The notes: generated by a model from the letters alone, not told the origin. A stretch of 64,000 nt of DNA from a virus (IMGVR_UViG_3300021963_000033), one strand, 5' to 3'; counted from the first letter of the stretch, positions 1 through 64,000 are shown. Program-made: numbers and translations.

Positions 1-142
1 TGTTCCAGTTGTCTACCATTGTCTCGTCCATCTCCTCGGTGGAGGTGAACGGACGCAGAGGACTACCATCCTCTAAGGTAAACTTTTCCCATGTGCTGGC
101 ATGACCAAAATGGGTATCACTGATTAGAAATCTAGTTGGCAT
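1..142 (-). CDS. metallophosphoesterase (calcineurin-like), N-terminal part; gene continues beyond window start
   Basis: Minus-strand ORF MPTRFLISDTHFGHAS..., where DTHFGH fits the metallophosphoesterase motif. GGAAAG lies 4 nt upstream of the ATG at 140-142. Confidence 0.5.
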   Translation of the reverse strand, partial: MPTRFLISDTHFGHASTWEKFTLEDGSPLRPFTSTEEMDETMVDNWN

Positions 143-277
143 TTTGCTTTCCAATGTATATTCGTGTTGCTTCTACGCTAAGAGACAATACGGCAGTTGC
201 ATTGATACGACAAGCGATGTTCAAAACAATCCACTTGGCGATGTATGCAGTGATACGTTCTTTGCGACTTAAATTCA

Positions 278-446
278 TTACTTCGAAACCTTTGCTTTAT
301 ACATCGCCTTAATATAAGGAGCATTACATCCATTATCACGGAGACGTTGCTCTGCTTCTTTTGCTGTTGCAGCATCTACAAGAACATGATCACGGTCAAT
401 TTGATTATAATTGATACGGACTACCCAATATTCAGTTACCATCATG
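278..446 (-). CDS. hypothetical small protein (56 aa)
   Basis: ATGATG start at 446 with a GGTGG SD. The ORF-track entry 278..514 carries a non-ATG extension. Confidence 0.35.
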
Positions 447-912
447 CTGCCACCTGCTTTGCACACCACTTGTGATAAAGACCGACTTCGCGACCATATG
501 CCTCGATCTCCCAAGGAGCATCGAAATAGGCATCTTCTTTGCCTTTCGGCTTCCAGATTTTACCCATCCACTTGCTGAAGATCTTAAGACCACCACGAGC
601 AGCGACCGCATGACCAGTCTCGAGTTCGTTCTTGGCATGTTGCTTGACATGAACCATTTCGTGACCAAGCACCTTGATCATTTCATTCACGTCTTGGTTC
701 TTAAGACCGATCGTGAACCAGCGAGGGTTCTTCGTGCCATCCTCATCGACGCACTCACCTTCGAGGTCAAAGTCTTTCCGGACTTCGATATCCAGTGTCA
801 GATTGCGAACCATACGTGGGTCCATCAACTGGGCGGCAAAGAATTCTGCTGCTTCGATCAACTTCTGCTTATCAGCGCGACGACCAACCAAACCTGTAAC
901 CGTGATATTCAT
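442..912 (-). CDS. putative zinc metallopeptidase (HEMVH motif)
   Basis: HExxH motif (GHEMVHVKQH). Start reassigned to ATG 912 with an AAAGGG SD; the ORF-track start at 927 is a TTG. Confidence 0.5.
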   Translation of the reverse strand: MNITVTGLVGRRADKQKLIEAAEFFAAQLMDPRMVRNLTLDIEVRKDFDLEGECVDEDGTKNPRWFTIGLKNQDVNEMIKVLGHEMVHVKQHAKNELETGHAVAARGGLKIFSKWMGKIWKPKGKEDAYFDAPWEIEAYGREVGLYHKWCAKQVAA

Positions 913-938
913 AACAAACCCTTTCAAACTATAATACC

Positions 939-967
939 ACTATACCCTAAAACGACAGGAATGTCAA
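939..967 (-). promoter_or_regulatory. early promoter, family member (TTGACA-17-TATAGT)
   Basis: Reverse complement reads GGCTTGACA-ttcctgtcgttttaggg-TATAGT-GGTATTATAGTTTGAAAGG. Confidence 0.6.
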
Positions 968-1133
968 GCCCTCTTTTTCACAAACTTCCATAAAAGATAC
1001 AGCGCTGCTGCACCCAGAAGGTAGGGAAAGATTATAGGGAGGGCAAATATCGTCATGACGAGCAGCGGAAAAATAATCACTGCAAATATGATATACCCTA
1101 CCAACAGCGCGATGAGGAGACAACCAAGTTCCA

Positions 1134-1832
1134 TTATGCCGCAATCTTGTGCTCAGCAAGAAATTTCTTCATCTTTCTCATTCGGTCCATTTCGAACTTC
1201 GTGGGCCAAAAGTCTGCTAATGTCTTGGTCTTATACGTTTGAAATTCTTCAACAATAAACGAAATCATATTTTCATATGAAGTAAGGTCGACGCTCTGCC
1301 CCTTTTCACCAACAAGGATTCCAGATCTCTTATAACACACTTCCTCAACTAATGCGCGAGTTTTCTTGAACATCGCCTTCGTCCGCTCTTCCGGGGAGGA
1401 GTTTCCCTTCGCAATGTTATCTGCTGCCCATAGATATTGCAAGTTCGAAAGATTGTTGTCATGTTTAACGCCATTCATGTGGTCGACATGAATCCCTGAC
1501 CTGGACAAGAAAATACGCTGTTCTTCGGTGAAATTCATCCACTGTTTTTTGGTAAAGCATTTAGGACGAAGTTTCTCCCAGTTGTTATCCTCGATAGCAT
1601 GACCATTAAACGTTTCCTGTAAGCAACGATGAACCGAGGTTTTACTGGTCTTACCGTTCTTCTTATAAGATATCGTAAAGTACTTCTCGTTACCCGAGGG
1701 TTTACATATGTTTTTCCGCGTACCATTTTTGTGGAAAAATTCGCCCAACTCATTTAAATAAAAATCCTGCCGCTCACCATTAATCACAGCAAAACGGTAA
1801 CGGATACCATCCATAATCTTTTCATAAGTCAT
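1134..1832 (-). CDS. HNH homing endonuclease
   Basis: HVDHMNGVKHDNNLSNLQ fits the HNH motif. ATG 1832 has an AAGGG SD and sits downstream of promoter 1862-1890. Confidence 0.6.
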   Translation of the reverse strand: MTYEKIMDGIRYRFAVINGERQDFYLNELGEFFHKNGTRKNICKPSGNEKYFTISYKKNGKTSKTSVHRCLQETFNGHAIEDNNWEKLRPKCFTKKQWMNFTEEQRIFLSRSGIHVDHMNGVKHDNNLSNLQYLWAADNIAKGNSSPEERTKAMFKKTRALVEEVCYKRSGILVGEKGQSVDLTSYENMISFIVEEFQTYKTKTLADFWPTKFEMDRMRKMKKFLAEHKIAA

Positions 1833-1861
1833 GTTATTCACCCTTCGCATAATATACAACC

Positions 1862-1890
1862 ACTATATCTTAAAACGGTAAAAATGTCAA
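1862..1890 (-). promoter_or_regulatory. early promoter, family member
   Basis: TTGACA-17-TATAGT upstream of the HNH gene. Confidence 0.55.
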
Positions 1891-1898
1891 TAGACTAT

Positions 1899-2123
1899 TT
1901 ACATGCTCCAATAGGTTTCGGAGGAAGGGTCGCATGCGAGAGGCGTATTCACGGGAATCTCGATCTCCTTACCGCTCATCAGCGAGGTAACAGTCTTCTT
2001 AGCGAATTGTCCGAGGTAGAATGCCTCGGCGAGAGCATCGCGCTTCAGACGGTGAGCATTGATCATCTCAACATGGTTCTTCATCACGAACCACACACCA
2101 TTCATCTTTTCAACAGTATACAT
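1899..2123 (-). CDS. hypothetical protein
   Basis: ORF with its own family promoter and an AAAAGGAAC SD. Confidence 0.45.
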   Translation of the reverse strand: MYTVEKMNGVWFVMKNHVEMINAHRLKRDALAEAFYLGQFAKKTVTSLMSGKEIEIPVNTPLACDPSSETYWSM

Positions 2124-2154
2124 AATCAAAGTTCCTTTTCACATCTTATATTCC

Positions 2155-2183
2155 AATATACCTCGAAACGTGAGAAATGTCAA
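2155..2183 (-). promoter_or_regulatory. early promoter, family member (subfamily B leader)
   Basis: GCTTGACA-17-TATATT followed by ggaatataagatgtgaaaaggaa. Confidence 0.55.
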
Positions 2184-2197
2184 GCCTCTAAATTACA

Positions 2198-3520
2198 TTA
2201 TCCGAACATTACATGCACACCAACATTTAGCGTGTTCGGTATAATCTGTTGTTCCTGTTTGGTGTAGAGAAAGTCCAGACGCCCATCATTGTTAACATCC
2301 CACATCTCAACACCAGTCCACGCAGAATCCCATGGTGCTCGAAAAGTCTCATCAAACTTAAAGGTCTTACCATCATTGATCAGAATCTTAGTATCAGGCA
2401 TGTATCCAGTTGATACAATATCCAGCAATCCATCACGATTCACATCGGTGACATGGAGTTTGCTGTTCCATCGCTGCTCGCTGATGACAAACTTCTCAAC
2501 TCCAGTCTGCCCAAAAATATAAATCGTAGTTCCACGGTAGAAAGGTTGCTCGGCAGTCGTAGACATCACAATCTCTTTCTTACCATCACCAGTCAGGTCG
2601 GCAATCGAGATATCCGTAACAATCCTCCCAGGAATACTCAGAGTTTGCGTAGCACTATACTGCCCACCGCTATACCGAAGGACAATGCTGTCGACCTTAT
2701 CACCGCCGAGAACTAATTCGGATACTCCGTCAGCGTCTAAGTCGGCGAACTCTGCGGCAGAATATACTGATGCATTCAACCCACTCGCGAAGAGGTCATC
2801 ACGCCTCGTGAAGTTACCACGACCATCGTTTACCAGAAAATACGGTTTCGTCATCGTAGGCGTCCATGCGAGGTTACCGACATAAATGTCAACATCACCA
2901 TCGTTGTCTATATCAGCAATCGCCGTAGAGTGGGTAAAGTCCTTCGTGGTTGGAATATTGGAACTCTTATCACTGAACCCACCGCCAGCGGTGCCAAACA
3001 ATAGTTTATTCTGCCCACCACCAAAGGTTCCTGCATCATATCCTGCATCGCCAATGAATACATCCTTATATCCATCACGATTAAAGTCTGCAATCTCAAT
3101 AGTATCTACTGGCATGGAAGTCGAAACTACGCTGCTCTTTTTAGTGGCAAATACTGTAGAACTGTTGTTCGTCAGACTGTATGCAAACTCTTCACCATAT
3201 ACATCAGGTGCTGTGACATTATTCGGAAAGAATGACTTCAATACTGACAGGTGATTACCAACTGCATAGAATGACTCTATGGTATATTCAAAGGTATACT
3301 TCCCATTGATATTGGTATATGGTATCGTTATCTGAATACCATCAATCTTCTGTGGGACTGAGAATAATGCTGGACCTGCTACCACTACGGGTGGTGTAGG
3401 TGTAGTAGGAGTAACTGGCGGTACAGGTTGCACTGTAATGATAGGAGTACTACCACTACCGCCACCACCACATGCAGTGAGTAGCAGCATTACCATTAAT
3501 GGTGTAAATCTTTTCATCAT
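2198..3520 (-). CDS. FG-GAP/VCBS-repeat beta-propeller lipoprotein
   Basis: Lipoprotein signal MMKRFTPLMVMLLLTAC followed by a G/S linker. At least six DxDxDG-type FG-GAP repeats (DIDNDGDVDIYVGN, DVNRDGLLDIV, DVNNDGRLDF...). GGAGGAAG SD. Confidence 0.6.
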   Translation of the reverse strand: MMKRFTPLMVMLLLTACGGGGSGSTPIITVQPVPPVTPTTPTPPVVVAGPALFSVPQKIDGIQITIPYTNINGKYTFEYTIESFYAVGNHLSVLKSFFPNNVTAPDVYGEEFAYSLTNNSSTVFATKKSSVVSTSMPVDTIEIADFNRDGYKDVFIGDAGYDAGTFGGGQNKLLFGTAGGGFSDKSSNIPTTKDFTHSTAIADIDNDGDVDIYVGNLAWTPTMTKPYFLVNDGRGNFTRRDDLFASGLNASVYSAAEFADLDADGVSELVLGGDKVDSIVLRYSGGQYSATQTLSIPGRIVTDISIADLTGDGKKEIVMSTTAEQPFYRGTTIYIFGQTGVEKFVISEQRWNSKLHVTDVNRDGLLDIVSTGYMPDTKILINDGKTFKFDETFRAPWDSAWTGVEMWDVNNDGRLDFLYTKQEQQIIPNTLNVGVHVMFG

Positions 3521-3786
3521 GCTTCCTCCACTACAGCAAACCCCTTGGCAACTTCACGATGCCTCGCTGCTTGCGCTTTCTTTACTGCCTTGTCAGAGAT
3601 ACCAAGACCTCTTGACCATTCATAGCGGTCGAGTAGCACGGAAACACCATCGGGTGTAGTGTACTCATAGTATACAGGGATGTCAATTAGATCTGCATCC
3701 TGTGCGATCAGTTGGTCCATCGCTGCTGTTTTCTGTGCGACCTCCAGAGACTCTGTGTTGGCCGCAGCAATTTTTTTTCTTGGCAT
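3517..3786 (-). CDS. hypothetical protein
   Basis: ORF with an AAAAGGA SD. Its stop overlaps the lipoprotein ATG (ATGA). Confidence 0.5.
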   Translation of the reverse strand: MPRKKIAAANTESLEVAQKTAAMDQLIAQDADLIDIPVYYEYTTPDGVSVLLDRYEWSRGLGISDKAVKKAQAARHREVAKGFAVVEEA

Positions 3787-3938
3787 TTTGAATCCTTTTA
3801 TATGTGCAGGGTATGTGTCGTGAACTGTTGATCGGTGTTAAACCAAGTCGACGCTAAACCCACTTTATGGAGAGGGGACCCGAGTTTCAAAACCATAGCT
3901 CAAAACTGACAGGGTCTCAACTACTCCTCAATCAACTG

Positions 3939-4172
3939 TCAAACACCACGAGGGACACGCATCAAACGAGTCACATCCTTATCGAGGAAGTCTCCAGTGG
4001 CACTCCACACGCGAAACGCGACACATTCAGTCATACGCATCGCACATTCATTCTCGCGTGCACATCCATCACACGGAATTTCTCGTGCATTCTCAGGGAT
4101 TGGGAGAAGGATCTGCGAGTGAGTGCATGGATCACTCATGAATTCATTGTCAAAACCTATCATGTCCATCAT
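3939..4172 (-). CDS. hypothetical Cys-rich (zinc-binding?) protein
   Basis: AAAGGAG SD before ATGATG. Several CxxC-like cysteines. Confidence 0.45.
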   Translation of the reverse strand: MMDMIGFDNEFMSDPCTHSQILLPIPENAREIPCDGCARENECAMRMTECVAFRVWSATGDFLDKDVTRLMRVPRGV

Positions 4173-4372
4173 ACTGCTTCTCCTTTACGAAAGTTTACAC
4201 GGTCTTCGATCTCTTTACGCACCTCTGGGTAACGTGCCATCAGTGAGAGCAGGGTGGACTCGAAGTATCCAGCGGCATATGCCATACGAGCATTACCAAT
4301 GTCCTGAGGAATTGCATCCTCCACGAGGAACTGGGTAAGATCGGCATCAGTCATGTTAGCAGTTGTATTCAT
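4169..4372 (-). CDS. hypothetical protein
   Basis: ATG at 4372 with an AAGGAA SD; the MRKG extension in the ORF track is the translated leader. Promoter 4400-4427 lies upstream. Confidence 0.5.
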   Translation of the reverse strand: MNTTANMTDADLTQFLVEDAIPQDIGNARMAYAAGYFESTLLSLMARYPEVRKEIEDRVNFRKGEAV

Positions 4373-4399
4373 CACGTTTCCTTTTCTCATCATATTACC

Positions 4400-4427
4400 A
4401 CTATACCTGAAACTGGAGAAATGTCAA
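4400..4427 (-). promoter_or_regulatory. early promoter, family member
   Basis: GGGGCTTGACA-16-TATAGT. Confidence 0.55.
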
Positions 4428-4651
4428 GCCCCTAAATTATCTAAAACATGACAAATAATTTGCTCGAAGTCATCATCAGGATGGAGGTGAGGATGGTCGA
4501 TCACGACATCATTGTAGATGTCAGCGACATACTCAAAGATTTCCTTACCATTAGTTCCATTGATGCAGTCATAGATGTAATCGAATACATCAACTGCCTC
4601 AGTAAGTCCAATGTGGACCTGTTCTTCAACTGTAATCATTTCCATAATCAT
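4424..4651 (-). CDS. hypothetical acidic protein
   Basis: AAAGG SD 9 nt before ATG 4651. Confidence 0.45.
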   Translation of the reverse strand: MIMEMITVEEQVHIGLTEAVDVFDYIYDCINGTNGKEIFEYVADIYNDVVIDHPHLHPDDDFEQIICHVLDNLGA

Positions 4652-4652
4652 A

Positions 4653-4937
4653 TTATAATACCTTTCCATCGAGGATAAACTTACCATTGTCACCGTGCAC
4701 CAGGATGCCATCATCCATCATCACACGCAGAGGAGCAGCACCTGCTTCCATCTTGGCAAAGTAGTCAGCAGGGGTATAGTGCTTCACCAGTGCCTTCAGG
4801 AACTTCGCCTTGGTCACTGGACCACGATGCTTGAAGCGAGCGACGAACTTCCGTCCTTCCCAGTAGTTATCAGCATGGGGTTGGAAGTATACCGAATCAC
4901 CGCTGGTAACCAAATTTTGCTTCGTAAAAGTAGTCAT
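4653..4937 (-). CDS. hypothetical protein
   Basis: ATG 4937 with an AAAGG SD. Promoter 4965-4992 lies upstream. Confidence 0.5.
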   Translation of the reverse strand: MTTFTKQNLVTSGDSVYFQPHADNYWEGRKFVARFKHRGPVTKAKFLKALVKHYTPADYFAKMEAGAAPLRVMMDDGILVHGDNGKFILDGKVL

Positions 4938-4964
4938 AATCAAAACCTTTCAAACTATAATTCC

Positions 4965-4992
4965 AATATACCTGAAACTGCAGTTTTGTCAA
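4965..4992 (-). promoter_or_regulatory. early promoter, family member
   Basis: GGGGCTTGACA-16-TATATT followed by GGAATTATAGTTTGAAAGG. Confidence 0.55.
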
Positions 4993-4996
4993 GCCC

Positions 4997-5158
4997 CTAA
5001 ATCGCATATCGTGAAATTAAATTATCCCAGTTGATGTTATATGGGAGATTCATTGCCTGCCACTCACGGAGAAGTTGTACCTTCACATCGGTCCATTCTT
5101 CCTGTTGAAACATCTTGTAGAGGTCTTGAAGGGTATAAACGTAATTAGTATCAGTCAT
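4997..5158 (-). CDS. hypothetical small protein (53 aa)
   Basis: ATG 5158 with an AAGGAA SD, downstream of promoter 5192-5220. The ORF-track entry 4997..5275 runs through the promoter. Confidence 0.45.
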   Translation of the reverse strand: MTDTNYVYTLQDLYKMFQQEEWTDVKVQLLREWQAMNLPYNINWDNLISRYAI

Positions 5159-5191
5159 AAGCTTTAGTTCCTTTTCATATACGACATAGTC

Positions 5192-5220
5192 ATTATACCT
5201 CGAAACAGGACAGTTGTCAA
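5192..5220 (-). promoter_or_regulatory. early promoter, family member
   Basis: GGCTTGACA-17-TATAAT. Confidence 0.6.
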
Positions 5221-5230
5221 GCCTAAAACG

Positions 5231-5261
5231 AAAAAAACATCCACCGATTTCTCGATGGATG
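5231..5261 (-). terminator. rho-independent terminator
   Basis: Minus-strand RNA hairpin CATCCATCGA-GAAA-TCGGTGGATG followed by TTTTTTT. Confidence 0.55.
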
Positions 5262-5302
5262 CTTCCGGAGCGCACCAGCAGTTGGCAGGTGTATGGGTTA
5301 CA

Positions 5303-5473
5303 CTATGACATAATAGCGCGAAATGGACGTGCCATGCGCTTGTTGATGTAGTTGGAGGCGAATTGCTCCACCTCACCCTTGGTACCACGCTTGGTGTCCA
5401 CCCATGAACCATTGACATATAGGTCCAATTCATAGGTGCCAGGACGGATCTTAGTAATTGTGTAGTCACGCAT
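5303..5473 (-). CDS. hypothetical small protein (56 aa, MRDYTITKIRPGTYELDLYVNGSW...)
   Basis: Not in the ORF track; the listed 5164..5469 is a GTG-started ORF in another frame with junk-like composition. ATG 5471-5473 has an AAGGAG SD and sits between promoter 5499-5527 and terminator 5231-5261. Confidence 0.45.
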   Translation of the reverse strand: MRDYTITKIRPGTYELDLYVNGSWVDTKRGTKGEVEQFASNYINKRMARPFRAIMS

Positions 5474-5498
5474 AGCAGTTCTCCTTAGTTAAGCAACC

Positions 5499-5527
5499 AT
5501 TCTACCTTATATATTGGCAAATGTCAA
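5499..5527 (-). promoter_or_regulatory. early promoter, family member
   Basis: CCCTTGACA-17-TAGAAT. Confidence 0.5.
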
Positions 5528-5861
5528 GGGAAATGTGGTGTATGTGTGATTGATTTTTTAAATCAGTGTGGCGCGACTGAGTGGAATTTCTTTGGGTGCG
5601 CATTAACACAAGCCTCCACAGGTCACCACACGCCTCCACACATCGACCTAATTCAAGACCAGTTCAAGAAGTGCAAACCACTAAAAGTTAGCGAATTTCA
5701 CTACTTTTTCTTTACAGTACATTCAGTAGAGTAGCGAATACACATCCAACTGCTGCTGCATTCAGTAGTGTTCCCTTACGTATAGTATCATTCTTTACAT
5801 CTTTCCATACATAATACGCATTCAATACCAATAATATTACACCAATTACATTCAATATCAT

Positions 5862-6020
5862 TTACTTTACTCCCTCGAACAGTTCATCTAGTGCTTCATT
5901 CTTCGTACGTTTATCGAACCATGCACGGACATCTTTCTTCACATAATCTTCATCGACTTGTTTCTTAGCATCTTCCCATCTTGCTTGATCAGATTTATTA
6001 TACCATAGTTGCCGTGACAT
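5862..6020 (-). CDS. small protein, ALDELF(E)GVK C-terminal family (paralog A)
   Basis: 52-aa ORF ending ...NEALDELFEGVK. Its GGAG SD is encoded by the C-terminal codons of the upstream paralog. Confidence 0.5.
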   Translation of the reverse strand: MSRQLWYNKSDQARWEDAKKQVDEDYVKKDVRAWFDKRTKNEALDELFEGVK

Positions 6021-6230
6021 CTATTTTACTCCAAACAGTTCATCTAGTGCATTTTGCTTAGTTTTTTCATTAATATATTCAATATCCCATGTTGCCTGAT
6101 CACGGGAGTGTGGTGCGACTGTAATCCAATCTTTGCTATTATATACTTCAATCATTTGTGTATCAGGATTGTATCTCATGTCACCCATCTTTGGAAGATG
6201 TTCATTCATTTGGTCATTCCATACTATCAT
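6021..6230 (-). CDS. small protein, ALDELFGVK C-terminal family (paralog B)
   Basis: ORF ending ...QNALDELFGVK. Confidence 0.55.
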   Translation of the reverse strand: MIVWNDQMNEHLPKMGDMRYNPDTQMIEVYNSKDWITVAPHSRDQATWDIEYINEKTKQNALDELFGVK

Positions 6231-6391
6231 TTGTTTACACCGAACAGTTCATCTAGTGCCATTTCTTTCTCGAATGGAATAACATATTCAAATTTATCCT
6301 TCCATGCAGACAGTTTAGCATCATCATTCAGTATATCATACGTCCATTGGTCGATTTGCTTCTTCAGTGCATCAGCGTAAGTGTCACCCAT
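6227..6391 (-). CDS. small protein, ALDELFGV C-terminal family (paralog C)
   Basis: 54-aa ORF ending ...EMALDELFGVNK. GGAGGTGA SD; ATGA overlap with paralog B. Confidence 0.5.
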   Translation of the reverse strand: MGDTYADALKKQIDQWTYDILNDDAKLSAWKDKFEYVIPFEKEMALDELFGVNK

Positions 6392-6557
6392 TCATCACCT
6401 CCAGTATCACTGACTCCAATGATGCTCTCTCATGTTCCTTTATTACCAATGCACCATGTTCATGCACTGCAACATGAGTAGCATTATCCTCAGTGACATA
6501 CTTACCATTGGTGTGATTCGTATATCCGAGTTCATTTTCTATGAGAAAATTATTCAT
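6384..6557 (-). CDS. hypothetical small protein (57 aa)
   Basis: ORF MNNFLIENELGYTNHTNGKY...; its stop overlaps the start of paralog C. Confidence 0.4.
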   Translation of the reverse strand: MNNFLIENELGYTNHTNGKYVTEDNATHVAVHEHGALVIKEHERASLESVILEVMNG

Positions 6558-6922
6558 TTTTGTTTACCCGCAGGAACCAATTCGTATCCTTCAAAAATAT
6601 ACTGCCCGCCACGGCGAGACTGCACCCATGTAAGACTCCACAGCAACCAGTTACGTTGCATTGCACCAATCAGTTCCTCATTACCAGACCATCCACCAGT
6701 GCTTATTGTGTAGCGAGTTACAGGACGTTCAAGTATATCATCTACTGCATCTTCGATCTTCCAGTCAGTCAATGCCCAGAGAGATTGAACGAATGCAAAC
6801 CATCCAGGAATATCCTTCACTGACCAGTTAGAGATTAACCGCAGTTCTTCATCAGTCGGGTAACCATCATCAGTCATACCAGTATGATCAACACGACGAG
6901 GATGGATGCTACGATGCTCCAT
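6554..6922 (-). CDS. hypothetical protein
   Basis: 122-aa ORF with no recognisable motif. Confidence 0.45.
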   Translation of the reverse strand: MEHRSIHPRRVDHTGMTDDGYPTDEELRLISNWSVKDIPGWFAFVQSLWALTDWKIEDAVDDILERPVTRYTISTGGWSGNEELIGAMQRNWLLWSLTWVQSRRGGQYIFEGYELVPAGKQK

Positions 6923-7092
6923 TCCAGTGGACCATATGTTTTAATGTTTTCAATTATGTCTTTTATCATGAGATTCTTACTCCAATATACCATAGATCTA
7001 TACGTGCAAACCACTTACTATTGTGCTTGCCGAATCCGATACGCAGCATGCGATTGTTCTTGTCAAGTGGAATTGTGGTGATATTTTTCATG

Positions 7093-7620
7093 TTATACCA
7101 CAAATGACCACAGTGATGTATCAGCATGGAGCGTAACAGGTTTACCCAGCATTTGCTCTAGTTGCTTTACATTCTCCACCACATCTGGCCAGTCAGGTGA
7201 GTAGTCATGTCCACACAGCAGACCACCACTTTTTAGATGCCTGAGACCATACAGAATGATGTGCCAGTCATTGGGATTGCTGTGTGCAGCATCAACAAAG
7301 AATATATCAGCAGGATCACCGATATACTTTGAGTATTTAAAGTATGGGCATACATGGACAACTGGATGGATATTTGATATATCCTTGGTATTCTCATGGA
7401 AGTCATCATAGAAGTCGATATCTTCCTTTGCATCATAGAATGTATCCACACAGTATACCTTCACAGATGGATCACAGGACTTTGCCCATGCGACTGCACT
7501 GCGACCGAATAGACTGCCGACCTCTACAATGACACCACCTTCTGGGACTGTACTCGCCCATCGCTCGATGACCTGCAGTTCAGTTTCATTCATGTGTCCA
7601 TTGATTGTCATGTCATACAT
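7093..7620 (-). CDS. class I SAM-dependent methyltransferase
   Basis: VIVEVGSLFGRSA is a G-x-G-type SAM-binding motif I. GGAG SD. Confidence 0.55.
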   Translation of the reverse strand: MYDMTINGHMNETELQVIERWASTVPEGGVIVEVGSLFGRSAVAWAKSCDPSVKVYCVDTFYDAKEDIDFYDDFHENTKDISNIHPVVHVCPYFKYSKYIGDPADIFFVDAAHSNPNDWHIILYGLRHLKSGGLLCGHDYSPDWPDVVENVKQLEQMLGKPVTLHADTSLWSFVV

Positions 7621-8118
7621 TTACATCTCCGCCAGTTCTGCGAATGAGTTCAGTTCGAAACCACATTCACCATTGTTATACTTGCTGTTGCCACCGACTG
7701 GGAATTCAATCCGACCATAGTCACGGACAGATTCATAGTCAAAGATGAAGTAGTAGCGGAAGTTATCAGCAGCAGGGTCATATGCCATTACTCGCAGTGC
7801 ACCGACCTTATTGCCAATGCCAGTGACCAGCACCTTGCCACCATTGCCATTCGACTCACGGTAGTTCACAGTGACAGACTTCGCATCGGAATCATCAGTG
7901 AAGTCGCGAGCATCCTCTGAACACATCGCATACTTGCCCTTTGAGTTCTCCGCAAGAGCGAACTCATAGAAACGGTCACGTTGCAGCAGTCCATGCTTGG
8001 CGAGATACTTGATGGTATCAACCTGCTTGGGATTTGAGATTAGATGGGATGGGAGGTGTTGGACCAGTTCATTAATGAACGCAATGTCAAAAATCACAGT
8101 CGCATCAGTCGTTGCCAT
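7621..8118 (-). CDS. hypothetical protein
   Basis: ORF with an AAAGGAAA SD, downstream of promoter 8148-8176. Confidence 0.5.
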   Translation of the reverse strand: MATTDATVIFDIAFINELVQHLPSHLISNPKQVDTIKYLAKHGLLQRDRFYEFALAENSKGKYAMCSEDARDFTDDSDAKSVTVNYRESNGNGGKVLVTGIGNKVGALRVMAYDPAADNFRYYFIFDYESVRDYGRIEFPVGGNSKYNNGECGFELNSFAELAEM

Positions 8119-8147
8119 TACAATTTTCCTTTCAAACTATAGTAACC

Positions 8148-8176
8148 AATATACTATAAAATGGCGGAAATGTCAA
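8148..8176 (-). promoter_or_regulatory. early promoter, family member
   Basis: TTGACA-17-TATATT followed by GGTTACTATAGTTTGAAAGGAAA. Confidence 0.5.
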
Positions 8177-9448
8177 TTATTTTTTGAGAATGAATCCAAT
8201 TTTATTTCCACCAGGATTGGCAGCATTGGAGTGATATTCAAAGATGAAGTTGCTGTCCTTGAATCCCTTGAGTTCATACTTCAGCGTAGTTGCTGACAGA
8301 TTGACATACAACTGCTCAATGTTGTTGGCACGAACGATGTCAGTCAGGAAGTCAGTATTCTTCTTGGTTGCATTTACCTCAGTGATCAATGCATATGCCA
8401 TGGGAGATAGGATGGTGCCATTTCTCTTGCTGGTCGGGATTTTCCATATCTTTTCAAAAGATGTCAGTGGTACTGTTCGACCGATCTTGTCATAGAATTC
8501 CTTGGTCAACAACGTATGTGCTTCCTTTGGATTCTTGAATTGCTTCAACCATTTCTCGATGTCGTCCGCAGTATATGTCAGTGGTTTGCCGATGAGTTTA
8601 CCAACAGTCTTATACAATGGTGAATCCATTGCTTTTGCTGCCTTGACGATACCCTCAGTACCAGAGTTGTTGACAACTGCACCAATGAAGTTGTGCACCT
8701 TCTTGTCATTCACATCAGTGAATGTTCTGCTGCCTATCATGTTCCATACTGATGAGATTGATGGTGCAGCACCACTACCTGACTTGGCAGATACACCGAT
8801 CTTCAGTCCATTGGTATACACACCATAGTAGTCAACCAGCGGTTCATTACTGCGTGCTGGGAACTCGATTGATGTGACATCGCTATCATAGTTGTTGAGG
8901 AACCACCATCCACCTGCTACCTCACCGAAGTCCTTGGCAATAATAGCGAGATCTTTGCCTGATATATCCTTGGTAGCAGTATTGAGTACGGAGTTGGTGG
9001 TCTTGCTCTTCTCAAGAAATATCTTGAGGAATTCTTTGATGTGTGGAGCGACCAATGTGCAAGCATCAATAGCAGTATTTGCTGTCTTGATGTAGTCTCG
9101 CTTGGTGATAGTTTTACCCCCGAGACCTAGTCCATCGGGGGATAGTGACTTGTTGGCAATTGTTTTGACATTGGTGGGATCAGTTGTGCTTCTGATTCCT
9201 GGTTTCTGCATCATGTCAAACTTGATGCGTGCCTTATATGTCTTACCTGCCACCTCATAATCTATGACAGGTTTGGACTCATATGCATCAGCAGATAGGT
9301 ATGTAATCTTTTGACCTTTTGGTAGATTACCAGTTACCTTGGTTTGACTGATCAGGTCATAGGTGTCAGCAGCATCCTTGACAAAGGTGTCGACGTCACC
9401 ATTGCCCTTGAAATACTTTTCCCATGCTGCTTTACCTGTTGTACCCAT
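8177..9448 (-). CDS. hypothetical protein (423 aa)
   Basis: Long ORF with an AAAGGGA SD and no motif recognised. Confidence 0.55.
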   Translation of the reverse strand: MGTTGKAAWEKYFKGNGDVDTFVKDAADTYDLISQTKVTGNLPKGQKITYLSADAYESKPVIDYEVAGKTYKARIKFDMMQKPGIRSTTDPTNVKTIANKSLSPDGLGLGGKTITKRDYIKTANTAIDACTLVAPHIKEFLKIFLEKSKTTNSVLNTATKDISGKDLAIIAKDFGEVAGGWWFLNNYDSDVTSIEFPARSNEPLVDYYGVYTNGLKIGVSAKSGSGAAPSISSVWNMIGSRTFTDVNDKKVHNFIGAVVNNSGTEGIVKAAKAMDSPLYKTVGKLIGKPLTYTADDIEKWLKQFKNPKEAHTLLTKEFYDKIGRTVPLTSFEKIWKIPTSKRNGTILSPMAYALITEVNATKKNTDFLTDIVRANNIEQLYVNLSATTLKYELKGFKDSNFIFEYHSNAANPGGNKIGFILKK

Positions 9449-9472
9449 GTCAGTCCCTTTGTTTGGGACTAT

Positions 9473-9604
9473 TTATTCAGACTTCAATGCCTTCGCAGCA
9501 ATGTTGGCGCAGGTATATCCATGTCCATGTCCATGAGAGTGTCCGAACTTTTCGATTTCTCTCAGTGCCTGTTCATACACACGGAGTCTCTCGGCGTCAT
9601 TCAT
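9473..9604 (-). CDS. small His-rich protein (GHSHGHGHG)
   Basis: ORF MNDAERLRVYEQALREIEKFGHSHGHGHGYTC... with an AAAGGA SD. Not in the ORF track because it is under 60 aa. Confidence 0.4.
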   Translation of the reverse strand: MNDAERLRVYEQALREIEKFGHSHGHGHGYTCANIAAKALKSE

Positions 9605-9605
9605 G

Positions 9606-9818
9606 TTATCCTTTCGTTGCCAATGCCATCAGTATGACAATCATCACAATGACAATTGCCTGCCACTTCACACGAGCAAACATCATTTTGTTTTGGGTAT
9701 CAAACCCAGTGTCATCTGCAGTTCTGTTGATTCCGAGGAATGCATGCAGACCTCGGAACAACGCATAGACAACCAAACTGACTGCTGCAATGATCAGCAG
9801 AACAAGAGCAAATATCAT
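9606..9818 (-). CDS. small membrane protein
   Basis: Two predicted TM helices. Confidence 0.45.
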   Translation of the reverse strand: MIFALVLLIIAAVSLVVYALFRGLHAFLGINRTADDTGFDTQNKMMFARVKWQAIVIVMIVILMALATKG

Positions 9819-10129
9819 TCGTGCTCACCAGTCGGACTACGACCCCAACCTGCCTTCTTCATGAAAAGTTCAGGTTTCACCGTAGCAGCAGTCAGCGTCG
9901 ACACTGTGATGGTGATGGCACCAATCAATGCAACATGACTGAGGAAGTTCACGTAGAAGAAAGTGGCATTACCCACCATCAAACTGAATGCAACAACCCA
10001 CATGAACCCAAGTGCTTGTAGCACATAGTGTCGAGTCGAGATGTCAGGGATGTGTCGCAGTGGACTTACCTCATGATTAAAGATAAAGTTCCATGGGTAT
10101 ATCACACCAATATCTAAAATTTTTCTCAT
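9815..10129 (-). CDS. membrane protein
   Basis: Hydrophobic ORF; ATGA overlap with the downstream gene. Confidence 0.45.
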   Translation of the reverse strand: MRKILDIGVIYPWNFIFNHEVSPLRHIPDISTRHYVLQALGFMWVVAFSLMVGNATFFYVNFLSHVALIGAITITVSTLTAATVKPELFMKKAGWGRSPTGEHE

Positions 10130-10139
10130 AATATATTCC

Positions 10140-10427
10140 TTATATACTTTGACTGTCGCGGTTTTCGTTCATGCGCTTGATGTCAGCAGCACGTTGCTTC
10201 TTGAGTTCTTCAGCAGTCGCAACAGCATTCTTCTGCGTGTCATACTCAACCAGTTCAGCACTGGTCATGTTGGACTGTAGATCTGCAATGATAGACTGGA
10301 ATCGCGGAATCTCATTGCTTAGAGGAAAATACCGAGTGGCAGATTCTAAGCGAGTCTCCGCGAGACGCAGTCTATCAAACTTGCTGAAGGTAGCAGCAGT
10401 CTTGGCATTCTTTAAAATATCAACCAT
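10140..10427 (-). CDS. hypothetical protein
   Basis: ATG 10427 with an AAAAGGAAC SD, downstream of promoter 10458-10486. The ORF-track start at 10475 lies inside the promoter. Confidence 0.5.
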   Translation of the reverse strand: MVDILKNAKTAATFSKFDRLRLAETRLESATRYFPLSNEIPRFQSIIADLQSNMTSAELVEYDTQKNAVATAEELKKQRAADIKRMNENRDSQSI

Positions 10428-10457
10428 ATTGTAGTTCCTTTTCAATCTTAGAATTAC

Positions 10458-10486
10458 ATTATACCTGATATTCAATCAAATGTCAA
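10458..10486 (-). promoter_or_regulatory. early promoter, family member
   Basis: GGCTTGACA-17-TATAAT, a perfect sigma70 consensus. Confidence 0.6.
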
Positions 10487-10590
10487 GCCTTATTTTATCC
10501 TACCAACACTTTACATGCGCTGTTCATCACAGCAGCAATACGACCAATATCTTTCAATTGGTCAAGAGTATAACCTGCCGTCTTTAGTGT

Positions 10591-11001
10591 CTAGAAGTGT
10601 GCCTTCACGCAGAAGTGACACTTACCGATGATGCTTGCTGCGAGACTGTATGCCTCAAAACGCTCTTGAGTAGTGCCACCATGTGATGCGATTGCATTCA
10701 TACGCAGACCTGCTGGCAGACCATCAAGTGCACCATCCACCATCTCATTGTATGGATACCACACATTGTTCTGTGCCATCAACGATGCTGCTGTCAACGC
10801 AGCATCTGACTCTGTCTTGTTTACCATGACAGATTGCAACCATGTCCACGTTTTGGTGTCACCAGTTGCGAAGGCAGCAGCGAGTGCGCAACCCTCTGCT
10901 ACTTCTGGATCAAGCGAGGTGCGCTTGATCAAATCCAGATTAAGACGAGTGTCCTTGGCATAATCTGGGATTGCATCCTTGAGATCATCAATCCAATACA
11001 T
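10591..11001 (-). CDS. carboxymuconolactone decarboxylase / AhpD-like family protein
   Basis: C-terminal CHFCVKAH cysteine/histidine motif and an all-helical composition typical of the CMD/AhpD family. AAAGGAG SD. Confidence 0.5.
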   Translation of the reverse strand: MYWIDDLKDAIPDYAKDTRLNLDLIKRTSLDPEVAEGCALAAAFATGDTKTWTWLQSVMVNKTESDAALTAASLMAQNNVWYPYNEMVDGALDGLPAGLRMNAIASHGGTTQERFEAYSLAASIIGKCHFCVKAHF

Positions 11002-11704
11002 TGTTCTCTCCTTTAAGTAAAATGATATTATATTCTGTTTTTAGAATGTCAAATGTTTCTTCCCAATTAGAAACTGTATGCAACTTATCTGCCTCTAATG
11101 AGATAGTATGATCATTGCCACCAAATTCAGTTTTGTCACCAAAGAACACGAACGGTTTTATGTCATTCGCGATCTGACTCTTATCTTTACCTTTGAGGTA
11201 AATATCAAGTCCAGTTTCTCCAGCAACCGTAGCTTCTAGTCTAGGAAACTGGTTAGTAATCAATTTTGCTAGATTGTGTCTCTCATTGATAGCATTATCA
11301 TATCTAATGTATGATTCTCGTTGCTCACGATTGGCACCGCGACCAACAATGCTAAAATTACAAAGTCCCAACCGCATTTCAATGTGTTGTCCTGTTCTCT
11401 CAGGATATGCACTCGATCGCAATAAGGTTTCTAGGAATTGATTTTCTTCTCCAGTCAACTCGAATGAATTGGCATATACCTGATTCCCTTTGACGTAGAG
11501 AGCATTGCCAGCACAACTATACACACCAGCAACGCTCTCACAAATCTCAGTACCAAGTTGTTCTAATGTTTTGGCGCAGTCACTACCAGAAACAAGATAA
11601 ACTTTATTCTGCTTAATGAATTCTAGGAACCAACTAGCAAATTCAGGATCAACTCGCTGTCTGCTAGGTGTTAATGTCCCATCTACGTCAAAGGCAAAAT
11701 TCAT
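10988..11704 (-). CDS. HAD-superfamily phosphomannomutase, eukaryotic PMM type
   Basis: FDVDGTLTPSRQ (DxDGT), LVSGSDCAKTLEQLG and FFGDKTEFGGNDHTI closely resemble eukaryotic PMM1/2 motifs. Length is 238 aa. Confidence 0.65.
   Translation of the reverse strand: MNFAFDVDGTLTPSRQRVDPEFASWFLEFIKQNKVYLVSGSDCAKTLEQLGTEICESVAGVYSCAGNALYVKGNQVYANSFELTGEENQFLETLLRSSAYPERTGQHIEMRLGLCNFSIVGRGANREQRESYIRYDNAINERHNLAKLITNQFPRLEATVAGETGLDIYLKGKDKSQIANDIKPFVFFGDKTEFGGNDHTISLEADKLHTVSNWEETFDILKTEYNIILLKGENNVLD
11025..11052 (-). promoter_or_regulatory. promoter-like (TTGACA-16-TAATAT), weaker family member
   Basis: Lies inside the 3' end of the PMM gene, upstream of the AhpD-like gene. Confidence 0.4.
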
Positions 11705-12267
11705 TATAACGTGTCGCCACCGACTGCACGGTTGCAGGCACAGAGTTCACCAGTCTGCAGTGCATCAAGAATGCGCAGAGTTTCTTCAGGGTTACGACCA
11801 ACATCAAGGTTGTTCACAGTGACATGCTGAATAACATTGTCAGGGTCGACGATGAATGTGGCACGCAACGCAGCACCTGCTTCGTAACTGAACACGCCGA
11901 GTTGTTCGCACAAACTCATGTCGCTCTCAGCATAAAAATCAGAACGTGCTGTATCAGCAAACATCCATGAGGTAGTCTTCTTGAGATCTTCATGGGCATT
12001 CTTCCATGCCAACTTACAGAACTCATTGTCAGTCGAACCAATCATCAACACCGCATCACGGTCATCGAAGTCACTGTTCAACTTGTCATATGCAACGATT
12101 TCAGTTGGACATACGAACGTGAAGTCCTTTGGATAGAATACAATTACCTTCCACTTACCAATGAAAGTAGTTTCATTGATTGTTTGGAATGCGTTGTCAG
12201 GTGTCAGTGCTCCTGGTTTCACACCAGTGACTGCAAATTTCTTTAGTTTATAACCGATAGTCTTCAT
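11704..12267 (-). CDS. 2-Cys peroxiredoxin (AhpC/TSA family)
   Basis: FTFVCPTEI peroxidatic Cys motif plus a C-terminal resolving Cys (GELCACN). Start reassigned to ATG 12267 with a GAGGAG SD. Confidence 0.7.
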   Translation of the reverse strand: MKTIGYKLKKFAVTGVKPGALTPDNAFQTINETTFIGKWKVIVFYPKDFTFVCPTEIVAYDKLNSDFDDRDAVLMIGSTDNEFCKLAWKNAHEDLKKTTSWMFADTARSDFYAESDMSLCEQLGVFSYEAGAALRATFIVDPDNVIQHVTVNNLDVGRNPEETLRILDALQTGELCACNRAVGGDTL

Positions 12268-12271
12268 TTTA

Positions 12272-12436
12272 TTACTCCTCAATTAGCGGGATTGTTGTTG
12301 CTTTAGTTTCCCAAATTTCTTTGCCATTTTTCATACCGATGAAAGACTTTTCTTCAATCTTCATGATAATACCACCATCTTGGCGATGATAGTAGCGTCG
12401 TTCTTCTATACGAATCAAATTCAATTTCTCAGACAT
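12272..12436 (-). CDS. hypothetical small protein
   Basis: ATG 12436 with an AAAGGAAC SD. Confidence 0.4.
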   Translation of the reverse strand: MSEKLNLIRIEERRYYHRQDGGIIMKIEEKSFIGMKNGKEIWETKATTIPLIEE

Positions 12437-12707
12437 TATATAGTTCCTTTGCTTTTTTCTCCACCCATTTATCGAATGGTAGATGCATGCCAGTCGAACC
12501 ATTCCAGTCAGCGAATGCCTCGTCATAGAATCCGAGTTTGCATGCGTCTGGATACTTGGTCTGTAGGTCTGTCAGTTCATCTGCCCACTGCTGCCACTTG
12601 TCGTCATTGATCACGGGAGAATCCTTGACGTAGTAGAGATATGAGTGGATAATCATCTGATGTCGACGTTGCCGAATAATCTCATGTGGTTCACGCAGGT
12701 CAAGCAT
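12429..12707 (-). CDS. hypothetical protein
   Basis: First ATG in the ORF; the start is uncertain. Confidence 0.35.
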   Translation of the reverse strand: MLDLREPHEIIRQRRHQMIIHSYLYYVKDSPVINDDKWQQWADELTDLQTKYPDACKLGFYDEAFADWNGSTGMHLPFDKWVEKKAKELYNV

Positions 12708-12915
12708 TATAAAATTCTGCCTCTTCAATTCGGAAATGTGGAATCCAGTCACCTGTACTACCACCTGCTTCGCGCATTGCATCGGCCCAGTCCTGCGCCT
12801 TCTCGGTTTCCCAATCTCCTACTGCCTGAGCAGCATCGTAGGTAGGATAAACACCGAACACATCGCGATCACCATTATAATCGGTTTCATCGCGAATAAG
12901 GACATAAACTTTCAT
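12700..12915 (-). CDS. hypothetical acidic protein
   Basis: ORF downstream of promoter 12943-12971. Confidence 0.5.
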   Translation of the reverse strand: MKVYVLIRDETDYNGDRDVFGVYPTYDAAQAVGDWETEKAQDWADAMREAGGSTGDWIPHFRIEEAEFYNA

Positions 12916-12942
12916 ATCATTGCCTTTCTCATCTTATATTCC

Positions 12943-12971
12943 ACTCTACTATAAAATGAGATAAATGTCAA
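12943..12971 (-). promoter_or_regulatory. early promoter, family member (subfamily B leader)
   Basis: GCTTGACA-17-TAGAGT followed by ggaatataagatgagaaagg. Confidence 0.55.
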
Positions 12972-13195
12972 GCTTCTTTTTGAGGATTCCACTTGAAGTG
13001 GTTGCGAGCGTAGACAATGCCCAGTGCAATGCTCATCGGGATTAGACCCCATGTCTGACTGGCAATAATCCATGTCACCCAGAACACCTGATTGATCAGA
13101 CCGACTGCCCATGCACGTGGATGATTGTTACCTGCCAGCAGTGTCATCCAGATAGTCATGCATGACATCAACCATGGTAGATATGTTACAATCAA
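12968..13195 (-). CDS. membrane protein (TTG start?)
   Basis: Hydrophobic ORF. GGAG lies 9 nt before TTG 13195. Confidence 0.4.
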   Translation of the reverse strand: MIVTYLPWLMSCMTIWMTLLAGNNHPRAWAVGLINQVFWVTWIIASQTWGLIPMSIALGIVYARNHFKWNPQKEA

Positions 13196-13326
13196 AAGTG
13201 ATACTCCACCCAGAAGCGGGATGTTTTACCACTGGACCATGTTACCTTGCTGCCACGATATCGCTTATATGGAACCAGAGGTGATTCAGTTGGTAGTGGT
13301 AGTTTCTTCCATTCTTTCTCGGTCAT
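13192..13326 (-). CDS. hypothetical small protein (44 aa)
   Basis: ATG overlaps the upstream stop (TAATG). Its GGAG SD is encoded by the ELFGVK C-terminus of the upstream gene. Confidence 0.35.
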   Translation of the reverse strand: MTEKEWKKLPLPTESPLVPYKRYRGSKVTWSSGKTSRFWVEYHF

Positions 13327-13541
13327 TATTTTACTCCAAAAAGTTCATCAAGCGCAGTCTGCTTGTATGCGTCTGCCATGTGGTTATTCAGCGCATCACC
13401 TAGATTTTCAGCGTAGTCATCCAGAATGACAACATCTGCTTTGTGACCACGGAGTCCTCTGTTTTGCATGTGTTGCGACCAAGTGTAATTCTTCAAATCT
13501 CTCCATGGATTATTTACAAGAAAATCATCTTTGCTATTCAT
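13326..13541 (-). CDS. small protein, ALDELFGVK C-terminal family (paralog, distant copy)
   Basis: Ends ...KQTALDELFGVK, the same C-terminal motif as the genes at 5862-6391. Confidence 0.5.
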   Translation of the reverse strand: MNSKDDFLVNNPWRDLKNYTWSQHMQNRGLRGHKADVVILDDYAENLGDALNNHMADAYKQTALDELFGVK

Positions 13542-13780
13542 GGTCCAAGATCAATCTTCACACGCTCGACTGATTCCCATGGAGTTTGATTTGCTTTGTG
13601 CCCATTTTCGTCGAATTGGTGCATGGAATATTGCAGTTCTACCTTGACAATCCTATCGCCCTTGGTATACTCAACCACACGCAGTTCCATCTTCTCGGGT
13701 AGAAACTTAGTTACTGCTGGTGCAGGTGGTGGATTCGAGACAATAAAAGGAGGACACGTAGTCATGCCAGTGTTGCTCAT
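13538..13780 (-). CDS. hypothetical protein
   Basis: ORF with an ATGA overlap. Confidence 0.45.
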   Translation of the reverse strand: MSNTGMTTCPPFIVSNPPPAPAVTKFLPEKMELRVVEYTKGDRIVKVELQYSMHQFDENGHKANQTPWESVERVKIDLGP

Positions 13781-14010
13781 TGCTTGTCCTTTGCTGCAGC
13801 ACGTGCTGCTTCGCGCTTCCTATGTCCGAGGTAAAAGATACCAACGAATGGACCTGCTATAATACCAATGACAAGTACCGCTGGCCAGAAAAGAACACCA
13901 AATAACAATAGCGAACCAACCTCTCGACGAGTGTAGTCATCTACCTGTCCCATACGATACGCACAATACAAACCAAGAACAATGGCAACAATTACATACC
14001 ATCCAAACAT
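13777..14010 (-). CDS. small membrane protein
   Basis: Two TM helices. Confidence 0.45.
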   Translation of the reverse strand: MFGWYVIVAIVLGLYCAYRMGQVDDYTRREVGSLLLFGVLFWPAVLVIGIIAGPFVGIFYLGHRKREAARAAAKDKQ

Positions 14011-14011
14011 A

Positions 14012-14254
14012 TTAAACGTCCTTCTTGTTAAACTTTTGACCGAGTACGAAGATGCCGATCAAAGGCAAAGATATCGGCCAAGTAATAGCGACTGCTACTG
14101 TTCTCAGGATATAACCAGCAACCAGATCATCATCCACCTGCCTTACTGTTTTACCTTGACGCATGTAATCAATATAGAACAGAGTCTTATAGCGCAGACC
14201 CGCATAGAACGTCCGTCCTAAAAGGATTGTGGCAAGACCAAAAAACCAAAACAT
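14012..14254 (-). CDS. small membrane protein
   Basis: Two TM helices. Confidence 0.45.
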   Translation of the reverse strand: MFWFFGLATILLGRTFYAGLRYKTLFYIDYMRQGKTVRQVDDDLVAGYILRTVAVAITWPISLPLIGIFVLGQKFNKKDV

Positions 14255-14265
14255 AACTTAACTCC

Positions 14266-14616
14266 TTACGCTGCAAAAAGATACTTAGCACGGTCGGCAG
14301 TCGTCTTAAACTGCTTGCCGTTTTCTTCATAGATGAAGGGATACTTGGGTTTACGGACATCGTAGCGAACCAACGTACGTCCGTTCTTTTCCGCGACCAG
14401 ACCATATGCCTGCATCATGCGCTGAAGGTTCAGGTCGGTGCGAGTCACAGCACCCTTGATTTTTGACACAACCTTGATGGTTGCTTCTGCTTCACTGAAG
14501 CGAATACCACCAATGTCAAACTCAAGACCATGGTTGGCAGCATATGCATCAAGCACTGCCTGCAGGTCAGAGCGGAGGGTGTTCAGCGAGGTGCGGTCAA
14601 ACTTCGAAATCGTCAT
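14266..14616 (-). CDS. hypothetical protein
   Basis: ATG 14616 with an AAAAGGAAA SD, downstream of promoter 14651-14679. Confidence 0.5.
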   Translation of the reverse strand: MTISKFDRTSLNTLRSDLQAVLDAYAANHGLEFDIGGIRFSEAEATIKVVSKIKGAVTRTDLNLQRMMQAYGLVAEKNGRTLVRYDVRKPKYPFIYEENGKQFKTTADRAKYLFAA

Positions 14617-14650
14617 AATCAATTTTCCTTTTCACTCAATCAATATAACC

Positions 14651-14679
14651 ACTATACTCGATTTTCTCGAAAAAGTCAA
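14651..14679 (-). promoter_or_regulatory. early promoter, family member
   Basis: GGGGCTTGACT-17-TATAGT. Confidence 0.55.
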
Positions 14680-14683
14680 GCCC

Positions 14684-15070
14684 CTATTTTCGTTTTCTCT
14701 GCTGCTCAATGAAATCTTTATTACCAACCCACGTGTATGCCTTGTAACGAACAGAGTTGTCCGCGTGGTCCACTTGTTTGGTGAACATGATATGTCCATC
14801 TTCCATCATCTTCGCTGCCAACTTGGTGGCAAGTTCTTTCTTGAGATGATTGTGCAAATCTTCCTCAGACATACCAGATGCGAGAACCCAATCAAGTTCA
14901 TACTTAATGGTATAGTCTAGCAGTTCACCAGGAAGACTGATAGTCGTGCCCAGAGTGTTAGATGATGTAATGGAACCACCAGAGATGCCATTGACTGGAA
15001 TGGCAATCTTATCCCAGTCCATCGGTTTGAACGTGCCAGGAGGAGGAACTGGTCCATGATAAATTGCCAT
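14684..15070 (-). CDS. hypothetical protein
   Basis: 128-aa ORF. Confidence 0.5.
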   Translation of the reverse strand: MAIYHGPVPPPGTFKPMDWDKIAIPVNGISGGSITSSNTLGTTISLPGELLDYTIKYELDWVLASGMSEEDLHNHLKKELATKLAAKMMEDGHIMFTKQVDHADNSVRYKAYTWVGNKDFIEQQRKRK

Positions 15071-15243
15071 TATTCACTCACCCATTCAATCTGATGTGAT
15101 GCTACCACTCGCTTGTGGATATTACCACCATCGTCCTCTAGGACAAGTGTCACTGCGGTAGAGTTTGCCCGATTGTTCAATGCATGCACGAAATATACCT
15201 TGCCTGCATCTTCCCAGTCGTCGCTATTAATCTTGCATCTCAT
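15070..15243 (-). CDS. hypothetical small protein (57 aa)
   Basis: GGAGG SD. Its stop overlaps the downstream ATG (TAATG). Absent from the ORF track. Confidence 0.4.
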   Translation of the reverse strand: MRCKINSDDWEDAGKVYFVHALNNRANSTAVTLVLEDDGGNIHKRVVASHQIEWVSE

Positions 15244-15399
15244 GTTCTGCCTCCGTATCTACAATGTGTAATAAGTTTGGTTCTGATGATGCAAAGAACG
15301 CACGATTAAACTGCTGGTTGATTGCACCGTAATCATCAGACTTTTGTCTGACTACAAACGAAGATCTAGACTGATCAGTCCAACGGCGAAGTTCGTACC

Positions 15400-15612
15400 T
15401 CATGCGCGACGATAAACTCCCAAATCTTCTTCGAGTCGATTTAGAATCCACTCATCAGGATCACCTGTTCTTGCCTTGGCAACACCATATGGCATGTCAG
15501 GTGAATAGTATGCAAATAACTGATCATAGTAACCACCATTAAAAATGTCAGCATCACCACAGATGAGATCAACGGCAATATCACGTGGAACAATATCAAA
15601 TACGCTAGTCAT
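15400..15612 (-). CDS. hypothetical protein
   Basis: ATG 15612 with an AAAAGGAAA SD. The ORF-track N-terminal extension is basic junk. Confidence 0.45.
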   Translation of the reverse strand: MTSVFDIVPRDIAVDLICGDADIFNGGYYDQLFAYYSPDMPYGVAKARTGDPDEWILNRLEEDLGVYRRA

Positions 15613-15614
15613 AA

Positions 15615-16175
15615 TCAGTTTCCTTTTTGTTCGATTTGTTCGTCTTGCCATTTGTAAATAGCATCCCAGATATTATCATACAACATGTCGAAATATGCAT
15701 CGCTGCTTTCTTCGAGTTCAGTTATCTCTGGTAATGCCTCGGTTACCATCTGCACGAGGTCATCCCAATCAATGGCATCACCATGTTCACCGAGGTTGGT
15801 ATAGACATGATACCCAGCAAAGTTTGCACCTTCATCTTCATAGGTGACGGTGATGCAAGCATCTTCATCGATTGCTAGGATTTGCGTGGTCATCCAATCT
15901 ATGAATTTAATCGGCCAATCCCACGCAGATGTCATGACAAATGTATTGTCATACATGTCCTCAAAGTAGCACCACTTGGTGCCGATGTTGTCAGCAGTCC
16001 ACTCATGGGTTACTTCAGCAGGAACATCTTCCATTATATTCCACACATATTTACAACCATCACCCTTGGGTAGATCCACGTCCATTGCCTCGATAGCATT
16101 AACCCACTTTTCCACGAGGACTTGTGCTGCTTCATTACACTGAATGTCAACACGCGATGTAACATGATTCGCCAT
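15615..16175 (-). CDS. hypothetical acidic protein
   Basis: ORF with an AAAGGAAC SD. Confidence 0.5.
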   Translation of the reverse strand: MANHVTSRVDIQCNEAAQVLVEKWVNAIEAMDVDLPKGDGCKYVWNIMEDVPAEVTHEWTADNIGTKWCYFEDMYDNTFVMTSAWDWPIKFIDWMTTQILAIDEDACITVTYEDEGANFAGYHVYTNLGEHGDAIDWDDLVQMVTEALPEITELEESSDAYFDMLYDNIWDAIYKWQDEQIEQKGN

Positions 16176-16192
16176 GATATAGTTCCTTTAAA

Positions 16193-16348
16193 TTAACGAG
16201 TAGTAGTTGGTTCATTGATCAGAACGGTGGCACCCAGCGCAAAAATACCGAGACCGACAATCGCTTGAATTGCGGCGTGAAGAAAACCTGCATATTCAGG
16301 AATAAGAACGAGAACAAGCAAACCAACGAACGTCAAAAAATATGGCAT
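16193..16348 (-). CDS. small membrane protein (51 aa)
   Basis: ORF MPYFLTFVGLLVLVLIPEYAGF... with an AAAGGAA SD, downstream of promoter 16375-16403. Absent from the ORF track. Confidence 0.4.
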   Translation of the reverse strand: MPYFLTFVGLLVLVLIPEYAGFLHAAIQAIVGLGIFALGATVLINEPTTTR

Positions 16349-16374
16349 AACAATTCCTTTCAAACTATAATTCC

Positions 16375-16403
16375 ACTATACCTCGAAATGTGATAAATGT
16401 CAA
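16375..16403 (-). promoter_or_regulatory. early promoter, family member
   Basis: GGGCTTGACA-17-TATAGT followed by GGAATTATAGTTTGAAAGGAA. Confidence 0.6.
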
Positions 16404-16957
16404 GCCCTAATCGTCCATCCACGTTCTAAAAACTTTTCTGTCCTGTTCCGCTGTTGATGTGGGAACTTTGGATTCTTGATCAAATGCTTGTTCTTGATGG
16501 CATCATACTGTAGACGAGAGATGAACAACTGCTGCGTCTTCATGTCAAAGTATGGCATGCAATGGATAAAGTCAAATGCCTCGCGATGCGCCTTGCAAGT
16601 GTGAGTGATAACCTGTAGACCATTCTTGAACGTCACTGCATTAGCAGTGACCACCTTGCCTCGCACCTTTACTTCTGCCATGTATCCAGGAGTTACATCC
16701 TTGACTTCATTCAGAGTCGGAGTATCGCTCGTCGCAAACGAGTCGAATCGATTTGCAGTGTCGACATCCTTGAGATACACATCCCAGTCATTTGGAGTTT
16801 CACCATTGAACAACGATGCAAAGCACCCACCAGTAAGGATGGAATCTTTGAAATAAGGATAACTGTCAGTTGGCAGGTCAGACAAGAGTTCGCGTAACTT
16901 ACTCTTTACCAAATCCTTTACCACATTAATGTGGGCACGTTCGTCATCATTAAACAT
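16400..16957 (-). CDS. hypothetical protein, possible minimal nucleotidyltransferase fold
   Basis: ILTGGCFASLF...DWDVYL resembles the GG...DxD NTase motif; this is a weak call. Confidence 0.4.
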   Translation of the reverse strand: MFNDDERAHINVVKDLVKSKLRELLSDLPTDSYPYFKDSILTGGCFASLFNGETPNDWDVYLKDVDTANRFDSFATSDTPTLNEVKDVTPGYMAEVKVRGKVVTANAVTFKNGLQVITHTCKAHREAFDFIHCMPYFDMKTQQLFISRLQYDAIKNKHLIKNPKFPHQQRNRTEKFLERGWTIRA

Positions 16958-16962
16958 TTAGT

Positions 16963-17166
16963 TTAACCCCAGTGAGATCCTACAGTTTTCAATGCAGCGC
17001 GCAATGCATCATAATGTTCAGCAAGAATGCGACGGATTTCTTCGCGTTCCTTGGGCGATGCACCACGAGCATCGACATAGATGTTACCAGTCAGTCCCAT
17101 CTCACCTGCTTCTTCTTGCCTATCGTCGACCATTTCATTGGTCAGAATTTGAGTATTAATGATCAT
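16963..17166 (-). CDS. hypothetical protein
   Basis: 67-aa ORF. Confidence 0.4.
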   Translation of the reverse strand: MIINTQILTNEMVDDRQEEAGEMGLTGNIYVDARGASPKEREEIRRILAEHYDALRAALKTVGSHWG

Positions 17167-17371
17167 TATTCAGTTCCTTCAGTTTTTTTACGATTTCAAT
17201 TGCATCAATAAGTTTGAGTGTTATCGACAACATGGTGCCAGCAACAAACCAGATAAGAAACACCATCTCACCGATGTGCTCGCCTGCAATGAAAAACTTG
17301 GCAGCAGCATACAGCAGCGCGAATAGGAATCCTCGGATTGCATTCTCTACAAGAAATCTAGAGATTAGCAT
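17156..17371 (-). CDS. small membrane protein
   Basis: Two TM helices. Confidence 0.4.
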   Translation of the reverse strand: MLISRFLVENAIRGFLFALLYAAAKFFIAGEHIGEMVFLIWFVAGTMLSITLKLIDAIEIVKKLKELNNDH

Positions 17372-17634
17372 GTTGCGTACTTTGGTTCATAAATGTCACC
17401 TGTCAATTGATTATGGAATTTGTGGACATGCTTGCACTTACCGTGAAATGAGAATCCAGGACAGTCACACTTCCACCCACGATCTGTGAGTTCACTGTGA
17501 TAATCCTTACCATTACAGTTTGTATATGTCCACACAAAACCTGTGTAAAATGATTTTTTGTAATTGTATCCTGGAATCTTCAGGACTTTGTCCCACTTGG
17601 AACGGCGAACTTTTGGGTTTCTTCTATCAGTCAT
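17365..17634 (-). CDS. SWIM-type zinc-finger protein
   Basis: WKCDCPGFSFHGKCKHV gives C-x-C-x10-C-x-H. The ATG lies only 7 nt from the -10 of promoter 17641-17669. Confidence 0.5.
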   Translation of the reverse strand: MTDRRNPKVRRSKWDKVLKIPGYNYKKSFYTGFVWTYTNCNGKDYHSELTDRGWKCDCPGFSFHGKCKHVHKFHNQLTGDIYEPKYATC

Positions 17635-17640
17635 GTTCCC

Positions 17641-17669
17641 ATAATACTATATTATGGGATAAATGTCAA
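17641..17669 (-). promoter_or_regulatory. early promoter, family member
   Basis: GGCTTGACA-17-TATTAT. The ATG of the SWIM-finger gene sits 7 nt downstream. Confidence 0.5.
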
Positions 17670-18283
17670 GCCTTTTTCCAACAAGTCCATACTGCTTCTT
17701 GAAAATCTTCAGTTAAAACTGGTTCAAGATTGTTAGATTCCACTGCCAAGGCAATGTCTTTATACTGGATTTCGCACCAGCGCCAAACATGGTTTTTAAT
17801 ATATGCTTGGAATAGATTCTCATCGTAGGAATAGTCATGCGCCATGATAATATCCCCAGACTTCAGCAATTTAGAGAAAACATCAAATTCCTTGATCTTG
17901 TTTCCCCCGTCGCATAGGACAAGAACCTGCCCTTTTCCGGAGATATAATCTTCTACAGTTTCATAATCATCGAATACGCTTTTAACGTTTACCGAAATAT
18001 TATTCTCTTCTAGAGTCGCTTTATGCTTAGTTTCTAATACATCATAGGTAATAATCTCGGCATTTGTTAAATCCCTCACTGCACGAATAAAACCACCAGT
18101 TGCGGTACCTATCTCTAGCACACGAATAATATTCTCCTGTGCAATGAGTTTTTCAAATGCAGGATAAAAGTTCTTATTTTGCTGGGTAAAGATGCCTTTG
18201 TATAGACCACCACCCCAATTGTGGTTCCAGTTAGGGAACTCGAACTCTGGATCATATGCGATATTGGGAACTTGAAATGCCAT
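17666..18283 (-). CDS. class I SAM-dependent methyltransferase
   Basis: VLEIGTATGGF matches motif I. Confidence 0.55.
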   Translation of the reverse strand: MAFQVPNIAYDPEFEFPNWNHNWGGGLYKGIFTQQNKNFYPAFEKLIAQENIIRVLEIGTATGGFIRAVRDLTNAEIITYDVLETKHKATLEENNISVNVKSVFDDYETVEDYISGKGQVLVLCDGGNKIKEFDVFSKLLKSGDIIMAHDYSYDENLFQAYIKNHVWRWCEIQYKDIALAVESNNLEPVLTEDFQEAVWTCWKKA

Positions 18284-18591
18284 TACAAGTAATCTCTATA
18301 TTGTTTGCGAATACTGGCGTAATCTGTTTCTTTTTCCACATCAGAGGCAAAGTCTGTGATTGCATTTTTCCAATCATTTCGTGCCATGACTGTCGTAAGA
18401 ATATCTTTGGAAAGAATCTGTAACACAGATCCTAGTGCAATCATTTCTTCTTCATCATCACAATATAGAATTGTTTCTTTAATGTAGTCACTGACATCAC
18501 TCATAAGAGCCATGCGTTTCTGCTGCCTCTCTTGGAAGTTAAGTCTCATCGTAGGGTCTTTAATAGGTTCAATCATAGACTTATTTATCAT
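18283..18591 (-). CDS. hypothetical protein
   Basis: ORF with an ATGA overlap. Confidence 0.45.
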   Translation of the reverse strand: MINKSMIEPIKDPTMRLNFQERQQKRMALMSDVSDYIKETILYCDDEEEMIALGSVLQILSKDILTTVMARNDWKNAITDFASDVEKETDYASIRKQYRDYL

Positions 18592-18776
18592 GATTCAACA
18601 CGACCCAATCTGTGTATCAGGTTAGAAATTACTGCCACATCTGGATGTGGGTCTCGTTCACTATATCCTTCGGTGCGCATGATATCGAGAAGATACGAGT
18701 GCAATGCACGTTTAATTACAGGATAATCTGTCGGTGCAAAGACACCACCCTTTGATTCTTTAACCATTAGTCCCAT
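18588..18776 (-). CDS. hypothetical protein
   Basis: ORF. Confidence 0.4.
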   Translation of the reverse strand: MGLMVKESKGGVFAPTDYPVIKRALHSYLLDIMRTEGYSERDPHPDVAVISNLIHRLGRVES

Positions 18777-19318
18777 AGTCCTCTATAGTATTTTCCGAAT
18801 AACAATATGCCATTATCGATACGTTCTTCGTGTTTTTTGTGACCATCTCTGTCATACACATAGTCTGTCCAGAAGCGATCAGGGAAAGTATCATCACCAT
18901 TCTGTTCGAACGCCCAGATCATCTCGTCAATTACCCAGTCCCACCGTTTATGGTGGTTGTCATCGACATCCCATTCATTCTCCTTTGCTGGTGCAGAGGT
19001 TGAGCGAAGTTCTTCGGGAACATCTGCATCATCTACGAACGGAGAACCATGCTTGGTCTCTTTGAGTTGCTTTAGCATTGGCACAATGATCAGACCAAGA
19101 GTATGGTCCATACTCCATGTGTCATATGGGTCGATGCGAATCTCGACTTTCCTCTTATGGAAAAACCATGACGCGATTTCGGCGATTGGTGTATGTCTAT
19201 CCAACCATTCCCCTAATGCAAAAACCGCATCATCGTCCTTGTTCTTCCAGAACAGAATCTTTTCTGCAATCTGGTATGGACCGAACCAGCGAGGATATGG
19301 ACCAATGTTAATCTTCAC
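18767..19318 (-). CDS. hypothetical protein
   Basis: 183-aa ORF, Trp/Asp-rich. Confidence 0.5.
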   Translation of the reverse strand: MKINIGPYPRWFGPYQIAEKILFWKNKDDDAVFALGEWLDRHTPIAEIASWFFHKRKVEIRIDPYDTWSMDHTLGLIIVPMLKQLKETKHGSPFVDDADVPEELRSTSAPAKENEWDVDDNHHKRWDWVIDEMIWAFEQNGDDTFPDRFWTDYVYDRDGHKKHEERIDNGILLFGKYYRGLWD

Positions 19319-19505
19319 GAGAATTCTTCGAAAGTTCAGTTAGATACGAATCTTGTCCCCAGTCAAGTGGAATATCCATACCATCGAGTGATTGTGCGAT
19401 CTTGGTGATGCCATAAACTGCTAGTGCGGCAACACCAAACACTGCAACATATGGAATCGCTTCAATTGCCTTGTCCTTTAAATCATCCTTGGTCATTGCT
19501 ATCAA
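19308..19505 (-). CDS. small membrane protein
   Basis: One TM helix. Confidence 0.4.
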   Translation of the reverse strand: MIAMTKDDLKDKAIEAIPYVAVFGVAALAVYGITKIAQSLDGMDIPLDWGQDSYLTELSKNSRED

Positions 19506-19770
19506 TTCCTGGAAATATAGTGCTAATGCGGGACAAACCGTAATCTTCTAGTTGCTTGTCAGTGCAATACCATGACAGTATAACATCAACTGCATCGATA
19601 TGCTTCTGAAGTTCGGCGTTTTCTGCCTCCTGATCATCCCAGTTAAACACACCACTACCACCAATCATAAGATCATTAACCCATGACTGGCGACAACGAA
19701 TCAGTTCGTCTGCGACAATGCGGTCGACCTGCTCGATATCAAGTTCTACAGTATACTTACTCATCTTCAT
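19483..19770 (-). CDS. hypothetical protein
   Basis: ORF. Confidence 0.45.
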   Translation of the reverse strand: MKMSKYTVELDIEQVDRIVADELIRCRQSWVNDLMIGGSGVFNWDDQEAENAELQKHIDAVDVILSWYCTDKQLEDYGLSRISTIFPGIDSNDQG

Positions 19771-20158
19771 TCACCTTCTTATATCGATTATAACTACCAT
19801 CTGCTTCTTCGACCATAATTTCATCAAGACCCATGCTCCTCGCCATCACACGCTGTTCGCCTTCTGCTACGATATGCTTACGTTCGCGCAGAACCCGCAT
19901 CACAGCATTAGCGATACCAAACTTATTGCGACCAGTATCCATGGCATTCTGTACTGCCTCTGCACAATCGTTGTAAATGTTATCGGGCAGACTCCAAGAG
20001 AGATCGATCGCATTGCCAAAATCACCAACACGACGAAGGTAGGATTGCCCACCATCTACAGAGACTGCACCACATGTGCATGTCACAAAGTCATGGCGAT
20101 GCTTGGAGACAATGAAGTCTCCGCAACCGAGACATGTTACTGCATTTTGAATGATCAT
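19757..20158 (-). CDS. zinc-ribbon protein
   Basis: CxxC...CxC pairs (GCGDFIV...CTCG). Confidence 0.45.
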   Translation of the reverse strand: MIIQNAVTCLGCGDFIVSKHRHDFVTCTCGAVSVDGGQSYLRRVGDFGNAIDLSWSLPDNIYNDCAEAVQNAMDTGRNKFGIANAVMRVLRERKHIVAEGEQRVMARSMGLDEIMVEEADGSYNRYKKVNEDE

Positions 20159-20439
20159 TCTGAATCTCCATAGTTCAGCACTTGAACGAGACCAAGTTTC
20201 TGTTCTTCAGTCCAGTCTTTCATGAAAACATTATCCTCATCAAATATACGAAGATACTCTGCTGTATCGATCTCGCGGGTAGATGAGATCATCTCATCGA
20301 GATGAAGTTGCGACATCTCATGAAAGTTGTCACCAACGTTCATGGTCACTTCATCTCTGGCATCAGATGCATTCTTCGCCTCAACGACATACCGCATACG
20401 GAACACGCTAACTGTTTCTACAAGATACTTTGGCATCAA
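20155..20439 (-). CDS. hypothetical protein
   Basis: ORF. Confidence 0.45.
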   Translation of the reverse strand: MMPKYLVETVSVFRMRYVVEAKNASDARDEVTMNVGDNFHEMSQLHLDEMISSTREIDTAEYLRIFDEDNVFMKDWTEEQKLGLVQVLNYGDSE

Positions 20440-20630
20440 TTCTTCTTTCCATCATAAGTTCGCAACCATGGTTGCCCGTAACCTTCTAGTTCATCAAACA
20501 ACTTGTCTGCAATATCAGACCAGAGTGTTCGGAACTTGGGGTTCTTGGCATTAACCATCGCTCGCCGAGCATTCTGTATTCGTTCCATCTGCAATACTGT
20601 GTCAATCATGTTAGTTATTCCTAGTCTCAA
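20436..20630 (-). CDS. hypothetical protein
   Basis: ORF. Confidence 0.4.
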   Translation of the reverse strand: MRLGITNMIDTVLQMERIQNARRAMVNAKNPKFRTLWSDIADKLFDELEGYGQPWLRTYDGKKN

Positions 20631-20684
20631 TCATTATTAGTATAATACGCTATTTTTCAGCATTTGTCAATAGATTTTTGAAAT

Positions 20685-21245
20685 TTAAAATACACCATAA
20701 GACCAAGAAACTAGACTGTATCTAACACCCGACTCAACTGGGTCCACTTTGTGTTGAATGTAGGATGGAAACAAAATGACATCGCCAGCGTTGAATGGAA
20801 AACTGTATCTTTGACCTGTGTACCAAAGTGCTAACTTGCCCCCAGTGAAATCGTCATTGAGTAATGTTATGCATGATATTTTGCGAACAGGTTTTGTATT
20901 CAAGTCGGCAACATCTGCGCCCCATATGGTATCTGTGTGCTGTTCAAATTTACCACCACTGTCGTATTGAATAAAGTGATTCTCTTTAGAATACTGTGAA
21001 ATGTTAATCTTAAAATAATTTTCATTCGCAAACTTAGATATTTCACGAATTTTTTCAACTACAGGATTATTGTGATTAACATTCACTTGGTTTGATTCGC
21101 GAAAGGTTTTATCATACGCACTGTTGTTTGAGCGAACGACGCCACTTTCCACTAGTGGTTTTTGTTTTTGGTTTTCGATGAATGCCGAGAGATCTTCAAA
21201 TACTCCGCGAAACACAATGGCATTCTGTAATACATCAAACTTCAT
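20685..21245 (-). CDS. 2OG-Fe(II) oxygenase (prolyl-4-hydroxylase-like)
   Basis: HTD...H facial triad (QHTDTIWG ... IQHKV) in a P4H-like layout. Confidence 0.6.
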   Translation of the reverse strand: MKFDVLQNAIVFRGVFEDLSAFIENQKQKPLVESGVVRSNNSAYDKTFRESNQVNVNHNNPVVEKIREISKFANENYFKINISQYSKENHFIQYDSGGKFEQHTDTIWGADVADLNTKPVRKISCITLLNDDFTGGKLALWYTGQRYSFPFNAGDVILFPSYIQHKVDPVESGVRYSLVSWSYGVF

Positions 21246-21666
21246 TTTTATGCACTAATTGCAACGCAACAGCTGCTTCGTGGAACATCTGCTTGGTAAT
21301 ATCCCAGTTGAATGTGTCCTCGCGATCGGGATGGTAACTTACCACCTTCGAGATACCACGTTGGATGATGCTCTTGGCGCATTCGTTGCACGGGAGCAGT
21401 GGGACATACAGTGTGCATCCCTCAACACTCATCGGTGAATTGTCCAGCGCATTACGTTCAGCGTGCGCTACAAACAGATGCTTGGTAGGACGGTCTTCGT
21501 ATCGTTCTGCCTTATCTAATACACCACGAGGGAAACCGTTGTAACCAATGGAGATGATGCGATTGCGGTCATCTACAATGACACACCCTACCTTGGTGCT
21601 TGGGTCATAAGACCACGTTGAGATGTGGTCTGCGAGTTCCATGAATCGCTTGTCCCACTTATTCAT
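21235..21666 (-). CDS. cd: dCMP deaminase
   Basis: HAERNAL and PCNECAKSI zinc-binding motifs of cytidine/deoxycytidylate deaminases. Confidence 0.7.
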   Translation of the reverse strand: MNKWDKRFMELADHISTWSYDPSTKVGCVIVDDRNRIISIGYNGFPRGVLDKAERYEDRPTKHLFVAHAERNALDNSPMSVEGCTLYVPLLPCNECAKSIIQRGISKVVSYHPDREDTFNWDITKQMFHEAAVALQLVHKNEV

Positions 21667-22101
21667 AGGTTACTACCATCTTCACCTTCGTCTCGGTTGC
21701 CGTTACAATACGGTTGCGCAAACTTGACGAACTGTAGTCATGCTTCCTAGAAAGAAACTTTACTTGAAGGTCTAAACCATATCCAGTATAATCTGTACGG
21801 TGAAAATAGTCATCACCGAGGAATCGAACATCCCAATCATATCCAGTCAACAGGTTCAGTAGATCTGCTTCTGTGTCATATGGAATTATCTGATCAACAT
21901 ATCTACATGCATTGACCTGAACATAACGTTCAAACAAATTCTGCACAGGTTTGTTCTTCTCGGGACGGTCAAGAGTAGGGTCAGACTGCAGTGCTACTAC
22001 AAGTCGATCACAATACTCTTTTGCTTCACATAGCGCCAAAACATGACCTGCATGAAACAGGTCAAAACAACTGGCAATAATACCTACGCGTTCTTCAGTC
22101 A
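21659..22101 (-). CDS. cytidylyltransferase-like nucleotidyltransferase (TagD/RfaE-type)
   Basis: GIIASCFDLFHAGH matches the (H/T)xGH motif. Start reassigned to ATG 22101 with a GAAGG SD. Confidence 0.55.
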
Positions 22102-22307
22102 TATTCAATACCTTCATCTTGTTTGCGACCCATGTAGTGATCATCGCTTACGCAATGAAACTGTGCCTGGATTGGACTGTTGATAATAGTGCGAGTGACA
22201 TCACCTGCGAACTGTTCACACTGCTCTTTGCTGGCAGTCTCGTAAACATCCTTGGCGATAAACTCGCCTTCAGCAGTGAACAGATATACAATTAACCAAA
22301 AACTCAT
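22095..22307 (-). CDS. hypothetical protein
   Basis: AGGAG SD. Confidence 0.45.
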   Translation of the reverse strand: MSFWLIVYLFTAEGEFIAKDVYETASKEQCEQFAGDVTRTIINSPIQAQFHCVSDDHYMGRKQDEGIEYD

Positions 22308-22519
22308 ACTATAACTCCTACGACGAGAATGCCAACTACGAATGCATTTACTGCCATCAATGCTTTATCCTTCATGGCGACAGCAGCCCATCCCCACAGT
22401 CCAGCACCAGCGATAGAGATTAACAGATCTGCTGTGTGAAAATCAAACGCACGACAGGTTGCGGCGACGATGACACATGCAGTGCCTGTCCATTTAATTG
22501 TTTCAAGAATATTAGTCAC
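22304..22519 (-). CDS. small membrane protein (GTG start)
   Basis: GTG overlaps the upstream stop (GTGA). Three hydrophobic segments. Confidence 0.35.
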   Translation of the reverse strand: MTNILETIKWTGTACVIVAATCRAFDFHTADLLISIAGAGLWGWAAVAMKDKALMAVNAFVVGILVVGVIV

Positions 22520-22853
22520 GCTGATAATTTTCCATCTGAGTGAAACCAAACGATGCACAACGGAACTTAGAACCGTCTTCCATCTCGAGGATGTCACCAA
22601 CAGACATCGAAGCGACATACGGAATAAGTTTCTCGACTCGCTCTGGTTGTTCCCAGAGGTTCATGAATTCGAACGCTTGTTCCATATCCAATGTGCTAAC
22701 GTTAGCAACATGAGTGTAGTACTGGAAGTTCTCTGCTTTGAAAGAACCATCAAACGAACGATCAAAGTATGCCTTGATACGGGGAGAAGTTTCGCCGTTA
22801 TTTACGGCAGCGAGTTCAGCGTCAGACAACTGAATTTGGTACACCTTGATCAT
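22512..22853 (-). CDS. hypothetical protein
   Basis: ATG 22853 with an AAAGGAAA SD, downstream of promoter 22885-22913. Confidence 0.5.
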   Translation of the reverse strand: MIKVYQIQLSDAELAAVNNGETSPRIKAYFDRSFDGSFKAENFQYYTHVANVSTLDMEQAFEFMNLWEQPERVEKLIPYVASMSVGDILEMEDGSKFRCASFGFTQMENYQRD

Positions 22854-22884
22854 TTTCACATTTCCTTTTCTCATCTTATATTTC

Positions 22885-22913
22885 ATTCTACCCTAAAAAT
22901 GAGAAAATGTCAA
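22885..22913 (-). promoter_or_regulatory. early promoter, family member (subfamily B leader)
   Basis: GGGCTTGACA-17-TAGAAT followed by gaaatataagatgagaaaaggaaa. Confidence 0.55.
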
Positions 22914-22917
22914 GCCC

Positions 22918-23103
22918 TTAATTCGCCCAGCAGACTGAATGTTCAATTAATTTTACGGTGCTACCATCGTCAGTGCGCACCGCCACCTGCTGCCACTCTT
23001 GAGTGGAATCGTCAGTCATACTGACATATGCACCAATAACAAGACCATGCTCGCCATTTTCACCATACCTATAACCCATTACCTTATCACCGACCTCAAA
23101 CAT
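22918..23103 (-). CDS. hypothetical protein
   Basis: 61-aa ORF. Confidence 0.4.
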   Translation of the reverse strand: MFEVGDKVMGYRYGENGEHGLVIGAYVSMTDDSTQEWQQVAVRTDDGSTVKLIEHSVCWAN

Positions 23104-23126
23104 ATTAATTCCTTTCAGTTTTTGAT

Positions 23127-23648
23127 TTAATTTTTAAATTGCGATAAACACTCATCATAAGATTCCCGCATTCCTCCTACTTGGAAGAATATTCTTTGCG
23201 ATTTGTTATCTGGTAACCCATGCACGATTGATGTATTTATCAATGTCGCTGCATTAGCATAATCGTAGTTACAGATCTCGACCTCATTTTCATACCAGAC
23301 GATAGGAGCATGAAATGTTACCAGGGGAATTGATATCACAGCAGTTCTAGTGTCAGTGTGTTGCGGAAGTCTACCCTCCACGAAAGACACCTGACTCCAA
23401 TGGTATACATGATTCGGATCACTATACGGAGATTCGGGGACAAATAGGTCGCTAATCTTCTTGAAGAGTTGGTGTTCCCTGTAGTCTTCAGTTGCATCTC
23501 GGAGAAAATATTGAGAGTATTGTTTAATCGTATGACCCTGGACTACGTAATGATATGCCTGCGACTGATAGTTGTGCGATAGAAAATTGAAAAATCTCCA
23601 ATCAGTAGTGTCTAGCACCAATTCTAGTGGTTTGTAATACGGATACAT
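23127..23648 (-). CDS. cupin/2OG-oxygenase-like protein
   Basis: LPQHTDTRTAV gives an HxD motif; the fold assignment is tentative. Confidence 0.4.
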   Translation of the reverse strand: MYPYYKPLELVLDTTDWRFFNFLSHNYQSQAYHYVVQGHTIKQYSQYFLRDATEDYREHQLFKKISDLFVPESPYSDPNHVYHWSQVSFVEGRLPQHTDTRTAVISIPLVTFHAPIVWYENEVEICNYDYANAATLINTSIVHGLPDNKSQRIFFQVGGMRESYDECLSQFKN

Positions 23649-23649
23649 G

Positions 23650-24285
23650 CTAGTATATTCTCATTTTTGTAATCAATTTTTTCATCATCTCGTGCTCTGC
23701 TTTAACATTCAACACCAGCATGGTGCAGTTATCAACATACGAGAACAAGGAATGTGCTTTGGTGGTGTTCATAAAATATGCAACCCCTTCTCGCAATTCT
23801 ATAACCTTGCCATCAAATACCCACGTCATATGTTGTGAATGAAAATTATAGAAAGGAACAACTATTCTAAATGTATCATTAGGAAGTCTCCACTCGTGGT
23901 CCCTATGCGGAGGAAAGAACCCACCCTTATCCAACCGCAGAAAATGTGAGCGACCCAAGTCTTCCCCGAAAAAATTTAGTAATTCATTTATTTCGGGTAT
24001 CTCGAGCGACAAAGGTGTGCGAACCTTAAACTCCGAATCGCGATGCATTATGCCAGTATCTCTCCAATATTCTGACAAACTCTCGAGATCTGGAGTGCCT
24101 GAGTATCCTCCATCTAAACTGGTCATCGATAATCCGTAGCGATTGTACCCGTGCTTGTATGTGTTGTATTGCTTCCATTCTGGGTGTTCAAGAATAAGAT
24201 TTTTGTAGTTTTCCGCATTGAAAGACGGAAATCCCAGTTCAATCACATCACCATATGAGACTACAAATTCAGTCAATGGGTTCAT
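23650..24285 (-). CDS. aspartyl/asparaginyl beta-hydroxylase-like cupin oxygenase
   Basis: FFPPHRDHEW...FHSQHM gives a His/Asp/His triad. AGGAA SD. Confidence 0.45.
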   Translation of the reverse strand: MNPLTEFVVSYGDVIELGFPSFNAENYKNLILEHPEWKQYNTYKHGYNRYGLSMTSLDGGYSGTPDLESLSEYWRDTGIMHRDSEFKVRTPLSLEIPEINELLNFFGEDLGRSHFLRLDKGGFFPPHRDHEWRLPNDTFRIVVPFYNFHSQHMTWVFDGKVIELREGVAYFMNTTKAHSLFSYVDNCTMLVLNVKAEHEMMKKLITKMRIY

Positions 24286-24954
24286 TTAATTAGTTCCTGG
24301 ATCTGTTTTGCCGAGTTGATCGAAAGCCCACTGTCTTTCCCTACAGTGATAGCACTTACTGCATCTACCATATTTTTGCTGCGTGCAAGTGTGCGATATC
24401 TCGAGCAATCTTTCTGTGCCATGCATAAAATGCAAATCAATCGTGTGCGATTTCATCAATTCATTGAACGGCATGCCCAAATATTCCGGAAAGGGATTTG
24501 TATCTACTCTATACGGTTTTTCGTTTGGAGAAAGTACCAACTCGGATGTTTCTCTATTGTCTGCCATGTAAACAAACAGTTTACCATCCGCTGCATAGTC
24601 TTTGAATACTGCACGAACGCTCTCTTGAATTTGCTGCGAGTGGTGAAGTTCTTGGACGTTCTCTGCACCAAAAATCGTAGGCGCGGGTAAGTTTATACTC
24701 AGCATCTCGTTTATGGCGGCGACTATACCAGGAGAGTGAACCTCTGCGCCATCTGTCTTGGGCACCGTAAAGATATACTTAATTTCATCGATACTGCGCC
24801 CCTTCTTAATCAATTCGGAACAAATCATATACAATAGAATAGAACTGTCTGCTCCACTACTCAACATAATAGCAAGATCACGGTTTTCCGGTAGAGGCAA
24901 AACAAATGAGCGTCTATCTTCTGGTGGTCCACAGGTAAATGAAGTACTTGTCAT
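24286..24954 (-). CDS. QueC-like PP-loop ATPase (7-cyano-7-deazaguanine synthase family)
   Basis: SGADS PP-loop after a beta-strand (LAIMLSSGADSS). C-terminal C-x7-C-x2-C-x2-C (CTQQKYGRCSKCYHC) matches the QueC zinc site. Length 222 aa; AGGAG SD. Confidence 0.6.
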   Translation of the reverse strand: MTSTSFTCGPPEDRRSFVLPLPENRDLAIMLSSGADSSILLYMICSELIKKGRSIDEIKYIFTVPKTDGAEVHSPGIVAAINEMLSINLPAPTIFGAENVQELHHSQQIQESVRAVFKDYAADGKLFVYMADNRETSELVLSPNEKPYRVDTNPFPEYLGMPFNELMKSHTIDLHFMHGTERLLEISHTCTQQKYGRCSKCYHCRERQWAFDQLGKTDPGTN

Positions 24955-25772
24955 CTGTTTGCTCCTAGTAATTGCGTCGAGAGATTTACCAAGTTCGGAT
25001 AGAAAGTTGTAAACACTTCTCTCACCTCGTCGGCGTTTACAATTTGGTCGTATGGGTCTAGAGGTAGTTGTTTTTCATTAAAGACTCCGTATGCGAGTTT
25101 TTTCTCAGACTCATCTAAGTGCGCTGCCATCGAAGTCAATTCATCATATTCGACGACAATGTGACTACCGACAATATTAGTCATGATTTTTTTGTTATGT
25201 TCTTCCAAAAGATAACGACCGATGATCATGGATTTTAGTTCTGGGATATCAACACTTAAAGAATTGGAGTTTTTTCCGCTTCTGAAAATCATTGTTTTCT
25301 TGGAAAAGTAAGTGCTGAGAATCTTGTGCTCGAAATTGCGATTGACATATACAAATTTAAAATCCAGTTTCTTCAGAAGTTCTAAACTAGCAGTAACTGA
25401 AAGAAAGGTAAGTCTGTCATCTAAGAATACGCGACATGTCATTGGTTGTGCTGGATCTGCTCGCTGTATCTTTTCTATCCAGTCTTGACCTATCGCGGGG
25501 AGCATTTCAACATTTCTACTACTCGACATTTTACCGTTGCTATCAGTCATCATCTCGAATGATAGTTTATTATTTTCGTCGATTTCGATATTGAAGAAGT
25601 ACGCAGAATTGAATGAGAAGAAATCCTCTAGCGGTACTCCGCCATCAAACTTTTTGCCGATCGAATAGTTAAGCAGGGATTCGGTGAGTTGTGTTCCAGA
25701 TCTCGGAACACCCAGAACACAGTATCTATGATGCGATAGATTCCATGGGAGCGGATCGGACAACTTTATCAT
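24951..25772 (-). CDS. sulfotransferase family protein
   Basis: VLGVPRSGTQL matches the 5'-PSB-like P-loop, with a downstream RN..E motif. AAGGAAAA SD. Confidence 0.5.
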   Translation of the reverse strand: MIKLSDPLPWNLSHHRYCVLGVPRSGTQLTESLLNYSIGKKFDGGVPLEDFFSFNSAYFFNIEIDENNKLSFEMMTDSNGKMSSSRNVEMLPAIGQDWIEKIQRADPAQPMTCRVFLDDRLTFLSVTASLELLKKLDFKFVYVNRNFEHKILSTYFSKKTMIFRSGKNSNSLSVDIPELKSMIIGRYLLEEHNKKIMTNIVGSHIVVEYDELTSMAAHLDESEKKLAYGVFNEKQLPLDPYDQIVNADEVREVFTTFYPNLVNLSTQLLGANR

Positions 25773-25784
25773 TATGTTTTTTCC

Positions 25785-27401
25785 TTATGGTGCAACATAG
25801 TCTAACTTTTTCTTTTTGTAATTTTCGATAAAGTCAACTTTTTTATGCATCGGGGCGCGAACGCCTCCCAGTTGTCTAAATGACTTCATCATATCTTCGT
25901 CAGTATATCCACATACATACCAATCATCCATTCTCCAATGATCCACCCCAAAATCTAGATAAGAATCTTGCGCCCAGAAATTTTTGATGACCCATAGTAC
26001 AGCATCTTTTTCCGACATGCCCATGTTGTTGCGCCATCTAGTAAACAAAACTGATGGTGTCAGGTGCCGCATATACAATCGTATCTGATTTTTCAACTCA
26101 GGTTCAATTTGATTACTCTGGAATATGGGTACTAGATCTGGATGATCATCTGTCAATTGCTCTCCCTCGACCAAAGTAAATCCTTGTTTTTCATATTGAC
26201 TAGACAATTTACTTTGTGGATTATTTGCCAGCGTCTCGCTAGGAATAACCAAGGGATGTATCATTACATTATTGGTTTTCCAATGTTCCTTGCACCAGTT
26301 TAGAGTTTCGCTCAATGTTTCTTCTGTCTCATGCTGCAACCCTGCGATAAGACTTATTGTGCCTCTGTAATACCCATTATGCTCTAGACAGTATGCCTTA
26401 GAATCTAGAATTGCCTGTTGAATTTTGGCAGGTTCCATCCCTTTACCAATGGACTTGGCGCTAGGGCGATGAAATGATTCTATACCATAAAACTGCGAAG
26501 AAAAATTCATTCTTGATAAATGTTCAATATCTTCTGGGCGAGTATGTAACAGGTCGGCGCGAATATAACCTCCAAATAGAGGTTTAAAAGAAAACTTTTC
26601 AACCTCGTCTGCGTACTTGATTATCTTGTCAGTATAATCGTTGAAGGTTTCGTCGGCGATAGAATATCTGTATAGACCCCAATTGTCATAGTTTCTCACA
26701 AGATTGTCGTGAAAATCTTGTGCGTCGCGAGTATGGTCTTTTTTTACTCCAAGCACAGGGTACGTGCAAAATCCACATTTAAATCGGCAACCCCTGGAGG
26801 TTTCTATAGTTGTGTGTTCAAATGGTTGCATGAAATCTCGCTTTTCATAATCAACCGACAAATTGAGCATAGGAAAGGCGGGATAGTGTTTAACAGCGTC
26901 GACAGTTCTTCTGGTGTCACCTTCTTTGTTAATGACCTCCTCTGTCCACTTAGCAGTACCCTTTAAAATCTCAAGCATGGCATGTTCACCATATCCCGTG
27001 ACCATGTAATCAGCAGGTATTAAATGTATATTGTGGAATTGGGTGGACCCAGTAATGATAGTAACATCTGGATAAGTTTGTTTCAACCAAGAAAAGCAGA
27101 GATACAATATCTCTGTGTTCATTCTAAACAACGCACCCAATCCGACAAACTTGAACGTGGGTGTCATTCTTGAGCGAATTAACTCTTGAAATTCGCGCAC
27201 TGTCCAAGAAGGCGCGAAGTCAACAACCTCGACGTCTAGACCGTTTTGACGCAAGAATGATGCAATTCTATGTGCACCGCCATTCCGACGAACAGAACTA
27301 TAACTAATCGACGAGTCCTGCCTTCTCACTCCACTTTTATCAGTAGAAGGCGCTTCATCTAGATTAATCATACCACCAAAGATAATACCATCTAATGCCA
27401 T
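25785..27401 (-). CDS. B12-binding radical SAM protein (class B radical SAM)
   Basis: N-terminal cobalamin-binding-like domain. CRFKCGFC is a CxxxCxxC radical SAM motif. Length 538 aa. Confidence 0.65.
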   Translation of the reverse strand: MALDGIIFGGMINLDEAPSTDKSGVRRQDSSISYSSVRRNGGAHRIASFLRQNGLDVEVVDFAPSWTVREFQELIRSRMTPTFKFVGLGALFRMNTEILYLCFSWLKQTYPDVTIITGSTQFHNIHLIPADYMVTGYGEHAMLEILKGTAKWTEEVINKEGDTRRTVDAVKHYPAFPMLNLSVDYEKRDFMQPFEHTTIETSRGCRFKCGFCTYPVLGVKKDHTRDAQDFHDNLVRNYDNWGLYRYSIADETFNDYTDKIIKYADEVEKFSFKPLFGGYIRADLLHTRPEDIEHLSRMNFSSQFYGIESFHRPSAKSIGKGMEPAKIQQAILDSKAYCLEHNGYYRGTISLIAGLQHETEETLSETLNWCKEHWKTNNVMIHPLVIPSETLANNPQSKLSSQYEKQGFTLVEGEQLTDDHPDLVPIFQSNQIEPELKNQIRLYMRHLTPSVLFTRWRNNMGMSEKDAVLWVIKNFWAQDSYLDFGVDHWRMDDWYVCGYTDEDMMKSFRQLGGVRAPMHKKVDFIENYKKKKLDYVAP

Positions 27402-28267
27402 TAATCAATTACCTTTTTTGCATTTATTTCTGCCATTGATAATTGTCTATGTGGTTCATTGGTTATCTCCAATGCATCACCATATCCTTTACAGAATCTA
27501 CATGCATTTATGTTTATTTTTTCGCTGCTAATTGCCTCATGATAGTTTTCGTTAAACTGATCATTAATCGGTATACCATCCAGTTCCTTTAAGTCATATG
27601 GTAAAGGAACACCGATTGCTTTGTAGTATCCAGGACGATGCATACTTACAGCACACCGATAGTATTTTCCATCCATGAACGTGCCGCAATAGGTTTTCCC
27701 AGAACAAGAGGTATATACTGCTTGTGCGGTTTCTTCATCCAGTTCTTCAAATTGATCCAGCACACGAAACTCCTCTCCCCATGCCAATACTGAATGTGCT
27801 TCCTTGGACATTTCCTCTTGTTTCCAAACTCCAATACTTTTTGGATGGGACGGAACATTTTGTAAGTTCCAACGTTGTCCTCTTCTATCTAGATAGTCAA
27901 AAATCTTGTCGTAGTTTATTCCTGCATTTTCATACTTACTGAAAGTAACGATGTCACAATTGTCATAAAACTCATCTGGCATTGTCATTAGTTTCAATCC
28001 ATTCGTAAGAACGGCAGTAACATCACATAATTTGCTCTGCTTTGCGTATTTTAGATATTCTGTAATCTCTGGATTGAGCGTCGGTTCACCCCCAAGTAAA
28101 CGCAGGACACCAACATGCATGTATTGCGAGAGATTGTCTACATCTCGCTTGAAACTTTCTAAGTCTGAAAATTCTTCATCACGGTATGGAGATCCAGTGA
28201 TGCAGTTTGCGCATTTTAAATTGCAATGCCAACTTATGTAGTAATCAGTAGATCCGAGATTAATCAT
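27401..28267 (-). CDS. radical SAM protein with C-terminal Cys cluster (SPASM/twitch-like)
   Basis: CNLKCANC is a CxxxCxxC motif near the N-terminus. Extra C-terminal cysteines (CAVSM...CRFCKGYG). Confidence 0.6.
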   Translation of the reverse strand: MINLGSTDYYISWHCNLKCANCITGSPYRDEEFSDLESFKRDVDNLSQYMHVGVLRLLGGEPTLNPEITEYLKYAKQSKLCDVTAVLTNGLKLMTMPDEFYDNCDIVTFSKYENAGINYDKIFDYLDRRGQRWNLQNVPSHPKSIGVWKQEEMSKEAHSVLAWGEEFRVLDQFEELDEETAQAVYTSCSGKTYCGTFMDGKYYRCAVSMHRPGYYKAIGVPLPYDLKELDGIPINDQFNENYHEAISSEKININACRFCKGYGDALEITNEPHRQLSMAEINAKKVID

Positions 28268-28902
28268 TATTTTTCATTCCATTTAATTGATTCCAGAGTC
28301 TGCAAAAATGACTCTCGATGTGCCTCATTCCAAATAAGATAACCAATCCACTGTTTTACGCCGCGAATCTTAATTGGACCCGCAGATTTCATTGTCGGAT
28401 GAATTCTTACTCCAGGTTTGGCATAATGTTTACCGTTTTCCATAAAATATCCAGGATGTTTTTTTGGATCATTTATTTCAATGTATCTAGGATATAATCT
28501 AGAATTGTATTCATTTACTGAAGAGAATGCGCCAAACCGTCCAGTTTCCATACTTATATCTATGGCCAAATCATGAATAGCACCCTGCACTCGAGGCAGG
28601 GTGACTCCAGGGACTGTATAACTGCGAGAACTTAAATGTGTCATTTTTTCATCTATATCAGAAACTGAGAAACCACTGCCACATAAAATTCTATCATCTT
28701 TCTTATGTATTATATATCCATTACCACTACCATTATACCGTTTTTCTACATAAAGTAAATATAAAAACGAGGATTTATTTTCTTCCCATCCAACAGGACT
28801 CATGTTTTCTGCTCCTGGACGCGGATCTCCCAGAGATGCTTCACAAAATGGAAGAATCTTTTCTATGGGATAACTACTATCAATTTTCTCTAAATCAATC
28901 AT
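28267..28902 (-). CDS. hypothetical protein (possible acyltransferase-like)
   Basis: ORF translationally coupled into the operon; no firm motif. Confidence 0.45.
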   Translation of the reverse strand: MIDLEKIDSSYPIEKILPFCEASLGDPRPGAENMSPVGWEENKSSFLYLLYVEKRYNGSGNGYIIHKKDDRILCGSGFSVSDIDEKMTHLSSRSYTVPGVTLPRVQGAIHDLAIDISMETGRFGAFSSVNEYNSRLYPRYIEINDPKKHPGYFMENGKHYAKPGVRIHPTMKSAGPIKIRGVKQWIGYLIWNEAHRESFLQTLESIKWNEK

Positions 28903-29540
28903 AATATATTAAGACGAATTCGTGCTTCTTCTAGATCTTCATTAAACAAATCATCATAATTTTCTGCGAGTAAGAACTTAGCATTTGTCCCTCGCAGATA
29001 TGCATGTTTGACCATGGATAGATTTTTGTAAGAAAGACCATATTTTAATGAACCAAGCAAACATATCGCAAACCAACCAAGCGATTTTGTCTGTGCAAAT
29101 GAAAATGCTGCGAGACAAATTTCACCTGTATCATTTGCAGGATATCCTGTCAACGTGTGCCAAGTGTCATGTGTGTCGCGATACCTACGTGCCATCCAAT
29201 TATATGGATGTTTTGCTTCGATCCATTTGCTGTTGTTTGATTTTCTTCTGCTGAGTTTCAGTAAGATTTCTTGGTTCGGAAATAGTTTGTGACATTCTCT
29301 ACCAACAGACCCTTCTGGTCTCTCAGAAAGTGTCGGGAAATACTGCGAAATTTCCTCGGAGTTATACACAACCTCGCCGCCTGTTTTAGTCTTCATTAAC
29401 TGATCAAGACTCCAGCGCAATGATGGCGGATTTAATGCATGAAGGATCTCGAAAATGAAAATTGTGTTTGCAGGATTTTTGCGCAGTTTCTTAAATGCTT
29501 TGTATGCACGAAGATAGTCAATTTTGTATTCTAGTCTCAT
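28899..29540 (-). CDS. Coq4-like (HDxxH-x10-GE) family protein
   Basis: HDTWHTLTGYPANDTGE matches the Coq4 metal-binding signature. Confidence 0.35.
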   Translation of the reverse strand: MRLEYKIDYLRAYKAFKKLRKNPANTIFIFEILHALNPPSLRWSLDQLMKTKTGGEVVYNSEEISQYFPTLSERPEGSVGRECHKLFPNQEILLKLSRRKSNNSKWIEAKHPYNWMARRYRDTHDTWHTLTGYPANDTGEICLAAFSFAQTKSLGWFAICLLGSLKYGLSYKNLSMVKHAYLRGTNAKFLLAENYDDLFNEDLEEARIRLNIL

Positions 29541-30276
29541 CTACAATAACCTTCAATTCGCGAAGCACTTTTTTAATTTCAATCGGATTACTCAGGAAGG
29601 CATAGAAGTTTCCACTATCTTCCAAGTCGTAGACATATAGATGCTCATTAGTAAGAACATAGTTTATATCTGGATTATAGTATAATTTATATGATGCTAC
29701 GACATCCTCTGAACCGAGAAATGTCTCGTCGAAATCGAAGGAATTAATAACTTTCTTGGAATACAGTAACATTCTATTTTGCAGAAGATTTGCCGCCAAA
29801 AATTTACCGAGTTCGATTAGACGCAATCCATGCGAACCTTTTACGTTAGCGAACTTGTAGATATCTGCGCTGTTGAAGAACGCATTACCTGTGGTATTAG
29901 TTCCATTATAAGTCATCGCTCCATCGATCAAACCAATAACATCAACATCTGGATTTTCGTTCACAATTTTATCAAGTTTGATCAGTGAATCGGGAGCAAG
30001 ATAGTCATCTGCATCAACTTGCATGTAATAGTCATGCGAACGAGTTCGAAAAATCTCTAGAACAGAATTCTTCCCCTTCGCAGGTGTCCCGTTAGATTCA
30101 GTTACCAGAAACTCTAAATTGTATTCCTCGGCAACAGATCTCGCTTGCTCTACAAATGAAAAATCGAGAGTGTTGCATACCACAACCACATCACTGGTTT
30201 GAGGCAGAACACTCTCGATACAACGTTTTAATTTTTCAACATTCCTTGAAGTAAGGACTGCGACCAACAGATTCAT
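29518..30276 (-). CDS. family 2 glycosyltransferase (GT-A fold)
   Basis: N-terminal nucleotide-sugar binding (VVVVCNTLD) and a QVDADDY DxD motif. Confidence 0.6.
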   Translation of the reverse strand: MNLLVAVLTSRNVEKLKRCIESVLPQTSDVVVVCNTLDFSFVEQARSVAEEYNLEFLVTESNGTPAKGKNSVLEIFRTRSHDYYMQVDADDYLAPDSLIKLDKIVNENPDVDVIGLIDGAMTYNGTNTTGNAFFNSADIYKFANVKGSHGLRLIELGKFLAANLLQNRMLLYSKKVINSFDFDETFLGSEDVVASYKLYYNPDINYVLTNEHLYVYDLEDSGNFYAFLSNPIEIKKVLRELKVIVDETRIQN

Positions 30277-30590
30277 CCTACCAATGAACCTCCTGCCTTT
30301 TTTCTGATTTTTTCTACAGCGTCGCGAGTCTTCACATCCTTGGCAGATTTAGAACCATATTCCTTTGCTAAGGCAGAATTGGGATTGGCATCAGCGACGC
30401 GAGACATGACTTCCTTGAAGTGATCAGGAATCTTCCCGCCACCATCGGAACCAGGAGCATGTAAGAAGTTGATTTTCTTGTAGAGAATCTTAACTGTTCC
30501 ATCATCTGTGAGTTCTTTCATGTCATCATATGACATGGTCTGTTCCCACTCTTCACCTGTTTCTGTGTTTACAAAATCATATACTGGCAT
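30273..30590 (-). CDS. hypothetical protein
   Basis: ORF with a GAAAAGG SD; first gene of the coupled operon. Confidence 0.45.
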   Translation of the reverse strand: MPVYDFVNTETGEEWEQTMSYDDMKELTDDGTVKILYKKINFLHAPGSDGGGKIPDHFKEVMSRVADANPNSALAKEYGSKSAKDVKTRDAVEKIRKKAGGSLVG

Positions 30591-30628
30591 TGATCAACCT
30601 TTTCCGTTGTTATTCTTATACTTATAAC

Positions 30629-30703
30629 TGGTAGCCCCGAGCGGTTTCGATCCGCCTTCTCGTCAGTGAAAGTGACGTGTCCTAGCCAGTAGACGACGGG
30701 GCC
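30629..30703 (-). tRNA. tRNA-Glu(TTC)
   Basis: Cloverleaf with anticodon loop CTTTCAC, a GGTTCGAAACC-type T-arm and an encoded CCA. Confidence 0.75.
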
Positions 30704-30708
30704 ATAAA

Positions 30709-30945
30709 TTATAGACCAATAGCAGTGCGATAAGTCTCAAGAATCATATCTTCTTCTTGACGAACATGCGCTTCCTTCTTGCGGAGACGAATAATCTGGC
30801 GAGTTGCCTTAACATCGTAACCTTCGCTCTTTACATCAGCATACGCTTGTTTGCGATCTAACTTCTTATCGTCGATTTCTTTCTCGATATTTTCGATACG
30901 CTCAACCAACAAACGATACTTATCAATTGCAATAACATCAGTCAT
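30709..30945 (-). CDS. hypothetical coiled-coil protein
   Basis: ORF with an AAAGGAAG SD, directly downstream of tRNA-Cys. Confidence 0.5.
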   Translation of the reverse strand: MTDVIAIDKYRLLVERIENIEKEIDDKKLDRKQAYADVKSEGYDVKATRQIIRLRKKEAHVRQEEDMILETYRTAIGL

Positions 30946-30963
30946 AATATACTTCCTTTAGAA

Positions 30964-31041
30964 TGGAGGCACGAGTGGGATTCGAACCCACGGTTTTCAG
31001 GTTTTGCAGACCTGTGCGATGGACCACTCCGCCATCGTGCC
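30964..31041 (-). tRNA. tRNA-Cys(GCA)
   Basis: Anticodon loop CTGCAAA, T-arm GGTTCGAATCC, CCA encoded. Confidence 0.75.
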
Positions 31042-31046
31042 AAAAT

Positions 31047-31117
31047 TGGTACCAGCAGTAGGTAACGCTCCTACCAAACCAACCTTATGAGAGTCGGTCG
31101 GACACTTATCCTGCTGG
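31047..31117 (-). tRNA. atypical tRNA-like element (CAT anticodon loop)
   Basis: 7-9 bp acceptor helix plus encoded CCA, packed between two tRNAs. Loop CTCATAA on a 5-bp stem. D-region reduced and T-loop AGCGTTA non-canonical. Confidence 0.35.
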
Positions 31118-31119
31118 TA

Positions 31120-31195
31120 TGGTGCGAGTGACAGGGTTCGAACCTGTGACCTAACGATTATCGGTCGTTTGCTCTACCAACTGAGCTACACTCGC
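31120..31195 (-). tRNA. tRNA-Ile(GAT)
   Basis: Anticodon loop CCGATAA; canonical D- and T-arms. Confidence 0.75.
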
Positions 31196-31200
31196 AAATA

Positions 31201-31282
31201 TGGTGGGCACGGTGGGACTCGAACCCACAAAGTTTCCTAACGAATTTTAAGTCCGTCGCGTTTACCATTTCGCCACGTGCCC
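31201..31282 (-). tRNA. tRNA-Leu(TAA)
   Basis: Class II tRNA with a long variable arm; loop CTTAAAA. Confidence 0.7.
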
Positions 31283-31283
31283 A

Positions 31284-31359
31284 TGGGGTGATCGACGGGT
31301 ATCGAGCCCGCAACTCCGGATTCACAATCCAGCATGTATCCATTAACACCTCAACCACC
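31284..31359 (-). tRNA. tRNA-His(GTG)
   Basis: Loop TTGTGAA, an extra 5' G(-1) opposite C73, and a 3' end CACCCCA as in bacterial tRNA-His. Confidence 0.65.
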
Positions 31360-31375
31360 ATAAACTAATGCAGTG

Positions 31376-31420
31376 CCCATTACTGACGCATTACGCACCC
31401 TCGTCATGGGTTTTTGTTTT
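31376..31420 (+). terminator. plus-strand intrinsic-terminator-like hairpin
   Basis: CCCAT(TAC)TGACG...CGTCATGGG followed by TTTTTGTTTT on the plus strand. Confidence 0.35.
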
Positions 31421-31471
31421 GCTACGCTGGAAGATACCCTATCTCCCTTGGGCCACTTGACACTGCAACTT

Positions 31472-31558
31472 TGGCGGAAGGTGTGGGAGTCGAACCCACT
31501 CAACCATTTCTGGTTGACGCATTAGCAGTGCGTTGCATTACCGTCCTGCCCACCTTCC
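31472..31558 (-). tRNA. tRNA-Ser(GCT)
   Basis: Class II; loop CTGCTAA. Confidence 0.7.
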
Positions 31559-31564
31559 GTTATA

Positions 31565-32362
31565 TTACTTAACGTTTACGATACCCTTGAAGTCGTAAGG
31601 AACGATAATGGTAGAAACCTTACCTTCCTTAACTGCTTCCGCGATTGTCACAAGAGCAGTCGCTTCCATGTATTTAGTAGCACCAGCGTTGGCATTAAGA
31701 GCAGCAATACGTTCTGCTTCCAACTTCGCGGTACGAACCTCTACCAACTTCTGCTTCTCAGCATTTTGTGCCTGAACAAGTTGGTTAGCAGACGCTACGA
31801 TACTCGCAGCAGGTTTTACCTGACGAACAAGAACCTGCGAGATCGAGATAGAACCATCGAGTTTCTCAGAGGCAAGTTGCGCTACAATCTCTTGGCGAAC
31901 CAATTGCTCAATCTCAGCACGATTGTCTGCCATCTTCAATGACTCGTAACGACGAGCAACCTTGTAAGCAGCATTACGACCCAACTGACGAATGTAATTA
32001 TACATCAACAGTGTATCGCCTTCTTCGGTTTCAGCGTGGAAACCACGATTCTTTTCTACATAGATTTCAGCAGCACTAGTTGGATTGATCGAGTAGATTA
32101 CTGACATATCAAAGTCAGCAACAGTCGAGTTATCAGCAGCAAGTGGTGTCAAATCAGTTACATCAACCTGCACGTCCTTGGTAGGAAACGTCAAAACATC
32201 ACCGAAGATGGTTTGGTTCAGAGATCCTGGTTGTAGTTCGGTGGTTTCAATCTGCTTGTAAGCATCACGACGAACACCAACTTCACCAGTTTCAATACGA
32301 GTACAGGCAGCAGTGGTTGCCATCAGACCAGCGAGAAGAACGACTTTAGTAACACTTTTCAT
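31565..32362 (-). CDS. SPFH/band-7-like lipoprotein
   Basis: Start reassigned to MKSVTKVVLLAGLMATTAAC (lipobox) with an AAGGAA SD. The C-terminal Ala/Glu-rich helical region resembles SPFH proteins. Confidence 0.45.
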   Translation of the reverse strand: MKSVTKVVLLAGLMATTAACTRIETGEVGVRRDAYKQIETTELQPGSLNQTIFGDVLTFPTKDVQVDVTDLTPLAADNSTVADFDMSVIYSINPTSAAEIYVEKNRGFHAETEEGDTLLMYNYIRQLGRNAAYKVARRYESLKMADNRAEIEQLVRQEIVAQLASEKLDGSISISQVLVRQVKPAASIVASANQLVQAQNAEKQKLVEVRTAKLEAERIAALNANAGATKYMEATALVTIAEAVKEGKVSTIIVPYDFKGIVNVK

Positions 32363-32376
32363 AATAACTTTATTCC

Positions 32377-32553
32377 TTAGAAAATCAAAACGATTCCAGT
32401 AATAACGACCATCGTTAATACAGTACACACTATACTATAAGCAAGCAATTTAGTCAAGCTTATTTTTTCAGACTTATTCATTTTTCTGAAAGTATCAATG
32501 CCAACGATGAATCCAAACAGGATGACCATGAAGGCAACAATCATTTTACTCAT
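32377..32553 (-). CDS. small membrane protein (58 aa)
   Basis: AAGGAA SD; its stop overlaps the downstream RBS. Absent from the ORF track. Confidence 0.4.
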   Translation of the reverse strand: MSKMIVAFMVILFGFIVGIDTFRKMNKSEKISLTKLLAYSIVCTVLTMVVITGIVLIF

Positions 32554-32582
32554 AACAAATTCCTTAAAAATTGGTTAAAAAT

Positions 32583-32657
32583 TGGTGGATCCACTGGGAC
32601 TTGAACCCAGAATATGCGATTAAAAGTCGCGTGTGATACCTATTTCACCATGGATCC
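32583..32657 (-). tRNA. tRNA-Lys(TTT)
   Basis: Loop CTTTTAA; perfect acceptor GGATCCA/TGGATCC. Its 5' 18 nt are shared with the HEG stop region. Confidence 0.7.
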
Positions 32658-33218
32658 TGATAGATGATTCATAATACCATCTACAAACGTTTTTTTGTCA
32701 TCTAGTTTTTGATAATCAGACCATTTGACTCTAATTATCTCCCAACCAAGAGATTCAAGATATTCGTTTCTGCGAATATCACTTTTTACAACTCTTGGGT
32801 CTAGATGGTGTTGATCTCCATCAATCTCTAAATCTATCTTAGCAGCAACAAATGCAAAATCTAACTGATATGGTCCAATTTGATATTGTTCGGCATATAC
32901 CAGATTATTTGAATCGAGAACTGCCTTCCAATATTCTTCAGCATATGACCTACCCTTGGAATAATGGTTAAGTTTATACGGCACCATGTGAGGATTTTCA
33001 CGAAGAAATTTAATACGACTTTCGCTGATTTTTTTCTTCGTTTCTTCTGTCATGGGTGGTCGTTTTTTATTCGCATCACTGCGTTTTTTTCTCGACTCTT
33101 CCGTTATTTCTGGGTTGGGTAAACCAAGTTCTTTCGCTTTGGTATACTGGTTTCTTGCTGTTTTGCCTCGTTTTGCTGCCATGGCAGCATACCACTTTTC
33201 GCTTTTAGGTTTACTCAT
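32640..33218 (-). CDS. homing endonuclease-like protein (DUF559/Vsr-like PD-(D/E)xK nuclease domain plus NUMOD-like N-terminus)
   Basis: C-terminal QLDFAF...IDLEIDGDQHH...R..E..GW.IIR is the DUF559 core. AAGGAG SD. The last 5 codons are encoded by the tRNA-Lys 5' end. Confidence 0.5.
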   Translation of the reverse strand: MSKPKSEKWYAAMAAKRGKTARNQYTKAKELGLPNPEITEESRKKRSDANKKRPPMTEETKKKISESRIKFLRENPHMVPYKLNHYSKGRSYAEEYWKAVLDSNNLVYAEQYQIGPYQLDFAFVAAKIDLEIDGDQHHLDPRVVKSDIRRNEYLESLGWEIIRVKWSDYQKLDDKKTFVDGIMNHLSGSMVK

Positions 33219-33260
33219 ACTAGTCTCCTTATACTAGTATTTATATTTTTAGAGCATTTA

Positions 33261-33298
33261 ACTTAACCTTGTTGCTCTACCTACTGAGCTAATCGTCC
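33261..33298 (-). pseudogene. tRNA 5'-half fragment (acceptor plus D-arm plus partial anticodon arm)
   Basis: GGACGATTAGCTCAGTAGGTAGAGCAACAAGG has a canonical D-arm but no 3' half. It abuts the HEG leader. Confidence 0.5.
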
Positions 33299-33303
33299 GA
33301 AAC

Positions 33304-33379
33304 TGGTAGACCCTGTTGGATTCGAACCAACGACCTGCGGATTAAGAGTCCGATGCTCTACCGACTGAGCTAAGGGTCC
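33304..33379 (-). tRNA. tRNA-Lys(CTT)
   Basis: Loop CTCTTAA; canonical arms. Confidence 0.7.
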
Positions 33380-33385
33380 ATAAAA

Positions 33386-33685
33386 TTATGGATGCTTCCA
33401 AACAACCTTACGTTGTGATTTTGCAATCCGCGTTTGTTCTTCGCTATTCTTATAGAAGTCAAACCAACTATCATACTGTTTCATCGCAGCTTCTTTAGCA
33501 AGTTCCAAGGTTGGAAACGTGTTCGAAGGATACCCACGATTTGCAGATGGATAGTGCTTTATAAGGTTCCAATTATCCATGAACGGCAAGAAACGATAGG
33601 TGCAGATCGCATACTCTGCGACAAACCCATCCTGCTCATTACCACGAACACGTACTTTCAAACCGTAAGGAACTTTCTCAAACAT
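33386..33685 (-). CDS. hypothetical protein
   Basis: Start reassigned to ATG 33685 with a GGAG SD. The ORF-track N-terminus overlaps tRNA-Met. Confidence 0.45.
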   Translation of the reverse strand: MFEKVPYGLKVRVRGNEQDGFVAEYAICTYRFLPFMDNWNLIKHYPSANRGYPSNTFPTLELAKEAAMKQYDSWFDFYKNSEEQTRIAKSQRKVVWKHP

Positions 33686-33709
33686 AATATATTCTCCATA
33701 ACAAAAAAC

Positions 33710-33785
33710 TGGTAGACGAGGAGGGACTCGAACCCCCAACCAAACCGTTATGAGCGGTCGGCTCTAACCATTGAGCTACTCGTCT
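33710..33785 (-). tRNA. tRNA-Met(CAT) (elongator or Ile2-type)
   Basis: Loop CTCATAA; canonical arms. Confidence 0.7.
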
Positions 33786-33790
33786 AAACT

Positions 33791-33967
33791 TTAATACATC
33801 GGTTCTTCCGGATCGACGTCTTCAACTGAGTAGGTAGGATACCATTCAGGAGTTTCACGTTCCAAGAATTTGATCATCTCTTTCGCCTTTTCTTCGGTCG
33901 AGTAGATACCAACCATGATCGAGTGATCTCCACCAGGAGATTCATTGTTCACAACATAAACTTGCAT
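33791..33967 (-). CDS. small protein, paralog pair member 1
   Basis: AAAGGAAGG SD. Shares VGIYSTEEKAK with the neighbouring LGVYASEDEAR. Confidence 0.45.
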   Translation of the reverse strand: MQVYVVNNESPGGDHSIMVGIYSTEEKAKEMIKFLERETPEWYPTYSVEDVDPEEPMY

Positions 33968-33987
33968 AATCAACCTTCCTTTAAACT

Positions 33988-34188
33988 TTAACCGATGTAG
34001 ATCCGATACTCCTCGGAATCTACAGGAGCACCGATCGTCCGACGTTCGATGTAGTACGCATCGAGGAACCGATCACCGTCACGAGTATACACACCATGGG
34101 CATTCCGTGCTTCATCTTCCGACGCATACACGCCAAGGAGCACAGAACCTGCCATATCGAACTCACCTAACAACGCAAAAACTTCCAT
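33988..34188 (-). CDS. small protein, paralog pair member 2
   Basis: AAAGGAAA SD, downstream of promoter 34216-34244. Confidence 0.45.
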   Translation of the reverse strand: MEVFALLGEFDMAGSVLLGVYASEDEARNAHGVYTRDGDRFLDAYYIERRTIGAPVDSEEYRIYIG

Positions 34189-34215
34189 AACGATTTCCTT
34201 TCAAACTATAATATC

Positions 34216-34244
34216 ACTATACCTCGAAATGTAGAAATTGTCAA
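34216..34244 (-). promoter_or_regulatory. early promoter, family member
   Basis: GGGCTTGACA-17-TATAGT followed by GATATTATAGTTTGAAAGGAAA. Confidence 0.6.
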
Positions 34245-34246
34245 GC

Positions 34247-34285
34247 CCTAAAATAAAAAAAGTGCCAAGTTTTTTTCCTTGACAC
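34247..34285 (-). terminator. bidirectional rho-independent terminator
   Basis: GTGCCAAG-TTTTTTT-CCTTGACAC hairpin flanked by A- and T-tracts, between the tRNA sub-array and the next promoter. Confidence 0.55.
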
Positions 34286-34294
34286 TTTTTATTA

Positions 34295-34384
<90 letters not shown>

Positions 34385-34389
34385 TAATC

Positions 34390-34465
34390 TGGATGCCCTA
34401 CCACGACTCGAACGTGGAACCTTCTGAATCAAAATCAGACGTGCTGCCAATTGCACCATAGGGCA
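34390..34465 (-). tRNA. tRNA-Gln(TTG)
   Basis: Loop TTTTGAT; T-arm CCACGTTCGAGTCGTGG. Confidence 0.7.
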
Positions 34466-34466
34466 C

Positions 34467-34541
34467 TGGTACAGGATGACGGGATTGAACCGCCGACCGC
34501 CTCGGTGTAAACGAGATGCTCTACCGCTGAGCTAATCCTGC
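34467..34541 (-). tRNA. tRNA-Val(TAC)
   Basis: Loop TTTACAC; canonical D-arm GCTCAGCGGTAGAGC. Confidence 0.7.
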
Positions 34542-34544
34542 AAA

Positions 34545-34994
34545 TTAATGTCTTACCACGTGATCAGCAGCATGTGTTGCCGCGAAAGACTCTGGTTTGA
34601 TTTTAGCATCAAGACCCGTAGTTCCCTTAACATACCCCAATGCTTCTTTAACAGCAATGCTGGATTTATGCCTAGGATCGGGATTGATGTCAAGATGGAT
34701 TTCTAGATGTCGACTACCAACCACATCAACAATTGCTGTTGCTGCTTCAATGGCAAATCCTGCTTCGGTGATCAGACGTTGCCGTAAGTTACCGAAGTCG
34801 CGCATCTCTACGTTTCTAGAGAATATTTTACCACCATGTTTTGAGTCCATGTGAAGAATAATAACAGTGGAATACTTAGCATACCACTCACCACTACGCT
34901 TCTTGAATCTTATTGAATCGGCACCGATATAAACAGATGACGTTTCACTTGAATTTAGAATTGCTTCTCTTGCTTCATCATACATAAAAATCAT
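34545..34994 (-). CDS. hypothetical protein
   Basis: ORF immediately downstream of the tRNAs; start uncertain. Confidence 0.4.
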   Translation of the reverse strand: MIFMYDEAREAILNSSETSSVYIGADSIRFKKRSGEWYAKYSTVIILHMDSKHGGKIFSRNVEMRDFGNLRQRLITEAGFAIEAATAIVDVVGSRHLEIHLDINPDPRHKSSIAVKEALGYVKGTTGLDAKIKPESFAATHAADHVVRH

Positions 34995-35071
34995 CCATTT
35001 ATAAATAAGTTTGTGTGGTTCACGATGTTGACGCATCCAACCACTCTAACGCTTTCAAGGAGCATCAGCAC

Positions 35072-35569
35072 ATGATTATATATCTCTACGTCAAACAACA
35101 TTCTATTACTGGACTAAAATATTTCGGCAAAACCAAACGAAATCCATTTACATATAATGGATCTGGTACTAGATGGTCAAATCACATAAAAAAACATGGT
35201 AGTAAATTCATCACTACCATAGAAATATGGGGATTCGACGACCAATCATGCTGCACAGACTTTGCCTTAAGATTTTCAGAAGAAAATGATATAGTAAAAT
35301 CCGCCGATTGGGCAAATCTAAAACCAGAAGATGCCCTTGATGGCGGTAAAACCATGGAGTGGACAGAAGAAAAACGATTAGCACAAAGCAACCGTTTGAA
35401 GGGTAGAATTTGGTCTGTCGAGAGAAACATCAAAATGGCAAATTCTAAAAGAGGTAAAAAAAGACAAGTTCTAGAATGCCCCCATTGTGGTAAAATAGGC
35501 GGGGACAATAATATGTCACGTTGGCACTTCGATAATTGTAAATGGCGAAGGTGCTCAGAATCGAACTGA
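35072..35569 (+). CDS. GIY-YIG homing endonuclease with NUMOD3 motif
   Basis: IIYLYVKQHSITGLKYFGKT is GIY-YIG. A NUMOD3-like EEKRLAQSNRLKG follows. AAGGAG SD. Only clear plus-strand gene in the array. Confidence 0.65.
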   Translation: MIIYLYVKQHSITGLKYFGKTKRNPFTYNGSGTRWSNHIKKHGSKFITTIEIWGFDDQSCCTDFALRFSEENDIVKSADWANLKPEDALDGGKTMEWTEEKRLAQSNRLKGRIWSVERNIKMANSKRGKKRQVLECPHCGKIGGDNNMSRWHFDNCKWRRCSESN

Positions 35570-35607
35570 GTTCTCAAGGTTTTGGAGACCTGCGGATTAC
35601 CATCTTC
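35543..35607 (-). tRNA. atypical/truncated tRNA-like element (CCA anticodon loop, Trp-like)
   Basis: Canonical T-arm CTCAGTTCGATTCTGAG, acceptor 3' strand plus CCA, loop CTCCAAA, but only about 10 nt in place of a D-arm. Its T-arm overlaps the GIY-YIG stop. Confidence 0.35.
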
Positions 35608-35630
35608 CCCCACCGACGCAAACTTAGAAA

Positions 35631-35706
35631 TGGTCTAGGTGACTGGACTCGAACCAACAATCCCCTCGCCCCAAACGAGGTGCCTTACCACTTAGGCCAC
35701 ACCTAG
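35631..35706 (-). tRNA. tRNA-Pro(TGG)
   Basis: Loop TTTGGGG with G37. Confidence 0.7.
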
Positions 35707-35716
35707 ATATCTTTAA

Positions 35717-35911
35717 TTACTTTGGTTGCTCATTCTCACCAAGAGCAGGTTCTGCTGCAGGTTCTGCTGCTTCTTCTGCTGCATTTGCTGTAGCAAGTGC
35801 TTCATCTGCTGCTGGACCAGCGGCTTCTGCAACTGTTGGTTCTTCTGCAGCAGGTGAACATGCTGCTGTAAGTGCAATAACTGCTGCTGCCATAAAAGTC
35901 TTGATGTTCAT
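35717..35911 (-). CDS. small Ala/Glu/Pro-rich lipoprotein
   Basis: Signal peptide with lipobox LTAAC; AAAGGAAG SD. Confidence 0.45.
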   Translation of the reverse strand: MNIKTFMAAAVIALTAACSPAAEEPTVAEAAGPAADEALATANAAEEAAEPAAEPALGENEQPK

Positions 35912-35932
35912 ATTTACTTCCTTTGTTAAAAA

Positions 35933-36014
35933 TGGTACCCAAGATAGGATTCGAACCTACATCTTACTTCCAGTTACCTTTGGCTCCGTTCGTAGCGGAG
36001 AGGGATACTTGGGC
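35933..36014 (-). tRNA. atypical tRNA-like element (ACG anticodon loop, Arg-like)
   Basis: 7-bp acceptor plus CCA, T-arm GTAGGTTCGAATCCTAT, perfect 5-bp stem with loop CTACGAA. Only 5 nt of D-region and a 23-nt variable region. Confidence 0.4.
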
Positions 36015-36015
36015 G

Positions 36016-36090
36016 TGGAGCGGCATGTGAGAATCGAACTCACCCCTTACGGCTTGGAAGGCCGACGCACCACCACTATGCTAATGCCGC
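36016..36090 (-). tRNA. tRNA-Gly(TCC)
   Basis: Loop CTTCCAA; T-arm GTGAGTTCGATTCTCAC. Confidence 0.7.
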
Positions 36091-36208
36091 ACAAAACTTA
36101 TTTATACCTAAAACGGAACAGTCCCCGCTGCTCTGTATTACTGTTTGCTCAATGGGGTTTCACAGGGTCGACCCTGCCTCTATTCTATGCAAACAAACCG
36201 CAGTATAT

Positions 36209-36283
36209 TGGCGACCTTGAGGGATTATGATACCCCGACCTTCGCAGTGACAGTGCGACGCTCTTCCTCTGAGCTACAAGGCC
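36209..36283 (-). tRNA. tRNA-Asp(GTC)
   Basis: Loop CTGTCAC and a canonical D-arm. The T-loop ATCATAA is unusual. Confidence 0.6.
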
Positions 36284-36289
36284 TTAAAC

Positions 36290-36374
36290 TGGTGGGAAGG
36301 TGAGGTATCGATCCTCCCCCGAAAACGGATGAGATTTACAGTCTCACTGCCAGAGCCACTGACTTTACCTTCCC
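36290..36374 (-). tRNA. tRNA-Tyr(GTA)
   Basis: Class II with a long variable arm; loop CTGTAAA; acceptor GGGAAGG/CCTTCCC. Confidence 0.65.
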
Positions 36375-36419
36375 GAAAATTCCCGATACTTCTGAAAAGT
36401 AAAAGTATTGGGAATTAAT

Positions 36420-36495
36420 TGGTGCTCCCGAACGGATTTGAACCGCTGACACGTGGTTCTTCAAACCACTGCTCTACCAACTGAGCTACAGGAGC
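36420..36495 (-). tRNA. tRNA-Phe(GAA)
   Basis: Loop TTGAAGA; canonical arms. Confidence 0.75.
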
Positions 36496-36594
36496 ATAAT
36501 AATATACACATTGTTGGACCCGTCTGTTCCAACTTTTCCCTGCTCGTAGCGGGTTGCGAGTTCCCCTCCTTGCGGTCGGGGCAATGTGTATTAG

Positions 36595-36679
36595 TGGTAC
36601 GGATAAGAGGACTCGAACCTCCACGTCTTTCGACATCGGTACCTAAAACCGAGGCGTCTACCAATTCCGCCATATCCGC
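36595..36679 (-). tRNA. tRNA-Leu(TAG)
   Basis: Class II; loop TTTAGGT. Confidence 0.7.
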
Positions 36680-36806
36680 AAAAAGAGCGACCACCTACAG
36701 TGTGCCTTGATCGATTACGTCCGGACGCTTCGATCTTCCCAGATAAAGAATACAGTTGCAACTATATCTTTACCCTTTCGCGGGTTCAGCAGAGGTGGTC
36801 TATATT

Positions 36807-36882
36807 TGGTGGAGAATAACGGGATCGAACCGTTCACCTTCTGCGTGCAAGGCAGACGCTCTACCGAATGAGCTAATTCCCC
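36807..36882 (-). tRNA. tRNA-Ala(TGC)
   Basis: Loop CTTGCAC; canonical arms. Confidence 0.7.
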
Positions 36883-38038
36883 AACGAAAAAAACTTATTA
36901 GAAGAATGCACTGGGTTCCAGAACCTCCCGTATTAGTGACGGGCAGTGCACTCATCTAATAAGTCTTTGTAAACCTTGAGATTACAGGTTTAATTGAGTG
37001 CCTTTGGACCGTACCGACTTCCTTGCGAGAAGTGTTAATCCTTTATCCACTAAAGTCCTTGCGGATTCTCTAGTATCACTCAGTGCTGCCTTTTTTGAGG
37101 TCTGGCGTTTGACCTATCATGCTACGCTATTCGTCCATCATTCTCCCGTCTGCCTTGCGAGCAGTTCGGTTCCGCTAAGAACCTACGTCTTCACTTCGAA
37201 CAACCACTTCATCCTTGCGAGAATCCGTGGACCCAATTCACTTTCGTGTCAGGTATTAAGCACCTTTCACGTAGCACTGGAGCAGTCTTTCGCTTTTATA
37301 TACAAACCAGGAATTGAACCTAGATCGACAGTTTAAGAGACTGTTGCTTTACCTTTAAGCAATTTGCGAACCTACCAAGAAGTGCTGCTCCAGCAGATCC
37401 ATACCTTGTTAGATACAGAATACCACACTCCTCATGTCTTTCGTCTTGCGGACTAATCAACCATGCTTCAAGTCTCCCCTCATCGGTTTAACTTTTGCAT
37501 TGCCACCTTGCCTTTTCACGCGAATGATCAGACTCAATGACTATCCGTTAGTATTCAGCACTCATAGGTTTGGTTCGATACAGTTAGACCACCACAGTCT
37601 ATTAGAACTCACCGACCGGCTCTGTTCGTATCCTTTCGGACTTATATCACCTACTTACTGCCTACTGCCATTCAACTGACAGGGGATGCTTTCGTCACAG
37701 GTTTTACCCAAATGCAACGAGTCATCCCTAACTCGGACTTGTATAGATAGACCATCACTGGCGCAGTTACGTAGGAGTCCCTGCTTTGGCCACATTACTG
37801 TGGTTATCTTAACGACGCTATACCGCCATTCCTATTTTTCTACTATACCCTAATACTAGGGAAAAGTAAATAGATTTTTGAAATTATTTTCAAAAAACTT
37901 TTAATGAACATAATGGCAACTGAGGTGTCGACACGCTACTGTCGGTAATTTCGCTCTTTACGTTCCTATCATAGAGCGATGAGAACGCATTCTCAACCTC
38001 CCCCAATCACTTGGTCGCCACAGGAACTTCCATTATAT
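36883..38038 (-). ncRNA. ORF-free structured region inside the tRNA array; candidate large ncRNA or degenerate tRNA-like elements
   Basis: No credible ORF on either strand. At least five copies of CCTTGCG(A/G) (37022, 37047, 37153, 37213, 37443) plus two more at 36556-36580. tRNA-like 3' domain at 37300-37344 and tRNA-like 5' domain at 37700-37745. Strand assumed from the neighbours. Confidence 0.3.
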
Positions 38039-38758
38039 TCAAACTCTATTAAGTCTATCTCTACAGATATCTAATGCTTTATCGTTTATGTCACAACCTA
38101 TAAACCTTCTTTTCAAGATTTTGCTAGCAACTAAAGTTGTGCCTGAACCCATAAACATATCCAATACAATACCATCATTTGGACAAGACGAATCTATTAT
38201 AGGATATAATAACGCTAATGGTTTTTGCGTAGAATAACCTACTCTTTCTGTTTTATCATTTTGCCCCAGCATAGGAATATTCCAAACATCGTCAAGGACT
38301 TTACCAGCTTCATTATAATATTTTTCTTTAGCATACCCTCTCGGAGCAGTAGAAGAATAAGGTTGGCGTATGTATTTAGAATCTACGTTGAAGAAATAAT
38401 TATCTGACAAGGAGTATCTAAAAATTGTATCGTGCCTTTTACCAAAGTCTTTCTTTTTCCTTGGAGCAGAGTTATAATGCCATATAATTTCATTTCTAAA
38501 ATTATCTTTACCAAAAATCTCATCCATGTTAAGTTTCATGCTGTGTGATATATTATAATCGCAATGTATGTATATTAACCCCGTTGGTTTCAATACACGT
38601 TTGCACTCTAACAAAATTGGAGTAAAGTCTATGTCTATAGAATCGTCATAGTCCTTGAATTTGTTTCCCGTGCCGAACGGAACGTCTGAATAGATTAGAT
38701 CAATACTATAACTTTCTATATTAGAAAGAAAGGATAAAGCATCACTATGGTATATCAC
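38039..38758 (-). CDS. beta-class DNA N6-adenine/N4-cytosine methyltransferase
   Basis: Motif IV variant DLIYSDVPF (DPPY-like) near the N-terminus and motif I MFMGSGTT near the C-terminus, as in N6_N4_Mtase enzymes. Confidence 0.65.
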   Translation of the reverse strand: MIYHSDALSFLSNIESYSIDLIYSDVPFGTGNKFKDYDDSIDIDFTPILLECKRVLKPTGLIYIHCDYNISHSMKLNMDEIFGKDNFRNEIIWHYNSAPRKKKDFGKRHDTIFRYSLSDNYFFNVDSKYIRQPYSSTAPRGYAKEKYYNEAGKVLDDVWNIPMLGQNDKTERVGYSTQKPLALLYPIIDSSCPNDGIVLDMFMGSGTTLVASKILKRRFIGCDINDKALDICRDRLNRV

Positions 38759-38787
38759 ATTTTACCTTTCTTCCATTACATTCAAAC

Positions 38788-38866
38788 TGGTTGCAGAGGT
38801 TGGATTTGAACCAACGATTTCCGGCTTATGAGACCAGCGAGGACAACCTGACTCCTCTACTCCGCG
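38788..38866 (-). tRNA. tRNA-Met(CAT), initiator-like
   Basis: Loop CTCATAA with a C1xA72 mismatch at the acceptor end, typical of bacterial initiator tRNA. The D-loop is long. Confidence 0.55.
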
Positions 38867-38872
38867 ATAAAT

Positions 38873-38947
38873 TGGCTCCCTAAGATGGATTCGAACCACC
38901 GACCAAAAGATTAACAGTCTTCTGCGCTACCGCTGCGCCATTAGGGA
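38873..38947 (-). tRNA. tRNA-Asn(GTT)
   Basis: Loop CTGTTAA; canonical arms. Confidence 0.75.
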
Positions 38948-39242
38948 AAATGGGTATCTCACGTCTCGACACTCACATCAAACATTCCCGACAGACTCCA
39001 TACACCATACGGTATGCGAGTAGTTTGACTATAAACTTGCCGTTTTGTTTTCAACGCATGCCAACGAACTAAATCGCCTTTATAACGTTGGTTCAGCAGA
39101 CGGTACTGCTTATTTCTATTCTATACACCTTATCGGTTAACCCCATTCATGATTGCGGTAAGGAATCCGATATTCGCCAGCGTTCCCCGTCTGTTAGTCT
39201 GGCATAGGTCTCTCCAGTAGGTTCTAGAATACTGGATAATAA

Positions 39243-39318
39243 TGGTGCCCCCACGACGACTCGAACGCCGGACCCCCTGCTTACAAGGCAGGTGCTCTAC
39301 CAACTGAGCTATAAGGGC
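39243..39318 (-). tRNA. tRNA-Thr(TGT)
   Basis: Loop CTTGTAA; canonical D-arm. Confidence 0.7.
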
Positions 39319-39722
39319 AGAGATTGATTTTCTAGCAACCAACCTTTGTTGGCGCCTCTTCCTTTGCCTTTGTTTCTACCTTTAAACGAAGGTGTTTGAC
39401 TGTGACAATTTGGACATATCAATCGTAAATTTTCTGGAATATTGTTATATGGATCGCCATCAGTATGATCAACTTCAAGATTGATAGGCATACCCAACCA
39501 ACTATCTATTCCACAAACTGAACAGTTATCACCAAATTCGCGTTTAAGATTTGTTTTTAGGCAACCCTTTCCGATTGTCCCTTCTCCACGCTTCCACGCT
39601 TCATACTTCAATATGCTCTGGTGAGTTTTCTGGCAAGAATTACTGCAGTATTTTCCTGCAGTATTTTGCTTCTCTTCGACCTTACCACAATGAAGGCATT
39701 CGGTGATATTTTTAATTCCCAT
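39309..39722 (-). CDS. HNH endonuclease with N-terminal zinc ribbons
   Basis: LEVDHTDGDPYNNIPENLRLICPNCHS is the HNH motif. The C-terminus overlaps the tRNA-Thr 5' end by about 10 nt. Confidence 0.6.
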   Translation of the reverse strand: MGIKNITECLHCGKVEEKQNTAGKYCSNSCQKTHQSILKYEAWKRGEGTIGKGCLKTNLKREFGDNCSVCGIDSWLGMPINLEVDHTDGDPYNNIPENLRLICPNCHSQTPSFKGRNKGKGRGANKGWLLENQSLPL

Positions 39723-39780
39723 CTTATTTATTCCTGCTAGGTAGACCTGCTTTTATTTATAAGATAGGTATTTTTAGAAA

Positions 39781-39960
39781 CTTATTTAATCTACCCTGCC
39801 CATGAGCGAATTTCGGAGTCGGTTGCAGCCGTCCTAAGCCATTGCTAAGGTTAATTAAGGACTGGTGCGATGGCCCACCCAATCCGTAGTCTATACGTCT
39901 ATAGTACGCTCTCCCCTTAGCAGGGTAGATTAAATAAGTCTCGAAAGACTTATTTTATTC
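39781..39960 (+). ncRNA. candidate structured small RNA or MITE-like element
   Basis: Perfect 19-bp inverted repeat (CTTATTTAATCTACCCTGC / GCAGGGTAGATTAAATAAG) encloses 120 nt with internal hairpins. Followed by a plus-strand terminator hairpin AATAAGTCTCGAAAGACTTATT plus TTTTATTC. Confidence 0.35.
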
Positions 39961-40030
39961 TAACAATGTCAAAGAACTGAAACTTTATTTATACACTCTA
40001 CTATACTTTTTAGAGAAAGTCAAGTGTTTT

Positions 40031-40255
40031 TTAAAATTTATTTTCACTATGCATCTGAATCCCTTCGATGCGAGGCGAGATCGTCTTGGCAGAGTACTGC
40101 ACGCCGTCGATCTCAAAGAAATGCCGACCACCGATTGCGCCAACTTTTTCCCAACGAAGGTTCAAAGTTTCACGCTCACGAAAGGGAGAAATCCCATGAG
40201 TCCACTTGCGACCAGTCCGAAGTTCGAACGCACCACCAGAGAGAGTCGTAATCAT
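40031..40255 (-). CDS. hypothetical protein
   Basis: ATG 40255 with an AAAGGAAA SD, downstream of promoter 40284-40312. Confidence 0.45.
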   Translation of the reverse strand: MITTLSGGAFELRTGRKWTHGISPFRERETLNLRWEKVGAIGGRHFFEIDGVQYSAKTISPRIEGIQMHSENKF

Positions 40256-40283
40256 TTCATTTCCTTTTCTCATCTTATATTCC

Positions 40284-40312
40284 ACTCTACCCTATTTTAG
40301 TAGAAATGTCAA
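40284..40312 (-). promoter_or_regulatory. early promoter, family member (subfamily B leader)
   Basis: GGCTTGACA-17-TAGAGT followed by ggaatataagatgagaaaaggaaa. Confidence 0.55.
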
Positions 40313-40328
40313 GCCTAAAAATGAATTT

Positions 40329-40706
40329 TTATTCCGATAACCACTTAGCGATCGAACCATATTTCAGGTTCAGTTCGTTCTCGAGGATTTCGAGACCGTA
40401 GTGGTCGAACTCTCTTGCGGTGATGCCTTCTGCTTCAGCGATAATTTCGATTGCACGCTCACGAGTAGCATTCGTTGCTGCTACGCGAGCAGTAAACTTG
40501 AGAAAGTTGGACGCCTGACGATCCTGCTCATACGCGATCTGCTTGTCGAGTTTCAATGAGAGATACTCGAAGTCTGCATCGAATGCTTCGACCGACTCAA
40601 ACGTAGGATTATACGGACGGCATCCATAAACTTCCTTGTAGAGATCAGAATAGATGCTTGCATCTTTCGAACCAGTGGCGGCATTAATATCACGAAGAGT
40701 CAACAT
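40329..40706 (-). CDS. hypothetical protein
   Basis: ATG 40706 with an AAAGGGAA SD, downstream of promoter 40735-40763. Confidence 0.5.
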   Translation of the reverse strand: MLTLRDINAATGSKDASIYSDLYKEVYGCRPYNPTFESVEAFDADFEYLSLKLDKQIAYEQDRQASNFLKFTARVAATNATRERAIEIIAEAEGITAREFDHYGLEILENELNLKYGSIAKWLSE

Positions 40707-40734
40707 AATCAATTCCCTTTCAAACTATAATACC

Positions 40735-40763
40735 ACTATACCTCGAAAATGCGAAAATGTCAA
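40735..40763 (-). promoter_or_regulatory. early promoter, family member
   Basis: GGGGCTTGACA-17-TATAGT followed by GGTATTATAGTTTGAAAGGGAA. Confidence 0.6.
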
Positions 40764-40786
40764 GCCCCTAAATTATTTTTTTAAAA

Positions 40787-41290
40787 TTAATCTCGCGGAC
40801 GATATGGGTCATATTTCATACCCCACAACCACCCTCCTGGCAACGTGAAAGTCAGAGGGTCAACAAGGTGGCATTTACCATTCGGTTCAACGCACCACTT
40901 GCGACGCCTCATACTTGCCTTGATTGCCATGAGTCGGCGAGTTTCCCAAGTATGCCTTCTAGCATACATCGGATTACCATCCCTGCGCCTAGTTCCCCGC
41001 ATGGTTCGACTTATCGATGCTTTATGCTCTGGTGTTAAACCACCCCAACAGGGATTCTTTTCACCAGTTAGTGCTTCTGAAATCTTTTTGCGAGTCTCAG
41101 GACTATGTCCTGCAGATTTCTTTCGGGTAACTTTATCAACAATCGTCAAACCTTTTCCGAGGACTTCTGCTTTATCTCGGAGGATTTCTATCTTGCTGTT
41201 TTGTAGCAAGAGTTCTCTTGGTTTCGGAACCTTGTTTGGATCATTGACAATCCATAGTTCTTTCTTATGTTGAAATAGAAAGAACCTCAT
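40787..41290 (-). CDS. NUMOD3-repeat homing-endonuclease-like DNA-binding protein
   Basis: Three NUMOD3-like repeats (SPETRKKISEALTG, TPEHKASISRTMRG, TWETRRLMAIKASM). No catalytic motif recognised. AAAGGAACGG SD. Confidence 0.45.
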   Translation of the reverse strand: MRFFLFQHKKELWIVNDPNKVPKPRELLLQNSKIEILRDKAEVLGKGLTIVDKVTRKKSAGHSPETRKKISEALTGEKNPCWGGLTPEHKASISRTMRGTRRRDGNPMYARRHTWETRRLMAIKASMRRRKWCVEPNGKCHLVDPLTFTLPGGWLWGMKYDPYRPRD

Positions 41291-41675
41291 TCACCGTTCC
41301 TTTATCCAGTAGTGTCAGATTATGTTCGCGGTCAATATACTTGAATTCAACATGATGCGGTTCAAATTCTGCTAGAGCAGCAAATACATCAGCAGTATTA
41401 AGAGTGCTGCAGGTATACACATCCAGTTGCATTAGAGCAGGGGAAACCTCATCCCAAACATGCATGGCAATATGCGATGTTTCGATAATGGTAACTGCAG
41501 TCAAACCACGGTTACCCACCATGTCACTGTAAACAGCATATGGACCCATTAGTATTTTCATACCAATTTTGTCAACTAGAGTTTTCATCCAATCCTGGAT
41601 TGCCTCTGCGCATTGTGGCGGATTGTTTAGTTCTGCTCGCACAATGAGATGCTTGTGCTCTAGGATTTGCCCCAT
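41265..41675 (-). CDS. speD: S-adenosylmethionine decarboxylase proenzyme (SpeD, class 1a)
   Basis: IIETSHIAMHVWDE matches the pyruvoyl-site motif ESH(I/L)..H.W.E. Length is about 136 aa. Confidence 0.6.
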   Translation of the reverse strand: MGQILEHKHLIVRAELNNPPQCAEAIQDWMKTLVDKIGMKILMGPYAVYSDMVGNRGLTAVTIIETSHIAMHVWDEVSPALMQLDVYTCSTLNTADVFAALAEFEPHHVEFKYIDREHNLTLLDKGTVNEVLSIST

Positions 41676-41709
41676 CGTTGTTCCTTAACTTGAGGTGGAA
41701 AGAATTTAT

Positions 41710-42216
41710 TTATAAGGTCGCTGAAGATTTTTTTGGCGACTTCTTCTTCTTAACCTCTGGTGCTTTCCAACCTGTCAAGAAACTTTCAAGAACTTCCGCG
41801 AGACGAGGATATGCTTCGAGCAAAGTTTGATCCTTGATATGATCAAGCAACTTCGCTTCTTTAATCTGCACACCCTGACATGTCTGCATCCAGATTTCTT
41901 CTCGGCGGAACTGCGGGACTCCCTTCGCAGTGCCTTCTGGCAACAGAGTTAAAATGCGACGGAACTCCTGTGTGATGGTTGTATCTGCCATGTTAGATGG
42001 CAGACCTTCATCCTTATATGGAGTTGGACCCTCGGGAAGATTGTATGGACCTTGCTCATAACCAACACCCCATGCAACAAATCGCATGAGAACAGAATTG
42101 CCGATGGAGATTGCTCTCACACGTTCGCGCAATTCGTCAGTTGTTTCTGCTGCACATGCCCAGTCAAGTGCTTCATCAATTTGTTTAAATTTCTTGGGTG
42201 CTAGTCTTTGTGCCAT
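41710..42216 (-). CDS. hypothetical protein
   Basis: 168-aa ORF. Confidence 0.5.
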   Translation of the reverse strand: MAQRLAPKKFKQIDEALDWACAAETTDELRERVRAISIGNSVLMRFVAWGVGYEQGPYNLPEGPTPYKDEGLPSNMADTTITQEFRRILTLLPEGTAKGVPQFRREEIWMQTCQGVQIKEAKLLDHIKDQTLLEAYPRLAEVLESFLTGWKAPEVKKKKSPKKSSATL

Positions 42217-42230
42217 TTCAAGTCTTTCTT

Positions 42231-43112
42231 TTAAAATTCATCTACGAGGTCAATCATCTGCTTCATACGATTAGCGATAAAATAATTCAACAGACCTGAG
42301 CGATCTCCGCCCAGTTGTTTCTCATAGTTATCTATAATCGCTACTTTGATGTCCTCAGGAATACGCGACAAGTCAACCAGTTCACGGTTGCGCTGGAAGT
42401 TCCGCCACATTTCATCACTGGTGATGAAGTCTTCGGGTTTTTGCGTTTTCCAATCAGCAAGTTTATCTTTACGTATAGGACGTTGACGTTGCCCATTAAT
42501 AAACGTGTCATCATCAGAAAGAATATTGGGAACACCGTCACCCTTATCGCCCATGATAATATGTTCCATTAGAACTGCTTCAGGCGATTCCTTCAACTTA
42601 CAGAACTTTTTCTGAACAGGAGCATACTGTTTAACATTGCTCCACTTCTGTAGTTGCTGGAAGTCATGGTCGCCAGATAGAACAAGGAATGGTTCAGCAC
42701 TAGGCATGAGACCATCGGTGTTCATGGTCTGACTATACTCGGCGAGCACTGCGATAACATCATCTGCCTCGGCACCATCAACGTCGATTACAGGATACGG
42801 GAAGTGATCTTGTAACTCACTACGAATTTGGTGCAGTGCTTCGAAGATAGCAGACCAGTCAAACCCAGACTCCTGCCGTGCTTTCTTACGATTCGCTTTA
42901 TAGTTAGGGAAATACTGACGACGCCAGTAGTGACGATTGTCGCAAGCAATCACAATGTTGCCGAACTCAGCACCAAACTTCCGCTTATATGAACGAATGG
43001 CATTGATGATCATGTGTCGAATTAAAGGTAGGTTTACCTCCACATCGCGGCGACCACCAAGTTCTGCCATCATGCTGCTTATAGCAGTCTGGTTGAAGTC
43101 AACAACAATCAT
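42231..43112 (-). CDS. rnh: RNase H / FEN-type 5'-3' exonuclease (T4 rnh-like)
   Basis: Acidic catalytic clusters including FLVLSGDHDFQQL (SGDKD..QL-like) and IDVDGAEADDVIA. Confidence 0.65.
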   Translation of the reverse strand: MIVVDFNQTAISSMMAELGGRRDVEVNLPLIRHMIINAIRSYKRKFGAEFGNIVIACDNRHYWRRQYFPNYKANRKKARQESGFDWSAIFEALHQIRSELQDHFPYPVIDVDGAEADDVIAVLAEYSQTMNTDGLMPSAEPFLVLSGDHDFQQLQKWSNVKQYAPVQKKFCKLKESPEAVLMEHIIMGDKGDGVPNILSDDDTFINGQRQRPIRKDKLADWKTQKPEDFITSDEMWRNFQRNRELVDLSRIPEDIKVAIIDNYEKQLGGDRSGLLNYFIANRMKQMIDLVDEF

Positions 43113-43444
43113 TCTTCTTCACCTTTAGTAATAGTCAACGCTTCACGAACATCATTGAGCATGTTAATTTCTGGGCAATCAACACCTGCTTGCCGCATGT
43201 ATAGACCAGTGATCATGACAGCGAGTACTGCAGCATCTGAATGGAAGTTCTCGTTCTTAAGACCAACCTTTTTCTCTGCTGCCAATAGAATACCACGCAA
43301 ACAAGCACCCGCAAACGCTTCAGCATCCTGATATGCAGCATATTCTGTTGCACCCTCGAGGAAATAACTCAAAGATTCATTATCGATAGTCTTAAGAGTT
43401 GCATTACGTTTGATGTAGGTGACATTATCATTATTATCTGGCAT
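43109..43444 (-). CDS. hypothetical protein
   Basis: ORF with an ATGA overlap. Confidence 0.45.
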   Translation of the reverse strand: MPDNNDNVTYIKRNATLKTIDNESLSYFLEGATEYAAYQDAEAFAGACLRGILLAAEKKVGLKNENFHSDAAVLAVMITGLYMRQAGVDCPEINMLNDVREALTITKGEEE

Positions 43445-44568
43445 TAAAACACTTTCAATATTAAAGTAGTTGGAGTCAGTCGCGCACGAACTGGTGCACT
43501 CTTACTCTTAACGGCTGAGTACCATTTTGTCAAGTCATTTTTCTTCAACTCAGAAAATTCTTTTACTTGAATTTCTGGTTTGCGAAGAAGTCGCGAGTTA
43601 GAGAAGTTCTCATCAAACCCAACAAGACTCGCACCCTTGACAGTGATGCTTCCGCTTACTGGACTGAAGTACTTGGAGATCTTTCGCGTCTTAGTATCAA
43701 AAGTCCACACTTCACTGCAGTTTAGTAGGTTGATAGGTTCAACACTGGTAATACCAAGTGCAGTATCTTCCTTAAGGAACTTTAGATTCTGAACCAACTT
43801 GGACTTATCCTTTGGTTTCTTCTTACGAACCTTAGCAACCTGCTTGCTGACATATGACTTCTTAAGGTCGCTGACATAAGACTCGAGCAGTTTAACAATA
43901 TCTTTGACAGACTTCATACTCGTCAGATGTGAATAACTCTCGAGTAACTGTTCTTGCGAATCAGTCAGTTGAGTCTTAGATAGACGACGAACTTCTACAA
44001 GTTCAGCAAATTCTGCAAGGATAGGTTCAATCTTCTGCACGCAGTCAAGATAATTCTTATCCGACAAACGATACGGCATTAGAATCTGGGCAATGTTACG
44101 AGTATCCTCGCCATTGATCAGTTTCTCAATCTCATCGTCAACATCAGATACGACGAACGCAGATGCAACCAGTGGTTTCTTGACTACCTTGACAACAGGG
44201 TCAGGAGCAGTTGTATCATCTTCGATGAGAACAGTTTTCTTACTTACTCGTTCTTCAACCTTTTCCCAGATGCGCGCTTTATGCTCGTCATTGAGAGGGA
44301 ATCCACGCATAGCGATACGGGCACAGTTGGCATATGTCCGAGGAAGCATCTTGTCAGACAACTGACTGATTGCTTTGAGTTTGGTAGCATCGCCCTTGAA
44401 CCAGTCAACAAGAAACGCACGGCAATCTTTCTGGTCAACGATGAAGTTATACCAATTCAATGCCTTGCCGAATTCTGACTGATAATCCTTGGGCACATAA
44501 TCTTCAACCCAAATTGGTTCTGTGCCCATAACTTTAGATTCGGCAACGGGAACTTTCAATTTATACAT
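43444..44568 (-). CDS. hypothetical protein (374 aa)
   Basis: Start reassigned to ATG 44568 with an AAAGG SD, downstream of promoter 44596-44624. Confidence 0.5.
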   Translation of the reverse strand: MYKLKVPVAESKVMGTEPIWVEDYVPKDYQSEFGKALNWYNFIVDQKDCRAFLVDWFKGDATKLKAISQLSDKMLPRTYANCARIAMRGFPLNDEHKARIWEKVEERVSKKTVLIEDDTTAPDPVVKVVKKPLVASAFVVSDVDDEIEKLINGEDTRNIAQILMPYRLSDKNYLDCVQKIEPILAEFAELVEVRRLSKTQLTDSQEQLLESYSHLTSMKSVKDIVKLLESYVSDLKKSYVSKQVAKVRKKKPKDKSKLVQNLKFLKEDTALGITSVEPINLLNCSEVWTFDTKTRKISKYFSPVSGSITVKGASLVGFDENFSNSRLLRKPEIQVKEFSELKKNDLTKWYSAVKSKSAPVRARLTPTTLILKVF

Positions 44569-44595
44569 AGATTCGCCTTTCTTCATAATATATCC

Positions 44596-44624
44596 ACTAT
44601 ACTATAATTTGTTGGAAAAGTCAA
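44596..44624 (-). promoter_or_regulatory. early promoter, family member
   Basis: GGGCTTGACT-17-TATAGT. Confidence 0.55.
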
Positions 44625-44887
44625 GCCCTAAAATTAACAGAGGTGATACGGTCATAACGAAATGCTCGCCACTCATTCTTATCCAGATCCCAGACTGCGA
44701 GAGTTTCGCCGCTAGGTGGTTTTGTCTTTGTCCCCTTTTCACTGTACGGGGGAATGACGCCTTCTTGTAGAGTGCAGCGCATCACACGTTCTTGTCCATT
44801 CAGTTTAGTAAAACTAACAGTCGCTTCACCCTGCGCAAGAGTTGCCTTCAGGTCTTCGCGCCATTCTTGATTCATAATATTCATCAC
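44621..44887 (-). CDS. hypothetical protein
   Basis: ORF. Confidence 0.45.
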   Translation of the reverse strand: MMNIMNQEWREDLKATLAQGEATVSFTKLNGQERVMRCTLQEGVIPPYSEKGTKTKPPSGETLAVWDLDKNEWRAFRYDRITSVNFRA

Positions 44888-45864
44888 ATTTTCCTTATAT
44901 TGTTTTCATCAATAATAATCTTACCGTCCCTCCAAGATTTCTTCGGGGGATCTGGTGCTGGTATGTCATGCGTCGAAACAGGTTTATTCTCATGTTTCTC
45001 GAAAACAAAGAAGTCTGGTGCTTCAACAACAGATTTCTTCTTAGGTTTCTTAGCAGTTCGAACAACGTTCTTAGATTTAACCTCATCAACGACGACATAG
45101 TCTACTATACCTGATTCCTTATTCTTTGTCAAGCCTAAAAATGTCATGTTAGCAGCAATAATTAGTAATATTGCCAGCGGGTCGAACACGAAAATGAGTA
45201 TGATGATCATCATACGCACTGCTTTATCCACAGTAGCGGAATCACCACTACCGTAGAATAGTTCTGCGATATATTTTATCGGACCTACTTCTGCTTCGAG
45301 TTTAAGATTTTCTGTTTTGAGCGGTATGAGATCAGTCTCAATAGTCTCAATGTCTGCAGTCGCACTCTTAATTTCAGCATCAAGGGACGCACGTTCCCTT
45401 TTCTGCCTGTTTCTAATGAAATTAGCATCCAACACATCTTCTGCAGTAGTGAGTCTGTCCAGAGTATCCAGAGATGTTTGCGCATTCTTCAGTCTCCTTT
45501 CGGCGGATGTCTTCTTGCTTTCGAGTTGCTCTATTTTGAATACTGCTGAACCACCAACAGTAGTGTGTTCAATGTGCGATCGACTTAGATAACCGAACAC
45601 ACCCATACTTGTAATGAATGACAGCACACAAACTGCAATGGTGAAGTATGTCTTCAACAGTTTGTTTGCAGTTTTCCAGTTGCGATACACCCAACTGGCA
45701 GTAACAAGTTTGGCAAGTTCTAATACCACACCCATAGCAGCTACGGCCATAGGGGAAGCAGGAAAGATAGCCATCAATCCCAAGATAGAAAAGTAGCCAG
45801 CGACACCAGTTATCGCCAATGCTACCAGCATCAAGAGTGCTGCGAAAAACATCCAGGTCTCCAA
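44884..45864 (-). CDS. membrane protein with long coiled-coil
   Basis: Three to four TM helices flank a central coiled coil and a basic C-terminus. Confidence 0.5.
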   Translation of the reverse strand: METWMFFAALLMLVALAITGVAGYFSILGLMAIFPASPMAVAAMGVVLELAKLVTASWVYRNWKTANKLLKTYFTIAVCVLSFITSMGVFGYLSRSHIEHTTVGGSAVFKIEQLESKKTSAERRLKNAQTSLDTLDRLTTAEDVLDANFIRNRQKRERASLDAEIKSATADIETIETDLIPLKTENLKLEAEVGPIKYIAELFYGSGDSATVDKAVRMMIIILIFVFDPLAILLIIAANMTFLGLTKNKESGIVDYVVVDEVKSKNVVRTAKKPKKKSVVEAPDFFVFEKHENKPVSTHDIPAPDPPKKSWRDGKIIIDENNIRKM

Positions 45865-46187
45865 TCAGGTAATTTTAATTCTTTCAAGTGATCAAGTCTC
45901 AGACGAACATTCCACATTTGATTTATGCAGTTATCGTCGAGTCTGTGTTCCCATTGCAGGATATGCTCAACTGCTTTGGCATGCGATTTGCTGTCATATT
46001 CAGCGACAACTTCTTTGCGCATCTCGCCCTCATAGTTAGTCACATAAGAGGAACTTCCGAAGTATGCTTCAAAAAGTTTCTCTGTCTTACATGAATACCC
46101 AATATAAAATTTGCCGTCGTCGAAGTAAGTGCAATATACTCTATGCACCTTCTTCGGCGACGGCTTACGTTTTTTCTTAACTGTCAT
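45831..46187 (-). CDS. small GIY-YIG domain nuclease
   Basis: RVYCTYFDDGKFYIGYS is GIY-YIG; conserved R, E and N follow. Confidence 0.5.
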   Translation of the reverse strand: MTVKKKRKPSPKKVHRVYCTYFDDGKFYIGYSCKTEKLFEAYFGSSSYVTNYEGEMRKEVVAEYDSKSHAKAVEHILQWEHRLDDNCINQMWNVRLRLDHLKELKLPDWRPGCFSQHS

Positions 46188-46210
46188 AATCTACTCCGTA
46201 AGTAGATTAT

Positions 46211-46375
46211 TTATTCGTCCTCGACCCAATCATCCCATGATAAATCTTCTTCTTCTTCGGTAACTTTTGTACCACAGAAGGGACAATGTTTGACTTTGTA
46301 ATAATCATCGTCCAAGTCATGATCAATTGTGAAGACTGCATCACAAGAAAAACACTCATGTTCTACGTCAGACAT
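46211..46375 (-). CDS. small zinc-ribbon protein (54 aa)
   Basis: CFSC...CPFC. Absent from the ORF track; no clear SD (coupling). Confidence 0.35.
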   Translation of the reverse strand: MSDVEHECFSCDAVFTIDHDLDDDYYKVKHCPFCGTKVTEEEEDLSWDDWVEDE

Positions 46376-46380
46376 ACAAT

Positions 46381-46683
46381 TTACACATCAGTAATGGCAC
46401 GAGTGGATATAATTCCAGCAGAAGCATGATAATTATCCATTGCAGCGCCCAGATTACTTGAAGCAGCAAATACTGCAAACTCTTCAGCAACTGCATCATC
46501 TGCAAACGTATACTGTAACACTTGCGTATTGCCATCATTTAATATATCGAATTGAAATGATACTTTGTCACTATTCTCTTGCAACCACTCGTCCATTACA
46601 GTATTTTGTGGTGGATTTGTCTCAAAATACCACAGAGTTTGAGTTGACGGTTTGGTATTTGTAACAGTAAGTCTTTTGGCCAT
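46381..46683 (-). CDS. hypothetical protein
   Basis: ORF. Confidence 0.5.
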   Translation of the reverse strand: MAKRLTVTNTKPSTQTLWYFETNPPQNTVMDEWLQENSDKVSFQFDILNDGNTQVLQYTFADDAVAEEFAVFAASSNLGAAMDNYHASAGIISTRAITDV

Positions 46684-46707
46684 GTTAATTCCTTTCTCGT
46701 TTAAATT

Positions 46708-47697
46708 TTATGCTGCCAACCCCCAGACATCATCCCACTTCCCTGATAGTGCACCCTTCGCATAGTCGGTAGCACGATTCTCGAAGAAGTTCGTATGAGT
46801 CGGAGCATTGATCATTTCCTCGACCCATGGCAGAGGATTTTTCTTGATTTTAAAGATACCCTTAAGACCAAGACTAATCAGTCGGCGGTCGCAGATATAA
46901 CGGATATACTTCTTAACATCATCTTCAGTCAAGTTTTCCATTGTTCCCATCGAGAATGACAGTTCGATAAACTTGTCTTCAAGTTCAACCATCTTTTCTG
47001 CGATAGTATAGATCTGTGACTTTAGATCGTCATTCCACAATTCACGATTTTCTTCAACATATGAACGGAACAGTTTAATCATACCTTCAGCGTGTTGAGT
47101 TTCATCAACAATCGACCAAGTAACAATCTGTCCCATACCTTTCATCTTTCCGTGACGAGGGAAGTTGAGCAGCATGATGAAGGACGAGAACAACTGCATA
47201 CCTTCAGTGAATGCACTAAATGCAGCGATATTGGTCGCGACTGATTCAGGTGTTCCATTTGCATTCGACAAATCTGTAAAGTAGTCGTGCTTTGCTCGCA
47301 TTGAGTCGTATTCAAGGAATTCCTGATACGTCGTTTCTGGCATACCCAGTGTTTCAATAAGGTGAGAATACGCTGCAACATGTAATGCCTCCCTTGCCGC
47401 GAAACCCATCAGCATCATGCGAACTTCAGGTTGTGGGAAATGTGGCAGATAGTTCTTCACATAACCACCAGCAACATCAATGTCACCCTGTGTGAAGAAG
47501 CGGAAAATGTTAGTTAGGAAATGCTTTTCGCCATCATTAAGACGCTTCTTCCAGTCATTGACATCTTCGGACATCGGGACTTCAGTGTGCAACCAATGCG
47601 ACTGCTCATGTTTCAACCATGCGTCATATGCCCATGGGTAGTTGAACGGTTTAAAATATGCTCGTTCTGTCATTAAGGTCATACTGTTTCTGCCCAC
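46708..47697 (-). CDS. nrdB: ribonucleotide reductase class I beta subunit
   Basis: Di-iron ligand motifs (EALHVAAYSHLIETLG, E...H pairs). Confidence 0.75.
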   Translation of the reverse strand: MGRNSMTLMTERAYFKPFNYPWAYDAWLKHEQSHWLHTEVPMSEDVNDWKKRLNDGEKHFLTNIFRFFTQGDIDVAGGYVKNYLPHFPQPEVRMMLMGFAAREALHVAAYSHLIETLGMPETTYQEFLEYDSMRAKHDYFTDLSNANGTPESVATNIAAFSAFTEGMQLFSSFIMLLNFPRHGKMKGMGQIVTWSIVDETQHAEGMIKLFRSYVEENRELWNDDLKSQIYTIAEKMVELEDKFIELSFSMGTMENLTEDDVKKYIRYICDRRLISLGLKGIFKIKKNPLPWVEEMINAPTHTNFFENRATDYAKGALSGKWDDVWGLAA

Positions 47698-47915
47698 TTT
47701 ACTAAATCGTCATAACCACCAACATGCTCACCGTTCACCCAGATCTGAGGAACAGTCTTCACATCAGGCAATTGTGCGGTAATGTCTTCCCACAGGCAGT
47801 CTTTACCAACTACCATTTCTGTATACTGGATGTCCATTCCTACCATAAACTCTTTCGCAAGAGTACAGTATGGACATTCAGGTTTTGATACTATTTGTGC
47901 AAAATAACTTGTCAT
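47679..47915 (-). CDS. nrdC: glutaredoxin (NrdC-like)
   Basis: CPYC active site (SKPECPYCTLAKE); 78 aa, adjacent to nrdAB. Confidence 0.65.
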   Translation of the reverse strand: MTSYFAQIVSKPECPYCTLAKEFMVGMDIQYTEMVVGKDCLWEDITAQLPDVKTVPQIWVNGEHVGGYDDLVKWAETV

Positions 47916-47918
47916 TTC

Positions 47919-49718
47919 TTACCCTTCGCATGCAACGCAGTTATCACCGTCGATCATTGCCTTGAAGTCAATTTCTTTAATTGCTTCACGCTCAATGCGC
48001 TTAGAAACCTTGTCTGCTTTTCCTATTTTTTCTGAACGACAATAATATAAAGTCTTCAACCCCTGCTTCCATGCGAGGAAGTGGACAGCATGAAGATATT
48101 TGATATTTGCATCAGGACGGAAGAATAGATTGAGAGACTGTGCCTGATCAATAAACTTCTGTCTGTCTGCAGCGTGCTCGATGACCCACCGCTGATCAAT
48201 TTCCATGGAGGTCTTATAAACTTCCTTAGTAATTGCATCCATCCACGTAAGGTGTTGCACTGAACCATCATTGGCGATAATTGAAGACCAAGTCTCATCA
48301 TACCACCCATCTTTGTGATTCGCTGCTTCATCTTTGATGATAATATCAAGGTATTTATTCTTATTAAGAAATGAACCCGATAGCGTATCTTGACGATATG
48401 CATTTGCTCGCCACGGTTCAATCGACGGACTGGTATTTCCCATGATGATTGATGAAGATGCATTTGGTGCGATTGCCTGTGTATGAGAGAATCGACGACC
48501 AGTGCCAGCAGCATCAGGTGCTTCGCCACGTTCAGCACCAAGTTCTAGATTTGCAACATCGAGACGATTCTTGATCAGTTTAAACATGCGCATGTTAGTG
48601 CCCTTGGCGACTGCTGACTCCCACGCAATACCCTTGCGTTGTAGATAAGCATGGAACCCAAGTGCGCCAATACCAATAGAACGTTCGCGCATTGCTGCGT
48701 ACTTAGCACGTTTTACTGTATTCGGAGCATTGTCAATAAAATACTGGAGAACATTGTCAAGCATCTCTGCCATGTCCTTTAGGAACATAGAATCTTTCGA
48801 CCAAGCATCATAATATTCTAGATTGACGGATGACAAACAACAAACAGCAGTACGCTTCTTGTCAGTTGGCAGAATAATTTCTGAGCAGAGATTTGACTGA
48901 TGAATTTTCAGACCGAGATCTTTCTGGAACTGTGGCATCATGCGATTTGATGTATCAATGAAGTGCAGGTATGGTTCGCCAGTCATCATACGCAGTTCTA
49001 GAATCTTCTGCCATAGTTCTTTCGCAGAAACTGTTTCACGAATTTCGCCAGACTTAGGGTCGGTTAGATTCCAACTGTCATCTGCTTCGTGGTCTGCCAT
49101 GCATCGTTGGATGATTTCCATGAAGTCGTCGGTAATGTTGATTCCGTGGTGTAAATTCAGGCATCGGATATTGGGATCGCCAGTAGGTTTACGCATCTCA
49201 AGAAATTGTCCCACGTCAGGATGACTAATGTCAAGATAAGCGGCATAACTGCCACGACGAGTGCGACCCTGACGATACGCCATCGAACTTGAATCATAAG
49301 TTTTAAGATGTGGCATAACACCAGTAGACTTATCATCAGCAGCGCGAATACCAAAACCAATTCCAACACCGCCCCCGAGCATCGACAACCAACTGGTTTC
49401 GCTGAGATTCTCAACTAGACCTTCTGCCGTGTCATCAATGAAATTTAAAAAACAACTGATTGGCATTCCACGCTTAGAACGACCAAAGGAAAGAATTGGT
49501 GTCGCATATGACAACCAATGTTTCGATGAATAATCATATAGACGTTGCGCATGCTCGAGATTTGATGCGAAAGCAGTAGAAACATAGGCGAATCTATGCT
49601 GCGGGGAAGTTTCGTCCTCTCGCATGTATGATTCTTCTAGTCGCTGGATACCAAGTTTATCAAATAGAGAGTCGCGTGAATAATCTATTTCTATACCCAG
49701 ATATGTTTCTTTTTTCAT
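47919..49718 (-). CDS. nrdA: ribonucleotide reductase class I alpha subunit (no ATP-cone)
   Basis: Catalytic NLCSEII and a C-terminal Cys pair (CVACEG); 599 aa. Confidence 0.75.
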   Translation of the reverse strand: MKKETYLGIEIDYSRDSLFDKLGIQRLEESYMREDETSPQHRFAYVSTAFASNLEHAQRLYDYSSKHWLSYATPILSFGRSKRGMPISCFLNFIDDTAEGLVENLSETSWLSMLGGGVGIGFGIRAADDKSTGVMPHLKTYDSSSMAYRQGRTRRGSYAAYLDISHPDVGQFLEMRKPTGDPNIRCLNLHHGINITDDFMEIIQRCMADHEADDSWNLTDPKSGEIRETVSAKELWQKILELRMMTGEPYLHFIDTSNRMMPQFQKDLGLKIHQSNLCSEIILPTDKKRTAVCCLSSVNLEYYDAWSKDSMFLKDMAEMLDNVLQYFIDNAPNTVKRAKYAAMRERSIGIGALGFHAYLQRKGIAWESAVAKGTNMRMFKLIKNRLDVANLELGAERGEAPDAAGTGRRFSHTQAIAPNASSSIIMGNTSPSIEPWRANAYRQDTLSGSFLNKNKYLDIIIKDEAANHKDGWYDETWSSIIANDGSVQHLTWMDAITKEVYKTSMEIDQRWVIEHAADRQKFIDQAQSLNLFFRPDANIKYLHAVHFLAWKQGLKTLYYCRSEKIGKADKVSKRIEREAIKEIDFKAMIDGDNCVACEG

Positions 49719-50339
49719 TTATAGTCCCTGTTCCTTTAATACTCGTTCGATATCTGGTTTGAAGTATGATTCTGGTTTTAGAATCTTACCATCTTCACGC
49801 TTTTTAATCTTACCATTATCAGAAACCTTGCTCATGTTTGACGCACGAACTTCTTCCCAGACTTTATTGAAGTCGATACCAAGAGTTGTAAACAATCCTT
49901 GGACAACCCAAACTAGGTCGGCACCACCGTCAGCAATGTCTCCGATATGGCGACGAAGAAATCCGTCACAAAGTTCACGAAATTCTTCATCAATCAGGTC
50001 AATATATAGGCGTGCTTGCTGCTCATTTTTCTCGTTCAAGTGCGGGGTTGTTCCAACATACTGATCGGCAGCTGCCATAAATTCGGTAACATCTTTTTGG
50101 TTATTCATAATATTTTCTTCTTTCCTTAATGTAAAACTGCCATCTTCATTTTCAATCCAGATGATATCATCTCCTGGTTTCCAACCAACTCGCTCAAAAA
50201 CTTCAGATTCTAAATAGTAAAAATCTTCTTCTTCATTGTATTTTATAATTGCGGTTTCGTGCGGGTTTTTGGACTCAAAATTGGGCCGCGAAAAAATCAC
50301 GTCCCGAGAATTTTGAAACTTTTTTCCAGATTGGGTCAA
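49719..50339 (-). CDS. mazG: MazG-like nucleoside triphosphate pyrophosphohydrolase
   Basis: EExxE/D motifs (LIDEEFRELCDGF, DIADGGADLVWVVQGLF). Confidence 0.6.
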   Translation of the reverse strand: MTQSGKKFQNSRDVIFSRPNFESKNPHETAIIKYNEEEDFYYLESEVFERVGWKPGDDIIWIENEDGSFTLRKEENIMNNQKDVTEFMAAADQYVGTTPHLNEKNEQQARLYIDLIDEEFRELCDGFLRRHIGDIADGGADLVWVVQGLFTTLGIDFNKVWEEVRASNMSKVSDNGKIKKREDGKILKPESYFKPDIERVLKEQGL

Positions 50340-51040
50340 GGTAGTTTTCGTTCGAACTCTGCTTGCGCTGCCATGCTATCAATTGCTGCCTTCACATCGG
50401 GGAAGTGGTGACAAATGATTTCCCAGCACTGCTCGGCGACGAAGCGGTGTTCCTTTTGCGTTGCCTTATCCATACGCAACTGACAATAGTGAACCCATGA
50501 TCGAAGCGAACCTGCCATGATGATAGTTGATTCTGTTAGACCTTCAGGGAGAACAGCACGTGCCTGTTCCTTGGCGATACCATTTTCAATTGCCCACTCA
50601 TAAGTATCTACCGCAGCATGAGTTAAGGTTCGTTGTTTCAAATCCCACTCTCCAGCAAGTTCGCTATCTTCAACTTCTACTGAGTTCTGTCGGTTTTTGG
50701 CATCCTGCAGGCGTGCTTCCCGTACAACAAATCCCAGATCCTTGGTTGGATCGGCGTAACGCTGACTGTACTCTTGGAATCTGAAAGAACTATGCCGCAA
50801 AATCTGGCGGGCAATATCTCGTGTTGTTTTAATTTCCATTGCGACATGGACCATCTCCAGTGGTGACCAGTGTTGGTTCTTAATAAGATATTGAACCAAC
50901 TTAGGTGCTGTTGCGGTGTTGTTTTGGTTTGACGGATTAGATACTCTTGCTGCCCATGCAACCAATTCATTGGCAGAATTACACTCTGTGTACGCAGACG
51001 GTTTAGACAGACTTACTAGATTTACTTCACTCAACTTCAA
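50336..51040 (-). CDS. thyX: flavin-dependent thymidylate synthase ThyX
   Basis: RHSSFRFQEYSQRY matches the ThyX signature RHRxxxxxxxSxR. Confidence 0.75.
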   Translation of the reverse strand: MKLSEVNLVSLSKPSAYTECNSANELVAWAARVSNPSNQNNTATAPKLVQYLIKNQHWSPLEMVHVAMEIKTTRDIARQILRHSSFRFQEYSQRYADPTKDLGFVVREARLQDAKNRQNSVEVEDSELAGEWDLKQRTLTHAAVDTYEWAIENGIAKEQARAVLPEGLTESTIIMAGSLRSWVHYCQLRMDKATQKEHRFVAEQCWEIICHHFPDVKAAIDSMAAQAEFERKLP

Positions 51041-51305
51041 ATTCCTTCACTGTTTGGAACTGCGCCTTACTTACGAAACCAATACCCAAAAGAGTATCTA
51101 TGCGGTCAGTAGCGTCGGCATAATTTGCATACCTACCATCATCGAACCACCACCAGCGGTCGAGTCCAAGAAACCAGCGAGGTTCGCGTCGATACTCTAC
51201 CATCCACATGTCGTCTGTTCGATGGATGCGTAACTTTGTAATCTTAATATGGTCAAACTCTACGCCATATTCGTTGGCGACTAACTCGCTCATACTTTCC
51301 TCCAC
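51027..51305 (-). CDS. hypothetical protein
   Basis: ORF. Confidence 0.45.
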   Translation of the reverse strand: MEESMSELVANEYGVEFDHIKITKLRIHRTDDMWMVEYRREPRWFLGLDRWWWFDDGRYANYADATDRIDTLLGIGFVSKAQFQTVKEFEVE

Positions 51306-52324
51306 ATGGCATATTTTGCTTTTGCCGATAGACCGTTAAACGTATTATCATTTATAATACTCTGAATTTCACTAGAAGTCAATCCATTTTCAATCATTTC
51401 ATTAATATCTTTTCCTGGAACATCTGGCCAGATTACAATCTTATATCCCTGATCAATATACTTATTCATCAACTTACCGACGTCTCTGTTCTTGGGTTGA
51501 TTATCAAAGATAATTGTTATGTTTTCTTTTGGGATAGGTAGTTGATCAATCTTTCCGAATGAGGTTCCAGCACAAGCAATAGAATTATGCAGAAAAAGGG
51601 AATCAAGAGGCCCTTCGACGACGAATACTTCTTGCGTAGGATCGACCTTATCCAAACCAAAAATCGAGGGAGCATCTTCATCTACTTTAACGTTAATATA
51701 ACGAAGTGACTCGCCTCTGATTCCGCGAAGGCTAACAACAAGGAGTTTGTTATTGCCATCAAGAAAAGGAATCGCGAGTCGCGGTTCAGACGTAATGATC
51801 GAGTCTTTGTATTTGTCATTAAGTTGTATGACATCTTTAACATTAGATATGAAATACAACCTATCAAAAGCATCGCGAGGGATCCTGCGGTCAGTAACAT
51901 ATTGAATTACCTCATGGTCATCTGGTAGTGTATCGAGGCGATCCATAATCGAGTCGATAAGTTTTGGTTCAGGTTTCTTTGTAAACTTTGGTTCTTCGAA
52001 CTTGAGAACTTCTTCAACATTCTTATGTGCATTGGCGCGGCCATGACCGCCATCAGCATATCGCTCAACGACATACTGACTATATTGGGTGGGATCGAAG
52101 TTCTTCAGGAAAGTTCCAAAGTGATGACTCGCGCCACATTTATGGCACTTGTAATATAGATCCTGTTTACCACGATAGAAATAACCACGTGCCCGTTTCT
52201 TATTACGCTGTGAATCACCACAGATAGGACATCTGCAGTTGAACAAATCTTGTGATTTTTTCTTGAAGTTCTCGAGACGATGCGCGATCGCGTTCAGATA
52301 CTTGATGTCAATATATAAACTCAT
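51290..52324 (-). CDS. DNA primase (zinc-ribbon plus TOPRIM; T4 gp61/DnaG-like)
   Basis: CRCPICGD...CHKCG zinc ribbon, then a TOPRIM segment (FVVEGPLDSLFL). A possible promoter at 52325-52365 (TTTACT-N17-TATAAC) is weak. Confidence 0.6.
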   Translation of the reverse strand: MSLYIDIKYLNAIAHRLENFKKKSQDLFNCRCPICGDSQRNKKRARGYFYRGKQDLYYKCHKCGASHHFGTFLKNFDPTQYSQYVVERYADGGHGRANAHKNVEEVLKFEEPKFTKKPEPKLIDSIMDRLDTLPDDHEVIQYVTDRRIPRDAFDRLYFISNVKDVIQLNDKYKDSIITSEPRLAIPFLDGNNKLLVVSLRGIRGESLRYINVKVDEDAPSIFGLDKVDPTQEVFVVEGPLDSLFLHNSIACAGTSFGKIDQLPIPKENITIIFDNQPKNRDVGKLMNKYIDQGYKIVIWPDVPGKDINEMIENGLTSSEIQSIINDNTFNGLSAKAKYAMWRKV

Positions 52325-52364
52325 AATATAGTTATACCTCGAAACGAGGGAGAAGTAAAGGTTT

Positions 52365-52832
52365 TTATTGAATAAATTTCATAAGCATTGGGAGTATCTT
52401 GGTGATGATAGCACCGACAACGATACCGCCACCAATCATAAGATACTTGGTTTTTTCCAATTTGTCAATACGATTTTTGTTTTTTTCTTCTTCTTTATCA
52501 ACAGAAGTTTTTAGTGAACCGATGGCAGCAAGCATCTTGTCTTCGGTGGACTGAATTTTTGCCTCGAGTTCACGAGTGGTTGTCGTGATACGCGAATGTA
52601 ACTCAGCGTTAATTGTCTTGGTTTCTTGTCTGTGCACTTCTAAACTTTCGTAGATATCTTCGTTGACTGATTCTTGCGCTTCAAGTTTAGTATCATGAAC
52701 AGCGAGCATCTTATTGATGCAGTTGGAAACATCGCCAATCTTTTCGATGGCGAGGTCGAGACGACTGAACACGATCTGAATTTGCTTCAGATCGTGTTCA
52801 ATGACTGCAACTTTTGTTTCCAAAGATTCCAT
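52365..52832 (-). CDS. coiled-coil protein
   Basis: Heptad-rich with a C-terminal TM segment. Confidence 0.45.
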   Translation of the reverse strand: MESLETKVAVIEHDLKQIQIVFSRLDLAIEKIGDVSNCINKMLAVHDTKLEAQESVNEDIYESLEVHRQETKTINAELHSRITTTTRELEAKIQSTEDKMLAAIGSLKTSVDKEEEKNKNRIDKLEKTKYLMIGGGIVVGAIITKILPMLMKFIQ

Positions 52833-53051
52833 TTACTTCGCCTTTGGTTTACGTACTTTTTTGACAACTGCCTTGACTTCTTCGACCTTTGCTTCTGCTT
52901 TGTCGACTGCTGCAGTAATCTCAGCAAGATCCACCTTGCCATCCTTGTTAGCATCAACGAAACCAAAAAGTTTCTTTAGTGCGTCTTTAATTTGATTTAG
53001 CATATTCTTATCCCCATGCTGCGAATTGTTTTGTTTTCTTAATACGGTCAT
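52833..53051 (-). CDS. small EF-hand-like protein
   Basis: DANKDGKVDLAE is a canonical 12-residue EF-hand loop. Confidence 0.45.
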   Translation of the reverse strand: MTVLRKQNNSQHGDKNMLNQIKDALKKLFGFVDANKDGKVDLAEITAAVDKAEAKVEEVKAVVKKVRKPKAK

Positions 53052-54183
53052 CTAGACCATGAGTTCCACCATTTACTCGACGAGTAATTTGACCAATAAC
53101 TGCATCGGTAACGCCCTTGTTAGCGATTGCGAACAGTCCGTTCTTGTTAAAGAACCATAGTGCTGATTCGAATGCGAGTTCGGTTGCTACGATATCTGGA
53201 TTTGTCAAAACATCAGGACGACCGATGTCTTGAGCGAATTGAGTATAGTTGCTCTTACCAGTCAACTGGATCGGACCACGTCCACGGAACTTCCATCCAT
53301 CACCCGATGACTCTGGACCATTGCCCATACGATTAGCATAAACCTTGTTGGCAATCTTCTCTGGTTTACGAGCATATCCTGCAGTCGAAGCGATTGTTGG
53401 GAAATACTTCTTGAAGATACCGTTGAGACCCTTGTCACTGTAGTTCAGGTTCTCTTGGAATACCTTGAAACCACCTGACTCGTGAGCGCACTGCCCGAAG
53501 AAGTGAGCAGCACCAGCAGTCGATAACTTATAGTGATCTCTCGCTGCCTTGAATGTTCCTGGTCCCCACTTACCATCAGCAGCGACACCACATTTTGCTT
53601 GAAGTGCTTGCATTGGACCAAGACCAGCAACAGTTGGCGCTTGGACTCCCGCCTTAGCAACCTGCGCGACTGCTTCTACCACAGGCGCGCCTGCTTCCTT
53701 TGTTGTGCTTGGATCAAAGTCGGCAACAGGAGTATACTTTGTTCCAGCTGCCTTGGACTTAGTAGCAACTAGACGCTGCTTGCGGTTTCCGCCTTCCTTT
53801 TTAATAGAAGCATGGACCCAACCAGAGTTCTTGTCACCAGCGGCATAGAATTCTAGGATAACTTGGTCAAACTCGAGATTGTCAGCAACCCAATCAGCAA
53901 CCTTCTTATTGTCTACGCCCTTTACTTCAAAGTCAATTGCTTGACCATTAACGTGTTGGGATGTAGCAGATCCACCAACTGCCTTGTTAACAAGTGGTGC
54001 ACGATATGAGGAGTTGATTGTTACTGGACCAAACTTAGCACGAACTGGTTCAAGAATTTTCTCGCAACAGTAACGCATGTTCTCAATATGTTCAGCAGTC
54101 GGTGTGTTAGGAATGCCAAGACGCTTTGCAGTTGGCGAGACAATCATTTCTCCGAGAGTAAAATGTTCAGTTAGTTGTGTCAT
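53008..54183 (-). CDS. modular endolysin: M15-family peptidase, peptidoglycan-binding domain and lysozyme/GH19-like domain
   Basis: SSYRAP...SQHVNGQAIDF is Peptidase_M15-like. AKCGVAADGKWGPGTFKA is a PG_binding_1 motif. QCAHESGGF is glycosidase-like. Confidence 0.6.
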   Translation of the reverse strand: MTQLTEHFTLGEMIVSPTAKRLGIPNTPTAEHIENMRYCCEKILEPVRAKFGPVTINSSYRAPLVNKAVGGSATSQHVNGQAIDFEVKGVDNKKVADWVADNLEFDQVILEFYAAGDKNSGWVHASIKKEGGNRKQRLVATKSKAAGTKYTPVADFDPSTTKEAGAPVVEAVAQVAKAGVQAPTVAGLGPMQALQAKCGVAADGKWGPGTFKAARDHYKLSTAGAAHFFGQCAHESGGFKVFQENLNYSDKGLNGIFKKYFPTIASTAGYARKPEKIANKVYANRMGNGPESSGDGWKFRGRGPIQLTGKSNYTQFAQDIGRPDVLTNPDIVATELAFESALWFFNKNGLFAIANKGVTDAVIGQITRRVNGGTHGLDDRIKKTKQFAAWG

Positions 54184-54193
54184 AATCTACTCC

Positions 54194-54628
54194 TTAGAAT
54201 GGACCGAAGTCGTCATCGCTGTCTTTATACTTATCGACCGCTGCCATCAGTTTGATTTCAGTGTCTGCTTCGATAGAGTTTGCTTCAGCGATATGCTTAT
54301 AATCAGTCTTGCCCATTTCTTGGACCTTAACATTTGGATCAAACTCAGAAACTTTCATGTTCATCATTGTAGCAAATGCACCAACGAATGCACCAACAAT
54401 CATCGAGAATGCTGGACCAATAATCTTGAAGATCTCATTGTTATCGATCATTGCATTTGGTAAAAACAATCCGATCAACATCATGATCACAACAGAAAGC
54501 ATGATAGATCCCAGCGTAATTGCTGCCATCTTCATGATCATAATCTGGACTTTACCCTTTTCGATCTCTAGTTTTTCTAGAGAGTCGATATTGTTCGAGA
54601 CTTTAACGAAATCCAACAAACCCTTCAT
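54194..54628 (-). CDS. holin-like membrane protein
   Basis: Two to three TM helices; immediately upstream of the endolysin. Confidence 0.4.
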   Translation of the reverse strand: MKGLLDFVKVSNNIDSLEKLEIEKGKVQIMIMKMAAITLGSIMLSVVIMMLIGLFLPNAMIDNNEIFKIIGPAFSMIVGAFVGAFATMMNMKVSEFDPNVKVQEMGKTDYKHIAEANSIEADTEIKLMAAVDKYKDSDDDFGPF

Positions 54629-54629
54629 G

Positions 54630-55181
54630 TTACTTCCTTCTAATCAGTACAGCAGGTGCACCTACTGTGTTTTTCTTTTTATATTTTTTCTGCTGACTCT
54701 TGGTAAGTCCAGGTTCTGCTTGGTTTGCTTTTGTTGGATGCGGAATACCAATCCCTGCGACTCCACCACCACCAACACCCATCTCTTCAATAAACTGTTT
54801 GAATGACTGGATTTTTCCTGTCTCGAGTTCTTCAGCGAGATCCTTAACATCTTGGCGTTCTTGTGTCATGTAAAAAACTTCCTCTAATATTTCATCATCA
54901 TATTCAACCTGCTCTCTTACCAAAGCAACAGCAGCAGCGAATGATAGGAAGTTCTTATTGTCCATAGGAACCTTCTCGATGATTCGTTTTAATCTAAATA
55001 CCATTCTATGAAGCAGACTATATGCCTCTTGTTCTTCAGTGGTATTTATCTCGTTCTCTTTCTTCAATCGATTGCCATGCTTATCGATCAATCCTAGACG
55101 AAATGCATCCTGTTGATCGAAAGGTGTAGTCAACAACCTTAGAATACGATATGTTATCAGTGCATCTACAAATCTAGACAT
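54630..55181 (-). CDS. hypothetical protein
   Basis: ORF. Confidence 0.45.
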   Translation of the reverse strand: MSRFVDALITYRILRLLTTPFDQQDAFRLGLIDKHGNRLKKENEINTTEEQEAYSLLHRMVFRLKRIIEKVPMDNKNFLSFAAAVALVREQVEYDDEILEEVFYMTQERQDVKDLAEELETGKIQSFKQFIEEMGVGGGGVAGIGIPHPTKANQAEPGLTKSQQKKYKKKNTVGAPAVLIRRK

Positions 55182-55641
55182 TAAGTTCCCTTAACTTTGT
55201 AACTATGTTATGGTCTAAGTTGACTTCGACCATAGAACTGCTCGTTATTCTATTGAGAAAAACGAGGAATGTTTTCAGGTAGTGCCAATATTTCTCTTCT
55301 ATTTTGTAAAACAGCATGTTAGTTGCAGCATTACCAAATACATTATATAAAACAATTATATGATTTAAAATCAACCGTTCATTCAAGACATCAGTTTTTT
55401 CATATCTCTTAAACAATCGTTTTATATATTTGAATCTCTTCATGTCTTCTTCTAAATCAGGCATCCCATTACAACTGGGATTGTCATAATTTTTAATAGC
55501 ATAAATCAAGAAGGTATCATTATTTAGTTCAATCATGTTATGTAACTGTCGCCGTTCCCCCGAGGAAATACCAATTTCCTGCCAAGAACATAAGAGTAGC
55601 AGTTTTACCTGGAGCATTAAACACGATAGAAGAGTGTCCAA
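55174..55641 (-). CDS. hypothetical protein
   Basis: ORF. Confidence 0.4.
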   Translation of the reverse strand: MDTLLSCLMLQVKLLLLCSWQEIGISSGERRQLHNMIELNNDTFLIYAIKNYDNPSCNGMPDLEEDMKRFKYIKRLFKRYEKTDVLNERLILNHIIVLYNVFGNAATNMLFYKIEEKYWHYLKTFLVFLNRITSSSMVEVNLDHNIVTKLRELNV

Positions 55642-55990
55642 TATTCGAACTGATTGTCAATGCATGACTACCTGCATTGCTTACCATTACGATTACTTTA
55701 ATTTGCCCGTCAACCCCATCAGGGATAGTCAAAGTTCCAGCAGCATCAGGCGAATTGATTCTGGTAACCAGTGTAGTAACGCTGATGGCGCCAGCAGATG
55801 TTAATATCTGCACAGCGCCACCAAGAATCAGATCGTCTTCCAGAACTACGGGAACTGGAATGCCACCAAAAAAATTGGCAACAGTAACCTTATGATCATA
55901 TGGACTTGTGTTTGGTTTCACGAGATACAGGACGTCGGTCGGTGAAACTGACGTCACTGGAATCATGGCGGTTACTTTATTGTCTGCCAT
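55538..55990 (-). CDS. putative virion/structural protein
   Basis: Thr/Gly/Val-rich beta-type composition. Confidence 0.4.
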   Translation of the reverse strand: MADNKVTAMIPVTSVSPTDVLYLVKPNTSPYDHKVTVANFFGGIPVPVVLEDDLILGGAVQILTSAGAISVTTLVTRINSPDAAGTLTIPDGVDGQIKVIVMVSNAGSHALTISSNIGHSSIVFNAPGKTATLMFLAGNWYFLGGTATVT

Positions 55991-56001
55991 TCTAAATTAC
56001 C

Positions 56002-56844
56002 TTATGCAGTAACAGTAAGAGTTACTGCTGAAGAAGTAACGCTGTCCGCGCCTGTCGACGAAACGACACAACGGAACTTAGCATTATTCCAAGTCGAAGA
56101 GGTATCAGTCTTTGCGGCGAGAACGCCCAATGTTGCTGTGGTCGCACCAGTAAATACACCACCATTCGGGTTAATATCCGAGTAACTTGTTCCGCCGTTT
56201 ACTGAATGTTGCCACAGATATGTTAGAGTTGCAGTTTCAGGAACGATTGTTGCAACAACAGTACCAAGATTTACAATTGCTGCACCAGCAGCAGCAGTTT
56301 TAGTTGCAGTAGGTTGTGTTGCGATTGTGATCAAGGCATCCTCAAACACAACATCCTCAACGTCGCCAGTAATACCATTCTTTGACAGTGCAACGAGAGT
56401 TTCTACGATCTTGCGCGAACCAACTGTTCTGATCTTATTCCAACCAGTATGAGCAGCGCCCTCTTCCAATTTATTTGCTGCCATTTCTGCAACATCAACA
56501 CCAAATACTTGTGATGCTTGTGTGTTAGGATCGGATGCAATAGAAATTGGTTTTTCGCTTAACTGATATGTTTGAGCGCCAAAAGTAGTATAGTTAGCAT
56601 ACGCGGTCATGTATTCTAACTCTGGATCTGCTGGAATTACCGCAGCAACAGTGTCGCTCGTGATTGACTTGACGATCCACGAACGCTCTTGGTCAGCACC
56701 TGCTCCTGCAATTATTGCGCGGATGAAGTCACCCGCTGCAGCCTGTGTGGTGAATAGAGTATTTGAACCTGTTACTACACCAGTACTTGCGATTGACAGT
56801 GTGCCCGTCGCTGTTTTACTATCTGCTTTACCCCATGCGGACAT
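56002..56844 (-). CDS. putative virion/structural protein (Ig-like/fibre-like)
   Basis: Ala/Thr/Gly-rich repetitive beta composition. Confidence 0.45.
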   Translation of the reverse strand: MSAWGKADSKTATGTLSIASTGVVTGSNTLFTTQAAAGDFIRAIIAGAGADQERSWIVKSITSDTVAAVIPADPELEYMTAYANYTTFGAQTYQLSEKPISIASDPNTQASQVFGVDVAEMAANKLEEGAAHTGWNKIRTVGSRKIVETLVALSKNGITGDVEDVVFEDALITIATQPTATKTAAAGAAIVNLGTVVATIVPETATLTYLWQHSVNGGTSYSDINPNGGVFTGATTATLGVLAAKTDTSSTWNNAKFRCVVSSTGADSVTSSAVTLTVTA

Positions 56845-58589
56845 TAATTGTCTCCCTTTTTAAATTCTAGATCTACGTGATTGAAAAATTCTTTTCTTTT
56901 CGATTCATCAAGTTCCGAGGGAGACTTGATACCATATTCATTAAGAGCAGTTTCAAATGCAGTCTTATATGACTCGTTCATTTGCTTTACTGCATCAATA
57001 TCTTCTTTTGTCAGTTTATTAACTGCTCTCGAGATACCCTTTTGGCGTTTGCCCATGTCCTTAAAGTTTCCACTCGACTTCTCGTCAGCAGCAATCCTTA
57101 GTCCAGCACTAACACCTTTTGTTCCGATACGTTCTGCTGCTTTGTTAACATAAGAACCGAGAGTCTTCTTTGAGAGTTCGTCGATCTGCTCGAATGCTTC
57201 GTTAAAGTCAAGTTCTTCCTTGACTGCAGTCTTAGCGGCATGAATTGCATCATGTTGCTTTTGATCGATGATGCGAACTTTCTTGTTGTGTGAGAAACTG
57301 TTGTAGTGATTCAGAGCAGCATATGCCTGAGTCGGGTGAACAGGAATATATGACTTGCCGCCGTGATGCGCATTAGTGATTTCAACATACTGCTGATTTT
57401 CATCAATCTGCTCAGACTCTTCCTTAGTCAGTTTCTTGACAGCGGTTTCGATACCTTTGTGACGCTTCGATAACTTCTTTTCCATATGCTTCGAAGGACT
57501 ACCAGCACCGGCTTCTTTATACCCTTGTCTCCAGGCAGTTAGATCGATAGAGTTTTTCGCTTTGTTAATATAGCGACCTGCCATTGCCTTCGAGATCTCA
57601 TCGACCTGTTCGACTTCTTCTTTGGTCATCTTAGATTTATTCATCGATTGAATTTTATTCAACGCTTGGGCAGCAACCTTCTTACGTGTCACCGCGGAGT
57701 GCACCGAAGATGGGAAATGCGTATTAACTGCAGATTGAATAGCAGTATGGATACTGTCATGCTTACCTGCTCTAACATGTAGATGTGCAGTTTTTGCTAC
57801 ATCTGCCACTGATGCTTCGGTAATCTCGACTTCTTCCTTGGCAAGTTTATCAACTGCTCTCTTGATACCTGTCTCGCGATTCTTACGGAGACGCTCTGCT
57901 TTATCATAAGTTGCTTGGTTGAATCTTGAACCGAAGTGTCCTGTTTCACTGTCACCTTGGTATGCAGCGATCTTTGTCAGAGGAACATTCTTTGGACTCA
58001 TTACATTCTTTGGTTGTTCAGCACCTGATGCTTTCTTAACATAAGAACCCATGGTCTTCTTTGAGAGTTCGTCGATTACCTCGACTTCTTCATTCTTCTG
58101 AGCATTCATTGCCATGTCACCTTCGTAGTCATACTCTTGCTTTTCTTTTGCTTCATCGAGCATTGACTTACCGAGTTTCTTGCGAACTGCCTTTGAAAGT
58201 TTTGACGGATCGACACCGAAGTCTTTGGCAGCAGACATAACATGACTCTTACGAATGTTGTCACCGTAACGTTTAGTCAGATGAGCAACGATCGGAGCAT
58301 TTTCGTCGAGTTCAACTTCTTCAGCAGCATATGACTTAGCACCAGCACGTGCCTTATTGAATACTGTGTCATCACCGAGAACAATGAACATCATCGAGTT
58401 GATGAACATGTTCATTACATCACGCTCAGCACCCTGAAGTGACATACCAGCATGCATTCTAGAAATGGCACGCTTCAGAAGTGGCAACGAACTTGTTGGC
58501 ATCAAACCAGCGCGAACCAACTGGTCGAGTCTGCCATCCATATCCATCGCTTCAGTCATTGTTGACCTAATAGTTTGTTCTAGTCTCAT
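56844..58589 (-). CDS. large Lys/Ala-rich internal-repeat protein
   Basis: Three copies of a roughly 100-aa module (…DELSKKT(M/L)GSYV(K/N)KA…KRQKGI..AV(N/K)KLTKE…). Confidence 0.5.
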   Translation of the reverse strand: MRLEQTIRSTMTEAMDMDGRLDQLVRAGLMPTSSLPLLKRAISRMHAGMSLQGAERDVMNMFINSMMFIVLGDDTVFNKARAGAKSYAAEEVELDENAPIVAHLTKRYGDNIRKSHVMSAAKDFGVDPSKLSKAVRKKLGKSMLDEAKEKQEYDYEGDMAMNAQKNEEVEVIDELSKKTMGSYVKKASGAEQPKNVMSPKNVPLTKIAAYQGDSETGHFGSRFNQATYDKAERLRKNRETGIKRAVDKLAKEEVEITEASVADVAKTAHLHVRAGKHDSIHTAIQSAVNTHFPSSVHSAVTRKKVAAQALNKIQSMNKSKMTKEEVEQVDEISKAMAGRYINKAKNSIDLTAWRQGYKEAGAGSPSKHMEKKLSKRHKGIETAVKKLTKEESEQIDENQQYVEITNAHHGGKSYIPVHPTQAYAALNHYNSFSHNKKVRIIDQKQHDAIHAAKTAVKEELDFNEAFEQIDELSKKTLGSYVNKAAERIGTKGVSAGLRIAADEKSSGNFKDMGKRQKGISRAVNKLTKEDIDAVKQMNESYKTAFETALNEYGIKSPSELDESKRKEFFNHVDLEFKKGDN

Positions 58590-58622
58590 TAAATGATTCC
58601 TCTAATCTTTTATCTATTTATA

Positions 58623-59060
58623 TTACTTTGAGGTTGCGAGAAGCATCCAACCATGTTTAGCATGAACATCAAGACGCCCTTCAAGATGGTTAACAAGACC
58701 TCTGTTACCTTCTGCTTCTGCTAATTTATGTGCAGCATTCAATGCTTCGATGACTGCCGCATTAGCATCCATTAAATCTTGAAGCATCGAAGGGATATTG
58801 TTACCATTGATTGATGAATCTTTGATGGTTGCAATGCTAGACACAGTATCTAGTCCATATGGTGCATAATCATCTAGTGCACGAATCTGCTCAGCAATCT
58901 GATCAACCGCAGCGAATAGTTCTTCATAGATGTTCGAAAAGAAGTCATGCATTTGGGAGAAGTCTTTGCCTTCTACATTCCAGTGATGTCCATGTGCTTT
59001 GAAATACATCGCAAAAGTATTTGCGAGCACTATCTTCATTGATGTGTTCAGTTCATCCAT
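58623..59060 (-). CDS. Dps-like ferritin (DNA-binding ferritin-like protein)
   Basis: ANTFAMYFKAHGHHWNVEG...F...H..F....EE closely follows the Dps ferroxidase-site signature (HW.V.G..F..LH). Confidence 0.6.
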   Translation of the reverse strand: MDELNTSMKIVLANTFAMYFKAHGHHWNVEGKDFSQMHDFFSNIYEELFAAVDQIAEQIRALDDYAPYGLDTVSSIATIKDSSINGNNIPSMLQDLMDANAAVIEALNAAHKLAEAEGNRGLVNHLEGRLDVHAKHGWMLLATSK

Positions 59061-59061
59061 G

Positions 59062-59349
59062 TTAACAATTCCATTTTCTTAGTGCTAGTGCCTTGCGAGT
59101 CGGACGACCCTTTTCGTCTTTCATTGGACCATCGACGCCAGACATTCTAGCACAGAAAGACTTGCGACGATTCGCTGCTTTACTGCCTGCCTTCAACTTA
59201 GAAGGTTTGGTTGTTACTGGTGCCTGTAGATTGCCGCCATACTTGTTGTTGTAATAGTCGCGACCCTTCTGAGTTAGACCACCAGTAGAACTCTTATGAC
59301 CCTTGCCGTCAACTGCTGCTTCAGCAACAAATTCTTTAAATGAAAGCAT
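59062..59349 (-). CDS. hypothetical basic protein
   Basis: ORF. Confidence 0.45.
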   Translation of the reverse strand: MLSFKEFVAEAAVDGKGHKSSTGGLTQKGRDYYNNKYGGNLQAPVTTKPSKLKAGSKAANRRKSFCARMSGVDGPMKDEKGRPTRKALALRKWNC

Positions 59350-59350
59350 C

Positions 59351-61780
59351 TTACTTCCTCTTCTTCATTCTGCTGTTCTTGATTCTTGACTGCTCAAGTT
59401 TACGAACTGCTGGCATGACTCTGACAGATAGACGAGCAACCATTGGTGCCATACGCTTTATCTGTGCTTCGAGACGTGTCTTTTCAGATGAAGATACTGT
59501 CGAAATATCTCTATTACGCAACAGTCTCTTGTAAACCATGCGACGAGCAGCACGAATCGATCTCGATTTAAGTTTTTCTGGTGAAGACACACGCTTGATT
59601 GCAATATTTCTTGCCATCATTCGACGACTCTTAGAACGCATCGCATTGAATTTTTTCTTGAGACGACCAGCAGGAGTAATACCTTCCTCTAGTTCTTCGC
59701 CTTCTTCTGTTTCAGGTGAGTCATCATATTCGATTTCATCTTCGTCATAGAGATCTACTAAATCATCCCACGAAAGAGCAAGAACATCTGCTTCTAGTTC
59801 TTTTTCGAATGCTTCTTCATCGAAATCTTGGAAGCGAATATCTTCATCATCGTGTGAAATTACTGGTGAGATTTGATCACCCGAACCCTTGTGCGCTTCA
59901 TATGAATCAACATGGTGCGTTCCCATTTCAGCGGTGTCACACATCTGGCAGCAGTCTGGAGTTCCACAGTTCTCGTGAACACTTTCAGCAATTGTCTTCA
60001 TAAATTCAGCATGCGATTTGTGAGCACGCTTCTGCAGTGCTTCTTTTTCAATAGAAGACTTGGCAGAGTTATACTTGTTCATGAATACATCAGCATGGTT
60101 AGGGGCAATTGTGTGATGCTGACCATCTTGGAAGTGAACCTTAGAACCAATGCTTACTGCTTTGCGCAGTTGCATTACAAGGTGCGGCGGTTCTTTTGCT
60201 TTTTCTGCTTCTTTTTTCTTAGCAAGAGTTTTCTTTGCTCTTGCAATATTCTTAGGATCTGCCAGTGTTTGTCTGACTTTTGATTGGAACTTAGCACGTG
60301 CCTCTGCGCCCTTGGCAGAAATCTCAGCAAGATAACCTTCTCTGATTCCGCCACAGTATTGAGTAGTTACATCGTCGTAACGTGGATCGAATGAAGGAAT
60401 CTTATCTGCTGTCATACCTTCTTGTCCTGGAGTCATAGCAGCAAACTTCTTGCGTAGTTCTGGACGACCCCATTCGTTGTCCTTACCCAAGACTTCATCA
60501 AGTTGAACGCCCTCTGGAAGAATGCTCGACTTAGTGACCTTCGACTTGAACATCTTATGATCAACACCGACTCTCTTTGCTGCAACCTTGTGAGCATGAG
60601 CAGTGTTCTGCGCCTTAACGTGAACCGAACCAGCAGCGACTGCCTTGCCAGCATGTTGCTTAGGGAAGTCTACCTTCCACATGCCGTATGCTTCTTCGAT
60701 CTCAGATTCTTCTTTAATGCGACCTACTTTTTGATTAACAGCGGACATAAGTTTCTTATGATCTACGCCCGCAACACGAGCTGCGTGGACTACATGACTT
60801 TTACTAAGATTTTGTTTATCGCGCTTTATCAACATGTCGGCATACTTGTCTATGTTTACTTCTTCCTTGACAGCATTCTGACGAAGACTCTTGTAACGAC
60901 GGATAGCAGATTTGCGCTCCGAAGAACCACCAGGAGTTTTTATAAGATCAGCATATGCTTTCTTGATTTCTGGATTAGTTACGCCTTCATCAATTTCAAC
61001 TTCTTCATGCATCGCAGGATTATATGACTTCTTGAAGTGAGCGAATCTGCTAGTGATGTTTTTATCCGTTGGATTGTCAGCAATGTGACGACCATGCGCA
61101 GAGTCAAGGAAGTGTTTTACCATTACGTTTGGTTTCTTCGCATCTTGAAGATGTCCAGCATCGCCTACTAGTTTCTTAGCATAACGATGCATGGCAGAAT
61201 ATCTCTTATCTTTCTCAGCATCGTCGCGTGCTTCTACGTTACCATGGTAACCATAACCCTTGTTACCAGAAGTAACACGAGTCAGTGCTTCATCAAGTTC
61301 TGCTTCTTCATTAGTCTTCGTTGGAAGATGCGGAGTAACCTTAAACTTATGCAATGGACCTTTGGCAACTTGACCGTCTTTGTGGGCACGAATATGAACG
61401 CTTGCGCCATCGTTCTTTGCAACAATACCAGAATGCTTATCGCCATTTCCTGGGAGATAATAATCTACCTCGTCACCCTTCTTCATGTGCTTTGCCATGT
61501 CAGGGTGCATTAAACTGTGGGAAGCATAGTCACGATGACTATATGATGCTTCTTCGAGGTTAGTTTCTTCGGGTAGAATGAAACGCTGCGAATCGATCTT
61601 GGCGCCAGTCAATGGATCTTTCTTCAACTTTGCTTTCGCCTTCTCGATAATTTCTCTTGCTTCAGGTACACAGTTAGGAACCATTCTATCGCCTTTCTTT
61701 TTCATGCCGACACGCTTGTAACCCTTCCAGCAAGGATCGTCTTGTTTTCCTGGTTTGCCGATATACTTTTTTTCTGCCAT
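59351..61780 (-). CDS. very large repeat protein with an acidic tract and an extremely basic C-terminus
   Basis: Repeated VGVDHK(K/M)..S.V modules, an acidic EDEIEYDDSPETEEGEELEE tract, then a 120-aa Arg/Lys-rich tail. Confidence 0.5.
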   Translation of the reverse strand: MAEKKYIGKPGKQDDPCWKGYKRVGMKKKGDRMVPNCVPEAREIIEKAKAKLKKDPLTGAKIDSQRFILPEETNLEEASYSHRDYASHSLMHPDMAKHMKKGDEVDYYLPGNGDKHSGIVAKNDGASVHIRAHKDGQVAKGPLHKFKVTPHLPTKTNEEAELDEALTRVTSGNKGYGYHGNVEARDDAEKDKRYSAMHRYAKKLVGDAGHLQDAKKPNVMVKHFLDSAHGRHIADNPTDKNITSRFAHFKKSYNPAMHEEVEIDEGVTNPEIKKAYADLIKTPGGSSERKSAIRRYKSLRQNAVKEEVNIDKYADMLIKRDKQNLSKSHVVHAARVAGVDHKKLMSAVNQKVGRIKEESEIEEAYGMWKVDFPKQHAGKAVAAGSVHVKAQNTAHAHKVAAKRVGVDHKMFKSKVTKSSILPEGVQLDEVLGKDNEWGRPELRKKFAAMTPGQEGMTADKIPSFDPRYDDVTTQYCGGIREGYLAEISAKGAEARAKFQSKVRQTLADPKNIARAKKTLAKKKEAEKAKEPPHLVMQLRKAVSIGSKVHFQDGQHHTIAPNHADVFMNKYNSAKSSIEKEALQKRAHKSHAEFMKTIAESVHENCGTPDCCQMCDTAEMGTHHVDSYEAHKGSGDQISPVISHDDEDIRFQDFDEEAFEKELEADVLALSWDDLVDLYDEDEIEYDDSPETEEGEELEEGITPAGRLKKKFNAMRSKSRRMMARNIAIKRVSSPEKLKSRSIRAARRMVYKRLLRNRDISTVSSSEKTRLEAQIKRMAPMVARLSVRVMPAVRKLEQSRIKNSRMKKRK

Positions 61781-62292
61781 TACTTTTTCGCTTTCTTGTT
61801 TAGTTCGTCGATCGCTGTCTTGTTATCCGCAATCCATTTCTGAAGAGCAATCAATTGCTCGGCGTTTGCTTGACAGGTTGCGTAGTTTCCGATGATGGTG
61901 AAGAGGGCTTGATTGTCTGCAATACCTGAGGGGGACGCATCAGAACTTCTGGTGGCGTCGGCATTACTGCCTGTGGCACTAGCGTCGTGCGTGAACACCC
62001 AACCATTAGAAAGGACAGACTGAGAAGGCACAACAGTTTTGGCGACATCGCGATAGACATATTCTTTTTCCCTAATTGTATTTACACGGTCAACATATTG
62101 AGTCACCACTTCAGTGGAGATCTCTGAATTTTTCTTTTCCATATCTGCAGTTAATGTTGCATTCTTAGCAGCAAATCTTTGCAGTTCCACTTCGGCATGA
62201 GCAGATCCCTTCATGTAACCAAATACAAATACACCAAGTATCAAGGCAACACCTGCCAGTAACTTATATGGTAATGGGATCATACCGAACAT
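61780..62292 (-). CDS. i-spanin (Rz-like)
   Basis: N-terminal TM anchor followed by periplasmic coiled coil. Contains an embedded +1-frame lipoprotein ORF. Confidence 0.45.
   Translation of the reverse strand: MFGMIPLPYKLLAGVALILGVFVFGYMKGSAHAEVELQRFAAKNATLTADMEKKNSEISTEVVTQYVDRVNTIREKEYVYRDVAKTVVPSQSVLSNGWVFTHDASATGSNADATRSSDASPSGIADNQALFTIIGNYATCQANAEQLIALQKWIADNKTAIDELNKKAKK
61851..62060 (-). CDS. o-spanin (Rz1-like), embedded in the i-spanin gene
   Basis: Signal plus lipobox LMVGC followed by a Pro-rich mature region, wholly inside 61780-62292 in another frame. Confidence 0.45.
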   Translation of the reverse strand: MSIAMSPKLLCLLSLSFLMVGCSRTTLVPQAVMPTPPEVLMRPPQVLQTIKPSSPSSETTQPVKQTPSN

Positions 62293-62313
62293 ATCAATTT
62301 CCTTTTCCTATAT

Positions 62314-63141
62314 TTATTCTTCTGGATTTGCTATCAACAGCAAACTATATTCACAGGTTGCTGGAGTGCCAGAGTTTGATGCGATCATCGTAACATCTAT
62401 ATCAGTTTTTTCAGGTAGAGGAAGTGGAACAGCAAATGTATAATCAAATACAGATTGATACAATAAGAATGTCATTGCATGTTGGAACGACGAACCATAT
62501 GGACGATACTTGAAGTATCCTTTACCGTCATTACCCTTACCAATATTCGCAGTACCTTGCAACATGTATCCAGTATAACCAGCAGGAATGGTATATTGTG
62601 CGCCTTGAGCAATACCTGTTTGTGGTGCAATATGACCTACGCAGGTTCCATTTCTGTTAGCATGGATTTCACCAATGTTTGAATTCGTTGTTCCGCTATA
62701 GTGCAGGTAATTCAAACGGGCATAAGAAAGAGAGGTAACAACAGGAGTTGTGCCGTTAAGAGTTATGGTTTCAGTTTGTGATGCAAATGTAGATGCATTC
62801 AATCCCTGAATAAGAATTGTTCCTGTGTCGCTGGTAGAGGAACTAACAAGACTTAACGTTCCTGGTGTCGACCATGCCGACCAAGGATATATTTCAGAGT
62901 GCGACCAGAAACTTTCTTCTGTGCCATTAGCAAACGCTTCGTTGTATCCTGCCTTGAACACCCCTGACATACCAGGAACAAGACCACGAGCAACATTCAA
63001 TCCAAAGGTGCTATTTTCAGAAACAGCAGCGCCACCTGCTTGTGTGACAGGAAGAGGATTAGCAGTTGTTACCAACTCACCATCTGATGTTACAAGACCA
63101 TGGGTCTCATAGAATTCGTCATTAACTCTAATCTGTGCCAT
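62314..63141 (-). CDS. putative structural protein
   Basis: Gly/Thr/Ser-rich beta-type composition. Confidence 0.45.
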   Translation of the reverse strand: MAQIRVNDEFYETHGLVTSDGELVTTANPLPVTQAGGAAVSENSTFGLNVARGLVPGMSGVFKAGYNEAFANGTEESFWSHSEIYPWSAWSTPGTLSLVSSSTSDTGTILIQGLNASTFASQTETITLNGTTPVVTSLSYARLNYLHYSGTTNSNIGEIHANRNGTCVGHIAPQTGIAQGAQYTIPAGYTGYMLQGTANIGKGNDGKGYFKYRPYGSSFQHAMTFLLYQSVFDYTFAVPLPLPEKTDIDVTMIASNSGTPATCEYSLLLIANPEE

Positions 63142-63142
63142 C

Positions 63143-63754
63143 TTAGATTCCTAGAAATTGTTTGAATGAAATTGACTCTTGGATTCCAAGACCACGACGA
63201 ACATCTTTATACATCTCATGTTTGTGTGGTTTAGACATAGAACTTGGTGCCATGGAATGGAATGTTTTCTCATCACCTGAGGATGCTGCATTGCGCATCT
63301 TAGTTGCGGATGCACCAGCAACACCTTCGTCAGCATCAGTTCTAACTGCACCTACTGTCTTCACTTTTATCGAATCGAAATTGTAATGCCCATGGCGACC
63401 TTCGACATTATTATACTTGTTTATTAGGGAATGATAATCATGTGCTCTATCGGATCCAGCATGAACAACAATATTCTTCACACCTTGACTATGTAATTTA
63501 GACAAGTGGTGTAATAATGTCGGAGAACCTTTACTCAATGCTTCAACATTTGCAGAAGGAAATGCTCTCTTTAGATGCTTTACTTTAAGATCTGGAGTCA
63601 GTGGATTCTTTTTACCATCATGTGTTGCAGTTGTAAGAATAGTATGTTGTGCATTATCAGATCTTGCTGCATTTAAAACATGGTTGATCATTAGTGCATG
63701 CCCAGCATGAACAGGTGCGAATCTGCCGATAGTCAGATGGTGTGTTTCACTCAT
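63143..63754 (-). CDS. NMN adenylyltransferase-like nucleotidyltransferase (NadM-type)
   Basis: IGRFAPVHAGHALMI matches the GRFxPxHxGH motif of NadM/NMNAT cytidylyltransferase-fold enzymes. Confidence 0.5.
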   Translation of the reverse strand: MSETHHLTIGRFAPVHAGHALMINHVLNAARSDNAQHTILTTATHDGKKNPLTPDLKVKHLKRAFPSANVEALSKGSPTLLHHLSKLHSQGVKNIVVHAGSDRAHDYHSLINKYNNVEGRHGHYNFDSIKVKTVGAVRTDADEGVAGASATKMRNAASSGDEKTFHSMAPSSMSKPHKHEMYKDVRRGLGIQESISFKQFLGI

Positions 63755-64000
63755 TGTCCCTTACTCGCCTTGAACATTTCACTACGAGCGCGATTTGCTG
63801 CCGAGAATCCTTGACGATCGACAACCTTCAGTCCATTATAGACGTGCCCTTCGCCACCTGCTGCAGCACCTGCGATAGATGTAGTGAAACCACCTGCACC
63901 AGAAGAATCTAATCCTCTCGAAAGGTGATTAGTTGCCTGTTGCAAGTGGTGATGTATTTCTAAGGTATCATTGAATTGCTTTTGGTGTTTGGAGACATGA
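63751..64000 (-). CDS. hypothetical Gly/Ala-rich protein, C-terminal part; gene continues beyond window end
   Basis: The reading frame stays open past 64000. Confidence 0.4.
   Translation of the reverse strand, partial: HVSKHQKQFNDTLEIHHHLQQATNHLSRGLDSSGAGGFTTSIAGAAAGGEGHVYNGLKVVDRQGFSAANRARSEMFKASKGQ

Follow-up and report, generated by a model that had tools for sequence, protein, structure and literature searches.

Modular proteins of a conserved late-gene locus in uncultured aquatic T4-like phages: candidate internal head or ejected proteins

Genes and modules at the locus

The window, by which we mean the whole 64,000-nucleotide stretch of DNA analysed (IMGVR_UViG_3300021963_000033), belongs on sequence grounds to an uncultured aquatic T4-like myovirus. 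Genes in T4 order were present (DNA polymerase gp43, UvsX, gp41, primase and gp45/gp44/gp62/RegA), and gp43 was 49-50% identical to cyanomyovirus gp43. Two ORFs, here called A (581 aa) and B (809 aa), were situated on the minus strand where an earlier note on this DNA had reported them, between the genes for the gp41 helicase and the gp61 primase. Their surroundings were replication and lysis genes, outside the head gene cluster. A Dps-like gene and a short DUF6321 gene separated A from B, and a run of spanin, B, DUF6321 and Dps genes was preceded by its own promoter-like site. The features were as follows, with the evidence in brackets:

56002..56844, minus strand, 280-aa protein with a C-terminal Ig-like region (PHROG 'head protein' match)
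56844..58589, minus strand, protein A, 581 aa (ORF)
56970..57200, minus strand, DELSKKT module copy 3, A residues 464-540 (counterpart in Synechococcus siphovirus S-SKS1)
57423..57620, minus strand, DELSKKT module copy 2, A residues 324-389 (module comparison)
57837..58091, minus strand, DELSKKT module copy 1, A residues 167-251 (module comparison)
58140..58301, minus strand, helix-turn-helix-like module of A, residues 97-150, SHVMSAAKDFGVDPSKLSKAV (common to B)
58323..58589, minus strand, conserved N-terminal domain of A, residues 1-89, RLDxLVR.G..P..LP.L (about 90% identity among homologues)
58615..58622, minus strand, T4-type late promoter TATAAATA, 26 nt upstream of the A ATG
58623..59060, minus strand, Dps/ferritin-like gene (PF00210), last of B's run (Pfam E 3.9e-22, 79.1 bits, cut-off 24.5)
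59062..59349, minus strand, DUF6321 gene (PF19846), 95 aa (Pfam E 4e-26, 91.9 bits, cut-off 28.5)
59351..61780, minus strand, protein B, 809 aa (ORF)
59354..59683, minus strand, basic Arg-rich tail, B residues 700-809, net +31, pI 12 (predicted helical)
59684..59854, minus strand, acidic tract, B residues 643-699, net -27 (W..D[IV]VDLYD motif conserved)
59855..60493, minus strand, conserved B region, residues 430-642 (C-x4-CC-x2-C cluster at 605-614)
60521..60628, minus strand, helix-turn-helix-like module, B copy 2, residues 385-420, RVGVDHKMFKSKV (direct reading and conservation)
60713..60865, minus strand, helix-turn-helix-like module, B copy 1, residues 306-356, VAGVDHKKLMSAV (module comparison)
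61640..61744, minus strand, CWKGY...VPNC two-Cys module, B residues 13-47 (PHROG matches)
61780..62292, minus strand, Rz-like spanin gene, first of B's run (PHROG matches; stop overlaps the B start)
62311..62318, minus strand, late-promoter-like site AATAAATA, 19 nt upstream of the spanin gene
63143..63754, minus strand, cytidylyltransferase-like gene, end ...ESISFKQFLGI* (leader/linker remnant)

Neither A nor B had a match in Pfam, NCBIfam or among solved structures. By its profile, A was conserved over its N-terminal domain and its last 70 aa, with seven variable bead modules between them; more than 1976 metagenomic homologues were found, and the N-terminal motif was kept in 59 A-like ORFs from IMG/VR loci. 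The start codon of A was supported by the order of the late promoter, a GAGGAA ribosome-binding site and the ATG. The three copies of a DELSKKT...KGIxRAVxKLTKE module described in the earlier note were indeed repeats, pairwise 39-42% identical (E 1e-6 to 1e-9 against 978 module segments) and interspersed with unrelated modules, with a length of 66-85 aa instead of about 100 aa. Its description of A and B as Lys/Ala-rich held to a moderate degree (K 12%, A 10-11%), and both proteins were basic (pI 9.2-9.4). The repeated 'VGVDHKK..S.V' units it had seen in B were found as two copies of a helix-turn-helix-like module, of which A has one more (A 90-166 against B 306-356: 46% identity over 52 aa, E 5e-8). 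The classical A5/G9/L15 spacing could be seen by eye in its SHV..AA..GVD..KL..AV pattern. AlphaFold2 predicted the module of A with pLDDT of about 85, in models of A and B that were of low confidence overall (pTM 0.22-0.24); the only matches elsewhere were weak, namely homeodomain-like folds from Foldseek (rmsd about 2 A over about 50 residues, E 4-8) and Pfam Cro, which scored below its cut-off (E 0.036).

An acidic and basic C-terminal unit

Protein B began with the two-Cys CWKGY module, followed by variable bead modules, the conserved region, an acidic tract and a basic tail. The CWKGY module was widespread in cyanophage proteins (about 190 cyanophage records by tblastn, identity up to 91%), and its profile matched proteins of Sf-CH8 and S-B43 (E 1e-15). 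In other clades, the domain at B 430-642 formed the C-terminal part of the A-like protein. The acidic run claimed for B was present, with 51% D+E, its last residues, L-E-E699, forming a conserved [ILVM]-x-E junction with the tail. The claimed poly-basic tail was also present but measured 110 aa, not 120. Close relatives shared about 90% identity in it, and identity was 40-45% across 84 distant representatives; hydrophobic and Arg positions were invariant, and AlphaFold2 predicted four helices (pLDDT 60-85).

A histone H1-like or protamine-like, low-complexity DNA condenser would suit a tail with 33% K+R and such a charge and pI. The likeness drawn by the earlier note went no further than charge: R outnumbered K, the sequence was neither low-complexity K/A/P nor poly-Arg, and neither a Pfam linker-histone or other match nor a solved-structure relative by sequence was found. 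As the tail is a conserved, predicted-helical domain with invariant positions, always paired with a conserved acidic region and its W..DLYD motif, we regard this explanation as improbable.

Acidic tract and tail together formed a discrete unit of about 160 aa that made up the C-terminus of 84 representative proteins, 152-1045 aa in length, and occurred alone or behind enzymes (Zeta-toxin/AAA_33 kinase-like or cytidylyltransferase-like). One stand-alone unit (P0352) carried a leader of its own, starting MKRFDQFIAE, and in another locus (L011) a Dps gene preceded a stand-alone tail-unit gene. Fused forms with a cytidylyltransferase-type enzyme were found in P0377, P0381 and P0384, and the cytidylyltransferase-like gene of the window probably encodes the N-terminal enzyme of a former enzyme-beads-tail fusion, now separate from the rest. 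At the junction, in 85 representative sequences, column 697 (P3) was I, L, M or V in all 85 (I38/L33/M7/V7), column 698 was variable (Thr, at P2, was commonest, in 20/85) and column 699 (P1) was E in 83/85.

Late promoters and transcription units

Late-promoter motifs of this type are known from T4 and cyanomyoviruses (PMC2984593). All six coding-strand TATAAATA sites within the window were intergenic. The site before A was conserved in two related loci (L002 and L003), where the spanin-gene site was also found in the same place as either TATAAATA or AATAAATA. Upstream of A-like genes, NATAAATA was present in 57/59 cases, compared with 112/1020 (11%) of other ORFs. The start of the 280-aa gene overlapped the stop of A, so that the two are co-transcribed, and this gene was syntenic in 26/80 related loci.

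The N-terminus of the 280-aa protein had a weak PHROG match to tail-fibre proteins, which is the one observation in favour of A and B being repeat proteins of tail fibres or other external structures. A and B themselves were predicted to consist almost wholly of short helices, with no beta-rich or collagen-like repeats, gave no tail-fibre or tail matches in PHROG or Pfam, and yielded no significant result in fold searches. Tail-fibre or scaffolding repeats, which the earlier note had named as the contrary case, thus found no support in PHROG, Pfam, predicted structures or fold searches, and we consider an external structural role for A and B highly implausible.

Distribution of the locus

A and B are part of a large uncharacterised late-gene locus conserved in uncultured aquatic T4-like phages; neither protein A nor the tail unit was found in any cultured phage. 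Homologues of the gp21 prohead protease shared contigs with the locus in relatives (the 92-kb IMGVR_UViG_3300017949_000004 and the 43-kb IMGVR_UViG_3300033073_000062). They were 38-39% identical to T4 gp21 (E 1e-26 to 1e-30) and kept the motifs GEL.HP and GVSSRG; none was seen on the contig of the source phage itself. The head cluster had a separate gp22 homologue. In one locus (L202), a 152-aa gene, starting MKTYKQLQE and containing an EEVEQTDE linker, lay between the portal (gp20) and protease (gp21) genes, the position of T4 core genes 67/68, and shared modules with B-family proteins at 55-82% identity. T7-like podoviruses also had DUF6321, and siphovirus S-SKS1 had the DELSKKT module. T7-like phages are generally held to be without a prohead protease. 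The setting of the locus among replication and lysis genes and the occurrence of several of its module types outside T4-like phages speak against reading its products as packaged cargo.

Acidic linkers and a candidate cleavage motif

In both A and B, small modules followed one another and were connected by a conserved acidic linker, EE-V-E-x-[ILV]-D-E; this linker segments both proteins and had been missed in the earlier note. The pattern EE.[EQND].{0,2}[ILVM][DETN][EK] occurred 713 times in 242 family proteins, where 6.75 occurrences were expected from shuffled sequences, an enrichment of about 100-fold, and its density in A-like proteins was 60-fold above that in the remaining ORFs of their loci. 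In T4, gp21 cuts after L/I-x-E (PMC9026906), and the linkers and the acid/basic junction of B carried this [IL]-x-E consensus. The motif is short and neighbouring residues L701, S/T702 and R706 were conserved too, so [ILV]-x-E at the junction could be structural instead of a cut site.

A T4-like leader on neighbouring genes

The DUF6321 gene of the window started MLSFKEFVAE, resembling the T4 capsid-targeting sequence MKTYQEFIAE with which IPII and IPIII begin. In T4, residues 4 and 7 of this sequence serve targeting, and residues 8 and 10 serve processing (PMC9026906). All 30 distinct DUF6321 relatives showed M-K-[TS]-F-x-E-[FWY]-[LIV]-x-E, conserving F4, the aromatic residue at 7, the aliphatic residue at 8 and E10. 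The core pattern was present in 27/30 DUF6321 ORFs and a relaxed pattern in 25/52 tail-unit (B-type) ORFs. Of the other ORFs only 17/1023 had it, mostly those of one family of 385-417 aa from the same loci, which may be represented by the DUF6267 gene of L002 (start MQSFLSFLSEA). The pattern (aromatic 4/7, I/L 8, E 10) was absent from A (MRLEQTIRST) and B (MAEKKYIGKP) themselves and from all 59 A-like ORFs.

As proteins of the locus carry a T4-style address tag and protease cut sites, packaged cargo is suggested, and our tentative reading, held at rather less than even confidence, is that A and B are expressed late, processed by a protease and either internal to the head or ejected. The earlier note had proposed an internal head or ejected role. 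Comparative support for that proposal came from the T4-like identity of the phage, the promoters, gp21, the cut motif and the leader on neighbouring genes, and its weak point is that A and B are themselves leaderless. Also in its favour are the tail units attached to enzymes, the module-bearing L202 gene among head genes and the IP-like composition of A and B.

Possible cytoplasmic or scaffold roles

A and B could instead be late cytoplasmic proteins that are never packaged, acting in nucleic-acid binding or host takeover, for example by organising or protecting replicated DNA together with Dps; the leader and linkers would then be module-boundary or folding elements. This is a doubtful but serious candidate. 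The replication and lysis surroundings, co-transcription of the Dps gene with B and the leaderless A and B all fit it, as does the leader-like motif, which also appeared in internal positions and C-terminally in the cytidylyltransferase-like protein and so may be a generic module boundary. The spanin and endolysin genes of the region are late and yet do not encode virion proteins, DUF6321 and the DELSKKT module extend to podoviruses and a siphovirus, and a helix-turn-helix-like module and basic domains would suit nucleic-acid binding in any compartment. Left unexplained by a cytoplasmic role are the agreement of the conserved leader positions with the four functionally mapped T4 positions, the missing leader in podovirus DUF6321 homologues, an [ILVM]-x-E that is nearly invariant apart from its free middle residue and falls precisely on the acid/basic boundary, and the gene of the same modules between portal and protease genes.

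That last gene would also fit a view of A and B as prohead core or scaffold proteins, functional analogues of T4 gp22, gp67 and gp68 that would enter the prohead, be chopped at their many [ILV]-x-E sites and be mostly expelled before DNA is packaged. These T4 proteins are helical and highly charged and have multiple L/I-x-E cuts (PMC9026906). The layout of gp68 (residues 1-67 net -14, LNE|F, residues 68-141 net +23) is like that of the tail unit, nearly all A-like genes have their own late promoter, and A is co-transcribed with the Ig-domain protein matching a PHROG 'head protein'. Against this stand a profile-profile (hhalign) probability of 0.2% between the tail unit and the gp68 family (hmmsearch E 8), the gp22 homologue already in the head cluster, and the enzyme fusions, which make little sense if a scaffold is discarded. 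A size-determining scaffold would not usually show the shuffling seen, even between close relatives, in the middles of A and B; such shuffling is more characteristic of cargo that interacts with the host. We consider a scaffold role unlikely.

Comparison with known systems

Like the T4 internal proteins (IPs), A and B are basic, Lys/Ala-rich, late-expressed proteins of a T4-like phage (IPII/IPIII: pI 9.3-9.5, K 13-15%, A 14-16%), and genes neighbouring or orthologous to theirs carry the leader with the same four key positions. T-even IP genes likewise encode diverse unrelated proteins of one locus with the leader alone in common (PMC3012670). A and B differ from IPs in being leaderless, in being 3-8 times larger and in having many modules; in their locus, unlike in IPs, a leader-like motif also occurs internally, and the locus itself is flanked by the genes for gp41 and gp61 and is not beside e or 57B. 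In BLASTP against IPII/IPIII only the 13-residue DUF6321 leader aligned (E 0.06-0.1) and A and B gave nothing; beyond the leader, we found no sequence homology of locus proteins to T4 IPII, IPIII, Alt, gp22, gp67 or gp68.

T4 Alt is a packaged and ejected ADP-ribosyltransferase whose two terminal pro-segments are removed by cuts at ITE-6 and LTE-619 (PMC5694885). Relatives of B with a leader, an enzyme and a C-terminal unit containing an internal [IL]-x-E resemble it in layout, without homology; the enzymes here are Zeta-toxin-like kinases or cytidylyltransferase-like. Whereas the C-terminal propeptide of Alt is acidic and 63 aa long, the segment after the site is here 105-110 aa, highly basic and conserved. 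The stand-alone tail-unit proteins of 150-170 aa resemble T4 gp68, with its acidic N-half, L-x-E and basic C-half, and the L202 gene of B-family modules holds the 67/68 position; the 234 proteins of the gp68 family (PF26830) come only from phages closely related to the T-evens.

The ejection and inner-body proteins of the giant phages phiKZ, 201phi2-1 and SPN3US include many large head-internal proteins whose long propeptides contain several x-x-E cut sites; a gp21-related protease processes them, and they are ejected into the host cell (PMC9026906; PMC5694885). Those phages belong to another lineage, with the cleavage motif [SAG]-x-E, and no homology was detected. In A and B, the motifs resembling cut sites lie within acidic linkers of stereotyped form that separate small, shuffled modules. 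Long strings of small unrelated domains, including enzymes, are also a likeness to the polyvalent proteins of phages and conjugative elements, reportedly described by Iyer, Aravind and colleagues in these terms and as probably delivered with the DNA. Pfam found none of their signature domains in the A/B family, and BFVD fold matches to 'large polyvalent protein associated domain' proteins were not significant (E 0.3-1.7). The Dps-like protein of B's run, for its part, scored under the cut-offs of the NCBIfam DpsA models.

Proposed role in infection

We infer packaging, cleavage at these sites, DNA association and ejection for A and B, and propose that the locus works like the T4 IP and Alt genes. 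Its products would be loaded into the prohead, where a gp21-type protease would cut after the Glu of [ILV]-x-E in the EEVExxDE linkers and at the acid/basic junction of B, freeing small, mostly basic domains that include the 110-aa domain of pI 12. Before cleavage, the acidic pro-region may mask the charge of this basic domain. The released domains would remain with the packaged DNA and then be ejected into the host, and in related phages the C-terminal tail unit would take enzymes into the same packaging pathway.

Two modular proteins of a T4-like phage

Both large minus-strand ORFs were recovered where an earlier note on this DNA had placed them, encoding the proteins here called A and B, with two smaller genes between them:

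56844-58589, minus strand: A, 581 aa
58623-59060, minus strand: Dps/ferritin-like gene (Pfam E 3.9e-22)
59062-59349, minus strand: DUF6321 gene, 95 aa (E 4e-26)
59351-61780, minus strand: B, 809 aa

The note had described three copies of a roughly 100-aa DELSKKT...KGIxRAVxKLTKE module in A; the copies are real (39-42% pairwise identity, E 1e-6 to 1e-9) but only 66-85 aa long, and unrelated modules alternate with them. Its 'VGVDHKK' unit was part of a helix-turn-helix-like module of ~50 aa, present twice in B and once in A (46% identity between the A copy and one B copy, E 5e-8). The acidic tract of B (residues 643-699, net charge -27) and its basic tail (residues 700-809, net +31, pI 12, more Arg than Lys) were found as described, although the proposed likeness to histone H1 or protamine held for charge and not beyond it. 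What the note had missed is that A and B are built as beads on a string, in which a stereotyped acidic linker of the form K-EE-V-E-x(0-2)-[ILV]-[DE]-E stands between one module of 50-100 aa and the next. This motif occurred 713 times in 242 family proteins, against 6.75 occurrences expected from shuffled sequences.

A, residues 167-251, 324-389 and 464-540: DELSKKT copies
A, residues 90, 167, 252, 324, 390 and 464: linkers
B, residues 158, 259, 306 and 357, and the acid/basic junction: linkers

In A the N-terminal 89 aa and C-terminal 70 aa were conserved and the middle was shuffled; in B the N-terminal CWKGY two-Cys module (conserved pair C17 and C37) was conserved, and the C-terminal 380 aa, including acidic tract and basic tail, highly so. 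AlphaFold2 predicted helical modules at moderate confidence joined by low-confidence linkers, with low confidence for the models as a whole (pTM 0.22-0.24), and the composition of both proteins matched that of T4 IPII and IPIII. A conserved C-x4-CC-x2-C cluster with His nearby at B residues 605-614 (59939-59968; VHENCGTPDCCQMCDTAEMGTHH) could be a metal-binding site. At A residues 148-164 (~58096-58148), most of a ~60-aa module of the family consensus (EYDYEGDMA..QL..LPEWVQSKITLAEDY...) was missing, the protein reading EYDYEGDMAM/NAQKNEE in its place, which looks like a recent in-frame module deletion.

Metagenomes yielded more than 1976 relatives of A and 615 of B, the contigs reaching ~175 kb. 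By megablast, no cultured phage was near-identical to the window; by tblastn against cultured phages, A matched through one module only, in S-SKS1, B through a 25-aa CWKGY motif only, and P0352, a stand-alone tail-unit protein (the unit is described below), not at all. Searches of Pfam, NCBIfam and PDB sequences with A, B, their families and the tail-unit profile returned no meaningful match, and all PHROG matches of A and B were of unknown function. A recurrent match to Fer4_23 was set aside as spurious (E of at least 1.6e-4, below the cut-off, with the Cys residues absent). Foldseek comparison of the AlphaFold2 models found nothing significant in the PDB, and in BFVD only similar uncharacterised modular phage proteins. 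Residues 452-545 of A resembled residues 34-125 of T4 gp23 (34% identity, pairwise E 3e-5), which we take as chance because a profile built from 177 module copies did not match gp23. Several module types also occurred in podoviruses and a siphovirus.

Gene order and late promoters

The phage is a member of an uncultured T4-like myovirus clade. Its gp43 was 49-50% identical to cyanomyovirus gp43, and gp45, gp44, gp62 and RegA lay upstream in T4 order. Two contigs of 172 kb and 156 kb shared the order gp43 DNA polymerase, UvsX, gp41 helicase, cytidylyltransferase, spanin, B, DUF6321, Dps, A, Ig-domain protein, endolysin and primase. The Dps gene occupies a putative late operon, between B/DUF6321 and A; none of 80 other related IMG/VR loci carried one, and in a distant short contig (L011 3-404) a Dps gene directly precedes the stand-alone tail-unit gene P0352, which has a T4-type leader.

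The T4 late promoter TATAAATA had six coding-strand sites in the window, all six intergenic. One lies 26 nt upstream of the start of A, with a GAGGAA ribosome-binding site after it; the spanin gene, which heads the tightly packed run spanin-B-DUF6321-Dps, is preceded at 19 nt by AATAAATA, and both sites were kept in the two long contigs. The 80 IMG/VR loci were found with an alignment of a tail-unit subgroup, the broad tail-unit alignment being too diverse for locus scanning, and the synteny of the window was common to all of them. There, 57 of 59 A-like genes had NATAAATA in the 60 nt upstream, compared to 11% of other ORFs. Both NATAAATA and TATAAATA are established late promoters of cyanomyoviruses and T4 (PMC2984593). 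Sigma-70-type promoters were not above chance in 54-64 kb.

The other five intergenic coding-strand sites of TATAAATA (33238-33245, 36099-36106, 39754-39761, 39986-39993 and 41707-41714) are presumably late promoters of other genes; the plus strand had a single copy (35000-35007). The rest of the window includes an accessory region (24951-30276, 2198-3520, 31565-32428) with two radical-SAM proteins (one with a B12-binding-like N-terminus), glycosyltransferases, an FG-GAP repeat protein and an SPFH/Band-7 protein, and at 46.7-54.2 kb ribonucleotide reductase genes nrdA and nrdB, primase and an M15-peptidase/GH19 endolysin. The spanin gene (61780-62292, minus strand) encodes a 170-aa protein with Rz-like spanin PHROG matches; inside it, in another frame, a 69-aa Pro-rich ORF (MSIAMSPKLLCLLSLSFLMVGCS...; 61851-62060, minus strand) looks like an embedded Rz1-type outer-membrane spanin, its lipobox being non-canonical with M at position -3.

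A shared module pool and a C-terminal tail unit

Modules of A and B were drawn on by single proteins elsewhere. P0377, a tail-unit protein of 980 aa, has A-type modules (DELSKKT-like and EYDYEG..PEWVQSKIT), a B-type CWKGY module, the tail unit and a cytidylyltransferase-like domain all within a single polypeptide, and in other clades the region corresponding to B residues 430-640 forms the C-terminal part of an A-like protein. The cytidylyltransferase of the window (63143-63754; weak NMN-adenylyltransferase matches below the cut-off) ends in ...ESISFKQFLGI*, which looks like the remnant of a leader or linker. B starts at the CWKGY module, which in other phages directly follows such a leader, and is separated from the cytidylyltransferase by the spanin genes and a gene that matches phrog_8198. 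From this arrangement we infer that one enzyme-beads-tail gene was split by insertion of the intervening genes.

An exhaustive HMMER search with B gave 2084 matches at E<=1e-3 in a representative set of 1.8 billion proteins, and showed that acidic tract and basic tail (B ~645-807) form a discrete unit of ~160 aa. It was C-terminal in 84 representative proteins of 152-1045 aa (median 8 residues from the end), some of them stand-alone. In a scan of ten long tail-unit proteins, the N-terminal domain was a Zeta-toxin/AAA_33 P-loop kinase in five and cytidylyltransferase-like in three. The acid/basic junction was strongly constrained across 85 sequences:

Column 697: I in 38, L in 33, M in 7, V in 7
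Column 698: variable
Column 699: E in 83 of 85
Column 700: small, variable
Column 706: R in 85 of 85

L/I-x-E is the cleavage site of the T4 prohead protease gp21, which cuts after E (PMC9026906). A W..D[IV]VDLYD motif was conserved in the acidic part, which is therefore more than low complexity. The charge layout of the unit is identical to that of T4 gp68, though profile comparisons rejected homology; the C-terminal propeptide of T4 Alt showed no relation to it. Acidic and basic protein ends in Sf-CH8 and S-SKS1 resembled it in architecture only, homology being unsupported (E of at least 0.02).

A T4-type leader shared by unrelated proteins

The DUF6321 protein of the window starts MLSFKEFVAE/AAV and its orthologues MLSFKEFIAE or MLSFKQFIAE; T4 IPII and IPIII start MKTYQEFIAE/A.V, the T4 capsid-targeting sequence (read from NC_000866). 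In that sequence residues 4 and 7 serve targeting, and residues 8 and 10 processing (PMC9026906). Thirty distinct DUF6321 ORF starts gave the consensus M-K22-[TS]29-F30-x-E27-[FWY]30-[LVI]27-x-E28, and the leader was distributed over the 80 loci as follows:

DUF6321 ORFs: 27/30 (core pattern)
Tail-unit ORFs: 25/52 (relaxed pattern)
A-like ORFs: 0/59
All other ORFs: 17/1023

Most of the 17 other matches came from a single family in these loci, with ORFs of 385-417 aa that start MRFKEFLIE or MKSLRTYIAE (e.g., L024 633-1790). The DUF6267 protein of related contig L002 (7743-8861), just upstream of the locus, starts MQSFLSFLSEA, and these ORFs, in the same position, may correspond to its gene. Kinase fusions start ME-K-[ST]-F-x-D-F-V-P-L-E-E/G with the P-loop directly after, and leader-like motifs were also found inside proteins. 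The window encodes at 54630-55181 a 183-aa protein, kept in 50 of the 80 loci, in which an internal KIQSFKQFIEE/MG, possibly another leader/cut-site context, precedes a Gly-rich stretch and a Lys-rich tail. As several unrelated proteins carry the leader, one locus encodes unrelated proteins sharing only this T4-type sequence; the internal-protein genes of T-even phages have been described likewise, as unrelated proteins with only a leader in common (PMC3012670). Our literature search found no paper on DUF6321, and none tying the capsid-targeting sequence to cyanophages.

The leader was absent from DUF6321 proteins of T7-like podoviruses, such as HTVC168P gp31 and the P60 protein. In Pelagibacter phage HTVC168P (L009 2254-2755) the leaderless gene lies between scaffolding and capsid genes, a head-gene context in another phage type, and adjoins two tiny, extremely basic ORFs (35 and 49 aa). 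DUF6321 also lies between terS and terL in cyanomyoviruses, a known hyperplastic insertion site (PMC2984593), and for that reason we did not count this location as structural evidence.

Neither A nor B itself carries the leader. They could be late proteins that act purely in the cytoplasm; we consider this somewhat unlikely.

Protease and head genes

Tracing synteny through IMG/VR contigs led to a head gene cluster on L202, a contig of 171,566 bp, with gp19, gp20 portal, gp21, gp22 and gp23. Its gp21 was 39.5% identical to T4 gp21 (E 6e-29) and kept GEL.HP and GVSSRG. On two contigs the locus was accompanied by a gp21 homologue:

IMGVR_UViG_3300017949_000004, 92 kb: tail-unit, DUF6321 and A-like genes (L026) and gp21 (L348)
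IMGVR_UViG_3300033073_000062, 43 kb: a relative of B residues 430-809 (L302) and gp21 (L335)

Where T4 has its core genes 67 and 68, L202 has in the portal-protease gap (4030-4726) one gene for an acidic protein of 83 aa and another for a protein of 152 aa. The 152-aa protein has an MKTYKQLQE start and an EEVEQTDE linker (SNEEVEQTDEE), and has modules in common with B-family proteins, kinase-tail fusions among them, at 55-82% identity (E as low as 3e-22). That position speaks for the reading of A and B as prohead core or scaffold proteins that are discarded, which we nonetheless regard as improbable. The enzyme-bearing relatives have their closest precedent in T4 Alt, an enzyme that is ejected and has cut sites at ITE-6 and LTE-619 (PMC5694885).

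A possible capsid-loading system

The earlier note had suggested internal head or ejected proteins. T4-type leaders, gp21 on the same contigs and [ILV]-x-E sites favor this, but the missing leader of A and B does not, so the suggestion is supported in part. Motifs, synteny and analogy make it plausible, if tentatively so, that A and B are packaged and processed in the prohead. The locus would then correspond in function to the T4 IP and Alt genes: its late proteins would enter the prohead, where gp21 would cut them at [ILV]-x-E, itself a short motif, in leaders, linkers and the acid/basic junction. The acidic segment would neutralize the +31 tail until cut, and some of the product would stay with the DNA and be ejected. 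By analogy, T4-type capsid-targeted internal proteins would here take a modular, polyprotein-like and enzyme-carrying form.

A broader and more speculative proposal, which we think rather unlikely as it stands, is that a general capsid-loading system in abundant uncultured aquatic T4-like phages delivers a virion-borne effector polyprotein. A T4-type leader and/or the ~160-aa C-terminal unit (acidic pro-region, [IL]-x-E, basic domain) would bring cargo into the prohead. The cargo would be interchangeable: whole enzymes (Zeta-toxin-like kinase, NMN-adenylyltransferase-like), and small modules strung together that serve in DNA binding or counter-defence. Cleavage of the strings by gp21 at EEVExxDE linkers would release many small proteins to be injected with the DNA.

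Internal head proteins that are injected meet host defences before any other phage molecule does, and T4 IPI*, for one, blocks a restriction enzyme; to our knowledge, detailed descriptions of such proteins are limited to T4 and a few giant phages. If the proposal is true, a very large uncharacterised family without a Pfam entry could be read as capsid-delivered cargo in abundant environmental T4-like phages, with kinases and nucleotidyltransferases among the delivered enzymes. The targeting leader would be conserved from T4 to distant relatives, the tail unit would be a new C-terminal carrier domain, and leader, [IL]-x-E linkers and late promoter would provide a simple rule for predicting packaged proteins in metagenomic T4-like genomes.
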